Positions 1 through 57,610 of a stretch of DNA of 57,610 nt are shown piece after piece. Positions within the stretch are counted from its first letter, which is position 1, and each line of letters opens with the position of its first letter. Source of the stretch: Catajapyx aquilonaris. Taxonomy: Eukaryota. The notes beneath the pieces are model-generated. The model made no database searches. It was not told the DNA's origin and worked only from the letters and a program-made list of their open reading frames with translations. The stretch is from contig JYFJ02002395.1 of NCBI GenBank assembly GCA_000934665.2, forward strand, positions 1-57,610, given 5' to 3'. The position numbers and the translations under genes were made by a program.

Positions 1-3000
1 CTTGCGGTTTAGCGACACATGCATGTCTACACAAAGGTTTCAGAATAATGATAGATTGCGAACAAAATGAAAGGCATTAAAATCGGACGATTAGGAGATG
101 AGTTACGGTCATTTGAAGAAACCGGTGGCGAACATCTTTGGTAATTATTTTGTTGACCTACACCGAATTTGAAGTGCCTCCCGGTTTTAAAAGACTCTCT
201 GGTATGACCTCATCTATGATCCCTGAAAGTGGCATATTCCAGTCAAAAGGTGCAGCCTTTTTATTGTACCAGACGTACTATTAACTCCTACTCGGAATAA
301 TTTTCTATTTCTACAAGATGGCCGCCGCTCGCATTAGTTCGAGAAAATACCCAGAGATGGCTCTCTCGCCGATACCACCTATAAGAACCAGGTAATCAAC
401 ATTGAATTTGGATTATGATCCCTCTTCACTATCTCCATGTAGCCAACAAGTCGTGGAGTGTAATGTACCATTGCATATTGTACAAGTATAATGTGACAGG
501 ACTCGACAACCTTTTCAGGCGAAACATGAAGTTCTATATTTCTCAATGGAGTGGATCAATCAAAGTAATTCGAGCACAGCTGGGTGCCGTCAAGGCTGCT
601 AGAGAGGTGCTTGACCTTGAGGGCATAGTACTCATTGAGGCGCTGATAGAGGCTCGTATAGCGCCGAGTACCATTTTGTACCTTTCGGCCAACAGTCAAT
701 TGAGAATGAGTCCTGACCTCAAAAAAGAGCTATTTGCACCAAATCGACAGACGTCAATATGATGTACGCATTCAAAAATACTTCTAAATATTAATATCGA
801 ACCAACATATGCAGCCGACAACATAGATCGGCTGCATCATAAGTTGAATGGGATCCATTAATAAGGAAGGATTCAAAATTAGCTTCCAGTTCGAAAAACC
901 TCTGACGAAACCTAGGAGTTCTGGATACAGTATTCATAATGACGTCGCTGAAAAAAATAAAAAAAAACCTCACAAATTGAGAAAAGTGAGCGGTTTCAGA
1001 ACCCTCAAATTCACCCCTCCGGACATAGCAGAGATACTGCAAGAGCAGTAATATTTTTTGATATCTTTTTGGTTTTTTGTTGAATATACACTATCAAGAT
1101 AACATTGCTGGCAAATTGAATATCCCCTGATATCAATTTTTCTATAATTAGATCGGTACAAAAAGCAACTATCACACCACTTGTCTCTGGAACAAAAGTC
1201 GGAGGACTATGCTTGTGAACCTGAATACGTTAATAATAATCATGACCCAACCATGCCAATAAATTGTGGCTATTGATACAGAGGGGTTCTGTTCTAGATT
1301 GCAGATGGCCACGTGGCAAGTGGCAGCTGCATTCAACGCCTCTGGATTGAAACTTGTAGTAGTAGTTCATATAGGGCTACATTCAGGGTCTTCTGTGACA
1401 CCGTCTGGACACCGTCTGGATCACACAGTGCTCACGAGTGGAACGTCAATCAAAATGTCTTTCTAATTATATATAACCAACATATCGGCAGTCAGGGTCT
1501 CCTGAGGTTTGAAAATGTTATGAGCAACTCTTCAACGCCATTTAAGATACGCACGTTTGTTGCCATTTTCTTCACACATATGCCAACTGTTACTGGAACA
1601 TTGTAACTATGAGTAACATACACATAATCTTCAGCATCATAAATAAAGCCATGGACTATGTGAGAGTGAAATTATTGCGTTTGAATCATCAGGGCAGTCA
1701 TTCTACTATAGGTCGGATATCTCTTCATGTATGGCATCAGAATGTGACCTAATGATGAGACTGTTTCCAATACTGGTGGCCTTCTGATTCTATCAGTTAA
1801 TAAACGGTGACTGGTCAATACAAATATGAATGGAACAAATTTGAATCCAAAATGAATAACAGTACTGCAACTCTGTGACACAACATGTTCGAAGATTCTA
1901 GCGAGTATATAAAATACAGTAACATCGAATCAACATTGCAGCGTCAGAAGGTCGAGTGTATCATACACAGAATGACGTAGTACATTAGTATGAATGCATT
2001 TAAAATGAGCTTCCAGTTGGATTTGTCATATGACAAGCGACCATTACACGCACCAACCAGCACTGTCCCAGACGGTCCACCGGAGGACTGAAACATGTTT
2101 GAGATGTCTAATAAGTAAGAAGAGAGGCGAGGTGCGAAGAGATGATGTCAGGAAAACAGCCACAGCCAGACTGACACAGACAATAAATAAAAGCATCCTC
2201 AAATGCAGGTTTCTTTCAAATAAATAAGACGCTATAAGGTAACCCACCGCATTAAAAATACTGCTCCCGAAGAGACAGCAACTCTCATTTTCTATTAGTG
2301 GTAATTAGCCAAAGGAACCAAAATGCAAAATACAAGGCACATCCGATACAGTAGTCTGAAGACGTACTCAACGGCATCCGCGATATATGGCTGGCAGCAC
2401 GACAAAAGATCCAAGTTAGTACCATCAACTGACTATCAGAATTGACATCGTGCGATAAATGGTTCCATATCAGGTCCACAGAGAAATGTCAAAAAACACG
2501 CCAGAATTATTCAATTTCAGTTGTCATGGGCCATTGAAGTGGAAGATGACGATAAGAGTAATTCCAAAGGTGACACACCTGCTAAATATTTCAGGTGGAC
2601 TTTCTCCAATTATCTGATGTTAAGACACAACCGGATTGTATTTGAGAAGCAACCCGGTTTTCTGAGGCCAGAGAACAATACTGTACAACACCAAGGAGTA
2701 GTGACTGGTTTCTAGCCCCCATTGTAATCCAAGAAGCCAATATTATAACAACTTACAGCAAGATAGTAACCGTAGGTCCCTATGCAAAACAAAGTTATGA
2801 TAAATGTCGCCTTTCAGAAAAAGGGTAGCATCCATAACGTAAGTTCTCAATTTATTCTCCTGGCAATAGTCGGTTATTATATCTGATGCATTGGTGATTA
2901 GGTTCAACCAAAGAGCTTTAAATATCTATACACACAGTAACCAAGGACTTTATCCTCATGATTTACCCCTCCTGTAAAAGGACCCAAACTGCCCAAAATG

Positions 3001-6000
3001 TACACGAGTACTTAGAGCATCTTGCGATCCGAGGCTTTTCCTTTAGAAGAGGAAAAAGACAAGGGTTGGCCTGGACTCGGTCAGATGTTATCCCACCCCA
3101 GGGACACCAATTACAAGTTATACCGTAAAATCAGACACAGAGAAGGTCCTTGGCTATTTGATCACGCAACACAGACGTGTGGTCCAATTTCGGCAACAAA
3201 TAAATCTATTGTCATACACCAAATCATCGGAAATAGACCGTGGATGGATTTGCAGTGGGTGACCCAGCCCATAAACACCTTGGTGCTGGTTAAATTCAAC
3301 TCCCATGTCAGAAAATTTGGGAAATTGTGACGTAGGAATATACAATATAATTAGCTACATTGTTTTCAACAATAGCCACCAGAAGTGGGATGAAATAACA
3401 AGACATGAGGCAAAAATAAAATAAGATTATTATTTTTGTCCAAAAACACTACTTGACCCAACTTGCACTTTCTGTAGGCCTACATGCTTTGCTGCACATT
3501 ATAAGTGAATCACTCTAAGACTCCCCATGATAACACCAGTCTCACCTAAGTAGTACAGCACCTAAGATAAGTTAAATTACATCAGTACATAGCAATTAGG
3601 AAGCAGGCATGCATAATTATTCATCAGAGAATATGTATACGTACACTTATGTGATGGATAAGGGTACAATGAAATCACCATTGCAACACTTACACCGCCG
3701 TCATTTAAGCATTATTTTTAAACATATTTGATACTTAAGATGGTTAAAACGAACTGGTAATGGCTCGTTTGCTAGGCCATGAGCCATCGAAATTATTGAA
3801 GCTGAATTCGCAACAATAATTCCAAACACCTATTTGCGTCATGTGCATCTTTAAAATGCTTCAAGTGCCACTTCATGTGGCCTTTGAACCCTGAGTGACA
3901 TATACACATAACAAGTCCTGCGGCTATAGAACAAGACTCGAAGAAAGTACATCAGAAGCCACCCGAAGTAGGCGCATGCCTTCTTTTATCGAAAGGAAAA
4001 TTTACCACCACTGATTTTATGTCACCGATCGATAGTGGAAGATCCCTTGTAATTTCTACATATTTTGGAAAATTCCCCGGGGGGATCCCCACATGACTTC
4101 ATTTTGACAAACATATTGTGGCCCCTAGCAAATTCACGTTTTTTGGCACGGAAATTTTCTAAATAAATTTCGCCGGAACAGTGATTCTTCGGCATCATTT
4201 GACACCTATATTGTAACCCTCTCATTTAGACCACAGATGCCTCTGGGGAACATCGGAAGGACGTAGGGTACTGTACAGGAATATAATCCTTTCCGCAATA
4301 GCCATTTTACGCTGACGAAAACAAGACGAAGGCCAGGAGTGGTTGTAGTACTGTACTGTACTACTCATACCCATCTGCAACGGACCCCAACCAGTGCTGG
4401 AGTGCACCCCACAGCAGCCATGCCCTAACGTCATCGGCTGGCAATGGCCAAGGGTGAAACATTCTCCGTACCACCCACACCGCCCACCGCAAGAAAGTGA
4501 AGAAAGCATTGTACAGTACGACAAATTGATGTCGACTGCCTTATACGTTTCGGCTGAACGCCAAGAGACTGCATACAGTGAAGAAAGTTGTGGGGAACGC
4601 TGTAGACTATGAGGAAACCCTGAGTCAAGGGGACTGGATTATTGAGCACCGAGGTCACCCAGGAAGAGACGCAGGCAACGTCGCCGCAAGTGCCTCAAAA
4701 GCACTGCAGGAAGGAGTTTCCAAGACCTGGTGGAAGAAGTCATCAGGACATGGACTATAACCAGGACGCGTACATCTATGTACAACGCAAACAATGCCAT
4801 CATCCCCATTGAAGAAGAGTCAGTACGTGCATATAGTTTTATCTTGCTTGTATAAATGGCTGTAACAATTTGGGAAATGTTCAGATTGTTCAGTTGCATT
4901 AAATTAAAAAGTTTATTCTTCCATTAATCCTGCTGTATTCAGGAGTCACTGGTATTGTACTCACCATGTGCCACAGCCTGCACAGAAAAGATAGTTAAGC
5001 TATTTTGTGCTGCAATTTGCTAGATACTTAAATGCACGAAGGCAGTAATACATGCCACTTGCAGAGGCAAATAAGCGCTCAGTAAAACAGAATGCATTTA
5101 ATCCACTAATGACATGAGGGCAATGACGGAATAACGTCTTCTGGTACCGGTAGTGATAACGGGGAATGTGATACCATTATGTCCATCGCACACAATTCCA
5201 CCCAAGAAAGTATGTACTATATCGCCCAAGTACATCATGGAGTGATTAAGTGGATGGTATATCAGAGCCCAAAGTAGTTGGCCTTTCTGTCCCATAATCA
5301 CCAGCTTTTGCATTAGTCATAACAATAATAATGGCTACTTAACTGCCCCCATGACAGCATTTTAAGCAGAGGAGAACAAAAATGATATGTCTGTATTGCT
5401 GACGTGTGCTTCTGACGAAGAACAATATGTGCGTACATTACAGATATGAAGACTGTAGCAGCAGATACTAGAACAGCATTGGATCTGGCTATGTGTTCTA
5501 TTATAGGTAGATGTGTTGCCTACAACAATAATTTTGTTCAAATAAGTAAAATTGCTCCTTGCCCTGACTAATTAGCTTCGTCAGGATTGATGATCAACAT
5601 ACGACCATGTAGCTTCAACCAGATTTTCCTTGACATGTTCATGCAATCATTATTTTATCACAAACAGCATAACGAAACATGTTCTTGTAGTGTGTAACTA
5701 CATTCCAGTCTGGGAAAGTGTGACGATACATTCAAATACACTCAGTTCCTGCAAGGATGGCCTGAAAGGACATACGGTAGCAGAAAAAGGCACCAGCGTT
5801 CTCTCTGCATGATCCAAACCTTTGAAAGAAAATACATGCAAACAATGGGTGTATTTACCTCAGAAGCACAACCTGAGTAAAAAGTTTTGGCCCATCTACA
5901 ATTGCCAATGACTTCACTGGTAAGGATGTCGACCAGACCCAGGTAATAAGAAAGACACAGCCTATTAGCTGACATAGTAGGTGACGTTGAGTCTGATATA

Positions 6001-9000
6001 GTCTAAGAAGCACAAAACAGAGGGAATTATCACTTGAACAATCCCAAATGGCTACATATAAAAACTGCTATTAGGCCGTTCCATGCTGCTGTACAAGACA
6101 ACGACAATAAGACATGACACATTCTGACTCATGAACCTGTGCAGAAAAATTCCCTGAATAAAACAACGTCCATATTCTAACAGTTCACACTGCTGCCATT
6201 ATAAACCAGTCGTAAACATAACACAAACGACACTGTACCAACACCTGTACCAACACATACCACCATGAAGAAAGTTTCCTGGCTACTATTAAATTGGGTT
6301 ACAAAAAGTCACACAAAAAATAGGACATGCACCGCTAAGTATTCCATTACTCTCTAGACCATTACTCCCATCCATATAATTTATGTAAAAAAAAAACGCT
6401 TTTTAAAACCCCCATTAACATTGGGTCAAGCATCAACTAACCAAAACTAGGTGTAAATCTGTTCTTTTCTGAATGCTCATGTAGACCACAAGTAACATTA
6501 TTTGCATGACCCATACAAAATTTTGACAATAAAATATTAACCATAAGGTGAATAATACCGCAGAAGAATAACGTTCCATCCATCTGGGGGCGGGGAAAAG
6601 GGGACGCCATCCTCATTCCCTTCCGACTGATGGCCCCCAATGCGTTGGAGGGTCTGGAGCAGCATCAGGGGTGGAAGGAGGGCGGGCAGACGGCCCCGGG
6701 GCGGACCTACTACGGGCAGAACAGCGGGCACGAACCGGGTTCCATCAAGAGGGAAGAACATTCCGGAACGTTCTGAAAGGAAATAAAAAGGTGGATATCA
6801 CATCGCAGTTAGTAATAGCGGCTATTTGGCATAACCGTTATTTCATGTAATGGAAGCGGGCAATTATCGCTGTTAATTAAAATAGCGTTTAGTGTCATCG
6901 TTGCAATCGGACAAGGATGGAAAACCCGGATGTAGCTTTAGCCAGGCTTGGAAATAGAAATAGCCGCCATTTTGTGTGTTTCCAGTGCTATTCGGTCAAT
7001 GCCACCATCGTGTTTCCAGCACTTTTCGTTGCTCCCCCTTCATTTCGAGCCCTAGTTCTGGCTTGAATGGAACGGGAAGTTGCGAGCTCCGGTGTCCGCC
7101 CTTGTGTCCGCCCCTGGTGCTGATTATTCCTTTGAATTTGACCCTTGGTCACACACTATGGGTAGTTTATTCGGTAGTATCCATTTCTATAAGTAGGCCC
7201 TATGTGTCCTTTAATGCACTTCCAGCATTTTGTATGTGATCAAGTCCAACAAATTGGCTGGAGGTTAATTGAGTATGAGGTTTGTAAGATGAGTTTATTA
7301 TTAGGCAATGAAAACGGTTAATACTGACACATTGCACGGCACATTATTACCTACTTTGGAGTCGAGTGTGTCCCATCACAGTGGTATTGAATACTGATGA
7401 AGGAAAAAATCAACTGTCATAATGATCATTGTTGAATGATGGAAATGGCGGCAAGTACTGAGAGAAACTGTCCAGAAACTACCAGTTGATGTAAATAGTG
7501 TTGGGGTATGTCCTGCTGATCTTTGATTTTAGATTTCGTACAGCAATGCCATTGTCGGTACATTGGTCATTCAGAGGCTCTCTGGTTATTCTAGTACCAG
7601 CTTGCAACATCAAATTAGGGTCAAAGAAAGGGTCAAAAGGCCAAGGACTGTTGCCTAAAGTCCCACATTTGTGCCTCGGTTGGACTACATCATTGGTCAC
7701 ATCTAGTCCGATTGGTCACGAGAACTTGTCTTCCATGACACTTATGTTTGGGAATATGGTTCATAGCTTTTGTAATCACATAATAAGTGTAATGGCATCA
7801 AAGTATATATGTAATAAGTGACAATTGACTTCCTAAGTGAATAACTGATAGCTGTTATCTTTTCTTGAACAATATTATTTTGACTAGGGCACTATATATA
7901 ATATCAAGATGTAAATACTTGGGCACAGTGATGCTCAAATGACATCGTGTTCGTGAAGTGACAAATTAGGAGTTTTATGTTACCGTCCCCATTTGATTGA
8001 ATGATTCTGATCACATTGTGACACCATGAGTGGAAAAAAGCATACGTCATAATGAGTGTAAGTAAGGCATATGAATCACGCAGCAATCTTGCGAATGAAC
8101 GCCATCCTCAAAGTGGGTTTTCACTAAAAATTTTGCCCATCCGATAATGAACACTTGAAATTTACATACGGTCTGACATCAATGATTTCCTACTTTGTGA
8201 CGGCCTCCATGACCTTGTGTTTTTTTGGGCGCCCCATATGTGATGGATTTGCTTCAGATTTGCTTCCTATCCACTCGCCTCGCTCCTTGTCCAAAGAGGG
8301 TTCCTAGGTGGTTGATCTTTGTTAAAGGGTCGTTAGTTCCCACGTGCGTCACACCTTGCTCGGCCTTCGCTAGCTTGCATAGTGCTGATGGGTGAATTTG
8401 ATTAGGTGGAAGTTAGGTGTGCTTTTTTTAAAAACGCTAGAGAAAAACACCATACAATATTTCATATAATTGAATACATTCCTTGTTATTCCACACACTC
8501 TCAGACAAGCACAAAATGTTATCACCGCTTGATCATTCGCAAGTGTCTGACATGTTGGGTTCAACATTATCATTTTACTGACTTCGATACTTATACATAC
8601 CTACCCATATATTAATACCAATTTTGTAAGCAGTAGGAAGCTGAAATACCAAGGATAGTTGTGTAGGTACCTTTCAACTTTTGTGTCTCAGTAGGACTGC
8701 ATCCTTATTCTGATGGGTCAGTGTCGTCTGTTCTTCTAAGTGACGACTCGGAAATTGGGAAAAAACTACTTGCTAATGGCTAATGTGCTTTGAGGCAATG
8801 GGGTCGCTCACTGGCGTTATATACTTTTATATATGGCTTCACATGCGGCCTTGGCTCGCTTGAGTGGGTCTCATATAATTTTGCAGGCCGCTGTGTGTCA
8901 GTGTGATTATTATTATAGTGCCTGTTGCAGAAGGCCTACTCGCATTCCATACGTTTTGTTCGTCCGTATGTTGGTCTGATTTTTGTGCCGATTTTTGCAA

Positions 9001-9787
9001 CAATGCATGTTGGGACTCGGATGCTGTTCGTTGGTGCTCCATTTGCTGTTCTCAATTTTCATTCTGTCATGCAACTAGTTAACCTTTCCAAGTGCTTCTT
9101 CTGATCTGATGTCACTATAGTGACTTGGATATTTGCCTGGTTTCGTGTCAATCCACCCACAGGCTGACTTGTGACATAGGTTCCATGTACAGGGTGTCTA
9201 AGCCGAGTCCAGTGGTGTTGCTGGAATATTAAATATGGTTTGATTGCATGTGTCCATCATCCTTTATGGGTAATGACAGCTTATGCAAGTACAGGGTGTG
9301 CGACGATGACCCATATACTGAGTTGAAGTGTGGTGTCTCAAAATTTCCACATGGATACTATGTTGTGGCCTTGTCTTTGGGGAAGATCTCTTCGCAATCA
9401 TCGCACATTTCCAAGTGCTGTACCTTATTCCGGTCTTCTCCCTCCATCTCCAGAACTACTACCTCCTGGATATTGTTGACCAAGTTATTTGAAGCCTGTA
9501 TAGTTCGAATCTTCTTTGGGTACAGGTAGTGTGTGCCCTGTAGTTTTTGTGGCAGCAAGGAAGTTGGCACCAACATTGGGAATAGATATCGTGGGGTTGA
9601 TATGGTTGTTAGAAGGCCTCATGTTGTACTGGTCATGATGTGTTAAAGTACATCACATATTCCCTGGTTTGATACCAGAGGTTTGTATTGGTCAGTCTCC
9701 GTGTCAATATGTGAGGACTGTCTGTTGTAACAAATAGTTTAGAATGCACAGAACCAAGAAAAACATGCTGTAAATGTCATATTCTAA

Positions 9788-9970
9788 AGGCCCATTCACA
9801 CAGGCCGTCGACGGTTTTGGTTTTTGGTCGCGTTGACCCTGCGGACCAATCATGACCCATGTAAACAAGCTCTAAACAATGGGTTGTGCTTGTTTACATG
9901 AGTCATGATTGGTCCGCGGTGTCAACGCGACCAAAAACCAAAACCGGCGGCGGCCTGTGTGAATGGGCCT
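9788..9970. mobile_element. Palindromic MITE (PIF/Harbinger-like)
   Basis: Arms of about 83 bp (aggcccattcacacaggccg... / ...cggcctgtgtgaatgggcct) around a short spacer; flanks taa / tca. Confidence 0.85.
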
Positions 9971-10104
9971 TCAGTCCACCGCCATACATCAGTGAACCAC
10001 CAAAGGGTCTTCAAGAATTGTTCAGCTCAGATAACACTCGGTCTGCCTCTAAACAGAATAGATTGAAACTCTGAGGTATGTCTGTTGCAAACCATTATCA
10101 TGAC

Positions 10105-11330
10105 TTATCGACCATTATCATGACTGGTGACAAGCCCACAATGTTACCACCAATTGATCACTCACAAGTGTCTGACATCTTGGCTTCAACATTATCATTA
10201 CTTTCGGCGGCATCCACCGCCCTTCTGCTCCACAAGGAGCTGAGCTGGCCACCTCGGGCCGGCCGGTGCCATTTCTCGCCCTCGACTACTGAGTATTACT
10301 GAAGGCGATTGAGAAGATTTAGCGCAATTTGGAAACCCATCTTATCGCATGGTCTCGAGCAACCTAGCATACAATCAAGTTTCCCTCCAAACGGTACGTT
10401 GTCCTTTTTTTGTCACGTCTGGGAGCATGCGGTCAATGGCCTCGAGAGCTTCCTTCGGCGCCATTGGAGCCTCGTCGCAGATAATGATGTCGACATAGAT
10501 CACGTGTAGTTTCTGTTTCGATGTTAATGAGCGGTTTAATCTTAACGCAGGTTCAATGGCAGCCGAAACGCGGTGAACGTTTCTCTCTTTTTGCAGTCAA
10601 GAGTAACATCTGCACTTCAGGATGCCATCAGGCTTGTTTCTACCTTTGAACTTTCTTGGCTCACTTGTCCCTGAATAACATGTCGTATCTTTATGATCTA
10701 TCTGCCCGTCTGCTTTTGTTGCTTGTGTTGCCTTTGTCATATAGTTTTTAATGAATGTTGAAGGATACACCGCATTGCTACAACCTTCACCTAAACTTCA
10801 TCCTTAGCGTTACGCTACGTTCTTTGTATGATCTTACAGAGCCAGAAATACACACAGGCGTTAAGACCACTGATGTGATGGTATCGTCTCAGGTCCAGGG
10901 TTTCTCTCAAAGTAATTTCTGACAACAATGGAACTGAAGAATATTGAAGTCTGAATACTTTGTTTTAACTCCTTCAGTTGGCATCGTCTTTTGCTGCCCT
11001 CACACATGATGACAGTAGTGTTGAGGTTGCATTATTCAAGAGTTCAACATGCAGTGTATTATTATTGTTGACAGTACGTATTTCTGGAGAGTCTAGTGTA
11101 AAGGCCAACGATAATGAACTATTTTTTTCACGCTAATTTTACTTAACTCTGAACTGTCCGATTCTAGTCAGATTCTGGCGTAAGATTCCGTCTCTCTTTC
11201 TGGCCGATTTGCGTCGGAAACTTTAAAAAACCCTGATCTGACTAGAGATTATATATTTTACGTACACTTAAGCAGTTACTTTTGGTGTAGGTGGACATCG
11301 TGAGAGGTGCTGTAAAAAAAGGTGGTCTTT
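10105..11330 (+). repeat. Local segmental duplication, copy A (partner 14077-15284)
   Basis: Collinear blocks from cgaccattatcatgactggtgacaagc through the Helitron fragment to gtgagagg.gct.taaaaaaggtggtcttt, with deletions in each copy. Confidence 0.85.
10201..10585 (-). mobile_element. Helitron PIF1 helicase fragment (copy A, more degraded)
   Basis: Alignable at roughly 90% nucleotide identity (by eye) to 14383-14755. Confidence 0.8.
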
Positions 11331-13413
11331 TTAATACGCAAGGGACAAAGATGATTCCTAAGTGCGTCCATAACGAGGCATTTAGATGAAATATGATACT
11401 GTGATAATTTGGATTTATGGTTACAGAGAAGGTCGGGATTTTAATTTAACTATTTTTCTTCCCCATTTGCCAGTAAATGAAATTCACCTAGAATGCAATA
11501 TTATCGGTACTTTATGCAAAACCTGCGGCTTTGTGTAGCTCAATCGTCGGTATTGCCGTCTTTCCAGTATCATGCATGCGCATGATAATATATTTAGTCA
11601 AACTGATGCTCTGGAGTAATAACGATTGATGGCATGAATCAGTAGATTATATTTACGACATGTATAGACTTGGTTGACTGCATAATTATATCTAGTTTAC
11701 TTGATTGATAGCTTCCGTGGACAGTAAAAAGCTGCTTCTTCCCTTTAGTCACGTCCTATAACGATATCAATATTTATTCTTTGAAATGCTTATCTTTTTA
11801 AATTTTTCGCGGAAATGTGACCACCGGAATATAGCCAGTAACATGTTGTTTAAACGAATTTGTAAAAAAAGACATGAAAATCGAGAGTCACACAATTTTC
11901 AAGTCGTGGTCCTAAAAGTATAACTTACCACGTTTACATACAATCAGCCCTGCTTTGTAGATAATTATATCTGAATCGTCAATTTGATCACGTAAGGCGG
12001 GATGCAAACTTTTATAACTTGCTCCTTGACTTGACTAATAATTCTTCGCAGGCTGCAGATAATTCTTCGCAGGCAGCAGTCCAGCATAACTGCACGACAG
12101 TTTGTCTTGCCCGCCTTGCAGAGCAAAACGCTATAATTATATTGATGTGATGAATGTCCATCTCTTTGCGCACTCAATAGTATTTTTTATCTTGAAAAAA
12201 TATGCATTTAAAATGCATTTTTGCCAAAAGTGCAGTTACAGCGATTTGCCATGCGGCTGGAGTTTTGGTATGATGTGTTTCACTTGCTTGAAGAAGCTAA
12301 GCAGTGTGTAACAAAAAAGTAATTTAAATTGGCAGTTTAGTAATGTAAGTGTATCATAGCCACTAGATATAATTGAACTCTGTTGTCACATAGTATTTTC
12401 AGGCCATATTTTATTTCATACTCTGGTCAGTTTGGTCGTGAGGTGAATGTCTGGCTTGTTTCATCTGCCTCTGACCGGAATATTTTATCAACCACTGTTC
12501 TCATTCAAAGTGAACCAATATTTCCGTCTTGAAAGTCATTATGAATTAATTTCCGTAAACAATGTTTTTAAAATACATTTCAGTCAGTTAATATAATTTC
12601 GTGTGACCTGTAAGTTTGTTGGTTCAACAACATGTCGATACCGCCGAGGAAAAATGTAACATTTATGACTTCATATTAGATAGAATGGTATCGAGACCAA
12701 GGCAGGTGCCAATAAGGCCCCCTATTCTCTCATTCATATGTACTAAAACTAAATAATGTGATTCGATGATCACCCGACAGTCATAAAGGCTGGATTACGA
12801 AGTCGAGATTCGTACAAACCAGCTATACAAGGTGATTATGGTCATTACCTCCAATATGCTATATCTAGCCTATCGATAATGTGTGAATATCTGCCTACCT
12901 GCCGTATCCTGCCACACCATTGCCCCAGTTGTCCTATGGCCCATAAACAACACTGATGTGTAATGGACACCGTCAACAAAAAAGCTTCTTGTCGGTCACT
13001 GGTAGGCCTACCACATCCTGTTGTCCGCTGGTTGACGTCCAAACTTGTTGGTTCCCCTCATCCCCACTTCTTTGGCTTTCAGGCTGTCGTCATAGAATCA
13101 GTCAGCTGCAAGAAAAATTTTAATTTTAGGCGGAATCAAAAACACTAGCACCATCTTCTTTGCTATGTTTTTTTCTAACGCCCAGACCCTGTGCCAAACT
13201 GACATTTATGCAGTTGGACGTTACCTTTTCGTAAATAAAATGTTGAAGCTCACCCATATGTCCAGGGTACATAAAATAGATGAAGGCCTTCTTCAATTGT
13301 ATAGCACCATTCAGAATGGTTTTGACCTTCGTCGTGACCTTTGTTATCCCTTGGGTATTTGGATTCTGGGTCCTACATAAACAAACAAATAAACTATTTT
13401 CAGTCGTCCAGTA

Positions 13414-13954
13414 TTTGGTGCAACATAGTGTGCCAACAGACAAATATTTCTTAGCAGAAATTATCATACTCTCATTATTCATCATCTGTGTCCTCCTCTA
13501 GGATCAAATTAATATCCAAGGGCAGTTGTGTATCTTGGAACTATTGTGTTTCAGTAGGACTGCATCCTTAGTCAGTGTCGTTATGAGAATACTTCTTCTG
13601 CAGTTACCCCTACTTCTTAATGGTGTAGGAGGTTTCCAGGCTTTTTTTCCCCCCAGGAAGTCATCGTCATCATTCCAGTTTAGTTCAAATATTTCTAGGA
13701 TACAGGTAGTGTGTACCCTGTAGCATCTGTAAGAAATGTCGAGTATAATCTGACACGTTAGGCTATAATTCATGTGAGAGCCTTGAACCAGAGAACGGTA
13801 CTGCTGCCGTAGCTAGAGTTTGTGCGTATCTCTCTCTTGAAGGATAGACTTGGGAGTTAAGTGAACTGGGTTGATAGGTCGATCACGTTGTCTTTATCTG
13901 ATATACAAATGCATCAAAGATTATCACTGTTTATCCCGTGGGGATCTCGTGTGG
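13414..13954 (+). repeat. About 540-bp recent direct duplication, copy 1
   Basis: Nearly identical to 15285-15826 (tttggtgcaacatagtgtgcc ... gggatctcgtgtgg). Confidence 0.95.
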
Positions 13955-13959
13955 TTGGT

Positions 13960-14280
13960 GTGAAGGGTGGCCCGGAGAACATGTCTTCCATGATATTTTA
14001 TGTTGTGGGATATAGTGACTAGTGTTATAAAGAAGTTTAGGGAGTTCTTCCGTTGTAGCACACTCTTAGAATCGTTTCGACCATTATCATGACTGGTGAC
14101 AAGCACAAAATGTCACTACCAATTGATCATTCACAAGTGTCTGACATCTTGGCTTCAACATTATCATTTTACTGACTTCGATACACCTACCCATATATTA
14201 ATGCCCATTTGGTAAGTAGTTTAGGATGCTCAAATACCAAGGGCAGTTGTGTAACTTTCAACTTTTGTGTCTCAGGATGA
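13960..14280 (+). mobile_element. Ancient L1/Tx1-like RT fragment (relatives at about 7620-7800, 8500-8720, 10105-10200, 21207-22000, 28410-28570, 29160-29530)
   Basis: Broken frames give ..GPEN..FY.(fs)WDIV..V.K.F and FRPLS*LVTSTK...I.K.LTSWL. Nucleotide similarity among the listed segments is visible by eye. Confidence 0.5.
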
Positions 14281-14755
14281 CCTACATCGTACGGAACCCA
14301 ACCGGCCGTATCCTAGCTTCACCTTCGTGCGCAATAGGGCGCTCATTCGATAGCATTGAGCACACCCCTGCTTCACCTTCGCTTTCGGCAGCATCCACAG
14401 CCCTTCTGCTCCACAAAGAGCTGAGCTGGCCACCTCGGAACCGGTGCCATTTCTCGCTCTCGACTATGTACTGAAGGCCATTGAGATGATTTGGCGCAAT
14501 TTGGAAACCCATCTTATCGCATGGTCTCGAGCAACCTAGCATACAATCAAGTTTCCCTCCAAACGGTACACTGTCCTTCTTTGTCACGTCTCGGAGCATG
14601 CGGTCAACGGCCTCGAGAGCTTCCTTCGGCGCCATTGGGGCCTCGTCCCAGATAATGACGTCGACAGAGATCACGTGTAGTTTCTCTTTCGATGTTAATG
14701 AGCGGTTTAATCTTAACGCAGGTTCAATGGCAGCCGAAACGCGGTGAGCATTTCT
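14281..14755 (-). mobile_element. Helitron Rep/PIF1 helicase fragment (copy B)
   Basis: AFRLPLNL, then VIIWDEAPMAPKEALEAVDRMLRDVTKKDSVPFGGK (PIF1 Walker B region). Frameshifted continuation CAKSSQWPSV. Confidence 0.85.
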
Positions 14756-15284
14756 CTCTTTTTGCAGCCAAGAGTAACATCTGCACTTCAGGATGCTGTC
14801 AGGCTTGTTTCTACCTTTGAACTTTCTTGCGCTCCTGAATAACTATGGTTAGATATAGGCCCTATGTGGGGCCCGGGGTTTAAGGACCTACATGGTCTGG
14901 AATAACCCCGTTAATATCTGACTAAGGTTAGTATGGCCGATAACTTTATTAGCTATCTGCCCGTCTGCTGCCTTTGTCATGTAGTTTTTTATGAGAGTAT
15001 AGAAGGACACACCGCAGTGCTATAAAACAGTTCTCCTTCATCTAAGCTTCATCCTTAGCGTCACTCTACTTTCCTTGTATGATCTTACAGAGCCAGAAAT
15101 ACACACAGGCAAAGGACCACTGATGTGATGGTATCGTCTCAGCTCCAGGGTTGCTCTCAAAGTAATTTCTGACAACAATGGAGCTGAAGAATATTGAAGT
15201 CTGAATACTTCAGTTCACGCATCGTCTTTTGCTGCCCTCACATATTATAAAGACATGTGAGAGGCGCTCTAAAAAAGGTGGTCT

Positions 15285-15826
15285 TTTGGTGCAACATAGT
15301 GTGCCAACAGACAAATATTTCTTAGCAGAAATTATCATACTCTCATTATTCATCATCTGTGTCCTCCTCTAGGATCAAATTAATATCCAAGGGCAGTTGT
15401 GTATCTTGGAACTATTGTGTTTCAGTAGGACTGCATCCTTAGTCAGTGTCGTTATGAGAATACTTCTTCTGCAGTTACCCCTACTTCTTAATGGTGTAGG
15501 AGGTTTCCACGCTTTTTTTCCCCAGGAAGTCATCGTCATCATTCCAGTTTAGTTCAAATATTTCTAGGATACAGGTAGTGTGTACCCTGTAGCATCTGTA
15601 AGAAATGTCGAGTATAATCTGACACGTTAGGCTATAATTCATGTGAGAGCCTTGAACCAGAGAACGGTACTGCTGTCGTAGCTAGAGTTTGTACGTACCT
15701 CTCTCTTGAAGGATAGACTTGGGAGTTAATTAGTGAATTGGGTTGATAGGTCGATCATGTTGTCCTCACCTGATATACAAATGCATCAAAGATAATCAGT
15801 GTTTATCCCGTGGGGATCTCGTGTGG
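15285..15826 (+). repeat. About 540-bp recent direct duplication, copy 2
   Basis: Nearly identical to 13414-13954. Confidence 0.95.
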
Positions 15827-15844
15827 ATGTTAATTTATGTTGCC

Positions 15845-16900
15845 AGTAGTTCTCACACCAAACCTGTCCAAGAGTAAACCTGTCCGGCACCTGTTAGGTT
15901 AGGATAAGTTTTTTTTTTGTTTGGTAATGACTAATGACCTCAGGGCAGATAGAAAAAACCAACCGAAGATTTAGTTTTGACGGTTTATACTTTCCGTAAT
16001 TTACGGTACAGGGCCGTACCATGAAGGGGAGAAAGTAGTAGTGTGATATCCGTGGCAGCGTGGACGGAAGCAGGAAGAGCTCTGCTCGCAGCCGTTCTCG
16101 CTCTATCATCATGGGCCTCGAACCTATGCCTATTTCTGTTGGCCTTATCTCGGCCTCCATTTGTGTGGGTGTACCTCGTGACACTGATGTTCTCATTGTC
16201 GCACTCTGCTGGATCTGCTGGTCCCTGCGTGCCCGTTGAAGTGATTTGTAGCTATCGGTACCGCAGTTTGTTGTACGGATCCACTTCCGATATTATATCA
16301 TGGGATGCTGAGAGAAGTTCCGCCTTGGTCATACCAGAGCCGTTGGCTGCTGTCTCATCTTCTGCCGCTGGTAGTTCAGTTAGGACTCTTCAAATAATTT
16401 CACCTGGTTACTGTAGAATTTCGTCGTCTTCTTCATCGGTAGCTTCAATCACATTGATGCTGTTGTATTACTGAAGACATCCCCGTAGGAATATTTTCAT
16501 AGAGAGTATTCCGTGCCATGGTATGGAGGAACCAAGCATTGAGAGTAGTGTACATGGCATGGTACACGCAAACTTATAACGCTGGCCTTTGGGGCTTCAA
16601 TTATTGTCACTAACAAGGCCAACAAACTTTTCATGAAACAAATAGGTTATTGTAAACACGTACCTGAAATGGTAAGTTAGGAGGTGCTGCTGAATGTGCT
16701 GAATGGTCACTTCCTGTGCCAGGGGCTTCATGAACCTGTGACTGTAGGACATCAAAACGTTGTCTCAGGTAGATGTGCCAGATGATATAACGGACTGAGC
16801 ACCCATAGAATGATTGGTACGAATGTATGGCTCTTCTAACCATCGCTTGCACATCTATCATCGGACGTTATCCTCCCGGAAGCTGGCTGCCGTGGCCTGG
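15845..16900 (-). mobile_element. Probable DNA-transposon remnant: one terminus plus a degraded spliced ORF
   Basis: Left boundary agtagttctcacacc..(aaacctgtcc)x2..ttaggttagg interrupts the 540-bp duplicate. The minus strand has a stop-riddled acidic reading frame and a short GT-AG intron-like segment. Family not identified. Confidence 0.4.
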
Positions 16901-18157
16901 CAAATGTAATACATGGGTAATAATTTTTTTTCCCACATCGGCGATTATGCATGATACATCATGAATTTGCTGTGGGAGTTTAGGGCCAGAACAAAATGGG
17001 TTGCTAACTTGAAACATTGGGCCCTTTTTGGACCGAAAGATGTCTATAGTGAGCGTTTTAATGGCATTACCTAGCTTTACGATTTTTTCCTTCGCACATA
17101 AATTTTTTTCAGGTATGAAGGAATAGGTATATAATATTATAATTATTTGAGGAATACAGGTGTGGGCTTTTGCATTTTGAAAAAAAAAAAAACTTGCTTT
17201 GGGGTGGTGAAAGTATACCATGGGATCCAAACAGGACCCCACGTTTCAAGTTGAGGGTTAAATGTATTGAAAATATATTGAAAAAAAAAACAAGTGATAT
17301 TACGAATATACAATCACGCAGTAAGCAAGAGTTTGGGATCATTTACCTTCGACTGTATGTCAGATGTCAGTAGTCAGATGTCAGTAACAACAGACTATGA
17401 GACTCCTTTCTTTTTCTGTAGCATTTAAGGGTAAAGTGTATTTTCCATGTGTTTAGACTAATGGCTGGCCAGCCCTTTCGTTAGTACGAGTATATTAATA
17501 TGTGTTGACCCTGCAAAAGCTGGTGGCAAACCATAAATTCAACCCTAGCGGAAAGGCGATGAAGATTGGTATGTATGTGAGAGAGGTGGTACTACGTAAA
17601 CATAACCTAGTGCGCACCCACGCTCGCGCAGTTCCACTGTTCGGACTCAATGTTGCCCGAGTTACTCCCCAGGGCCATTTTGTTTCTCCCCAAGCGTAGC
17701 GTTGGAAATAAGTGAATCGCAGTATAGGTTTAGGTTTATTATATCATTATCGACTTCAATTGGAATAGATACGGTAATCTTTCAAGAAATAATGACATGT
17801 GCAGACTTACAGATAGGCTATTTAGTGACAAATAATGCTCAGAATGCGCCTCCATTATATCAAAAAATTTGATACAAAGCCCGGGCTTAATTTGAAGCGT
17901 TGAGCACGTCACACTTGGTGATTGTTTGAAATCTACTTTATCATTAGTGTCAAAATTATTGCAATGAATCCTAACACCATCACCTGCACCATTTCCAAGA
18001 TAGTTGTGTGCACTAATTAAACTGTTGAAACTTATTTAAGCTATGCAATTAACAAATTTGGTCCTGGTGTTCATTCCTTGCTTGATGAAGTGGGTTGGTG
18101 CACCAGCTAGTATAGAGAAACAATGCCCAAGACTATTATACATATAGTAGGTTTTCG

Positions 18158-20907
18158 ACGATCTGTTTATATTAAACGGAGCGACCTATGGTGACACCCC
18201 AGGTAGTTTCACCTACTTATCTAAGAAGGGGCAAAGCACAATAGATTACATAATCGTAACGAAAGCCTTGACCTCTTGGGTGGCTGATTTTAAAGTAGTG
18301 AATCAAATTGGGTCAGATCATTTACCTGTATGTTTGACGCTCGAGGTGTCTAGTGCAGGGAAATCACAAGTAGAGACGAAACCAACTACTAAGATGTTTT
18401 TGAAGATTCCCGCGGATGGATTGAATTTTTTGGTGGACAAATTTAATGACTGTTTAATCGGTTTGCAAGACGACACTCTAGATAGGATGGCAGATGAAGT
18501 TGCAACCAAGATCCGCAAAGTATTGGTGGAAGAAGGCATATTGCGCCCTAGTAGGCCATACTTAGGAAAGAAAAACTCCAACCCCTGTTTTGATTCACAA
18601 TTGAAACAGTCACAAGGTCAGGTGAGAGAGCATTTACAAAAATGGCGCAAAACTCTGAACAAAGGTGATAGGATAATGTATGTAGATTCAACAAGATTGC
18701 ATCAAAAACTGGTCCAGGCAAAAAAAAAACTATATTTTTCAACTACAATCCAACTTTTATTAACTAGTAAGAATCCTAGGACTTTTTGGGATCTAATTAA
18801 GCGAAATACACGCCCCCAAATTCGCTGTGAACCACCGAAACAGATTTGGTTTCAATATTTGAAGGAGTTATTTACACTGGTAGAGACGCAAAGCTTGGAA
18901 ATAGCAGAAGTGAATATATATGGATGCCAAATACTAGATGCAGAAATCTCCTTGAGCGAAATCAAAAAGACGATCAAAACACGTAGGCCCGGATCAGCGC
19001 CGGGCCCAGATAACATTTCAAATGCAATGCTGGCAATCGAATCTATCGAATTGCAAAATATATTACAAATCATGTACAATAAAATATTGGATGGTGCTCC
19101 AATCCCCCAAAATTGGGCTCAAATTAAAGTAATCCCTATTTACAAGGGGGGTGATAAGGAATGTCCAGCAAACTTTAGACCGATATTATTGATAAACAAC
19201 GTACTTAAGTTATTAACTGCTATACTGACTGCTCGGCTGAATAAGTGGATCGAGATCAATCAAATTTTGCCTGATGAACAGGCCGGCTTTCGACAAGGTA
19301 GAAGTTGTGCTGACCACATTTTTACGCTGAATGTACTCATACAAAAATACATATCCCCCAAGGGAGGGAAGCTTTTCACCTTGTTTTTGGATCTGTCAAA
19401 GGCTTTTGATAACGTGAGACATGATTTATTGTGGTATAAGCTACAAAAGATAGGAATAGGTGGCAAGCTTCTCTCTGTTATTCAACGTATCTATGGGGCG
19501 GCACATGTTACAGTTGAAAACCATATTGGCTGTGTGCAAGTTACAAAGGGAGTTTTACAGGGAGATTCCTTATCACCTGTATTGTTCAATCTGTTTTTGG
19601 CAGACCTCAAAACAGTACTTATGCAATCAAATATACCTGGAGTTAATTTAGGGCCAAACACTGAAGAAATACATTTTGTGCAATTTGCAGATGACGTGGT
19701 TCTCCTGGCGCCTAATCAACTATATTTGCAAAGGAAAATTCATTTAATTGGGAATTACTTTAATGATTTAAAACTAAATATAAATATTTAAAAAACTAAG
19801 GTAGTAATTTTCAGGAAAGGGGGTATGCTCCCAAAAAACTGTAAGTTTCACCTAAACGGCGAGTTGCTGGAGATAATACCCAGTTACAACTATTTGGGGG
19901 TAGTATTTTCCAGCTCAGGTAAATTCCGGATGGCTGCAGAACAACTGAGAAGCAAGGGTAAAGCAGCGATAGCATCTTTGTGGCCAGTATTAACTAAATT
20001 AAAGGTAAGGCAAATTTCAACAGCCTTCAAGCTATTTGATTCCCGCATCGCATCAATTACTCTTTATAATGCATTTATTTGGGGACTTGAATATTTGGAA
20101 TTAATTGAGCAGATTCAAACCTTCTTCATTAAAAAGTTTCTAACGTTGCCTAAGAATACAGCGGGATATTTCGTTAGGCTGGAGACAGGTCGTAGACCTT
20201 TAGCATTAAAAATAATTAAACATCTGATAAGCTGGCTGGTTAAATTAGGAAATATACAGTCAACCTCACTAATTAAAAGAAGTCTGAAATATGCACTATT
20301 AAATTCCCAGTCCCACCCTATAAAAAGTTGGGCATGGCTAGCAAATCGAGAATTTAATAAAATGGGAATGTCCATCCATGGTTGGTTACAAAATATAGAG
20401 AATATATCCATCCAAAAGGTGCTAATCACATACATCGATGCAACGATTCAACAGGATTATGTAGACCTAGACAATTCAAAGAGATATGCCAACTATGTAT
20501 TACCTTGGTATTACGTAACAATTCTCCATTTCTAGAAAATTATTTAACCTACAACTTACCGCTACATTCAATTAGACTTGTAGCTAACCTCCGGAATGAA
20601 TCCGCATGGTTTTATATAAATGGATACAAAATACAGCTTGACTTAGAGAACTACTGTTCATTATGCAACCTTAAAGAAGAATTCACTATACACCATATGT
20701 TGTACATTTGCCCCTTTTTTTTCTGGCCCGAGGAGAACATTACTTATATCATGGCCTTCGGTCCCACCCGACAGATTAAGCTGGATTCTGGACGATATAC
20801 CAGCTCAGGAAATTTATAAATTATGTTTTTTTTAATAAAGCAAAATTATTATTATTAGAAAATGCTGATATTATATTATAGTAAGCCAATGGATAAATAG
20901 AAAAAAA

Positions 20908-20943
<36 letters not shown>

Positions 20944-20950
20944 TGTTGTC

Positions 20951-21000
<50 letters not shown>

Positions 21001-21126
21001 TGTTGTCGTTATTATTATTATTATTATTATTAATATTGTACTTGTGTTCTACTGTATCATTGTGTTCAGAATTTTGTATTGGGGAAGCTCTCTCCGCCCT
21101 AAGGGGTAACCCCCATGGCGTAATAA

Positions 21127-21191
<65 letters not shown>
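18158..21191 (+). mobile_element. 5'-truncated non-LTR retrotransposon (LINE): end of APE endonuclease, RT, CCHC knuckle, (TAT)n tail
   Basis: 15-bp TSD tatagtaggttttcg at 18143-18157 and 21192-21206. Translation has LNG..GD..G.FTY....STIDY, SDHLP, SAPGPD, NFRPI, EQAGFR, LDLSKAFD, GVLQGDSLSP, FADD, YNYLG and CSLC..H..C. One in-frame TAA at 19789-19791 and a frameshift near 20510. 3' end has a GGGGTAACCCC hairpin, AATAAA and (TAT)n. Confidence 0.95.
20908..21031. repeat. Interrupted (TAT)n microsatellite within the LINE 3' UTR
   Basis: (tat)n interrupted twice by actattgttgtcg. Confidence 0.95.
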
Positions 21192-21195
<4 letters not shown>

Positions 21196-22267
21196 GTAGG
21201 TTTTCGCAAATCACAAAATGTTACCACCCGTTATCCTTCAGAAGTATAACATTGTGTTAAAAATACTGCATTTTATTCAACTTGTATAAATACCAGTACC
21301 CAGTTGGTAAGCATCCGGATGTGGGACTCCCACATTTATAGTGATGGTTAATACTCATCAAATCACAATAATTATTGTTAACATGAATGGAAAAGCACTT
21401 AACCCTGTTCCCGCCCATGGTTCATTATGGTAGTATGATCATGCTACAATAGTTAAAAGTTTATTACAAATAGTTTTGACACTGAAAGCTACGCCCCGTT
21501 CTTTGTATGAACCCAGCCTAAAACACGCACAAGGGTAAGGTACACCTGGACCACTGATGGTATAGCCTCAGCTCCGGTGTTTCCGTCATATCATATTTCT
21601 GACAACGATGGACCCAACACCTATTGTCGCTGTGATGAATCTACACCTGGAGTCATGGACAAAATGGATTGTAACTCATCCTGTCTGGTTGCGGGCGCTT
21701 GGTGGATTTGTTTTCCATAGGTGTCCTATATGACTGGTGCTGTTGGAGGAATCCTGCAGGATAGGAACTCCCTCTTGGGTGCCCAGCTCTGCGGAGGTAT
21801 AATAATATATTGTCCACATGTTTCCGGTAGACTCCATTGCACTTGTCTTGTTCCTCTTGGCTCGGCTCCCATGTGTAACGAGGCTTTTGTGCGTTTAAGA
21901 GCAATTTATTAATATTGTTCATTATTGCACTGCACATGTCCTAGTGTCTACTGACTTATCTATTTGGGAAGCATATAATCATGGAAGTAATATTACATCT
22001 CCTTCATTTTGTCAGCTTACAAGTTACTTGGAAATTACAGTAATGGAACGTAAACAGTCAGTGTGTGTTATTATTCCCGTATCCCGTGTGTTACGTATTG
22101 AATGTCAGCTCTTGATGTCAGTCATAAGTTACACTTGCAAATTAATGACCACCAACATAAACAGGCTGTGTGTATTATTCGTCACTGGCAAGGGATTAAA
22201 AATGAGGGGAATGTCCGGGATTTTCTCTGACACACTATGAAGAGTAGGGTAACATGAAAACAAAGTA

Positions 22268-22945
22268 CAGGGTGATTACAAATGAATAGTATAATTACAA
22301 ATGCATATAGCTCCGTACCTATCAACCGCACATGAACGTGTTATACACCAAATGAAAGAGGAGGTTTTGAAGTTTATTTCATACCTTATAAATGTTCTAT
22401 ATGACTTCCCTTGATCACTCGAGAAACGTCGATCCGACAGTGCAATTCCTCCCATACTCGTGCCAGCATGTCCGTTGTCACTGACTCAACCGCAGCAACA
22501 ATGCGATGTTTGAGTTCATCCAGGGTTGTTGGCATCGGTGGCTCGTACACAGCATCCTTAACGTACCCCCAAAGGAAGAAGTCGCATGGCGTCAAATCCG
22601 GCGACCTTGGGGGCCAGCAGTAAAGCGACAAGTCTTGCAGGTCACTGCGACCTATCCAACGACGAAGGAGCACATTGTTCAGAAACTGGCGAACATCTGA
22701 ATGCCAGTGCATTGTTACTGCGGTTGAGTCAGTGACAACGGACATTCTGGCACGAGTATGGGAAGAATTGCACTATCGGATCGACGTTTCTCGAGTGACC
22801 AAGGGAAATCATATAGAACATTTATAAGGCATGAAAAAAACTTTAAAACCTCCTCTTTCATTTGGTGTATAACACGTTCATGTACGGTTGATAGGTACGG
22901 AGCTATATGCATTTGTAATTATACTATTCATTTGTAATCACCCTG
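22268..22945. mobile_element. Fold-back Tc1/mariner (Tc3-like) derivative with 237-bp inverted arms
   Basis: TA|CAGGGTG...CACCCTG|TA termini. Arms 22268-22504 and 22709-22945 are near-perfect reverse complements. The minus strand encodes a transposase C-terminus (HWHSDVRQFL..RWIGR..WPPRSPDLTPCDFFLWGYVKD.VY...GSHIEHL*). Confidence 0.95.
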
Positions 22946-23399
22946 TAATGGGATGAAGTCACCTCTAAATGAATTCCGGCATCAAGCTTACAATCATGCG
23001 ATTCAAACCCGCTGGAAGAAGTCTTCCATTCTGGGAACTTTTTCGCGATGATGGGAGCTCTCCTCTTATAGCCATCTTGTGGCCGCATATCTCGAAAGTC
23101 TTTCGCAAATCGTAAGAAATCACTTGAACAATTATCAATTAATACTCTGAATTATTCAGAGTCAGTGTAGGCTACTTCGAATTGTTGAAAGAGTGAATCA
23201 AAAGCCGTATGATCACCTTTTTTTTCCGCCCGATGATACAGGGTGCAATAATTGGTTTCCGTTTGATAATTTCCCTCAAAGCCATTAATAATGTTCCCCA
23301 CATTGTTCCCTATTTAATGACACATTGATCATCGCCTTGGTGCGAATAGTTCTCGAGATATGAGTCAAAGTATACCGGAATGTGTACCGTTTTTGCCCG

Positions 23400-23640
23400 T
23401 AAGTCGATCCCTGAAGATCTCCGCCCTCCGATTCAACGAGGCAACCGCCGACTGTCGATGGGTGATGGCCGTGTTGTCCGTCCGTTGGGGCTAATAACAC
23501 TGCCCCTTGGACTGGGCTCCGTTGTCATCCCAGCAAGATTCTGGGTGGTGAGATCGTCGCTGATCCCCGTGGTTTTGGGGACGGACTTCCTGGAGATTTG
23601 GGAGTCCGACATTGACTTCAGTAAACACCTGCTGACTGGA
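23400..23640 (+). mobile_element. Gypsy-type aspartyl protease fragment
   Basis: LSMGDGRVVRPLG.ITLPL.LG...F.VV....PVVLGTDFL....IDF is the retropepsin C-terminal half; no catalytic DTG visible. Confidence 0.7.
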
Positions 23641-23842
23641 CTGGCGATGGCGCCGCGTGGAGATGACACCGCCGACCGAGACCATATTAGTTTTTAGCTA
23701 TGCTTCTCTTCCACGGGAGTATTGCAGTACAAAAATACTCCGGTGGTAACATACTACGTATACAGTGGCATATACCTAGAGAGTAGGAGCTTTCCAGCTT
23801 TCCATGCACAATATTTTGATAAACCTTATTAATTATTTTCAG

Positions 23843-24120
23843 GGCTGATTTATCTGTCCGTGCTCAGTCAATTCTTAGGGGCCTTGAACACAGCGGTACT
23901 TTCGTAGGCATAGACATCCGTAGAACCAATTACGACTATCACATTCAATGGCAGAGCAAAGGGAAACTCATGGACAAGAACTACTTCTGGAAGGCCATGA
24001 ACCTCATGAGGCAAATGTATCCGGACCCGGTGTTTGTAGTGACAAGTGACGACAAGGATTGGGCCTTGGAATATGTGGTCAACGTATCGTCTTCGGACAG
24101 CAGTACAATTGGTCACATAC
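23843..24120 (+). pseudogene. Orphan exon of an alpha-1,2-fucosyltransferase (GT11)
   Basis: Acceptor ttattttcag at 23833-23842. Reads TFVGIDIRRTNY (cf. GT11 motif I FVGVHVRRGDY), YFWKAM..MR..Y..PVFVVTSDDKDW (motif II). No other exons or motif III found in the window. Confidence 0.75.
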
Positions 24121-24126
24121 AAATTT

Positions 24127-24144
24127 TGGTGTCAGAAGTGGGAT
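24127..24144 (+). mobile_element. LTR-retrotransposon primer-binding site (tRNA-Leu)
   Basis: TGGTGTCAGAAGTGGGAT is complementary to the 3' end of tRNA-Leu(CAA) including CCA. It lies a few bases after a CA dinucleotide. Confidence 0.7.
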
Positions 24145-24779
24145 CCTGGACAGTAGTAGCAAACAACGGGCAAAATTAAAGTTACACCTTTGAATAACAA
24201 TATCATACAGACAACCTAAATGTATTTACATTTACAATTTCAATTATTGTAGCAAAACATATTCAGACACAATCATGACAAAGTGGCAAAAAAAATCCTT
24301 TCACTTGCGCCATCCCCACTGGATGGTAGAGCTACACTGTAATACTGTGAAGGCGAGGATCGTGAAGAACGATAAGTAAATTACAAGTAAGGTCACAGGG
24401 TCACTGAAAATGATGGATTGCCACTTTCCATCACACAAGTGATGCTTTATTTGGAGGGGGAAAAAAATAAAACGGTAACTTGTGGAACGTGTAAAAATAA
24501 CTTCATGCCACTAATAAGACAGGTTTTAATAATGTGTAAAAACAATACAAAATAATATTTAAAAAAAGAGGAGCCCTCAAAAACATGCCTAAAGCAGCTG
24601 GATGCCACTTTTTAAACATCCCAATTAAATGAACAGTGTTGACATCTAAATGACAACTTTTTTTGTGGGAAAAAAAAATTACGGTCCCTTGCGTTACATT
24701 AGAAGTGCAAAAATGGCTGATGACATACTTTGCAGGTCATGTGCAGTGTGCTCAGTGAGCACTGTAGGTATGAATATGT

Positions 24780-26227
24780 TCGCAATCATCGAGTGTGAAT
24801 TATTGCATGTCATACCATTGTAAGCGGCACTTCAATAGCTCCCAACCAGTGCGAGACACTCTCAGGTTCGGACCTGTTAAGTGCACAAGTCATCCCCACC
24901 TGAAGCCAGTATTGGTCCAATCACATCCGTTGTCAGGGTCCTATCGTCCATGTGCAAATGATGCAACTGATTCAGTTTCGCGCTGGATAAAAGTTCACTT
25001 GCAAAGAAATCAATTTGTGACTCGTTAATGATCGTGAGGGATTTCCAGTTCCCATTGGTTGACAACAGAATGATACCTATAATGACTTCTTGGCATCTTG
25101 TGAGTCACAGACAGCTTTTCTAGACCTCTGAAAGCATCCCGATTCATTGGAAAGGGTGGAAGTGCAGTAGTCCGTCTGCTGCAAGCGTACTAATCTTGGG
25201 AAATATTTCTCCGATGGCTACCAAGTCTATTCCTGTGCATGTTCAGTCTCTCAAGCGAACCACGGAGACTCACGTTTCGCCTGAAAAGGTTGTCGAGTCC
25301 TGTCACCCTGTACAAGCACAATTCCGCAATCCGAACCATGCAGCCATCCCTCATCAGGGGCTGGAGGTGGGAACCAGTCGCATATCTGATATCGTTAAAT
25401 TCTTGAGGTTCCCAAGTTCGTTTAAGGGGCTTGGATCTGTCTTGATGGCATACTCTATGGACAGACGCTGGAGGCAAGGAAAGTGAGTCACTAACAGTCG
25501 AACAGTGGTTGCATCACCTGTCCTCATGGGTGTGACAAAGTCCTTCAGAGAATAAGTACCCTTGCACAGGTTCAGAACATTCTGCATACTTTCTACTTGC
25601 AAAATTTCCAATTTAGGGAGGTTCTCAAGTAAGTGCAGCGCAACCTCGGCGTTCATGGAAACTCCCACAAATTTTCTTGAGGTGTTTACAGCCTGCCAGG
25701 AGTTTCCATTCGCTTGAGCCATGGCGTCCCTTGTCCCATATGCCCTTCTTAACCACTATCTCTTCCAACAGGGTGCAGTTTTGAATTATGTGTAGAAGAA
25801 CATCTGGGTCCATTGGAACTGCAAATGAGCGCAGTTTTGGCAGATTTGGCATATCATTTGACGACCTCAATGACCAGCAGCTATAAGGTATTGAGAACAG
25901 TTAGGTTAGTCATTGTATGACGAGCACGTGTAAACTGATTGTGGCTGTTGTGGGACAGATGATATTGCCCTACAATCTGAGTGCAATTGGGATGGAAAGC
26001 AGATGCAATTTTACACCGACCTATAAAGTTTGAACACTGCTGGAGGATCCGGTCAACATACTCGTTGGCAAGGGTACTTGGGATGCCCTGGACGTACTGC
26101 CAGACTGATAGTGATTCTTCGTGGCCTCTCCTATTCTCGCATGCGGAGAGAGGACAATGCCAACAACACGAGATAAACACAGTCGCTCCAGACTCTGCGG
26201 CTGCTTCGGCTGCTTCCTTCTCGGCAT
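24780..26227 (-). pseudogene. Frameshifted BC-box + leucine-rich-repeat gene (putative cullin-RING ligase substrate receptor)
   Basis: ATG at 26227: MPRRKQPKQPQSLERLCLSRVV (BC-box-like P.SL..LC...V). LRR-like segments (NLPKLRSF, NCTLLEEI, NLPKLEILQV, FPCLQRLSI, LGNLKNLTI, SLERLNM) follow in several different frames. Putative 5'-UTR intron at 26231-26317. 3' limit approximate. Confidence 0.7.
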
Positions 26228-26403
26228 GGTCTGTGGAGTACATGAAAGATTGAAAGGAATCATGCTGAATAGCCATTGCCCTCAATCACACACCAAATGA
26301 GGCAGGCATATCCTTACCGATCCATTTACTGCTGTAATATCCAGACTGCAATTCCTTAATTACCGTATACTCATGTAGTAACAAATTCCCCCTTCAAACC
26401 ATA

Positions 26404-26548
26404 CAGGGTGTTTCTCAACTCGCGTCCAAAACTTCTAGGGTGAACTCCTGAGCACCGGTGAATCGCTTCACCTGCTCTATGTAAAGTGATCCACCAGTGC
26501 ACACGAGTTCAACCTCAAAGTTTTGGACACGAGTTGTGAAACACCTTG
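26404..26548. mobile_element. Tc1/mariner-type MITE
   Basis: TA|cagggtgtttctcaactcgcgtccaaaactt ... aagttttggacacgagttgtgaaacaccttg|TA. Confidence 0.85.
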
Positions 26549-26628
26549 TACCGGTATAATTCCCCGTGAGCCAAGTCGCTCACCTTAGTCTATAGTCTCG
26601 AACCATGCGCCAAGTCTACGAGTTGTAA

Positions 26629-27070
26629 GTGATGCGGCCAATGGGGTCGGTCACTTTTATACCAGTGACTATTAGGGGGAAGGTTTTCCACACTAAGATT
26701 CTGGTGGTTAAGAAACCCCTTTTTCCTATCATTTTGGGGATGGACTTTCTAGTGAAGTCGGGTTGTGTAGTGAATTACCAGAAGTTGGTGCTCACTTGTG
26801 CATCCCCAGAGGCAGATCGATCCGTTTTGGATCCGGGCACATATGTGAAAGCAGTGCCGGCAGGGTGGTTGTCGCCCTCCTGTACTAGTAGGGGTGGTCG
26901 ATCCACAGTGGGAAACTGCGCAACAACATGACTTGTTAATAGCACGTTGCCTAGTGAGCCCAACCAAAGAAGACAACCATGTGGTGGTGCCCATTCGTGT
27001 GAGTAATCCTCTGAACAGGAACGGGGTGATTCCGGCCGACACAATTTTGGGGTGTTTGGCTCCGGTAATC
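26629..27070 (+). mobile_element. Gypsy-type protease and protease-RT linker fragment
   Basis: RPMGSV..PVTIRG..F...ILVV...FPIILGMDFL...GCVVNY, then a frameshifted LIARCLV......VPIRVSNP.....IPADTILG. Confidence 0.65.
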
Positions 27071-27743
27071 ACCGGAAAGGAGAAGTTGGCAGTGCCCAGG
27101 GGCGTAGGAGCCAAGTTATTGGTAATCATTCGGAGATTGCAATCCCACGTTTCTAATGACAAATGGGTTGTCCTAGGTAACCATCTTCACATGGTTAATA
27201 TCAAATCACATGTCAAAGGCAGGTGAATAGTATGGATTCTGGTGTTAATGGCCTGTCAGCGCATGCATACTGATCGCACCACATAGGCTGAATGTGTAGT
27301 GTCTGCAGTTGTTGGACCTACTTGTCAGATTTCTATGCCTCAACTATGCCTCAAATGTGAGTGAGGGTCGAATGTTGATATAAAAAATCAGTAGTGTACT
27401 TGTGGAACAATAAACCAATTGGAAAGTGCCACAATAAATGACGACAACAACGGGCTGCACAGAGAGATTTACATCACATGTCAGTAAAATTTTGTTGAGC
27501 TTGGAGGGCAACGCATAAAGAAGTACTGGCTCGTTGCACTAAAATATAAGGTAGAGTCTGTTTGTCGCCACAGTACTTCCATGAGACATGCAAATTATTC
27601 ATGTCATCCCATGACCAGTTATGATAATGTTGACTTAACGCCTGGCAACTTAATACGAGAATAAATTATCACATGTTGATCTTGTTACATTGGAGGTATA
27701 CAAGGAAGTACACGTTCTGTAGGAAGTATTTTCATTTTAGGCG

Positions 27744-28010
27744 CCCCCCGATGGTATCTCCACCTTATCGTGGTGGTGGGGTTTGCGTTTCTCCCGTGAC
27801 CCCAAGAGCTATGCCGGCGGTAGCTTCGTCTACTGGTAGGGCCACCCAAGCCGGACAGGTCTTTGGGATAGGAGACAGACTAAGAGAGATGCCAGTCTTT
27901 CCTCTCTTCTTTTCCCTCTTCGTTTCTCTCTCCATCTGTCCCACCTTTGCTTCTTCTTACAGCCAGATAGCCACAGTTGCTTTGGCTCCTTCCTAATAAA
28001 CCAAACCAAC
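27744..28010 (+). mobile_element. Short non-autonomous RTE-derived retroelement (RTE/BovB-like 5' region plus (CAAAC)n tail)
   Basis: 11-bp TSD cattttaggcg at 27733-27743 and 28011-28021. 5' part ccttatcgtgg..ggggtttgcg..gagctatgccg..agggccacccaagccggacaggtc resembles the conserved RTE/BovB 5' UTR. Ends aataaaccaaaccaac. Confidence 0.8.
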
Positions 28011-28869
28011 CATTTTAGGCGGAATCCAATTCCAATCACGTCCCCACACTGTGCCAAACTGACATTTTTACAGCTGGATGCTTAACTTTGCATAAGTAAA
28101 GTAGATGTGTGTCAGACAAAGTTATTCAAGTGGCACACGTCGCAATAGGAGTAGAATCACTGTTTGAATTTTTGTGGCATGTTCTTTATTGTCAAAAATA
28201 ATAATTAAGCTCACTGTGTCAGTTAGTGATGGGCAAGTTGTATAATGTTATGTCCCTTGGGATAACGAGGAAAAATGAAAGATATTTAGCGAATCAGGTG
28301 CGCTAATTTTTCAGGTTAATTTTGCTGTCATTTTTGCGGAGGTTGGTGCTCTACACTGCCCTTTCTCTCTCCTTCGACCAATGATGGAATGATGGTGTAC
28401 AGCAAGAGAGTATGGTCAAACTGGCCAAGGACCGTTGCCTAAAGTCCCACATTATTTGTGCTTCAGTTGGTCGGAATGCTTGGTTACATCAGACTGAGTA
28501 ATCATGAGAACGTGTCTTCCGTGATATGGGATATGGTGAAAAGTTTTTGTAATGGCATAATAAGTTTGCATTTTCCCGAAAGTAATCGTCATCAACCCAA
28601 TAGTTTTTTTTGTGTCGCAAGCTGTAAATTCCAAATTCTAATATTATTTAATAGAAGAGTAGCAATGTGCTCTAGTTTGGTGATGCTGTTCATTTTTTTC
28701 TGTGGGTATAACTGGTGATCTAATTATGAACTTCAATTTGACACGGGGAATTTACTGAGTTGACAAGAAACTTTAATTTAATTACGGTGTTGTTTCACAG
28801 CCTGTGTCCCTTTAATATAAGGCAACACATAAAGATATACTGGCTGGTTGCATCGAGTCTGTTTGTCGC

Positions 28870-29011
28870 CAACCTTGTGGGCAATTATGTTTAAAACCAA
28901 GGAACCCTCCTCGTCCATGCTGGTGATGGGCAGATGGTCTTCCGGGCACACCAGAGGTGGGACCTTGCACAGAAAAGACTTGATGGCAGGATAGTGTGGA
29001 TCCAACTCGGG
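28870..29011 (-). pseudogene. Copied fragment of DUF229 gene exon 2
   Basis: Matches 44764-44904 with 6 substitutions and 1 indel (PELDP..PAIKSFL.KVPPLVCPED.LPITSMDEEGSLVLNI.AH). Confidence 0.95.
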
Positions 29012-30196
29012 CTCAAGTAAATGAGTGTAAAACAAGTTGTATTTACAAAAATGGTGTAGTTGGTTATTATTGAGTTTGGTGTAGGCTACTTGCAAGTATA
29101 GAGAAGTGGCTTATGTTGAGACATAATACCCAAGAATATTTACATAGAGGTTTCACATGGTTAAAATAGGACTTTAACCCATGTTCCCACACATGGTTCA
29201 TTACATGGCAGTCTGATTACACTACCAAAGAAAAAATTACATTACAAATAGTTTCGACACTGACCGGTTCCTTTCTGCATCTGAGAGTAACATGTGCACG
29301 TCAGGTGCTATCTACTTTCTTGCGCTCATTTACAGCAGGTACGGTGCTCTGTGATTGCACTCAGTTTAACGCCATTACATAAGACTGGTGCTGTTGGTGG
29401 AATATCCTTCTGCTCATCAGTGCCCATCATGAGGCTAGTCGGCATTTAAAAGCAATGTATTAATTGTTTATTAGTACACATATCGTAGTGTACACCGGCT
29501 TCTCTGTGGGAAACATCTTATTGAAGTAATTGTCGTTACAACACTCACCTATGCACATGTTCCTTGCATGAAGAAACGACAAGAACTGCTCTCCACAACA
29601 TACAATATATTTGATGGGAAATGGTGAACAGTACTTGCTGTAATGGAGTAATAATAAGTTTGGTCCTTCTATTGTTGCATCTTGGTTTCAGCATAGGTTG
29701 GTCTTGACACATTCATTATTTTATGAGTTACTCCAAGAACTAATTTCATCGTGCCATTCTGCTCTGATATGGTGTATATCATGCCTGAAAAGAAAATTCC
29801 CTTACATTAGATTTGCTCAATTAGTTGCGATAAGGTGTTGTCACATACACAACTAAGTAGAAATGAAAAGCATGTCGTGTAGCAATTGCACCTTCATTTG
29901 AGAACATGGATCCATCCAAATTGCAGTAGACACATGAAAGCACACAGTTTTACTCGATGGCATATTATAGACTGTATAATCTTGCACAGTTGCTCAGTAA
30001 ACCACATCGCGGTTTGCAACAAAGTAGTAATGTTCAATACAAAGAAAACGCACAAATGAGCAATGTCGATTAAGTCGTTACAGATTATTAGTCTCTGACC
30101 AAAATATATTTATGTTTTATATTTTCCATGGTAACCAGAATCAACCTGGCAGGTGGCTCATCCACATTCTTTTTTTGAGTTTATTGTCTAGGAGAG

Positions 30197-32435
30197 ATGG
30201 ACGAAGCAGTTGTAAGTTCTACTCTTAACGTAGGTTTTGAATGGGAAGAACATGTGTCTCTTTCTTTATCACAAACTAGACCGTCTGTAGACGAATGTCA
30301 CATTGCATGTGTCGCTATATAAATTAAAATGGAAGTACTGACTCTGCATGCCCTAAGGACATGGCCTGAAATCAATTAATATGCTTGGCCTCATAAAATT
30401 CTGTTGGCTACGTTTGCATCGCTTTTGTCGTGTGCATTTGAAGCTTTATAGCGGCTACACGACCGCTTCTCTTTTTCTTAAAAGAACATGCTTTGTTTTT
30501 AACATTTACAAGATTGGTTGACAAATTAAATTTGCCAGGCGAACCATGTATTATTATGCAGTTTCTCTTGTCTGGGCGTATGGACCTAATCAAGATCCAA
30601 GTTCCTCCCTAATTATTTGCATGCTGCACATTGCATATCGTCAGTACGTACATGTACAGAATGGGTCGTACTTTAAAGGCGCTTTTACATGTGAACGATT
30701 TTACAAACGAAGCGGAGTGTAGTAACCAATATTGTTTGAGTTGAAAGTAACAATCGATTTTCACCTCAAACAATACTGGTTACTCGGGTTACGCAGCGTT
30801 GTTACCGCTCGGAGAAGACTTCGCTCGTCAAATCGCTCACATGTAAACGCAGCATAAATATGTCATAATAATTAGTGTTTTCTACGTTGTAACCAGCCCG
30901 TTCCAAATGAACAAGTGGAATGTGTTGGCAACATTTGTTGTTTACACTTCCCCTTTCCTAAGTTAGTCTAATGTCATTGGAATGGGATCCTCGGTTGCAA
31001 AGGTCAGTTAAAATTCCTACCAAGCCAAGCATACGGGGTAATGCAGAGTAATATCAGGCTGTCTTAGAATGTCCATGGTCATTAAGCGTAATTGTGAATG
31101 GCTGTTGTACATGAATGGGATCAAATAGTTCCGAGGAATGTTCGGCTGAAGCATTGAATCGGCTAAGATAATATTCATAAGTTATGTTTTTAAACAGTTG
31201 CCTATGACGCTTCTTCTGTTGGTGAAGTCGCAATGGCTGCCAACAATGTCTATGATAATGCTCAATTAGTGAGAAGAGTCTTACAAACTCCTGTAATTTT
31301 CTTGGCTTCTCCTAGGTTCCTTGCCATGCCCTCCTTAGGTCCAGTTTTAATCCAACCTTTCACAATGGCTCAAAAGCGCTATACTGCGCCAAACTGTTTC
31401 ATTTATTGCAATCAACAGTAATGATGGCGATTATACGTAAGTTGCACACCATCCATGCTGAACCGGACACTGTAATTAAATGTTAAGAGTCGGTTAAAAG
31501 TTTGGAGCAACTGGGTATTATAGTCACCGTGCCTCCTTCACTGGTCCGATCCTTTCAAACTTGCAGGGTGTTGAGGATTCTAAAGACATGAAGTACAACA
31601 GTTCGGATGAAGAGGACCCCGCATTTGTGGGCCGCAGCTCGGACAAGGAGAATGGGCCTAGACCCGAGGCGATCATCCTGCTATGCCAGCAGAGTGTAGG
31701 TGGAGGGGATGTCGCGCTCGATGCGGGAGAGAAAGAAGCTGTGATGCCATCGGAGGAGGCGAGCCAGGACTTTGCGGATGAGACTCCAGCAGGAGTAGGC
31801 ACCAAGAAGGTAGTTGCGCTGTCCGCCCTGGCCCCTTGCTTCTACCCCAGGCAGCATCACCAGCCCGCCATATTCATCGGGGACCTACGTCCTGCGGTGT
31901 ACAGGTTCCTCCCAGGCGAGAGGCTGCCGGATATTGACCCGTGCCTGACCACAGGGGAGCTCCAGAGGTCCAAGCCTCTCCTGAGCTCATGGTGGAGCGT
32001 GTGGGTGATCCACTCCCACCAGAAGAGGAACAGGTGGGGGGACAACCTGGCCCCCGTCACCTACATGCAGTCGCTGCCTGCCTTCCTGCGGTGAGAATCG
32101 TTAGGATTACGGATTACGAGAGAACAGGGTCATCATAATGAATATGATCTAAACACAATTATAGGCTGGACAGGGTATACAATGTAACGAGCCTAGTCTG
32201 ACAATAATAGTTTTAAAAATGCTTTTTGATGTTACATGTCCAGGTCATGGGAAGAACTGGGCGACCCGGGTCCCCTGACCACCTGCGGGCACGACTACGC
32301 TTGCTTCAGGCACGGGGTGAAGCCCATGTGGGAGTCGGACCGGAACAAGTACGGAGGACACTTCCGCATCCTGCTGGGGAAGAACGCTCCTCGGGACATG
32401 ATCAGGGACAAGTGGATGCAGAGCGTAGGCCTCAC

Positions 32436-32502
<67 letters not shown>

Positions 32503-33287
32503 CAGTCTTAAGAATCTTTGATCACCTGATGGTTGATTTGCCTTTCCTTTTCCGCAGCTTTTGTGCATCATTGGTGCTGGTTTTGGCTGGTACGGTATCC
32601 AGGTCACCGGAGCCATCGCAAGCTGCAGGCCCAGGGGGAATCGGATCGAGGTCTGGACCGAAGATTCAGACCAGGAGGTGGCCATCTTCCACATCGGGTG
32701 AGTTGGGCAAAACACTTTTATATGCTCTGATCTTTTTTAGCGAGGGTCCAAAATGACATCGCCGCTGTTGTTGTCATTGCTAAAATGACGTCAAAGGTCG
32801 TTCAGACTTGCTAAATATATCAGAGTGTAGCTGTTGCTTCGTTGCATTCTGAAATGAATTTTCCATTAATGACAAACTCTGGTTTTAGCTAATTATTATT
32901 AAAATGCAGGATTAACCAGAAGTGCTCAACTGAACATTTAAGCGATTCGGACTCATTTAGATGCGAGCGATGAAACCACTTGTTTGGGGGCAATGGTAAC
33001 AATCACGTTTCGCTCCCAAACAATTGACTTCATCGCTGCATATAGCGCTGATCAAATCGCTCAAATGTGCTCAAATGTGAGGCCGTAAATGTATGGAGAG
33101 GTCATTATTGAGAAGTTTGCTGTGCTGGACCGGATTAAACTGAAGATGGTTTCTGTTCCGTTGCAGGCAGCAGCTTAAGGAAATGTGGGATATTCCCAGT
33201 GGAACCAAGCTCTGCTACTACTGCCACACAGACATATTTGAGTGGGGCCAGCAGGAGGCCATGAAAAACCCTCGCTACCGGATCTGA
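30197..33287 (+). CDS. Divergent eIF4E-family cap-binding protein with long acidic N-terminal extension and PAM2-like motif (about 326 aa)
   Basis: Exons joined by hand, all GT-AG and phase-consistent: 30197-30211 (MDEAV, donor gtaagt; least certain exon), 31567-32090, 32244-32424, 32558-32697, 33167-33287 (TGA). Core reads KPLLSSWWSVW...RWGDNL...DYACFRHGVKPMWESDRNKYGG...DKWMQSLLCIIG...VTGAIASCRPRGNRIEVWT...HIG...YCHTD, collinear with the eIF4E fold. Alternative start at ATG 31588. Confidence 0.9.
30677..30854. mobile_element. PIF/Harbinger-like MITE (gcgtttacatgtgagcga family), in the first intron of the eIF4E-like gene
   Basis: TAA on both flanks; imperfect TIRs ..tttacatgtga.cgattt / aaatcgctcacatgtaaac.. 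Related copies at about 32930-33070, 35965-36063, 49054-49184 and 50197-50320. Confidence 0.8.
32436..32502. repeat. (AAT)n microsatellite in an eIF4E-like intron
   Basis: Pure taa repeats. Confidence 0.98.
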
Positions 33288-33633
33288 TGGGATGCAGCGA
33301 CTCTCTTCCTCCTGTTCTGGTTGGCAGCTAGAAAAAAGAAAAAAAAATCTGGAGTACTGGGACGTTGGTGTTCCCCGCAGGAATTCAGGTGTTTTTTTTT
33401 TGCGTGTGTTTTTTGTTATCTGTGTATGTGTGGGAGTGGATTGGTGCGGGGTTGAATAATTGTACTAGTTTGATGCTGAATGAGAATGTGTGTGTGATTA
33501 TTGGCAGTGTGAGAGTGTGAGAATGTGCTTGATGATTAGAGTTTTTTTATTTGTGTCAATTTAAATGAGACATTATATGGTTGTAACTTTATTTTGGTGT
33601 CATAAAAATGAATATTGTAACAGTGTGTTCCTC

Positions 33634-33864
33634 TTGCATTTCTCCCATGACCCCCGAGAGCTATGCCGGCGGTATAGCTTCGTCTACTGGTAGGGCCACC
33701 CAAGCCGGACAGGTCTTTGGGATAGGAGACAGACTAAGAGAGATGCCAGTCTTTCCTCTCTTCTTTTTCCTCTTCGTTTCTCTCTCCATCTGTCCCACCT
33801 TTGCGTCTTCTTATAGCCAGATAGCCATAGTCGCTTTGGCTTCTTCCTAATAAACCAAACCAAC
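33634..33864 (+). mobile_element. Second, 5'-truncated copy of the RTE-derived short element
   Basis: Highly similar to 27783-28010. A third small fragment lies on the minus strand near 39872-39918. Confidence 0.85.
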
Positions 33865-34221
33865 TACGACACCGAGTGTCATGTACTGTACACCATACGG
33901 TCTTGGCCAAATTTGATGTCATGTAACAACAGAGAAAAGTCAACAGCATGCGTGTTTTTGGTGTGGGGGCCCAAGTTTGCATGGCGAGGAGAACTGTGCT
34001 GCGAGTCAAACGACATGTAAAAATTGCTGAAGAAAAGTACACTTTGCTCATGTTTGCCGCGATATAAAGACTGACACATTAGGTGCAGTTGTAGAACCAT
34101 ATGAAAAAGAGCACATTTTTTTACTATAAATACATTGCTCTCACAGTATTCTCACCAATCTACCTGTAAGTACCGGTATAATCTCTTCACATTTACATGC
34201 AAGTAATAATTAGGCATACGA

Positions 34222-34572
34222 GGGGAGGTGTGGTGGCCGTGATGGTAACGTCACGGCTTGCTGTGTGAAAGGCCCCAGGTTCGATCCCCGCCTGGGGAAC
34301 TTTCCTTTCACCTGCGTCGGGAGGGTCTCTGACCTGCACCAAGGAGGTGTCTGGCAACCTAACCTCCTGGGGAACAGCACATGACCCGTTTTCAGACGTG
34401 CACCTTGGACCCATGTTCCCTCCCCAAAAATCCCCTATCCCTTCCCCATGTCCTTTCATCCTTGCACCGGAGTGAAGAAGAAAAAATAGAAAATTGAAGA
34501 AAATGGTGGTATCCCACCCCCCTAAGGCCCTAGCATGGGGTAACGTAAAAAAAATAAAATAAATAAAAAATA
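34222..34572 (+). mobile_element. tRNA-derived SINE
   Basis: A-box TGGCCGTGATGG at 34234-34245, B-box GGTTCGATCCC at 34278-34288, A-rich tail, TSD aggcatacga at 34212-34221 and 34573-34582. Confidence 0.85.
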
Positions 34573-35135
34573 AGGCATACGATAATGCAAACCAACCAAG
34601 TGCTCAGTGTAACGCTCAAAAAAGGACGACGGTTCAGCACACACTTTTTAAAGTACTGTGTACACATATTCATGTGGGTGCGACGGGTCTTTTATGACTC
34701 CACACATTCAGGCCAGAAGTATAAAGAATTATGACGAGCACTGCAGTCATTAAAAAGATGGGGTGATACAATCCCAAACGATCCCATCAAACTGTTCAAC
34801 CGGGCAGATTGCAGTAATTAGAGTGATTTCAAAGTCACTATCAATCTACCCTGGAGAGCCAAAAGACTGATATGAGAAATAAGAGCCTTTGTCAAGATCA
34901 AACACAAAAGGTTCCTGAGTGCAGGCTCATTTGTAATAAAATTATTGCCAACATCAGTTAATTCGGCAATGGGGCACGACTTGCCCAGCTGCGCAACCAG
35001 TTTCTATCTAACTGACTGACGGTAATGGCATCATTTTAACCAGCACTAATAATGTGACACATGCACGATTTTCGGTCTCAACTTCAGTCGCAAACTCACA
35101 AGTCGGAGAAAACCCCCAACCATGTCAAAAATAAA

Positions 35136-35779
35136 GCCACACAGTGATCATCATCATCATCATCATCATCATATCGCCTTCTACGACCTGGACAATCTCC
35201 TATAAGATTTCCTCCTAAATAAAGACTCATACAATATCTTACCACTGCAAATAAATTCTGACATTACTAATTTCGAGGCGATCCAAGGCATATTTGATAT
35301 TTCATTGGTGGTCAGAAGTCTCTGGACAATATCAAGAAAAGCTGAATATACCATAAGTGACCAGGTGTGCATCAGAGAAGAAACAGTGCAGAGATGCAGA
35401 CGCCCAGTAGACCCCGAACGGGAAGGTTGGGATTTTTCCTCGCTCCCGTCTTGCTGATTCGAGTGTCGGCGATCAGCCCCAGCTGACGACGGACCGTAAA
35501 CAATCTCCGTGTGTGAGTGAGATGGAGGGTAATGGGGAGCAGATCTCCAGGCCAGCTATTAGTAGCCAGCTGGAAAACCTCAAGCTGGACATTATCACCA
35601 GTGTGGACACCTCCATCACGAGCCTGAAGAACTCTTGGGAAGATGCCACACAGTGATCATCATCATCATCATATCATATCACCCTCTACGACCTGGATAA
35701 TCTCCTACAAGATTTCCTCCTAAATAAAGACTCCTACAATATCTTACCACTGCAAATAAATTCTGACATTACTAATTTC
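35136..35779 (+). repeat. Direct repeats of about 135 bp (35136-35274 and 35645-35779) flanking a 370-bp insert
   Basis: gccacacagtgatc(atc)n...ctacgacctgga.aatctccta.aagatttcctcctaaataaagactc...actaatttc occurs twice. Confidence 0.85.
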
Positions 35780-35837
35780 ATGTAATGGCAAGTATACACA
35801 GATAATAATTTGGATCCTGATATTTTTTATCGCTGAA

Positions 35838-37092
35838 TTAAGCAGCACATCCGCTGCATCTCTTCCCCTTTTTGCCTTCTTCTTCTCCTCTCAGGACAAC
35901 TGCAGGGTAATTTTCTGCAGTTAGTTTAGCGTAACTTTATAACGTAAATATGTTCATGAACTTATGCCGCGTTTACATGTGAGCGACGTACATCGCTAGT
36001 GAAAGTAACAATTGTGGTAACAATGCCCCAAACAATTGCTGATCAAATCGCTCACATGTAAACTTATGCATTTATTATTGTCACTCATAAATAACTCATA
36101 AATAATGCAAAAAAAATTACTTAACATCTCAAGGTGCTTTCAAAATTTAACGCATCCATTTTCATAGGAAATTTATAATAACTGACCAATGTCATCATCA
36201 GATTCGTTAGTGACAATTGAGTAGGTGTCTCCCCGTAGTTCAGCCATTAAACTGTCTTGGAAAGCAAGACCAGCCAGCCGGAAGAAGAAATCTGCAACAC
36301 CATCCCCAGTCTTGTTGGACACTAGCCACAACTCGGCTCCTAAATGATCGGCCACTTCGCTTCCATTCCGAAGTGCATCCTGATACACCTTGGAGACTTG
36401 CTGAACCAAAAAAAAAAAAAAAAAATGTTTTTAGCGGAGAAACAACACTTTTGTTCCAGTTCCGATGGCTGTGTCACCGAAGAACATACCAGGGCGTCAC
36501 TCTTGGTCCCAACAAGGAATATCATAGGTCGATGGCCCAAGTTGTCTTCAATAGCGACATGGTACCAGCTCACGGTGTGACGCAAGGTTCGAGAATCCGT
36601 ACTGTCATACACCAGTACAACAACTGGAAGTAAATGCCAACACATTATACAAGACACCTGCCTTTACATTGGTAACAACTTGACCAACTGACCCTGGGCA
36701 GTGTGATAAAATGATGCTTTCTGACGATGCAAATTCTTCCCAGAAGTGTCCCACATGTGAACGTTGAAAGGCATACTCATCACATCGAATCGCTCCATTT
36801 GGAAGTCCACTCCTAGTGTTGGTTTGTAGTTGACTGAGAATTTGTTGTGGCAGAAGCGATGGACCAGAGCAGTCTTTCCGGTGGCACAGTCGCCCAGGAG
36901 GAGGACTTTGCATATACGCAGAGCACTACGACCGAGGCCTCGTCCGCTCCGCCTGAATATCTCAACCTCAGGTGAGAAGTCACCTTGCTGGTACGGACTT
37001 GATTCTGGAACCTGTGGTGGCGGAAACGTTGACACCTGACGATCAGCCCTGGCATTTTTCTGCATCATCCTGTACATTCCCCACGGATCCAT
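35838..37092 (-). CDS. Rab34/Rab36-like small GTPase with divergent switch II (about 269 aa)
   Basis: Exons 37092-36693, 36623-36490, 36400-36187, 35899-35838, all GT-AG, total 810 nt in frame. G1 GDCATGKT, G2 YKPTLGVDF, G3 WDTSGK, G4 GTKSD, G5 VSNK. The N-terminal extension, RFC..KF..NYK.T.GVDF.MERF and FFRLA..AF are typical of Rab34/36. C-terminus KKGKRCSGCAA*. Confidence 0.85.
35965..36063. mobile_element. Shortened MITE of the same family, in Rab-like intron 3
   Basis: gtttacatgtgagcga ... tcgctcacatgtaaac inverted termini. Confidence 0.7.
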
Positions 37093-38019
37093 AATTTGGG
37101 CCTGAATATTTTTCTACCTATAGGGAAGAAGCTGGTTTGCCATCATTCTTGGTTGTAATCTTCACACTGTTTTACGTAACACCTTCAGCCTTCGGGAAAA
37201 TTAAAAACATCTCGGAGAGACATGTTCTTGCCACATCTAAATATTGTTCCCAAGGTTATCGCCACCTTGCTTCATGCACATGAACTTACCCTACTTCCCC
37301 TTATAAAATACTCTGATACATACCAATGTAATGTTATTGCTTCAAAAGGCATCAGCACGACCACGAATTGTTTACAGGTGTCGCTATGGATATTTGTTAA
37401 TTGATATTTTAATATTGTTATGAAATACTGGAAGTGTACTGTACAAGTTGGACAATAATAATAATGGGCCGTTACGTCACAATGTGTTAACACAATTTTA
37501 ATCCGTCAGTATCAGAGAACATTTTCTTGCAGAACCACTTACTAATCCTGACCCCCTGATCAGGCAGGCAATTTCGAAGAAGCATCATGTGACATCACTC
37601 TTCAGCAGTCCGCCATCATTGTCCAATACAACTCTTCCCCAGCGTCGAAAGCAAAATCTCTCTCTCAGGTCAACCACTGATAGAAACATAGGCACCGAGC
37701 CCCGACCAAACGAGTCCAGCCAAAAATGTCGACCCCCACACTAACCAAGCCCAACGACATTCACAGCATGTCGTCAGTCGCACATCTTGCATATGACAAT
37801 CCTACGTACCTGTGACGGCTGAGAGCTCAAAGCGATTTTTGCAGTTTGCTATGAAGTACATTCATGCTACAGACGCCACTGAAAACTAGGCGGCTGGTTA
37901 TACATATTCATATGATCTCAATTAAGCAAAGACATACAATGCTCAAGAAATAGAGCAAATCATCAACAATCTGGCGTACTAACCAACATGCAGGGAGCAT
38001 GAGAGGCGGATATCACCAT

Positions 38020-39280
38020 GGGAATATTTTATTAATCCAAATACCAGGGACAGACTTCTTCATATCAGTTTATCTGTAACGCATTCTGTCATATTTAGAA
38101 AAAAATGTGTGACCCGGGCATCAGTACGGTATGTATGGAAATGACTTCAAAACAGACCCACATATGGACCAAATAGACAACTTTCCGTGTGCATCACTGA
38201 TTCAATTGAGTAGCAGAAAGCAACGTGCGACATATTTGAAGCAAACATTGCGACACTTTGCACTATTCTAACACAGGTGATCAGTATTACTCTTAACATA
38301 ATTATCAAGTGAATTTTATAGCTAGTATTATTAAAGCAGTAATTAAAGGAACATCACGATGTCGACACCAGTCGAGTCAACTGTTCCCGTTCCAATTATT
38401 CCCGAGGCTCCTTACGTAATACTGTACGATTCAATATCTCGGGAGGATATCAAGTTGTTAGCGAATATAGTCATGCAGCTGCAGGCAGGTGAAGAAGAGT
38501 CAAAATCATTTTTCTTCTTACAGTTGTAACTTTCATTGGAATATGACAATGCGTACTGAAAAGCGGAGCCTAACAGTCATTAAGCAGGTGAGAAATGAAA
38601 TAATTACCTCAATGATAAACCTTTGCGACTCTTTTCACAGACTTGCACAACCCAGATTTACATAAGTTTTGCTGACATTATGCACTTTCCATATTCATTA
38701 CTTGGTCAGAAATTTTTTATTTAAACAAAGTAAAATAAATTTAATAGCTGAAAACTGTTTTCACCTGTTGGCAAGTAGGAGTTTCATTACAATAACTGTC
38801 CACCCCAGTTACTGGAGCAGAGAAAAATTACTCTGCCTAATATCAGCAGGTATGGACTAACGCAGTTTCGATTTCACCAGCGAATAAAAAGCATCATCCA
38901 ACATCACGCTGATCATAATGTCATGCTGTCATATTTTGAAAAACCATGGGCTGGGAACCAATATGTATGGAAATGACACCTTTCAAGACGCCTGCACATT
39001 TCCACAGAGCGACAACATTCCATATGTATCACTGATCCAATTGAGTAGCAGAAAGCTACGTACATAACACATGAAAAACAATAACAGATTTCTCAACTGG
39101 TGTATAATATTTCACGCCATATTGCATACATGAAGTTGAACATTAGTCTGTCGTGAGGCTCATACTCTAATACTGTATGACACGGCATATTAGATGATAT
39201 CAATGATCATGCAGCTGCAGGCAGGTGAAGAAGATTCAAAATCATTTTTTCGTCTTGCTGTTGGAATACTTGATTGAACA
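38020..39280 (+). mobile_element. Two diverged tandem copies of a degraded LINE endonuclease-like segment
   Basis: Shared blocks tatgtatggaaatgac, tcactgat.caattgagtagcagaaagc and tcatgcagctgcaggcaggtgaagaaga.tcaaaatcattttt. Remnant motifs N...DRLL, ICNAF and QIDNF. Confidence 0.5.
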
Positions 39281-42270
39281 TAATTGATGAAGCGTAACAC
39301 ACAGTCATTTACACCTACAAAAACGTACCATTTATATTCCAACTTTTGCATGTAAGGAGACCACAAATGCGTGACAATAACATAATAATAATAACTTTCA
39401 ATATTTACTGCAGGACAAATGACATTGCGCACGGCCACATCTACCGTTTGTACTTGCGAAGGAGGACCTAGAGCTCCTTCAATGGAGCGCATTCCCACGA
39501 ACCATGACGGCAGGACCTAGGATACAGTGCAAGGTTACAGCCCATACGACACCATCCAGATTCAGGAAAAACATTACAGGACATTCCAATGAATCAGGCT
39601 CCATACACATGAGGATTTGTAAGTCCACTACCACCATCGTTATGCCCAATTCACATAACAATTAAGGGTTTGGACTCAAATAAAAAGTAACGCTGGACGC
39701 AATAATAACCTCGTGCAGTACCTACAAGTACAAGCTTGGTACAAGTGTAAATAATGTTCAGGCTGATTGAAAGTACCTTTCTAGAAATGACACAAGTAGT
39801 TCACATCAACTGTTTCCAACTTATCTAAGGACACCCTGACACAACCAATAAGTTCCATGATTAGCACATGTGTGGGACAGATGGAGACAGAAACGAAGCG
39901 GAAAAAGAAGATAGGCAAATCACACGAGCATGATTCCAGCAGACTTTTTTTTTTCTCATCCGGCAGCTGACGAACCCCAATACGACACGACGCAATTCTA
40001 ATTGGACAACAATCAGGTTTTAACTTAGCAATAATATGCAACCGATGAAGTGTGACTCATTTTTATTGTTGGTGGGCAGACTAGTTGCCGAGATTCCATT
40101 ACACTCTTCGCATAATTTAAAGAGAAAAAAAAAATCACACACTTTAAGTAGTATACACTTTTTTTTTCTTTTTTCTTTCTCAAACATTATCACAATTTGT
40201 CGTTCAGAAAAATCTAGGATGTCAGATCCTCTCTTTGTACGTATCGTCGCTTATTGATTTTATTGCGGTTGCTAAATTTTAAAAAAAAATAATAGCTGGG
40301 GGGCTTGTACGGTGCAATTACGATTCGTATTAAGCGACATGACTAGCTGGTATGAGCATTCGCGCAACAGAAGAAGAAAAAAAAATTACATGGTGAAATA
40401 CTTAGGGTCGGTGCACGTTTTATAATTTCATAGGTTCTGGAATAAGAAAACTTTCAGCGTAGAATAATTGTTCATCGAAAAGTACTAGGGTGCTTACTTA
40501 AGCCAACTAAAAACAATTTGCCTTGCATATTGTCTCTCAGCCTTTTTGCTGTGTGGGAGCTATTTAGTATCATCAACCACTCGTGCATTATTTACTTTCA
40601 CTCTTCAGTGCTCCACACTTTTTTTTTTCTTTTGCGAAAGCCTTTTCACATTATGACTTAACCTACTAGTAGCACGAAACACCTTGCGACATCCTATGGA
40701 TATCTACATATCCACTGAATCTCCACTGGATATTTCGATATCCATAGGATGTCACTGTGCTACCTGGAGTTAAATTAAGTGTGTAGCAGATTCAATCTGC
40801 CGAGTGTCACCAACTGAGATTATCAGATAGGCACAGCCATTTCCTTCCGAGGGCTACAATGCCAAAGGATCCTCCCAAGTATTGTCGTGAAACTGTCGGA
40901 CACTTCTTCTGCTTATGTCCCATTTGAAACATGGGAACAAGTTTCAGAACGAGACTTACAACCAATGCACTTATTTCACTGCAATTATTATGGCCGATTT
41001 ACACGAAACCATTAGCTAACCTTAAGCAGAATCAATATTAGGTTAACCCTTGACACTGTCGACATCGAATCGAGATTAGGCTATGAATCGCATGCTTACT
41101 TTACTTGGTCAGATCCCGACACTGTCACTGAAGCATCAAATAAGTGAAAATAAACAGGCGTCAAACCGTGAAATAGTTGTCAAGAATATGAGAAAATTGA
41201 ATACGGTAACCATTTTTCCGCAGAACATGCTTCCTCGTAAAGCTGTGCGAATACAAACGAATGACCAGGCAGTGTGTGATGTTAAACACTTGACAGCACA
41301 TGTCCTGTCCGACAATCTTTGAGATTAAAGGCTTACGATTCTCAACACTTTAATCTCAGGCAAATAATTGTACTGGCTCTGACCAAATTGACTTGGCACC
41401 AAATCATTTACTTATAGGCGAAAAGGTTCAGTCTGCAATTACATGACTTATTTGTTAGTACTGCTGGCTCAACAAATGCTGTGTCCATCCATCGAGCACA
41501 GCGTAAAGCCAAAAAAAAAATGCAGTACTTGGTGCATCAAATTCAAAATAGTGAACATGATGGAGGCAATTAGACCTGCATATAAATAAGACAATTTACA
41601 AAATATACACATGGAATTGTGCGCAGTCGAAAATACTGTAACTGACATTCATCACCCTCTTTACCCCACATACGTGGTCGTAAAAAACATGATCGCCTCA
41701 ATATGAGAAGTAATACGGTACTTTCGTGCAATCCCCAGAAATACTTGTGGCTCGCATCTTCCGAGTTACATTTTGACCACAGTACAAGCAACGTGATGAC
41801 TACATCATTGTAGTACTCGCATGGCATTAAAAATTCTCTAAAACAATGCATGAAATCGGAGCACATCTTTCACGTACAGTCACATGCCAATCCTATCACA
41901 GCGCAACATCAGGATTGGTCGTCAAAAGTACGGAGGAACTTCATGGCTGCCTGCAGATTAATCAGTAATTTTTTTGGCGATAATACTTCATTACCCTGTC
42001 ATATCGCAATTATTGGAAATACAGTATAACCCCGATTATTATCCGACTTCTTGGATCATTAATTTTTTTTGTTGCGTTTCATTCCGTTTTTCTTAGGATC
42101 ATCCGACCACACGTGATGTAATAATAATCGGAGTTCTACTGTAATTATTGTAGAAAAAGTGACACCATAAAGATTGCAGACAGAACCTTTAGGACCTTAC
42201 ACTTTCCCTCTAAATTAGTTTTGCACGAGTGCTGACTCTTTCCGTCACGTCTTTTTCCCTAAGGCGACTG

Positions 42271-45239
42271 CTACCTGAGACTCTGGGGTTGACTAGTTGC
42301 CCCACTGTTGTCCTCTGCTCCTTGCCCGCCTTCCATTTCCTCCTGCACAACTGTGGGCTTGTCTTTGCACAGACAATACAGTCTGAGTACAGCCGCGTGC
42401 TTGAGGCAGCTGGCCTGCGAGCCGTACCTGTTGATTCTGTTCACATCCCCGACCACTTCGAAAGGATCGAAAGCTGATCTCTGCAACAGTGCTTCAAGGT
42501 GCGCACTGTTGGGGGAGGTCTCCACCGAAACCCGCAGCTGCACTACCAAAGACGTACTGGACGGTGAACTACCGGACACAGCGTAGCTGGGGAGCACCAC
42601 CACTGCGGTCAGCACTCGCTAGAAATAGATTGCGTTACACAAGCACATTACGTACTGGATACGAAAAAGGTACCTTCAGCTGCAACATGTAGCACCATTC
42701 GGAGATTGGCTCCAGCATTGCATTCACGTGATCCACAAGCGCCTCAGCTGCCCTGATCACGTCGTCGTCATCATTAGGCAATGGCTCCTCCGCCACGCAC
42801 ACGCAGTATTCGGGCAGCACGCCCGCATCGGCACACGTTCTGTTCTTGCTCACTTGCTGCCTCCACAGCGGGATGCCATACCTGGAGGACGACTTCTCGG
42901 TCACGGGCTGCTCGAAGGTTCGCTCCAGAACATCCCGCAGCATCTCATGGATGTCAAACCAGGAAATCAGCGAGTGGGAATTGGAGACGAGGGTGGGTTT
43001 CAGATGTGGGTGAATGGCTTGCATCCACTTTGGGATGATTATGCTGAGGAAGGGCATGCGCTCCTCTAAGCGGCCATAAATCGTAGAGCGGATGGCATCG
43101 AATCTGACGAGGAAAAGACAAGACAAGTGTTTATTGGATGTTGTCCCTAATAATACTTGTTGAAAATTAGCACATGCCAATTTAATTACAGTTACTGATT
43201 AATCAACAACTACGAGGGTTAATTCCGGGAACTCTGAACACTACTTGACCAACCGACCTATTTCCATGGTCTCCCATGACAATGAGAAGGGTCTTGTCCA
43301 GCAATCCCCCATCCACAGCGCCCTTCAGCATGTCCATCATGTCCTGGTCGATGACTTGAACTTGGTTGATGTCCCCATGGCTGACCTCGGACACAAAGGA
43401 AAACCCAAAGTATCGCCCCTCTTCTTCCCTCTGGGCCCGGAGGAACCTCTTGGCATACTCGAGGATCAGCTGGTGCTTGGGTCTTGACCCGAAGCACAGG
43501 TAGCGCCCTTTCCTGTGCACCGTGGTGTTCTCCGAGGCCATCCAGAAAGGACGCATGTAGTAGTCAACAGGCTGCTGTTTGAACCCCAACGTCGGGTAGT
43601 TGAACAGCGCGTATTGGGGCATGTCTTCCGCATACATTGTGGCATACCTGTACGTACAAAATATGTAATTGGCTGGACTCCACTAGACTGACTAAGTACT
43701 GACCCTGCATCTCTGAAAACATGCCAAAGAAGTGGCATCTGGTCCATGTATCGGTGGGCAAACTCCCTCCTGGGCCACTTGAACTCGTGGTGAGCATCGT
43801 TGGTCGACACTCTCAGGCCAGTCAGGAGGGGAATGATGTTTGGAAAGGTGTTGTCGCCAACTTTTGTGATGCCTCGCATCACAACCGCATCCAGCTTCTG
43901 AGTCAGGTACGCGTAGGTTTTGGGCAGTTGCCGGATAAAATTGGGCTGGGACATGGAATCAACTGCAAGGATAAATATTGATGGGGGCGGAGGGTGGTTG
44001 GGTGACATGGTGAGCGGAGGAGACGGAGTGAACGAGATGGGTTTAGGGAAAATGTGGACGTACTCGTACCACATTGTGGCGCCAGAGACGCACTGGACTA
44101 GACAAGTGTCACCTTTCAGGCGATGAGTTCCACGCAGGACCTGAAGAGAAGCATACACACATGTAGCTAACCGTGCAACTGAAATAGCCTCGTCTGGATA
44201 TGCAGACGAGGCATTGAACTGCTTTGTATTCATGACTTCACATGAGCAACATATCAGAGCAATTATATTCAATTTGATGCAATGAAAGGGATACCCCCAA
44301 CAGCTGGCTTATGTAACGATGATTGACAGGCAATTATGCGCATGAATCAGCTGCTGGGATCATTCGATACCAAGCACTTCCTAAGTGTATTACTCACTAC
44401 TGACATGTCAAATGTGCAATCCAAATTACGCACCTTATAAATCTTTCATGTCACGCAAACACAACACGAAACAAAAACATCCTCAAACACACAATGCGCA
44501 CATGCAATAATATCGAGGGGTTAGTCACTTATGAAGTCATTCCGACAGAAGTCCGTCGTACACTATACTGTGACTAACCCTTCGAATAAAATACATGCAA
44601 TAAACATAAAAAATTAACATGCAAAAAATTAAGAACAGGCAAACCCACACAGTCTACATTCCTATGCGTTGCTAACCTGCGGTGGACCATACGCCAGGTG
44701 ATTGTCGTCTTCTAACCAGACCTCGTAATAGGTGCACCTGACATGTGGAGCTTTAACCTTGAGCAACCTGTGGGCAGTTATGTTTAAAACCAAGGAACCC
44801 TCCTCGTCCATGCTGGTGATGGGCAGCTGGTCTTCCGGGCACACCAGAGGTGGGACCTTCCGCAGAAAAGACTTGATGGCAGGATCGCGTGGATCCAACT
44901 CGGGAAGGACACACTCGGAGTCACTCCCGTTCTTCCCCGATCCGCGTGACACCCAGTTGTCATTCAGGTGAAATCTGCAGAGAAGTACGGTTAGTTCAGG
45001 CCGCATGAGTTGGGCATGTACTGATATCGTTACCTGGAAAAGTATCTGGCGTAAAATTCCCTCTGGACTTGACCCTGATGCATCACGTAGAGCACGTAGG
45101 CCAGTCCCAGAAGCACCAGGAGGAGGTACAGACGCAGACAACGGCGGACCCAGCGCGGGTGAAGCTTCAGCATGCATCGCCAATCCCTGGACGAGGACTG
45201 GAAGCAGTGGGACAGCAGAGGGGACGGGGTCAAGGCCAT
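42271..45239 (-). CDS. DUF229-family type II membrane protein (alkaline phosphatase/sulfatase-like superfamily)
   Basis: Exons 45239-45034, 44974-44677, 44140-43704, 43647-43258, 43103-42674, 42618-42271 with GT-AG junctions. N-terminal TM segment (LYLLLVLLGLAYVLYV). Motifs ILAVDSMS..NFIRQLPKT, KVGDNTFPN, GYATMYAED, GF..QPVDYYMRP, VMGDHGNRF, GRLEERMP, RTCADAGV..EYC.C, R.NRYG.Q..C. Start codon and last exon uncertain. Confidence 0.9.
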
Positions 45240-47710
45240 GGTGGGAGGAAGGGGATGGGGGTGAGAGGAAGGGACCAAAGGGGAAGTGTCCGACGAACAC
45301 ACCCTGCGAAAAGGAGAGCAATGAGAATTACGATGCATCTGGCAACAGGAAATCCGACGTACTACAAAATTGCAATACAAGCGCAGGAAAAAATAATCGT
45401 CATCAGTCGATGTAACCTTGAAGCGATAATGCCTTCCTGACAGGCTTTGACTAGTGACATGTTCTTTGTCGAGTTTGGCAGACCCATAGTCGCACTTTTA
45501 AAATACACTCAATATTTCAATAATGCGCAGTTGTGACAGTAAAAATGTAGAATCACTCCTGATGTTCACGACAGTACATTAAATAGACAACTAAACGTCG
45601 CCCTGTGCAGTCAATAAATCAATTACACTGCAACTGTTCCCTACATACAGTTCAATTAATAGCTTAAGTATTAATTAATAATTCATATGACAATGGGCAG
45701 TATGTGATAAGGTCAAGGTTTACAATCCCTAATATTGAACAGGACTTGCCGTTTAAACATTAGTGATGCAACCACCTCCTAGCCCTTATTAGCTACGGTC
45801 GTAAAAAGTTTTAACTGTTGGAGCGAATATCCTCCAATTGAGAAAAGGAAGTTGATGCGGACCAAGGTTGCTGTCCATTCCGGTGCACATACTAGCTCTA
45901 TTCCTACCAGTTCAGATGAATCGTCACCATTTCAACAACAATTGCTGAGTGTCGATTTAGATGCTAATATACTAGCCTCTATAACTGAGAATTCAGCGTC
46001 ACAGCAACATTAACGCTTATTATTACCACATTTTATATACATTATTTGCATACACAGCCTGCACATATGTGTCCGTCAGCGAGTCATACAAAGCATTTCA
46101 TTTATTTATCACATCATTAATCAGAACTGCTCCCTTTCTGCGAGATAGATGGGGACAGGTGCGGACATAAGTACTTCGGGGCTTCGGTTAATGCAGACAA
46201 AATATTTGATTACAGGACTGTATGACAAAGCTGCATCGGAAGCAGCTGATATTTGATCCCAGAAATTACCACTGCACATTACATCTTTAAAAAAAAAAGC
46301 GGCAACATGAGACCTCAAGGATTATCCTGCTGGACTGTAGCCAAATCCATGTCGCAGAGCAAACTACTGGAAATAAAATCTGGGGGGTCCCGCAGGTGCA
46401 GCGGTTATCAAACATGCATCCGACAGTAATCAATCGAATGCTAATAACATGAAATGAAGGTGTAATTGGTGTGCCTTCGGGCGACCCCAAAAAAAAAAAA
46501 AGTTAATCACATGCTTCGGGCTGATCCATAATGAATCCGCTACATGATCACCCACAAAAAAAAAAAAAGGAATACAGAATTATCTGCAATGAACTATGAA
46601 ATTATCTCTCACGCAATGAAATCCAATTTCACATTATTTGGGCTGCGGAATTATTCGCAAACGTACACCTCCTGTATTAACACATAAATAGAAACATTCC
46701 TCGCAGGTAGTGGGGCAACATGTCCCTGCATTCCAAGACTAAAAAATTTAACGAGAAATTCTGACATGTCGCCTCAAGGCTGCGCAAGTTTCGCACCTGG
46801 CACAGTCTTGGTAATTGCTGACGGTGAAGTACTTTGCAAGCACGGTTAACGCAGTAAATATTCCATATGTTGACTACTGCATGAAGGCCAAGGAATTCAT
46901 CAATACTGTGACACAGAGCAATTTGGCCCAATTATTTACCGCCGGCCGCAATTCGGAAACGGCTGGCAAAATATTATTCCGAACCCTTGAGGAACATACG
47001 CATTTTTCAACCCGACGAAACCGAAGTTATTAAAAATAATGCGAACAAATTGACGTGACTTCACGACTTGCTTGTAGGTAACCAAAGTCGACCCACAATT
47101 TTGGTCCGCCTTTGTCCTGCGGATGCTCGTAAATATTCAACCGCAATAAATTCCTGACCCGCTGTTACGCACGCTCATAAATTACTGTTCCAACTACCCG
47201 GTATCATCACACGTTGTCTCATTTTCACATCCGAAATTACCCCCCTAATTAGCATACACCGACGCTCCCTCATAATCCCTGGCTAAACTGTGCATGTCTT
47301 GGACACAACCAATTTTTATATTATTAAACCCCTGCCTGACCTCCTGAGCATAATGCCCCACCTGATGCCCAGCTAGTCCCCCTTCCCGTACCCGGTATGG
47401 CGGTACGTCTCCCTCTCCACGGACCTGGAACATACAGTACCTCATGCCCTGTGAAGCGTATCCATGCCTGGAACGGTCGCCATCGACCCTCCCTTCGACT
47501 GGTGGTGGTGGCTACCTAGTTGTCCGTCCCCTCCTTCCTTCCTTTCCTTCCACAGCCGGCCACACACTGTCCCTTCCCCCTGCTGATCAATGCCGGCTCA
47601 CAGGAAGCTTCGAGAGGGGGCCACCAGCCGGGTGGATGGAACCAAAGAGACACACACACACAAAAAGGGAGGGCTATTTATATAGGCCTATATAAAAAAA
47701 AGAGTGGGAA

Positions 47711-47864
47711 GTACAGGGTGAGGCGGAAGGTCTCTCTCTACTTGAAACAAAAAAAGTACAGGGTGAGGTAGAAGGTGTCTCTCTCTCTCTCTCTCTCTGC
47801 CAAAAAAAAGTACAGGGTGGGTCATAACAAATTTGTTATGACCCACCCTGTACTATTTTTTTGG

Positions 47865-47895
<31 letters not shown>

Positions 47896-47955
47896 TCTAC
47901 CTCACCCTGTACTTTTTTTAAACATTAAAAAAAATTGTTATGACCCACCCTGTAC
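47711..47955. repeat. Nested palindrome built from five gtacagggtg (mariner-TIR-like) units and (CT)n/(GA)n tracts
   Basis: Perfect 44-bp spacerless palindrome at 47810-47853. Imperfect arms extend to 47749 and 47919, with extra units at 47711 and 47934-47955. Confidence 0.9.
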
Positions 47956-48173
47956 ATTTTTTTTTTTTTTTTAAAGCAGATGGTGGCAACAGGGCAGGTG
48001 GGGAGCAGGTGGGGAGTAATAATATATTGTACACGAAGCACACATGCAGCACTGCACAGCGTGGCCGGAACATTGCTATTTACCAAATGATTCTAATTAT
48101 GGGAATTAATGAGCGGTCCACCAGGTGGATGGTAAAAACCACCGTGAAATTAATGAAAATAACGGCTGGATAA

Positions 48174-48385
48174 GCATTACCAATAAAAGGCTGCGGAATA
48201 CCATGAGGACAGACTCACGGGGCCATGGCGACATTATACCTTTGCAGCAGATCGCCAGGGCAACATTACCATTTCAACGAATTACCATGGCGGCATTACC
48301 AACAAAAGGCAGCGGAATACCATGACGACAGACTCACGGGGCCATGGCAACATCATACCTTTGCAACAGATCACCATGGCGATGT
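48174..48385. repeat. 119-bp period tandem repeat (about 1.8 copies) rich in ccatggc(a/g)ac
   Basis: Units start at 48174 and 48293 (gcattaccaa.aaaaggc.gcggaataccatga.gacagactcacggggccatggc). Confidence 0.85.
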
Positions 48386-49053
48386 TAGCATCGCAGCTGT
48401 GGATTGCATGTCGAGAGATCACCCCCCACAGCTCATGGCAACGCAGATTTCCATGGCAACAGGGTGTGCGAAGAACGGCTCTACTGCCATAGTAATGATG
48501 ATGTTGATGAAATTGGATTTCGATTCGAAGCGAAGCAGATTCAGCCCAACTGCTGCTGGCTTCGCAAAAATGAGGACGAGATGAATAATGTTCTGTTGCC
48601 GACTCTTTTATTCCGGTGAAATTGAAAGTGAGGATAACAAGACGAAACATTTCCTTTTTTAAATTATTTTAATTATGAGCTCTTTTTTTTTCCCTTCTTC
48701 TCCATCATCACAACAGGTAGCCGTGAAACACTTTGGAACAATATCGGCCATAACTTGTAACAAGCCAAAGACACTGTTCGACTATTATGCAACGACCTAT
48801 ATAAACTCTTACAGTCGGAAGTTTTTTAACACTATACGGGAAAAAATATGGTACGTACGTAGTCCGGAGATATGTTATTCTATGCCATATGACTTCTTTT
48901 TTTTTTACTAAGCTTGGAGGAATTTGTTGGAAAACAGGTACATACAACAATGCGCTACCTGAAAAAATTTTACAGCAGTAACAGACGCAATGTTTTAACA
49001 ATACCTCAGCAGATGAAAAGTCCCAAGTTGAATGGAAATTATGATGATAATAA

Positions 49054-49184
49054 AGGTGCGTTTACATGCGAGCGAATTGACGAGCGAAATCTTCGTGTGG
49101 GCTACGTAACCGAAGTAACCGATGAGGCAAAAATCACCTCGGCGACGATTTCGCTCGTCAAATCGCTCACATGTAAACGCCAAG
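49054..49184. mobile_element. PIF/Harbinger-like MITE (same family as 30677-30854)
   Basis: TAA flanks; gcgtttacatgcgagcga.ttgacgagcgaaatc / gatttcgctcgtcaaatcgctcacatgtaaacgc. Confidence 0.8.
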
Positions 49185-49645
49185 TAATAAGTTCGGCACA
49201 ATTAACCGCAACAAATGAGCCGTAGTCTTTCTTGACTATTAAAGTTTAACACATCACAATAACGCAAGCACTTGCAATTACTGTACGCATTATAATTTAT
49301 ACTCTATGAATAACTACTGATATGAGTAATTTCTGTACTCTACACAACTAAATTGTGTTTTTTTCCAGCGTAATTCTCTACAGTCGTTATGTCCAAATAA
49401 ATTACATGAACATCGTAACAATATTAAAAAAAAATCCATCAAACGAGTAATACAAGATATGGAATTTTCCCAAGCTGACCACATGGCAGTGATAATTTTT
49501 TTATATATATAATCTGGCAATTAGGCCTGAAAACCAGGTTTCATTAACCCATATTGACATACACATTATTGTCAAATCACAAAATTAAATGCACAAAAAA
49601 ATATAGTACATGCAGTTTTTTTTCTTCCCAATTATATTCCTCAAT

Positions 49646-51746
49646 TTATTTTCCGTTTGCTTCTTGCCCACCGTGCGGTTTGGCAGTAGGATCGAGACCA
49701 TGCTGCTTCATCTGGACCGCCACATCGAAAAGGTAATCATAGCATTCGCACCTGGAATATACACATTCGAATTACTTATTCGCAACGAGACTAGTGGATT
49801 CGACCTACATGGTTTTGGCCTGTTTCCAAGTTTCACCCCAGACGTAGACTCCGTGACGCCTGACCAACACGGCACTGCAGTGCGGATTGTTCTCCATAGC
49901 CTTATGCATCGACTCTTTCAGGTCAGCCTCGAAACAAGTGTTTTCAATGATGGGTACCCGAAGAGTCTCATCGAACCTGTTGTACCGACCGAGAGAAGGA
50001 TTCCAAATACCCTTGATCATCTCAAGGTGGGTCACCACAAACTCGTTCCCCGGATACAGCAGAGTGGCCATTACAGCACTCTTCGAGTGAGTGTGGATCA
50101 CACATCCAGCCTGCCGCACTGAAAAATCGGAAGAACATTAGTTGTAACAAAAATTCTGAATCTGGAAATAATAAGCAACAATGCTTAAAAAAAGAGCCTA
50201 CGTTTACATGTGAGCCATTTGATCAGCAACGCAGCTGAGCAGTGAAATAAATTGTTTGGGGGCGCAAAAGTAACATTTGCGTTTTGCCCCAAACAATTGG
50301 CTTCATCGCTCAGAGATGCTCATGGCTGTGCATTATTTTTCTTACATGTGGTATTCTGTAACACTTCTACTAATTACGTACTGTGTCAGAGTTACGGCGA
50401 CCAGGGCTCCACGCCAAACTAATTACGTACAGTACAACTTCACTAGACACACAAGCATGTAAAGGCACCCTAGTTAATTATATTAAAAACTTTCTCGTAA
50501 AGTTTCTAAGAAGTAAGATAATTCTTTAAGTTTAAAAACAGGGCCTCAACATCTATCCTGCCATGTAAAAAAAATCATTTGGGTTTCACTGATTAGATAT
50601 AAGGGTCCAAAGTCCAACTGGTGGCACACAGGCAATCATGTACTCAAATTGGCTGCCGGGTCACTACAGAGCTGTTCTTAATTATATTCAGAAACGTATC
50701 AATCATTAAGCAGGTATGAAAGGGAACATGTAATTTTTGCCCACTTGTACGGCTCGGATAGGCCTTGTTCATAAAGGAACTTCCGTATGTCTCGCAATAA
50801 TTATGGCAAGATGTTGCATTAAATTACGCCGCACAAGAAAAGGTGCTGTGTCCGTAACAATATAATAACACCGTATGTTGAAAGCTGCCAAAATAATATT
50901 TTACTGCAGAATTACGGTTGATTAATATTTGTCATGTTATATTACATTATGGAACCTGACGTTGAGCCATGTTGCCGTTACAAGTCATTCAGATAGTGTT
51001 AAAGGCAAATGCGTAACACTGAAATCTACTCAGCATTCCTCATGCATTAGAAGCTAACATATCCACTATCATAACATTCAGCAACGAGGTAAATATATTT
51101 TTTTTAAACCAACAATCCGTAATTTGGTCAAGAAACGCACAAGATTCGCTTTTAAAAAATATTCACTGAAGACCATAAAATTTCTCTGCAAAGCATTACC
51201 AACTGTGCGTACATGTGTATGCACACATGAAGAGTGGCGTGCACTGGCTCTTTTTCAGCTTCTTGGCAGCGGGTGGGCAGGAGATGTCGCGACCCTGCAG
51301 GTCCTGGACGAAAAGATCATCACCTTCAAGCCTCTCCTTCTGAACACCAGACGGGGCAATGTAAATTGAGGGCCTGAAATAAATCACAAATAAAATCCAG
51401 CACCACTTATGTGCAACACAATCTAGTGTGAGCGAACCCATGTTTGATGCTGATTCCTCCTCCAGTTCCAGTGACCCATCCGAGGTGGTAAAACTGACGG
51501 CATAGCTCGGGAATCAACAAACGGGGATGCTCCTGAAAGTAAGCCGGGTTAGCTTCGGACTAATAACAATGCAACATTGCCCGTGTCAAAGGGCGTACGC
51601 TCTCCATACGGGTAACCAGCATGGGGCGTACACTTGTCCTATGTACACATGAGTGTGGTACACCCCCAGCCATGCCATTTTCCTGCCCATACCTTGGCCA
51701 CGAGCTCCTTTCCCTGCAGCTCCGCAGCTGATGCGACAGTCGCCAT
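49646..51746 (-). CDS. APIP: Methylthioribulose-1-phosphate dehydratase (APIP/MtnB; methionine salvage), 241 aa
   Basis: Exons 51746-51693, 51532-51438, 51373-51213, 50118-49809, 49751-49646 (726 nt, in frame). Motifs [102 protein letters not shown]. Confidence 0.97.
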
Positions 51747-51974
51747 GGCTCTTGAGGGTTTTGTGTTAGGGCTTAGGGGGAAGGCCAAGGCAAGGCCAGC
51801 CAGGCAGGGTCTGTGTCAGCGTGTGTCGTGTGGGGAGGGTGGTCCAATCATAGGCGGGCAGTGAGAGAGAGGGGCTCCGGCCTAGATAAGCGGCCGTCTG
51901 CTGCTCCACTGGGTAGTAGTTGGGGGGACACAGCTGGTGCCCCACTTTGCCCACTGGAGACGGAGGACTGCTTG
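51747..51974. promoter_or_regulatory. Compact bidirectional promoter between APIP and AMDHD2
   Basis: Divergent ATGs at 51746 (-) and 51975 (+). GC-rich interval with CCAAT at 51844-51848 and adjacent GC-box-like AGGCGGGC at 51852-51859. Confidence 0.6.
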
Positions 51975-54900
51975 ATGGAGGAGGAGGACCCACGGGACAC
52001 AAAGGTTTGATGATGAACCATTCTTTGGTGACAATTATTTCTGGGGCCTAAATGTGTACGGTAGGGTACGGTAATTCAAGTAGAATTAAAGTGTGTGGAA
52101 ATTTTGGCCGCTTGGCGCCGCTTTTACCCGCTCATTTCCCGTATCTTGCGTATACGGTAGTGTGTGCCCACTATTTTAATTACGGTATGAAAATTTCGCG
52201 TTTATTTTCGTTGTCATTGTTTATTAATTTCGGCATTAACTTCATCCGTTAATTTGATTTCATTTTTAATATTTATCTAATATGTTATTATTAAATTAAT
52301 TTAATTTAATTCTGCAATGTGAATTTTCTTTATTTCATTAATTAACTTATTTCTTTTTTAACGTATTAATTAACTACTTTTATTACCTTATTAATGAACT
52401 TATTTTTATTAGCTTATTTATTAACTTTTCAACATGTGAACATATTTATTTTATTAATCAACTTAGTTTGAATTTGAATGGCAATAGATCTGCTGCCAAT
52501 ATCGGCCCAATATCGGCTTCAGACTGGCTAGATATATAGGCCAATATTGCCCCAGATTCAAGATATTGGGCCAACATTCGTCCAATATTGGCCCAACTTT
52601 TAATTTTATTCGCTTATCAATTAATTCACATATGAATTTTATTAGCTTATCGATTCACATATTTATTTTATTTATTTTATTAAACATCTGCTGTGCCACT
52701 GACCAGTCAGTAGCCTGCCACATAGTTGTTAATGCGCCACATATTGTAAAGTACCGGTACTATATTATTTTAATGATACAATTGCAAGGTACAATTTCAA
52801 TGATTAAATATCATATTGATTATATTTAATCTCTGTGGGCTTATTGGAATGAAGACATATTCTATAGCTCTATACAAATAGATGGTGAAAAATCATGTAA
52901 GTAACGTGAGTCATGTGCTAATGACACACCGTAACAAATTGGGTTAAAAAAATATTTTGCAGGACACTCACTCAATTTTGCATTTTTGTGTGAGTGAGAG
53001 AATTGGACAATCAATATTTTGATATGACCTGATTGCATGGGAGTTATGTAATCACACTGATTAGATTTGATAAGTAGTCTGGTTACGAGGTCATGCACTG
53101 TGTCAGTACAAACGAGAGAATGTCGAAATAATATTTTGTCTCAATAAAAGGTTCATCAAATGTATATGCACAGTGCACTGTATATAATTTAATCAAAATT
53201 AATTCAGCGATTTCAACCTATGCAATAAAATACTGGTATGTAAAATAATATTTATATCTGTCGGTAAATAGTTGGCCAAGTGTATGTACAGTGCAGAGTA
53301 TTTTAAACCAAAATTAATCCATCCTATATTCAATATAATTATGTAAAATAATATTTACCTCCCAATTAAAGGTTTGCCCAAATGTATGTACAGTTCACTA
53401 TATTTTAAATCAAAATTAATTTATTCTATGCAATAAATATGTAACAAATGTCTCAATAAATTTTGCCAAATGTTCACGGTATTTTTAATCAAAATTAATT
53501 CAACCTATGCAATAAATATTATGTAAAATAATATTTATCTGTCACTAATGGCCAAATACAGTGCATCATATTTTTAATCATAATTCATTCCTACGCAATA
53601 TTTTTTCAGGACGCAATGGACGAAGTGGTACAGTTCCGCAATTGCTTCATACTTCGGGACCACGCAATAGTGAAGGAAGACCTTTGGGTGGGCAGCGGAA
53701 AAATACTGGATCCGGAGAAACTCTTCTTCGACCATAAAATCCGAGCGGACATCCAGGTGGACATGTCCGGTTGCATCTTAGCGCCTGGATTCATCGACAT
53801 CCAAATAAACGGTGCGTTTGGAGTCGACTTTTCCTACGCCGGAGATGGCCTGGACGCAGCTTTGGGGCTGGTGGCGAAGGGATTGCTTGCCCACGGTGTC
53901 ACCTCCTTCTGCCCCACGCTGGTCACATCCTCCCCTGAAACATACCATAAACTGTTGCCCCAACTGAAGCCCAGGGCAGGACCCGGGGCTCAGGTGCTAG
54001 GTGCCCACCTGGAGGGTCCCTTCATATGTCCGGACAAGAAAGGAGCCCACCAGGAACAGCACATCCATCCCCTTCCGGACGCAAACACACTGAGGAAGGT
54101 GTACGGCCACGACCTTGAAGACTGCGGGGTCAAGCTGGTCACCCTGGCTCCGGAGTTGGACGGATCGCTGGAGGCCATAAGATGCTTGAAGTCCAGGGGT
54201 ATCGCAGTGTCACTCGGACATTCAAACGCAAGGTTTACCGCTCATCATAACTAATCGCAACATGAAATTAACCAGCACTGTATAGAGCCGCTCTTTGCAT
54301 GGCCTGTTGCCACGGTTTGTTGCCATGTTAATGTTGCTATGGCATATGTTGCCATGTTAGTGTTGCTATGGCATATGTTGCCATGTTAATGTTGACAAGG
54401 TGTGTAGTGTTGCTCTTGTCATATAATAGTAATGTTGCTATGGTATGTTGCCATGTTAATGTTGCCATGTTACTGTTGCCATGGTTAATTGCCATGAATG
54501 AACAAACAAGCCAACAAACTTCGCCTTTTATACATGTAAGAAGATTTTTGAGCACTGTGTCGTGTTTTTCGTTCTCATTCCAAGCTTATAATTGTGTCCG
54601 ATGATAAGATATAAGTTGAATTCAGCGTCTGCTGATATGTTAAGTAATTTTATGGGTGTACAGTACCGGTAATGTGCATTATAATTCCAGTCTGGCTCAG
54701 GGTGAAGCGGCCATAAAATCGGGGGCCAGCCTGCTGACACACTTGTTCAACGCAATGCCTCCGTTTCATCACCGAGATCCAGGACTGGTGGGACTCTTGG
54801 CCTGCGACGTGACTCCGTCGGTGTTCTACGGGATCATCGCCGATGGGGTACACACGCATCCGGCCGCAGTCAGAATAGCCCAACGAACACATCCTGAAGT

Positions 54901-55346
54901 TTGTATATTGAGGGTATTGTGCAATTATTTGGTAATTAATTCGTTGCGTCCAATAGGGTCTGGTGTTAGTGACTGATGCTGTGAGTCCGATGGGTCTGTC
55001 TCAAGGCACCCACCACATCGGCGGACATGAAGTGGAAGTGGTTGGAACCCGTGCGGTTGTGTCTGGATCCAACACACTGTGTGGGAGCATAGCCACGATG
55101 CCCACGTCGGTCCACCTCCTCCGCAAGTTCAGCGGCACCACCACCGCAAAGGCACTGGAGGCCGCGTCCCTGAGGCCGGCCCAAGCCCTGCATCTGGACC
55201 ACGTGAAAGGCTGCCTCAATCCCGGCTGTGACGCCGACTTCGTCCAACTAGACGACGACCTCCACGTCATGTCTACCTGGATTGCCGGTAAATGCGTCTA
55301 CCGCGATCCCAGCGTACCTTCTCCAACTGTAAGACGACCCTCTTGA
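51975..55346 (+). CDS. AMDHD2: N-acetylglucosamine-6-phosphate deacetylase (AMDHD2/NagA)
   Basis: Exons 51975-52004 (putative first coding exon [10 protein letters not shown], in frame), 53610-54232, 54691-54898, 54957-55346. Alternative ATG at 53616 gives 404 aa. Motifs [88 protein letters not shown] at 55361. Confidence 0.97.
53130..53600. repeat. AT-rich minisatellite (about 5 diverged units of 80-120 bp) in AMDHD2 intron 1
   Basis: Recurrent ttttaatcaaaattaattc..cctatgcaataaa..atgtaaaataatattta..gccaaatg. Confidence 0.8.
54272..54544 (-). mobile_element. Non-autonomous Helitron in an AMDHD2 intron
   Basis: Minus strand reads A|TCTTCTTACATGTATAAAAGGCGAAGTTTG...GCTGG|T: TC start, CTRR end, AT target. 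Internal gttgccatg tandem repeats. Confidence 0.7.
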
Positions 55347-55633
55347 AAATATGCCTGCGCAATAAAAGGCCAACCAAATGCATTTATTGCTGCCTTTTCC
55401 TCACGCAACATTTATTGTTATAGCGGAACCTGATGCCACGGTAACACACTGGCACCTGAAAACCAAACTTGACACCCGCACTACTTCCTCTTCCTTTTAT
55501 ATGTATAAAGGGGAAAGTTTGCTTGTTTGTTCCATGTGTGGGTATGACATATGCATAAAATTAACTTTGTTTGCATATTTTGCCCTTTTCATCACCCACA
55601 ACAAATTACTGTAATTATTAATTTTATAATTAA

Positions 55634-55775
55634 CTAGCAGCGGAACCTGCTGATATGCCTCCGTAACCCATCGGCATGGCAAACAATCAAACAAACTTCA
55701 TTTCATACCCACTTCATACCCACACATGGAACGAGCAAACAAACAAACTTCGCCTTTTATACTTACACTAGAAGA
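55634..55775 (-). mobile_element. Non-autonomous Helitron (same family), with further fragments at about 55490-55550 (+) and 55830-55960 (-)
   Basis: Minus strand A|TCTTCTAG..TATAAAAGGCGAAGTTTGTTTG...CTAG|T, with a short GC-rich subterminal hairpin. Confidence 0.7.
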
Positions 55776-56160
55776 TATACAATACCAGGACAATACCTAT
55801 ATACTACTCTGATATTTCATATACCCGGCCAACATGGAACAAACAAGCAAACGTTGCCTTTTATACATTTAGAGACAAGCAGCGGCACCTTTTTTTTTTT
55901 TGCCCGTTGCCATGAGCCTAACCGAACAAACGAACAAACTTCCACTTATATAACGTGTAAAACTTACCCTGTACATTTTATTATTAGCAGTTTATTAGCC
56001 CCTTCTTATTCTAGCACGGCCTGTTTCCATAATTAGGCCTAATCGCCTAATTAATAATAATTATTGTTTGATGCCCTCTATGGAGACCATTATTGTCACG
56101 GAAACCTGTTGCCATGGACTGTTGCGATGGTCAAAAGTTTAAACTTTACTACCTTATGTA

Positions 56161-56231
<71 letters not shown>
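56161..56231. repeat. (TAT)n microsatellite
   Basis: Pure tat repeats. Confidence 0.98.
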
Positions 56232-56233
<2 letters not shown>

Positions 56234-57478
56234 GAGGGTGGTCAGGTGTCGCCATCTTTTTTTTTCTTTTTTTTTGTGACGTTCGATTTGCAAGAAAATG
56301 GCGTTCGAATAGAGAAGAGCAGAAGTGTCGTCCTGAAGGAATCCGGTCGTTTCCAGGTATTATTCGGGTCATCTGAGGCTGGGGATGGATCAGGAAGGAT
56401 GCTGGATGGGTCGTGGACCCACACGGAGAGGTATACCCGGTGGAGGTATACCCATCAGGGTGCGTGGTTCGAGGGGAAGGGGAAAATCAAGGATTATAGT
56501 TCACGGATTCGTTCGGGGGGGGGGAAAAATTTGTTCGAACAGTGTTATTATGGCGGCTTATTAACTCATTGAGACGATATTAAAGTTGCAATTAGGAATT
56601 ACACTTGGGCACACAGCATATTTTACTAGTATAGTTCAGAACGCTATACAGCAGTTTATATATTATATATATATATATTTGTACACTTGATGTCAATGAT
56701 TTGGCAGCCAGTATGATGGTGATAGCCGCAAAGCTTTCACGACTTAATAATGTCAGAAAACCCAAAACAAGGCGGAGGATGTTGTCAATCAGAAGAACAC
56801 TTGTATGAAACTTAGGTAGCGCTGACGTCCCAAGTGTGGTTGTTATCATTTCGAGATAACCGCATTTGAAGTTTTCACTTTCCATTGAAAAGGATATAAT
56901 ATACATGGTTTTACTATGCCCCTAACTTTGCAGCGGAGACTCGTACAGAAACGAGGTTGGTACCATTACGTGGGCCGCATAAAAGGGAGTGCAGTGGTAT
57001 GCTACATGGTTTTTGCACGTACATGGTTTTTGCTTGGGACGTCAGAGCGTCCTAACAGCTATATATTGTAACAATCCAAAAATAATGGAGAGTGATCAAG
57101 ATTGGTAATCAATCTGTTGACAACCAGCAACATGCAACAGTCAATATCTTTATGAAACATTTATGACCGTCTTTATGTGCCATGCACTCCCCATCTTGTT
57201 CGTGATTGGCATCCCAACTTAGCATCTGCCCACTACCCACTGGCCCCTGTAACCCTCGACTCTCTGGCAAAGCAGTTTTACAACGGCACATTCAAAAAAT
57301 AGGAATGGAAATGCCTGGAGTAGTTCCCTCTATGTTGAGTACAAGGTTTATAGTACGTGTTGAATTATATTACTCATTAACAATGAAATTCATCCACAAA
57401 ATCACTATTATACTACAAGGTATGTCTTGATGAAATATAGCTATATAATCTGTGCAATGCTAAATCTCAAGTGATATA

Positions 57479-57610
57479 CAGGGTGATCCAACTCTGTGGC
57501 ACCAACAGTTATGGGAAAAATCAACAAGCTGCTTGTTTATAAGCAGGTCGTTGCTAAGAGATCAATAAGAGTTACTTTCTGGAGAATCGGGAATAGCACC
57601 TGCTGATATT
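57479..57610. mobile_element. Left terminus of a Tc1/mariner-type element running off the window
   Basis: TA|CAGGGTG start, as in the other mariner-type elements here; a solo end also lies at 23239. Confidence 0.55.

Follow-up and report, generated by a model that had tools for sequence, protein, structure and literature searches.

In the closed-loop model of translation, eIF4G bridges eIF4E and PABP. A more direct arrangement has been described in trypanosomatids, where eIF4E proteins themselves carry the PABP-binding PAM2 motif. For Leishmania eIF4E4, the interaction between PAM2 and PABP1 has been defined by a crystal structure and affinity measurements (available part of PMC6379680), and T. 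cruzi eIF4E3 is described as binding PABP1/2 in the accessible portion of PMC11754739. As far as that portion of this 2024 paper goes, trypanosomatid eIF4E3/4 are the only eIF4Es yet reported to carry a PAM2, which agrees with the trypanosomatid precedent named in the original prediction for the present locus. Elsewhere, LARP1 combines a PAM2 with a cap-binding region, DM15 (PMC7797073, available part). Here, we describe a locus from Catajapyx aquilonaris that encodes an eIF4E with a PAM2-like peptide in its N-terminal tail, found within a window of 57,610 nucleotides (the whole stretch of DNA that was analysed). The reading that we favour, and consider probable without holding it firmly, is that of a divergent eIF4E in which the cap grip would be kept, the docking helix would be remodelled and a young tail would carry a PAM2-like peptide that is unproven.

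We take this locus to be a genuine gene, with four exons, encoding a divergent eIF4E. It spans 31588-33287 on the forward strand, comprises 945 nt (314 aa plus the stop) and has GT-AG boundaries at every intron. Exon 1 (31588..32090, +) opens with an ATG at 31588 that has G at -3, encodes the tail (aa 1 to about 127) and then, over aa ~128-167, the opening strands of the eIF4E core, and ends at the donor CG|GTGAGA. Exons 2 (32244..32424, +) and 3 (32558..32697, +) continue the core, with the W197-E198 pair in the former and R252, R257 and W261 in the latter, and align to residues 88-132 and 134-179 of human eIF4E respectively. Exon 4 (33167..33287, +), which was placed by its acceptor, frame and ORF only, encodes the last 40 residues and closes with the TGA stop, and matched no eIF4E chain at E<=10. 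GC content is 0.52-0.62 in the exons and 0.23-0.41 in the introns, set against 0.42 for the window, and it climbs from 0.44 to 0.61 near 31590 before dropping again at 32095. Upstream of exon 1, the sequence ttgcag|G, ending at 31566, may be an acceptor, so that an untranslated or coding exon could precede exon 1. Beyond the stop, the first AATAAA (33849..33854, +) lies inside a copy of a dispersed repeat. A scan of the window for tRNAs returned no genes, and a sequencing-run lookup with 31450-33450 matched no RNA run, only four DNA contigs from a single study, which may be where the window itself comes from. Two alignments to the locus yielded DNA contigs alone, with no splice joints, and one of the two reached no more than a repeat in intron 3.

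The Pfam, structure and homology tests were run exon by exon, not on the full spliced chain. Both core exons matched the Pfam IF4E profile (PF01652), exon 2 with 35.1 bits at an E of 1.4e-8 and exon 3 with 28.6 bits at an E of 1.4e-6, against a cut-off of 28.7 bits; between them, the two exons span positions 51-140 of the 158 in the profile. Their best PDB matches were human and mouse eIF4E, at E values of about 2e-7 and 2e-6 per exon, and a neighbouring AMDHD2-like exon had its top matches in vertebrates, molluscs and arthropods. The original prediction of a metazoan eIF4E paralogue is thus upheld by the profile, by the mammalian relatives and by the animal-like neighbour. Within the window, tblastn with the spliced protein matched its own exons only, revealing no paralogue there.

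A class I eIF4E carries Trp at both position 43 and position 56. In this protein, W136 and W150 stand at those positions, and the equivalents of W43, W46, W56, W102, E103, W130, R157 and W166 are all kept, with Arg at the equivalents of K159 and K162; R252, R257 and W261 correspond to Arg-157, Lys-162 and Trp-166. The cap-contacting set expected of the eIF4E family (W150, W197, E198 and W261) is present, W150 (32035..32037, +) having been assigned as the equivalent of the cap-stacking Trp-56 through a weak HMMER alignment (E about 1) between the final part of exon 1 and chains of yeast eIF4E, together with its spacing. Both Trp-43 and Trp-56 are named in the available part of PMC1260017. By its predicted residues, the protein is an eIF4E paralogue of class I type, very divergent and restricted to its lineage. 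Since it retains the stacking Trp pair, the Glu and the basic contacts to the phosphates, it would be predicted still to grip the m7G cap.

The site at which eIF4G and the 4E-BPs dock reads differently. Its consensus, as given in the available part of PMC1260017, is (S/T)VxxFW, with Val-69 and Trp-73. The variant found here (aa 162-167; 32071..32088, +) reads S-L-P-A-F-L; under either of the two offsets supported by alignment (94 or 95), the Trp-73 position is occupied by L167 or R168, and the nearest Trp to the motif is W170 (32248-32250). With Leu at the Trp-73 position, the dorsal helix that receives eIF4G and the 4E-BPs is predicted to be remodelled, and because of this remodelling the protein is more likely to act as a specialised or regulatory cap-binder than as a general initiation factor. 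Even without a PAM2, an intact cap pocket alongside Leu at the Trp-73 position would make it a candidate competitive repressor.

The original prediction described the N-terminal tail as acidic and disorder-like. This description holds for aa 1-74 (31588..31809, +), which contain 16 D+E against 7 K+R, have a mean hydropathy of 0.419 (below the boundary of 0.457) and fall on the disordered side of the charge/hydropathy plot, but it does not hold for aa 75-127, the stretch with the motif inside, which has no net charge and lies on the folded side. A single-sequence AlphaFold2 model of exon 1 (mean pLDDT 36.4, with 160 of 167 residues under 50 and neither helix nor strand over the motif) was made without an alignment and is uninformative. 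With exon 1 (167 residues) as the query, phmmer gave no hits at E<=0.001 among 1,835,955,588 representative proteins, and in a word-indexed protein search with the exon-1 ORF, covering proteins of near length, none of the 132 word-sharing candidates scored. No protein in the indexed collection had as many as three 5-residue words in common with exon 2. Metagenome contigs scanned with exon 1 held no relatives among 107 pattern matches, and the ESM Atlas held no usable look-alike for exon 1 or for residues 62-105. The single metagenome locus matched by exon 2 (L001) was rejected as a chance match of 22 residues, arising from one seeding pattern and with no further similarity to eIF4E. This copy of eIF4E is apparently an orphan, and its tail of ~130 residues, for which these searches detected no relatives, may be a young, fast-evolving extension.

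Within this tail, the codons GTT GCG CTG TCC GCC CTG GCC CCT TGC TTC TAC CCC at 31813-31848 (+) read VALSALAPCFYP (aa 76-87), as had been predicted, and they do so in the sole open forward frame there, a stop-to-stop ORF of 198 codons at 31498-32094. When this peptide is compared with the PAM2 consensus, LNxxAxEFxP (PMC7356810), all four PAM2 anchors (Leu3, Ala7, Phe10 and Pro12) are found, as L78, A82, F85 and P87. The Asn/Ser position 4 is filled by S79, and position 9 is Cys in place of the usual Glu, exactly the caveat that accompanied the prediction. The proposed likeness to PAIP1 through L-S-x-x-A-P-x-F-Y-P is also borne out, with seven of ten residues identical to the PAIP1 peptide in PMC12102759.

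If the peptide were a working PAM2, it would dock on the MLLE domain of PABP and one polypeptide would hold both the cap and poly(A)-bound PABP, a direct way of closing the mRNA loop. We regard this as a doubtful, though appreciable, possibility. In its favour, a PAM2 regular expression (of the ELM type) matched in 493 of 200,000 composition-matched shuffles of residues 1-135, making such a match rare by chance; the expression found a single match in the 314-aa protein and one other site when all six frames of the window (115,216 residues) were covered. To our knowledge, PAM2 motifs are found almost only in proteins of mRNA metabolism, which raises the prior for a PAM2 in a cap-binding protein. 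The cap-binding residues are kept, the altered eIF4G-docking motif would fit the use of another partner, and there are precedents in trypanosomatid eIF4E4/eIF4E3 and in LARP1 (available parts of PMC6379680, PMC11754739 and PMC7797073). Set against these points is the Pfam PAM2 family (PF07145), put forward in the original prediction as a check on the peptide, which gave no match even at E<=10: no family was found at E<=1 for the 198-aa ORF, and at E<=10 neither a 34-aa piece centred on the peptide nor the first 134 residues matched any family, although HMMER's filters discard most matches above an E of about 0.1, such that a weak PAM2 match could escape. The Cys at position 9 also counts against a working motif, as does the motif's location, in a half of the tail that is not acidic, is more hydrophobic than the other and is not clearly disordered. 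Finally, there is one copy of the motif here compared with two to three in the extensions of kinetoplastid eIF4E3/eIF4E4 (PMC11754739, available part).

A deep mutational scan of the PAIP1-PABC interaction was also used as a scoring matrix, with Cys, which has no value in the scan, set to either neutral or worst. With the matrix for the first PAIP1 peptide the motif core scored 8.30, compared with the 8.81 of wild-type PAIP1, and few shuffles reached the motif's score (15 of 20,000 with Cys neutral and 114 of 20,000 with Cys worst). The authors' averaged matrix, taken over the core 10 columns, lent no significance, however: between 518 (Cys neutral) and 2912 (Cys worst) of 6000 shuffles reached the motif's score, a Trp-rich strand of the eIF4E core ranked above the motif and wild-type PAIP1 scored below it. 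Since the two matrices contradict each other, the scan is not counted as evidence of significance. It was used only to consider tolerance at motif positions 5 and 6, where the replacements Ala (for Val) and Leu (for Asn) are not disfavoured by the first-peptide matrix, a point in favour of a working PAM2.

The same residues admit another reading, in which L78-S-A-L-A-P83 is an LxxLAP target of HIF prolyl hydroxylases and would serve as an oxygen-dependent degron instead of a PABP dock. These residues can be read directly from the sequence, and LxxLAP is named as a PHD motif in the available part of PMC3135610, but patterns of this kind, six residues long with three of them fixed, turn up very often by chance and the locus otherwise carries no pointer to hypoxia signalling. 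We consider this reading very improbable.

It is also conceivable that the peptide is never made. Exon 1 upstream of ~31851 could be 5' UTR, or intron entered via the AG at 31849..31850 (+), or the locus as a whole could be an unexpressed, decaying duplicate. That AG immediately follows the pyrimidine-rich codons of the motif (cccttgcttctaccccAG|G) and, on a direct and unscored reading, might serve as an alternative 3' splice site whose use would drop the motif from the mRNA. Such a scenario would also fit with finding no exon-1 protein in two very large protein collections containing animal proteomes, no detectable eIF4E similarity in exon 4, and the first polyadenylation signal within a repeat. 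What makes it rather improbable is the state of the gene itself, since an unbroken ORF of 314 codons runs through the four exons and its functional residues are conserved. Across 31588-31968 the gene frame has no stops, where the remaining two forward frames have 6 and 4. From 31588 on, both GC content and the codon-position pattern are coding-like: in aa 1-74 the GC fractions at codon positions 1, 2 and 3 are 0.66, 0.45 and 0.64, and in aa 75-127 they are 0.68, 0.47 and 0.77, with position 2 the lowest, a pattern common to the window's other coding ORFs with Pfam hits. The in-frame ATG has a purine at -3, and a start at M53, the only other Met, would still include the motif.

Returning to the favoured reading of a divergent eIF4E with a kept cap grip, the PAM2-like peptide is a good formal match and an unproven candidate, and a chance resemblance within a hydrophobic part of the tail seems somewhat more likely than a working PABP dock. 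Docking of this candidate peptide on PABP is, in our estimation, possible but on the unlikely side. If docking does occur, then the clamp might work without eIF4G, given that the Trp-73 position is Leu, and storage or repression of mRNAs would in that case be more likely than activation. Loop closure without eIF4G, as originally proposed, is an inference that becomes somewhat more plausible because the docking Trp for eIF4G and the 4E-BPs appears to be missing. In the fullest version, an animal lineage would have independently evolved an eIF4E with its own PAM2 and lost the docking Trp, and the protein would clamp the cap to PABP, exclude eIF4F and form an eIF4G-independent closed loop by which a set of mRNAs is stored or silenced, the germ line being one example of where this might occur; this we think unlikely. 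Were a PAM2-mediated clamp to prove true, the protein would be the first PAM2-bearing eIF4E outside trypanosomatids, and direct cap-to-tail clamps would be seen to arise repeatedly, in this case through an animal eIF4E that by itself docks on PABP and may not bind eIF4G. It would also represent a natural tool for separating loop closure from eIF4F recruitment.

Among the known systems with which the locus can be compared, metazoan class I eIF4E-1 (human and mouse, PDB 1ipb and 1ej1) provides the best relatives of exons 2 and 3 and shares Trp 43, 56, 102 and 166 and Glu-103. The protein differs from eIF4E-1 in having a tail about 100 residues longer, SLPAFL in place of (S/T)VxxFW, and His, Phe and Gln in place of R112, W113 and E132 respectively; by eye, there is no site of the Ser-209 type. 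Tissue-specific animal eIF4E paralogues, such as those of Drosophila, are similarly lineage-specific class I duplicates with divergent N-termini and specialised partners (available parts of PMC13733232, PMC3382400 and PMC4388691), and our literature search, within the available parts of its sources, found no PAM2 reported in them. The likeness to the PAM2 of human PAIP1 (residues 124-141) lies in the core identities, which include the rarer Ser 4, Pro 8 and Tyr 11, but PAIP1 has Glu at position 9 and is an eIF4G-like scaffold protein, not a cap-binder. In LARP1, an animal protein, a cap-binding module and a PABPC1-binding PAM2 are likewise found in one protein, for which closure of the mRNA ends in a repressed state has been proposed (PMC7797073 and PMC11754739, available parts). 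LARP1 nevertheless belongs to an unrelated family, is specific to TOP mRNAs and, as far as those parts describe it, binds the cap through its DM15 region and has no eIF4E fold.

The comparison with trypanosomatid eIF4E4 and eIF4E3 bears most directly on a cap-to-tail bridge, since these proteins also have an eIF4E core following a long, PAM2-bearing N-terminal extension, and in them direct contact between eIF4E and PABP bridges cap and tail (PMC6379680 and PMC11754739, available parts). Their several PAM2 copies are conserved across trypanosomatids, however, and the Leishmania PAM2, MNPNATEFMP, has the usual Asn and Glu where the peptide here has Ser and Cys. The Leu at the docking Trp position is a further difference from the trypanosomatid comparison system. 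Exon 1 gave no phmmer hits to the tails of trypanosomatid eIF4E3/eIF4E4, and the likeness is limited to the short motif; with tails that lack detectable homology, any resemblance between this animal eIF4E and its trypanosomatid counterparts would therefore be convergent.

The gene carrying the PAM2-like peptide was modelled from the sequence as four exons on the forward strand, namely exon 1 (31588-32090), exon 2 (32244-32424), exon 3 (32558-32697) and exon 4 (33167-33287), the last being assigned by splice site, frame and open reading frame. Each intron has GT-AG ends and a pyrimidine-rich acceptor, and the joined coding sequence of 945 nt gives 314 codons followed by TGA. The claimed membership of the eIF4E family is borne out, since the Pfam IF4E profile is matched by exon 2 over positions 51-93 (E 1.4e-8; 35.1 bits against a cut-off of 28.7) and by exon 3 over positions 95-140 (E 1.4e-6; 28.6 bits), and among solved structures both exons come closest to human and mouse eIF4E (E about 2e-7 for exon 2 and 2e-6 for exon 3), with Drosophila, nematode, 4EHP, yeast and plant chains ranking below them. 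Exon 1 matched no Pfam family at E<=0.01, its end aligning weakly with yeast eIF4E (E about 1) across the expected strands, and exon 4 gave no match to eIF4E chains at E<=10. By eye, we take exon 4 to align without gaps to the C-terminus of class I eIF4Es, the His at the border of the core included.

Residue equivalences were taken as offsets from the structure alignments of the exons, and residue roles as given in PMC1260017. On this basis W136, W139, W150, W197, E198, W225, R252 and W261 correspond to human W43, W46, W56, W102, E103, W130, R157 and W166, all of them kept; Arg occupies the positions of human K159 and K162, His that of R112, Phe that of W113, Gln that of E132 and Met that of L131. 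Since the cap-contact equivalents are kept, the cap pocket looks intact, and judged by its residues the protein is a class I eIF4E. The eIF4G/4E-BP docking motif, for which a passage of PMC1260017 gives the consensus (S/T)VxxFW, reads S-L-P-A-F-L here. Position 73 falls on L167 (offset 94, from W150) or R168 (offset 95, from the exon 2 structure alignment), with the closest Trp, W170, lying 2-3 residues beyond, from which we infer a weakened or altered version of the canonical docking of eIF4G and 4E-BPs. This loss of Trp-73 is a further feature, absent from the original prediction.

The peptide itself, VALSALAPCFYP, is the translation of twelve codons at 31813-31848 (+) and forms residues 76-87 of the spliced protein, within the N-terminal tail ahead of the eIF4E core. 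Its frame is a stop-to-stop ORF of 198 codons (31498-32094), free of stops over 31588-31968, where the other two forward frames have six and four. GC content is 0.52-0.62 in exons and 0.23-0.41 in introns (window mean 0.42), and because it rises at about 31590 and falls at 32095, the entire tail behaves as the remainder of exon 1. Split by codon position (1/2/3), residues 1-74 have GC 0.66/0.45/0.64, residues 75-127 have 0.68/0.47/0.77 and the core has 0.52/0.46/0.81, so that position 2 is the poorest in both tail parts and the core, as it is in the other Pfam-matching coding ORFs of the window. Set beside this pattern, the alternative that the tail is untranslated, or the gene decaying, seems improbable to us. 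No RNA run matching the locus was found among the sequencing runs searched, the matching runs being DNA contigs from one study, which may be where the window itself came from. The start ATG at 31588 is preceded by G at -3, no in-frame ATG lies upstream of it, and an upstream exon may exist because a candidate acceptor ends at 31566. M53 is the sole further Met within the first 140 residues, and a start there would keep the motif. Immediately 3' of the pyrimidine-rich motif codons are two AG dinucleotides (31849-31854, the first at 31849-31850), which could provide a candidate alternative 3' splice site skipping the tail.

The tail had been described as acidic and disorder-like, which holds for residues 1-74 (16 D+E against 7 K+R, on the disordered side of a charge/hydropathy plot) but not for residues 75-127, where net charge is zero and the plot position is on the folded side. 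Single-sequence AlphaFold2 of exon 1, which is little informative without an alignment, assigned pLDDT below 50 to 160 of the 167 residues and placed neither helix nor strand at the motif. PMC7356810 gives LNxxAxEFxP as the canonical consensus of PAM2, with Phe10 as the main determinant, Ala7 tolerating nothing bulkier and Asn4 stabilising a turn. Here the PAM2 positions are filled by L78, S79, A82, F85 and P87, position 9 is a Cys, and 7 of 10 residues, including Ser4, Pro8 and Tyr11, are identical to the human PAIP1 peptide LSVNAPEFYP (from a table in PMC12102759), so the Paip1-like peptide of the original prediction is indeed present. An ELM-type regular expression for PAM2 matched once in the whole protein. 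When residues 1-135 were shuffled 200,000 times it matched in 493 cases, and translating the window in six frames (115,216 residues) gave one other match. The same residues, with Leu at position 6 followed by Ala and Pro, could also be read as an LxxLAP degron, which we consider highly improbable.

The Pfam PAM2 profile (PF07145), proposed as a check, did not report the peptide: the 198-aa ORF matched no family at E<=1, and a 34-aa piece and residues 1-134 gave nothing at E<=10, a level at which HMMER filters may hide very weak matches. For scoring we used a published deep mutational scan that assayed PAIP1 against the PABC domain of PABPC1, the domain (also called MLLE) that PAM2 binds (PMC12102759, supplement 1, sheet 12). 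The matrix of the first peptide shows tolerance of Ala at position 5, which scores 0.216 where wild-type Val has 0.137, and of Leu at position 6, with 0.080 where Asn has 0.099. Residues accepted at position 9 are V, A, S, E and T, Cys being outside the assayed set. With this matrix the motif core scores 8.30, compared with 8.81 for wild-type PAIP1, and is the top-scoring site in the protein; 15 of 20,000 shuffled tails reach its score with Cys taken as neutral and 114 of 20,000 with Cys at its worst. With the authors' averaged matrix the motif scores 3.23 and wild-type PAIP1 2.62, a Trp-rich strand of the eIF4E core lies above the motif at 4.18, and between 518 (Cys neutral) and 2912 (Cys worst case) of 6000 shuffles reach the motif score. 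The scan thus shows the substitutions to be compatible with binding, and yields no reliable significance.

That the peptide is a working PABP dock is a reading we regard as rather doubtful. Its anchor set is complete, the match is rare by the regular-expression test, proteins that bind mRNA 5' ends are a class in which PAM2 makes functional sense, and the eIF4G docking surface is seemingly altered. However, it is a single short motif in hydrophobic surroundings, lacking a PAM2 profile match and carrying an unusual Cys at position 9, and a pyrimidine tract and AG abut it as a possible alternative acceptor. On balance we lean towards a real divergent eIF4E whose motif is unproven and probably fortuitous. 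The observation behind the original prediction is confirmed, and its interpretation supported in part.

Searches for relatives of the gene returned no matches for exon 1 (167 aa) at E<=0.001 among 1,835,955,588 representative proteins; none of 132 word-sharing candidates for the 198-aa ORF scored, exon 2 had fewer than three five-residue words in common with any longer protein searched, scans of metagenome contigs found nothing real and an Atlas search gave no usable match. This lack of relatives points either to a young, fast-evolving gene or to a lineage that the collections searched sample poorly or hold without annotation. The first large exon of the neighbouring N-acetylglucosamine-6-phosphate deacetylase (53532-55346, +), searched against proteins of 116-371 aa, has its best matches among vertebrate and arthropod proteins and one from a bivalve (55-59 % identity); the collection thus includes animal proteomes, and the metazoan origin originally claimed is supported.

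Repeats occur in and around the gene. A microsatellite of about 22 uninterrupted AAT units (32437-32502) takes up half of intron 2, and contigs from the DNA runs break there. A short interspersed repeat lies in intron 3 (32965-33068), where summed depth is several-fold higher and contigs have many loose ends, and recurs at 50206-50311, 30808-30873 and 49037-49180. A dispersed repeat has two copies (27783-28010 and 33634-33864) that share 94.8 % identity across 231 bases; the copy at 33634-33864 lies within the presumed 3' UTR and carries the gene's first AATAAA. Located 2.6 kb upstream of the gene, a 142-base piece (28870-29011) looks like a duplicated fragment, being 95 % identical to 44764-44904, part of an ORF (44662-45327, -) without a Pfam match directly 5' of a DUF229 (PF02995) gene (42635-44308, -). 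The latter consists of three ORFs in different frames that abut along the profile (positions 83-214, 213-344 and 344-493), two of them sharing about 215 bases, and contains either very short introns or frameshifts. Other neighbours are a Ras/Rab-type GTPase exon (36664-37113, -), a class II aldolase (APIP-like) exon (49805-50137, -) and a family-11 glycosyltransferase fragment. A LINE-type element (18151-20535, +) has two ORFs, 546 and 247 aa long and separated by a single stop, matching reverse transcriptase and, weakly, endonuclease. PIF1-like helicase fragments (10201-10662; 14282-14842, -; 13414-13957 against 15285-15829) sit within a locally duplicated block, 92-97 % identical, which is possibly a Helitron remnant. 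At 22266-22947 an inverted repeat of 239 bases (95.8 %) surrounds an ORF (22386-22772, -) with no Pfam match, whose C-terminus, we presume, resembles a mariner-type transposase.

The original prediction named trypanosomatids as having PAM2-bearing eIF4Es, and among the matches listed in a search of full-text literature, with coverage outside subscription journals, such proteins occurred in trypanosomatids only. PMC11754739 likewise states that PAM2 in an eIF4E has been reported so far for trypanosomatid eIF4E3/4 alone. In Leishmania, the PAM2 of eIF4E4 docks on PABP1 at its PABC domain, as crystal and NMR data in PMC6379680 describe. If the peptide reported here does work as a PABP dock, it would represent a new, convergent variant of the eIF4E and PAM2 combination. 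The nearest functional analogue in animals is LARP1, which, according to PMC7797073, unites a cap-binding DM15 region and a PAM2 in one protein.

Follow-up and report, generated by a model that had tools for sequence, protein, structure and literature searches.

A divergent class I-like eIF4E of Catajapyx aquilonaris with a rewritten docking motif and a largely retained cap pocket

Introduction

Can an animal eIF4E go on recognising the mRNA cap once the surface through which it meets eIF4G and the 4E-BPs has been rewritten? Paralogs of eIF4E are a main route to tissue- and stage-specific translational control in animals, and the dorsal groove that accepts the YxxxxL-phi helix of eIF4G and the 4E-BPs is built from helix alpha1 together with the N-terminal HP element. 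The question is raised by an eIF4E-family gene in contig JYFJ02002395.1 of Catajapyx aquilonaris (GenBank assembly GCA_000934665.2), of which a stretch of 57,610 nucleotides, here called the window, was analysed. An earlier note on this DNA had read the gene as a class-I-like cap binder uncoupled from eIF4G and from TOR/4E-BP control. As far as one sequence can tell, the analysis described here suggests a product that probably still binds caps, in the absence of the usual partners.

Results

The eIF4E-like gene lies on the + strand (31588-33287) and encodes a 314-aa protein in four exons, which together comprise 945 nt without an internal stop. All introns have GT-AG borders. The coding exons, with equivalent human eIF4E residues in brackets, are:

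31588..32090, + strand: coding exon 1, with the start ATG, an N-terminal extension of 128 aa and the eIF4E core as far as position 73 (its first third)
32244..32424, + strand: coding exon 2, human positions 74-133, with W197/E198 (W102/E103) and H207/F208 (R112/W113)
32558..32697, + strand: coding exon 3, human positions 134-180, with R252 (R157), R257 (K162) and W261 (W166)
33167..33287, + strand: coding exon 4, the C-terminal strands and tail, with Q304 in the S209 column and the stop TGA at 33285-33287

Exon 1 ends in phase 2 within codon 168, and its GT donor is at 32091. No in-frame ATG is present between 31498 and 31588, and the GC content climbs from about 0.42 to 0.61 around 31550-31620, at the start of exon 1; a scan of the 3.5 kb upstream showed no GC block comparable to that exon. 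GC peaks fall on each of the four exons, which have a GC content of 0.52-0.62 and a GC3 of 0.76, compared with a GC content of 0.23-0.41 for the introns and 0.42 for the flanks. Elsewhere in the window, GC3 is 0.5-0.68 in the neighbouring host genes and 0.375 in a LINE. The open frame, maintained despite the divergence described below, and the GC3 relative to the introns argue for a real gene. Its neighbours are Ras-family, DUF229, class II aldolase and amidohydrolase genes, and it is flanked by 231-nt direct repeats. Capture by a transposon via these repeats was considered and left aside, as only two copies are present and the gene has introns.

Exons 2 and 3 match known sequences individually. 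Against Pfam IF4E (PF01652; cut-off 28.7), exon 2 reaches 34.7 bits and exon 3 reaches 28.6 bits. In phmmer searches of the PDB, residues 15-59 of exon 2 aligned without gaps to human eIF4E 88-132 (1ipb_A), and residues 1-47 of exon 3, likewise gap-free, to positions 134-180 of the same full-length chain. The best PDB matches of both exons were human and mouse eIF4E1 chains, while 4EHP scored lower for exon 2 and was absent among the exon 3 PDB matches listed. Exon 1 alone had no match in either Pfam or the PDB, and the N-terminal third was therefore placed by a profile built for the purpose from 123 class I eIF4Es of animals and by a second, independent alignment made with MAFFT L-INS-i. Human numbering was calibrated via P0028 against 1ipb_A. 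When run through hmmsearch as a one-sequence search, the spliced product matched the class I profile with 131.9 bits over human positions 38-204.

The core of the protein is 27-36% identical (median 31.5%) to the 123 animal class I eIF4Es. In a tree confined to class I, which leaves the placement of the protein unresolved and in which long-branch attraction was flagged, its terminal branch measures 2.12 changes per column, compared with a median of 0.077. Together with the intact frame and the GC3 of 0.76, this branch length argues that the gene is under selection; a frame that stayed open across 2.12 changes per column would imply selection during most of the history of the gene. The view of the earlier note, that an intact multi-exon frame favours a functional gene, is supported by all three observations.

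No orthologue or paralogue of the gene was found in the collections searched. A word-indexed search with the exon 1 open reading frame (198 aa, 30 residues of which precede the Met) yielded 132 candidates, all of them above E = 0.001, and the same kind of search with exon 2 gave no candidate with three words in common. When exon 2 was searched exhaustively against 1.84 billion representatives, 29 matches came back, none above 50% identity and none carrying the unusual residues of the eIF4E-like protein; the top match was an ankyrin-repeat false positive, and the others were ordinary eIF4Es at no more than 50% identity. With exon 1, a metagenome scan revealed no relative and the ESM Atlas gave no usable match, and Rfam identified no family over 26000-36000. 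A metagenome locus from the exon 2 scan (L001) proved not to be an eIF4E, its translation showing a chance match to one peptide pattern. Judged from its sequence, the gene is best explained as a paralog of animal class I eIF4E that is restricted to its lineage, evolves very fast and carries an N-terminal extension of 128 aa.

The class of the protein was assigned from its Trp residues. Position 56 is Tyr, Phe or Leu in class II proteins (4EHP), as is position 43 in those of animals, and it is Cys or Tyr in class III proteins (eIF4E3). Neither pattern is seen here, where both positions are Trp. Class I is defined by Trp at 43 and 56 (PMC1260017, PMC11791286), and W136 and W150 occupy these positions by both profile and MAFFT, so that the protein is class-I-like, as had been proposed from the same two residues. 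A definition of class I by eight Trp residues (43, 46, 56, 73, 102, 113, 130 and 166; PMC3388326) finds six of the eight, with Leu at position 73 and Phe at position 113.

Profile and MAFFT concur on the columns from human position 38 on; around the inserted residue L131 they disagree by one residue at columns 38/39. The profile alignment begins at residue 131, leaving K129-P130 outside it, and the equivalence of K129 with H37 is thus known from MAFFT alone. The principal placements are:

31972..31977, + strand: K129-P130, equivalent to H37-P38 by MAFFT; His in 119 of 123 class I eIF4Es
32035..32037, + strand: W150, equivalent to the cap-stacking W56 by profile and MAFFT
32071..32088, + strand: SLPAFL, replacing (S/T)VxxFW by profile, MAFFT and register-shift test
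32074-32076, + strand: L163, equivalent to V69; Val in 106 of 123 class I eIF4Es
32086-32088, + strand: L167, equivalent to W73; Trp in 120 of 123 class I eIF4Es
32248..32250, + strand: W170, the Trp of RSWEE and second full codon of exon 2, equivalent to Y76 and not to W73
32329..32334, + strand: W197-E198, equivalent to W102-E103, the cap-stacking Trp and guanine-binding Glu, by phmmer and MAFFT
32359..32364, + strand: H207-F208, replacing R112 (a phosphate contact) and W113 (a class-defining Trp), by phmmer and MAFFT
32627..32656, + strand: R252 (R157), R254 (K159), R257 (K162) and W261 (W166), by phmmer and MAFFT

In addition, W139 corresponds to W46 and F166 to F72. The earlier note had seen a threat to its reading in the Trp of RSWEE, should this fall on position 73; profile, MAFFT, register test and introns all place it elsewhere. 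In the register test, W170 on column 73 scored -9.4, whereas the register of the earlier note scored +2.9 (before gap cost). Intron 1 falls at human position 74 and intron 2 at 133/134; of 22 class I predictions that are fragmentary or chimeric, six start their homology at 72-76 and 11 end it at 133-138. The intron positions thus fall at recurrent class I exon borders, which anchors the register of exon 2 without recourse to sequence similarity, and they fit the inheritance of both introns from class I genes.

In this register, the docking surface was examined residue by residue. The (S/T)VxxFW motif reads SLPAFL, and the reading of V69L, W73L and a Lys in place of H37 made in the earlier note agrees with the alignment (H37K by MAFFT). 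Of the seven contacts to eIF4G and 4E-BPs that have been listed (H37, P38, V69, W73, L131, E132 and L135; PMC1260017), only P38 and L135 are identical in the eIF4E-like protein by MAFFT. Helix alpha1, the HP element and part of the lateral pocket carry the changes H37K, V69L, E70P, D71A and W73L, and also L75S, Y76W, N77E, H78E and E132Q. Moreover, 57 columns are conserved to at least 90% among the 123 class I eIF4Es and the protein keeps 29 of them, which divide into 2 of 12 at positions 66-85 (helix alpha1) and 27 of 45 elsewhere (Fisher p = 0.0099, for a region picked post hoc). Non-aromatic substitution of W73 is described as breaking both eIF4G and 4E-BP binding (PMC1260017, PMC3388326). 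In the eIF4E-like protein, canonical binding of eIF4G and 4E-BPs would most likely be lost or strongly weakened.

The cap pocket shows a different pattern. W43, W46, W56, W102, E103, W130, R157 and W166 are all kept and K162 is replaced by Arg, as the earlier note had it for W56, W102/E103, R157, K162 and W166; E103 and W166 have been called non-variable in all eukaryotes studied (PMC11791286). Three substitutions, R112H, D104S and W113F (H207, S199 and F208), touch or adjoin the cap slot and replace residues that are invariant in the class I set (123/123), and the S209 column holds Q304 by MAFFT. Of the phosphate contacts, R157 is kept, K162 is Arg and R112 is His. The claim that the cap pocket is kept is consequently borne out for the stacking, guanine and methyl contacts and not for every phosphate contact, since R112H leaves the pocket not fully intact. 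In fungi, R/K112 and K/R162 are described as varying widely, and a fungal class with R/K112C partly rescues yeast cdc33 (PMC11791286). Judging from these residues, the eIF4E-like protein is most likely still an m7G cap binder, whose affinity the His in place of R112 may have altered.

The N-terminal extension contains a single sequence resembling a PAM2 motif:

31819..31848, + strand: PAM2-like LSALAPCFYP, residues 78-87 of the N-terminal extension, by pattern match

The window, translated in six frames (115,216 aa), contains no other match to L[NST]xxAxxFxP, and when the N-terminal 128 aa were shuffled 200,000 times the pattern came up in 86 cases. The region has no Pfam match at E <= 1. In the PAM2 consensus, LNxxAxEFxP, F10 is the main determinant and N4 stabilises the turn (PMC7356810); LSALAPCFYP keeps L3, A7, F10 and P12, and has Ser at position 4 and Cys at position 9. 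It is conceivable, though quite improbable, that this eIF4E alone bridges the cap and the MLLE domain of poly(A)-binding protein with its groove erased, forming an eIF4G-free and TOR-insensitive closed loop. Such a loop would silence or store mRNAs, or serve non-eIF4F initiation, and would parallel, in a metazoan, the Leishmania eIF4E4-PABP1 bridge, minus the eIF4G link.

Discussion

The reading favoured here, to which we give an even chance, is that the gene encodes a class I paralog that would bind the cap with its docking groove rewritten, outside eIF4F. Such a protein would be a specialised cap binder beyond the reach of TOR/4E-BP control, with roles that could include mRNA storage or repression, or action with a partner of its own. 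Of the uncoupled cap binder envisaged in the earlier note, the replacement of the docking residues stands, and complete uncoupling from eIF4G is plausible but goes beyond what the residues show. Zebrafish eIF4E-1B is described as a non-binder of cap, eIF4G and 4E-BP in vitro (PMC1260017). This paralog presumably keeps the canonical residues and, if it does, residue lists would predict binding poorly in both directions.

The strongest alternative, somewhat unlikely in our estimation, is that the docking surface has been remodelled and the protein still binds an eIF4G, which may be a dedicated paralog, or some other 4E-interacting protein, having escaped only 4E-BP. The groove remains hydrophobic at L163, L167, M226 and L230, which could still allow another helix, or one specific to the lineage, to dock, and P38, L39 and W130 are kept; however, H37, V69, W73 and E132 are altered jointly, and the acidic pair of the motif is gone (E70P, D71A). 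In the lateral pocket, of which F47, I63, L75 and I79 have been named as residues (PMC8558276), three of these four positions are hydrophobic (V140, V157 and L173) and L75 is replaced by S169, while a new Trp, W170, lies one helical turn past position 73. The concentration of change on one surface resembles re-specification more than decay. Against a remodelled surface, the window contains no candidate partner. Non-aromatic W73 substitutions abolish binding in the eIF4Es tested (PMC1260017), yet Drosophila eIF4E-3, which is without W73, is tabulated as a binder of eIF4G and eIF4G-2 and not of 4E-BP (PMC13733232, PMC1260017), and Leishmania eIF4E4 contacts eIF4G3 by residues unlike the human ones (PMC6379680).

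We think it unlikely that the locus produces no working cap binder, whether as an unexpressed or recently inactivated duplicate or as a fold that is kept with cap binding lost. Such a locus would be in keeping with the failure to find a relative in the collections searched, with the retention of no more than 29 of the 57 strongly conserved columns, with an exon 1 that on its own is unrecognised by Pfam and the PDB, and with its location in repeats, alongside an exon fragment duplicated from a neighbouring gene; against it stand a four-exon frame that is open and has canonical splice sites despite 2.12 changes per column, and a GC3 of 0.76, well over the introns and the LINE. The alteration of all three invariant residues R112, D104 and W113, and the Gln in the S209 column, also count for such a locus, but all four direct cap-base contacts are kept, plus R157, and position 112 is variable in fungi, where the R/K112C class still partly rescues cdc33 (PMC11791286).

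Finally, it is very improbable that the register is wrong and that the Trp of RSWEE is the true W73 in an essentially canonical docking surface: helix alpha1 is indeed very divergent, its best register scores no more than +2.9, and one additional residue between W56 and G88 calls for placement of an indel, but HMM and MAFFT alike put W170 on Y76, the +3 shift scores -9.4, requires two indels and puts Ser in the buried F72 column and Pro in the I79 column, L/F/L/W/L at register 0 fits the hydrophobic 69/72/73/76/79 pattern, and intron 1 coincides with the recurrent exon border at columns 74/75.

If the cap slot is kept, docking is lost and a PABP-type motif has been gained, the class I-like cap binder favoured here would be a natural separation-of-function protein and a means of asking what cap binding does without eIF4G, and the trypanosomatid cap-to-PABP shortcut would have arisen more than once; if unexpressed, the locus would be one more decaying duplicate. 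The loss of Trp73 itself has precedents, in Drosophila eIF4E-3 and in protists with W73L. A 2005 survey found W73 in all non-protist members but one, and gives Drosophila eIF4E-1d (eIF4E-3) as the one exception in classes I-III (PMC1260017).

Metazoan class I eIF4E (eIF4E-1/eIF4E1A and eIF4E1c) belongs to the same PF01652 family, and the eIF4E-like gene matches it across the whole core in the profile and has two intron positions in common with it. The differences comprise W73L, W113F, R112H, D104S, H37K, V69L, Gln at S209 and the 128-aa extension. Drosophila eIF4E-3, compared by description, is likewise an animal class I paralog without Trp73, and it escapes regulation by 4E-BP (PMC1260017, PMC13733232). 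It has features of its own in its strong binding of cap analogues and in that the descriptions consulted report no N-terminal PAM2-like motif (PMC13733232, PMC1260017).

Natural W73L is described in the Guillardia theta nucleomorph, in Encephalitozoon cuniculi and in Giardia eIF4E1, and the Guillardia protein carries Leu in place of V69 as well as W73, as does the protein described here (PMC3388326, PMC1260017). W113 is substituted in protists too, with Phe in alveolates (PMC3388326). These W73L proteins come from protist or highly reduced genomes and have short termini, whereas the eIF4E-like gene lies in an intron- and repeat-rich genome and is closest to animal class I.

A long N-terminal extension is also found in Leishmania eIF4E4, grouped here with trypanosomatid EIF4E3/4; in eIF4E4 the extension has a PAM2 motif that binds the MLLE-type domain of PABP1 (PMC6379680), and the extension of the present protein has the putative PAM2-like LSALAPCFYP. 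The Leishmania motif, MNPNATEFMP, keeps N4 and E9, both of which LSALAPCFYP is without, and the dorsal face of eIF4E4 continues to bind eIF4G3 (PMC6379680). Vertebrate eIF4E1b is described as a non-canonical germline class I paralog that protects dormant mRNAs and does not promote their translation (PMC10883267). This role is of the kind proposed for the eIF4E-like protein, which is far more divergent. Vertebrate eIF4E1b presumably keeps W73 and the canonical motif.

Gene structure and coding character

The eIF4E-like gene comprises four coding exons:

31588-32090, forward strand, coding exon 1 (open segment, GT-AG borders)
32244-32424, forward strand, coding exon 2 (open segment, GT-AG borders)
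32558-32697, forward strand, coding exon 3 (open segment, GT-AG borders)
33167-33287, forward strand, coding exon 4 (open segment, ending in TGA)

Splicing at canonical GT-AG introns gives a frame of 945 nt (314 codons and a TGA stop). The exons coincide with four GC peaks (0.52-0.63, background about 0.4), and the 3.5 kb upstream contains no similar block other than a repeat and an exon-like fragment on the minus strand. The reading frame stays open as far back as 31498, with a good acceptor at 31566, and no in-frame ATG was found before 31588; the start is taken as 31588, and an upstream non-coding exon is possible. Third-position GC is 0.76, as against 0.23-0.41 in the introns and about 0.42 in the flanks; neighbouring host genes give 0.5-0.68 (stop-to-stop frames) and the LINE 0.375. 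Half of the 133-nt intron 2 (GC 0.23) is taken up by a long (AAT)n microsatellite (about 32437-32503). Although the product has accumulated more than two changes per site, its frame is unbroken, in agreement with the earlier note, and none of the six splice signals is lost; together with the strong third-position bias this points to a working gene. No second copy of the product was detected in the window by tblastn, and protein collections and metagenome scans queried with exon 1 or exon 2 yielded no orthologue or close relative.

eIF4E identity and alignment register

The Pfam IF4E model matched exon 2 (34.7 bits) and exon 3 (28.6 bits, cut-off 28.7), with no relevant match for exons 1 and 4. 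PDB sequence searches placed residues 15-59 of exon 2 on residues 88-132 of 1ipb_A, the full-length human eIF4E chain, without gaps, and residues 1-47 of exon 3 on 134-180. Human and mouse eIF4E1 chains scored highest for both exons, while 4EHP scored lower on exon 2 and was missing among the exon 3 matches; exon 1 alone had no match at E <= 10.

Animal class I eIF4Es were gathered with exon 2, then with an alignment of seven full-length matches (best 120 of 1013). From 146 proteins, 23 were removed (an ankyrin false positive and all proteins <180 aa or >300 aa), leaving a profile of 123 that is biased, being mostly arthropod and fish proteins. Human numbering was set via the panel protein P0028, residues 31-125 of which align ungapped with 1ipb_A 40-134. 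The spliced product scored 131.9 bits against this profile, in an alignment that spans human positions 38-204 and has three insertions of one residue each, and MAFFT L-INS-i columns agree with this placement.

The position of W170, the Trp of RSWEE, bears on whether W73 has been lost. In a register scan over positions 66-80 the chosen placement, with W170 on Y76, scored +2.9, whereas W170 on column 73 scored -9.4, excluding the cost of the two indels which that shift needs; every remaining shift was negative. The best score is only +2.9, so little of helix alpha1 can be recognised. With W170 on Y76, the residues at the hydrophobic positions 69/72/73/76/79 are L/F/L/W/L.

Intron positions bear on the same question. 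Intron 1 lies within the codon for column 74, and intron 2 at the 133|134 boundary. In a set of 22 class I predictions that are fragmentary or chimeric, homology starts at 72-76 in six and ends at 133-138 in 11; the latter usually continue with Val-Ser or Val-Gly, like a read-through GT donor. Many of the fragmentary public predictions, drawn from the fetched proteins P0004-P0029, stop at 133/134, followed by Val-Ser or Val-Gly, or begin at 74/75, and in one fish isoform extra residues are inserted precisely at the 133|134 junction. These predictions look like exon-sized gene calls reading through conserved class I introns, and columns 74 and 133|134 are read as conserved intron positions, judged from proteins rather than DNA. 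These positions support an origin from a class I gene through DNA duplication, and anchor exon 2, hence W170, at columns 74/75 onward.

Divergence

Core identity to animal class I eIF4Es is 27-36% (median 31.5%). A FastTree limited to class I was built on 123 rows, namely the model and 122 family members that fill at least 140 of the 171 core columns. The terminal branch of the model measures 2.12 changes per column there (median 0.077); the tree gave no firm placement, and long-branch attraction was flagged. Another long-branch eIF4E, P0027 (246 aa, terminal branch 1.72), has Phe at column 73 and, by eye, a residue other than His at column 37. Of 57 columns conserved in at least 90% of the family, 29 are kept: two of 12 at positions 66-85, compared with 27 of 45 in the remainder (Fisher p = 0.0099, indicative only because the region was picked after viewing the alignment). 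Change is thus concentrated on, though not confined to, helix alpha1.

Cap pocket and docking surface

The product retains P38, L39, W43, W46, W56, F72, W102, E103, W130, L135, R157 and W166, with Arg at both the K159 and K162 columns and Gln at the S209 column. The earlier note described the cap pocket as kept. The residues it named (W56, W102, E103, R157, W166 and Arg for K162) are borne out, but it overlooked three substitutions, R112 to His, D104 to Ser and W113 to Phe, at columns where all 123 of 123 family members carry the original residue. The cap-base contacts are present (two stacking Trp, the Glu to guanine and the Trp to the methyl group), as are two of three basic phosphate contacts, and cap binding is therefore judged likely from the residues. 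The His at 112 may reduce affinity. Fungal eIF4Es are described as highly variable at R/K112 and K/R162, and a Cys-112 class still partly rescues yeast (PMC11791286). The class-I-like assignment holds for W43 and W56, but only six of the eight Trp by which later reviews define class I (PMC3388326, PMC11791286) are present.

The docking surface carries H37K (placed by MAFFT), V69L and W73L, as first noticed by eye, together with E70P, D71A, L131M and E132Q; the (S/T)VxxFW motif reads SLPAFL. PMC1260017 lists seven residues in contact with the eIF4G/4E-BP helix, of which only two are unchanged here, and the same source reports that non-aromatic replacement of W73 abolishes eIF4G and 4E-BP interactions. 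The lateral pocket columns F47, I63, L75 and I79 (PMC8558276) read V, V, S and L. The best-supported reading is that the protein would be a cap binder undocked from canonical YxxxxL-phi partners, and so would lie outside eIF4F and 4E-BP control. The proposed uncoupling is favoured by the contact residues, but its main rival is a re-specified docking surface, because Drosophila eIF4E-3, without W73, is reported to bind eIF4G and eIF4G-2 (PMC13733232) and because the groove here is still hydrophobic. Though known from a single sequence, the protein makes an attractive candidate for a naturally occurring separation-of-function eIF4E.

N-terminal extension

The 128-aa N-terminal extension contains a candidate motif:

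31819-31848, forward strand, PAM2-like motif LSALAPCFYP (residues 78-87), match to L[NST]xxAxxFxP

This is the single match to that pattern in the 115,216 aa six-frame translation of the window, and among 200,000 shuffled versions of the extension 86 contained the pattern. Against the consensus LNxxAxEFxP (PMC7356810), L3, A7, F10 and P12 are kept, and N4 and E9 are not. Pfam gave no match on the motif.

Surroundings of the gene

Other features in the window are:

14282-14842, reverse strand, PIF1-like helicase fragment, possible Helitron remnant (E = 6e-10)
18151-20535, forward strand, LINE-type reverse transcriptase ORF (RVT_1, E = 1.3e-30)
22386-22772, reverse strand, ORF resembling a mariner-type transposase tail (by eye; no Pfam match)
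36664-37113, reverse strand, Ras-family small GTPase gene
42635-44308, reverse strand, DUF229-family gene
49805-50137, reverse strand, class II aldolase/adducin-domain gene (methylthioribulose-phosphate dehydratase-like by eye)
53532-55346, forward strand, amidohydrolase gene (N-acetylglucosamine-6-phosphate deacetylase-like by eye)

The LINE-type ORF and the PIF1-like fragment both lie upstream of the eIF4E-like gene, and the four neighbouring host genes have no evident tie to translation. A 231-nt element occurs twice in direct orientation (27783-28010 and 33634-33864, about 95% identity, 5.85 kb apart), once on either side of the gene; it has no further copy in the window, and Rfam gave no match. 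The sole AATAAA after the stop (33849) falls within the downstream copy. A 142-nt segment upstream of the gene (28870-29011, reverse strand) is 95% identical to 44764-44904 (reverse strand), which suggests a local segmental duplication. The latter copy sits in an open frame (44662-45327, reverse strand) just upstream of the Pfam-matching exons of the DUF229-family gene; the frame has no Pfam match, so it is only a putative exon of that gene.

Comparison with known systems

The gene is filed as a highly derived class-I-type eIF4E paralog. W73L is already known in nature and rare among animals. Trp occupies column 73 in 120 of the 123 panel proteins, the exceptions being P0027 and two predictions that show no homology before about column 74. 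No animal eIF4E combining W73L, V69L and a PAM2-like extension came up in keyword searches of open-access text. Leu is reported at both 69 and 73 in the Guillardia nucleomorph eIF4E, and at 73 in E. cuniculi eIF4E and Giardia eIF4E1, and the mimivirus eIF4E lacks the Trp of position 73 (all PMC1260017, PMC3388326). Drosophila eIF4E-3, the sole W73-less member of classes I-III in a 2005 survey (PMC1260017), binds both eIF4G and eIF4G-2 and does not bind 4E-BP (PMC13733232). In Leishmania eIF4E4, which binds eIF4G3 as well, the N-terminal PAM2 is proven to bind PABP1 (PMC6379680), whereas the PAM2-like motif here is a sequence match.
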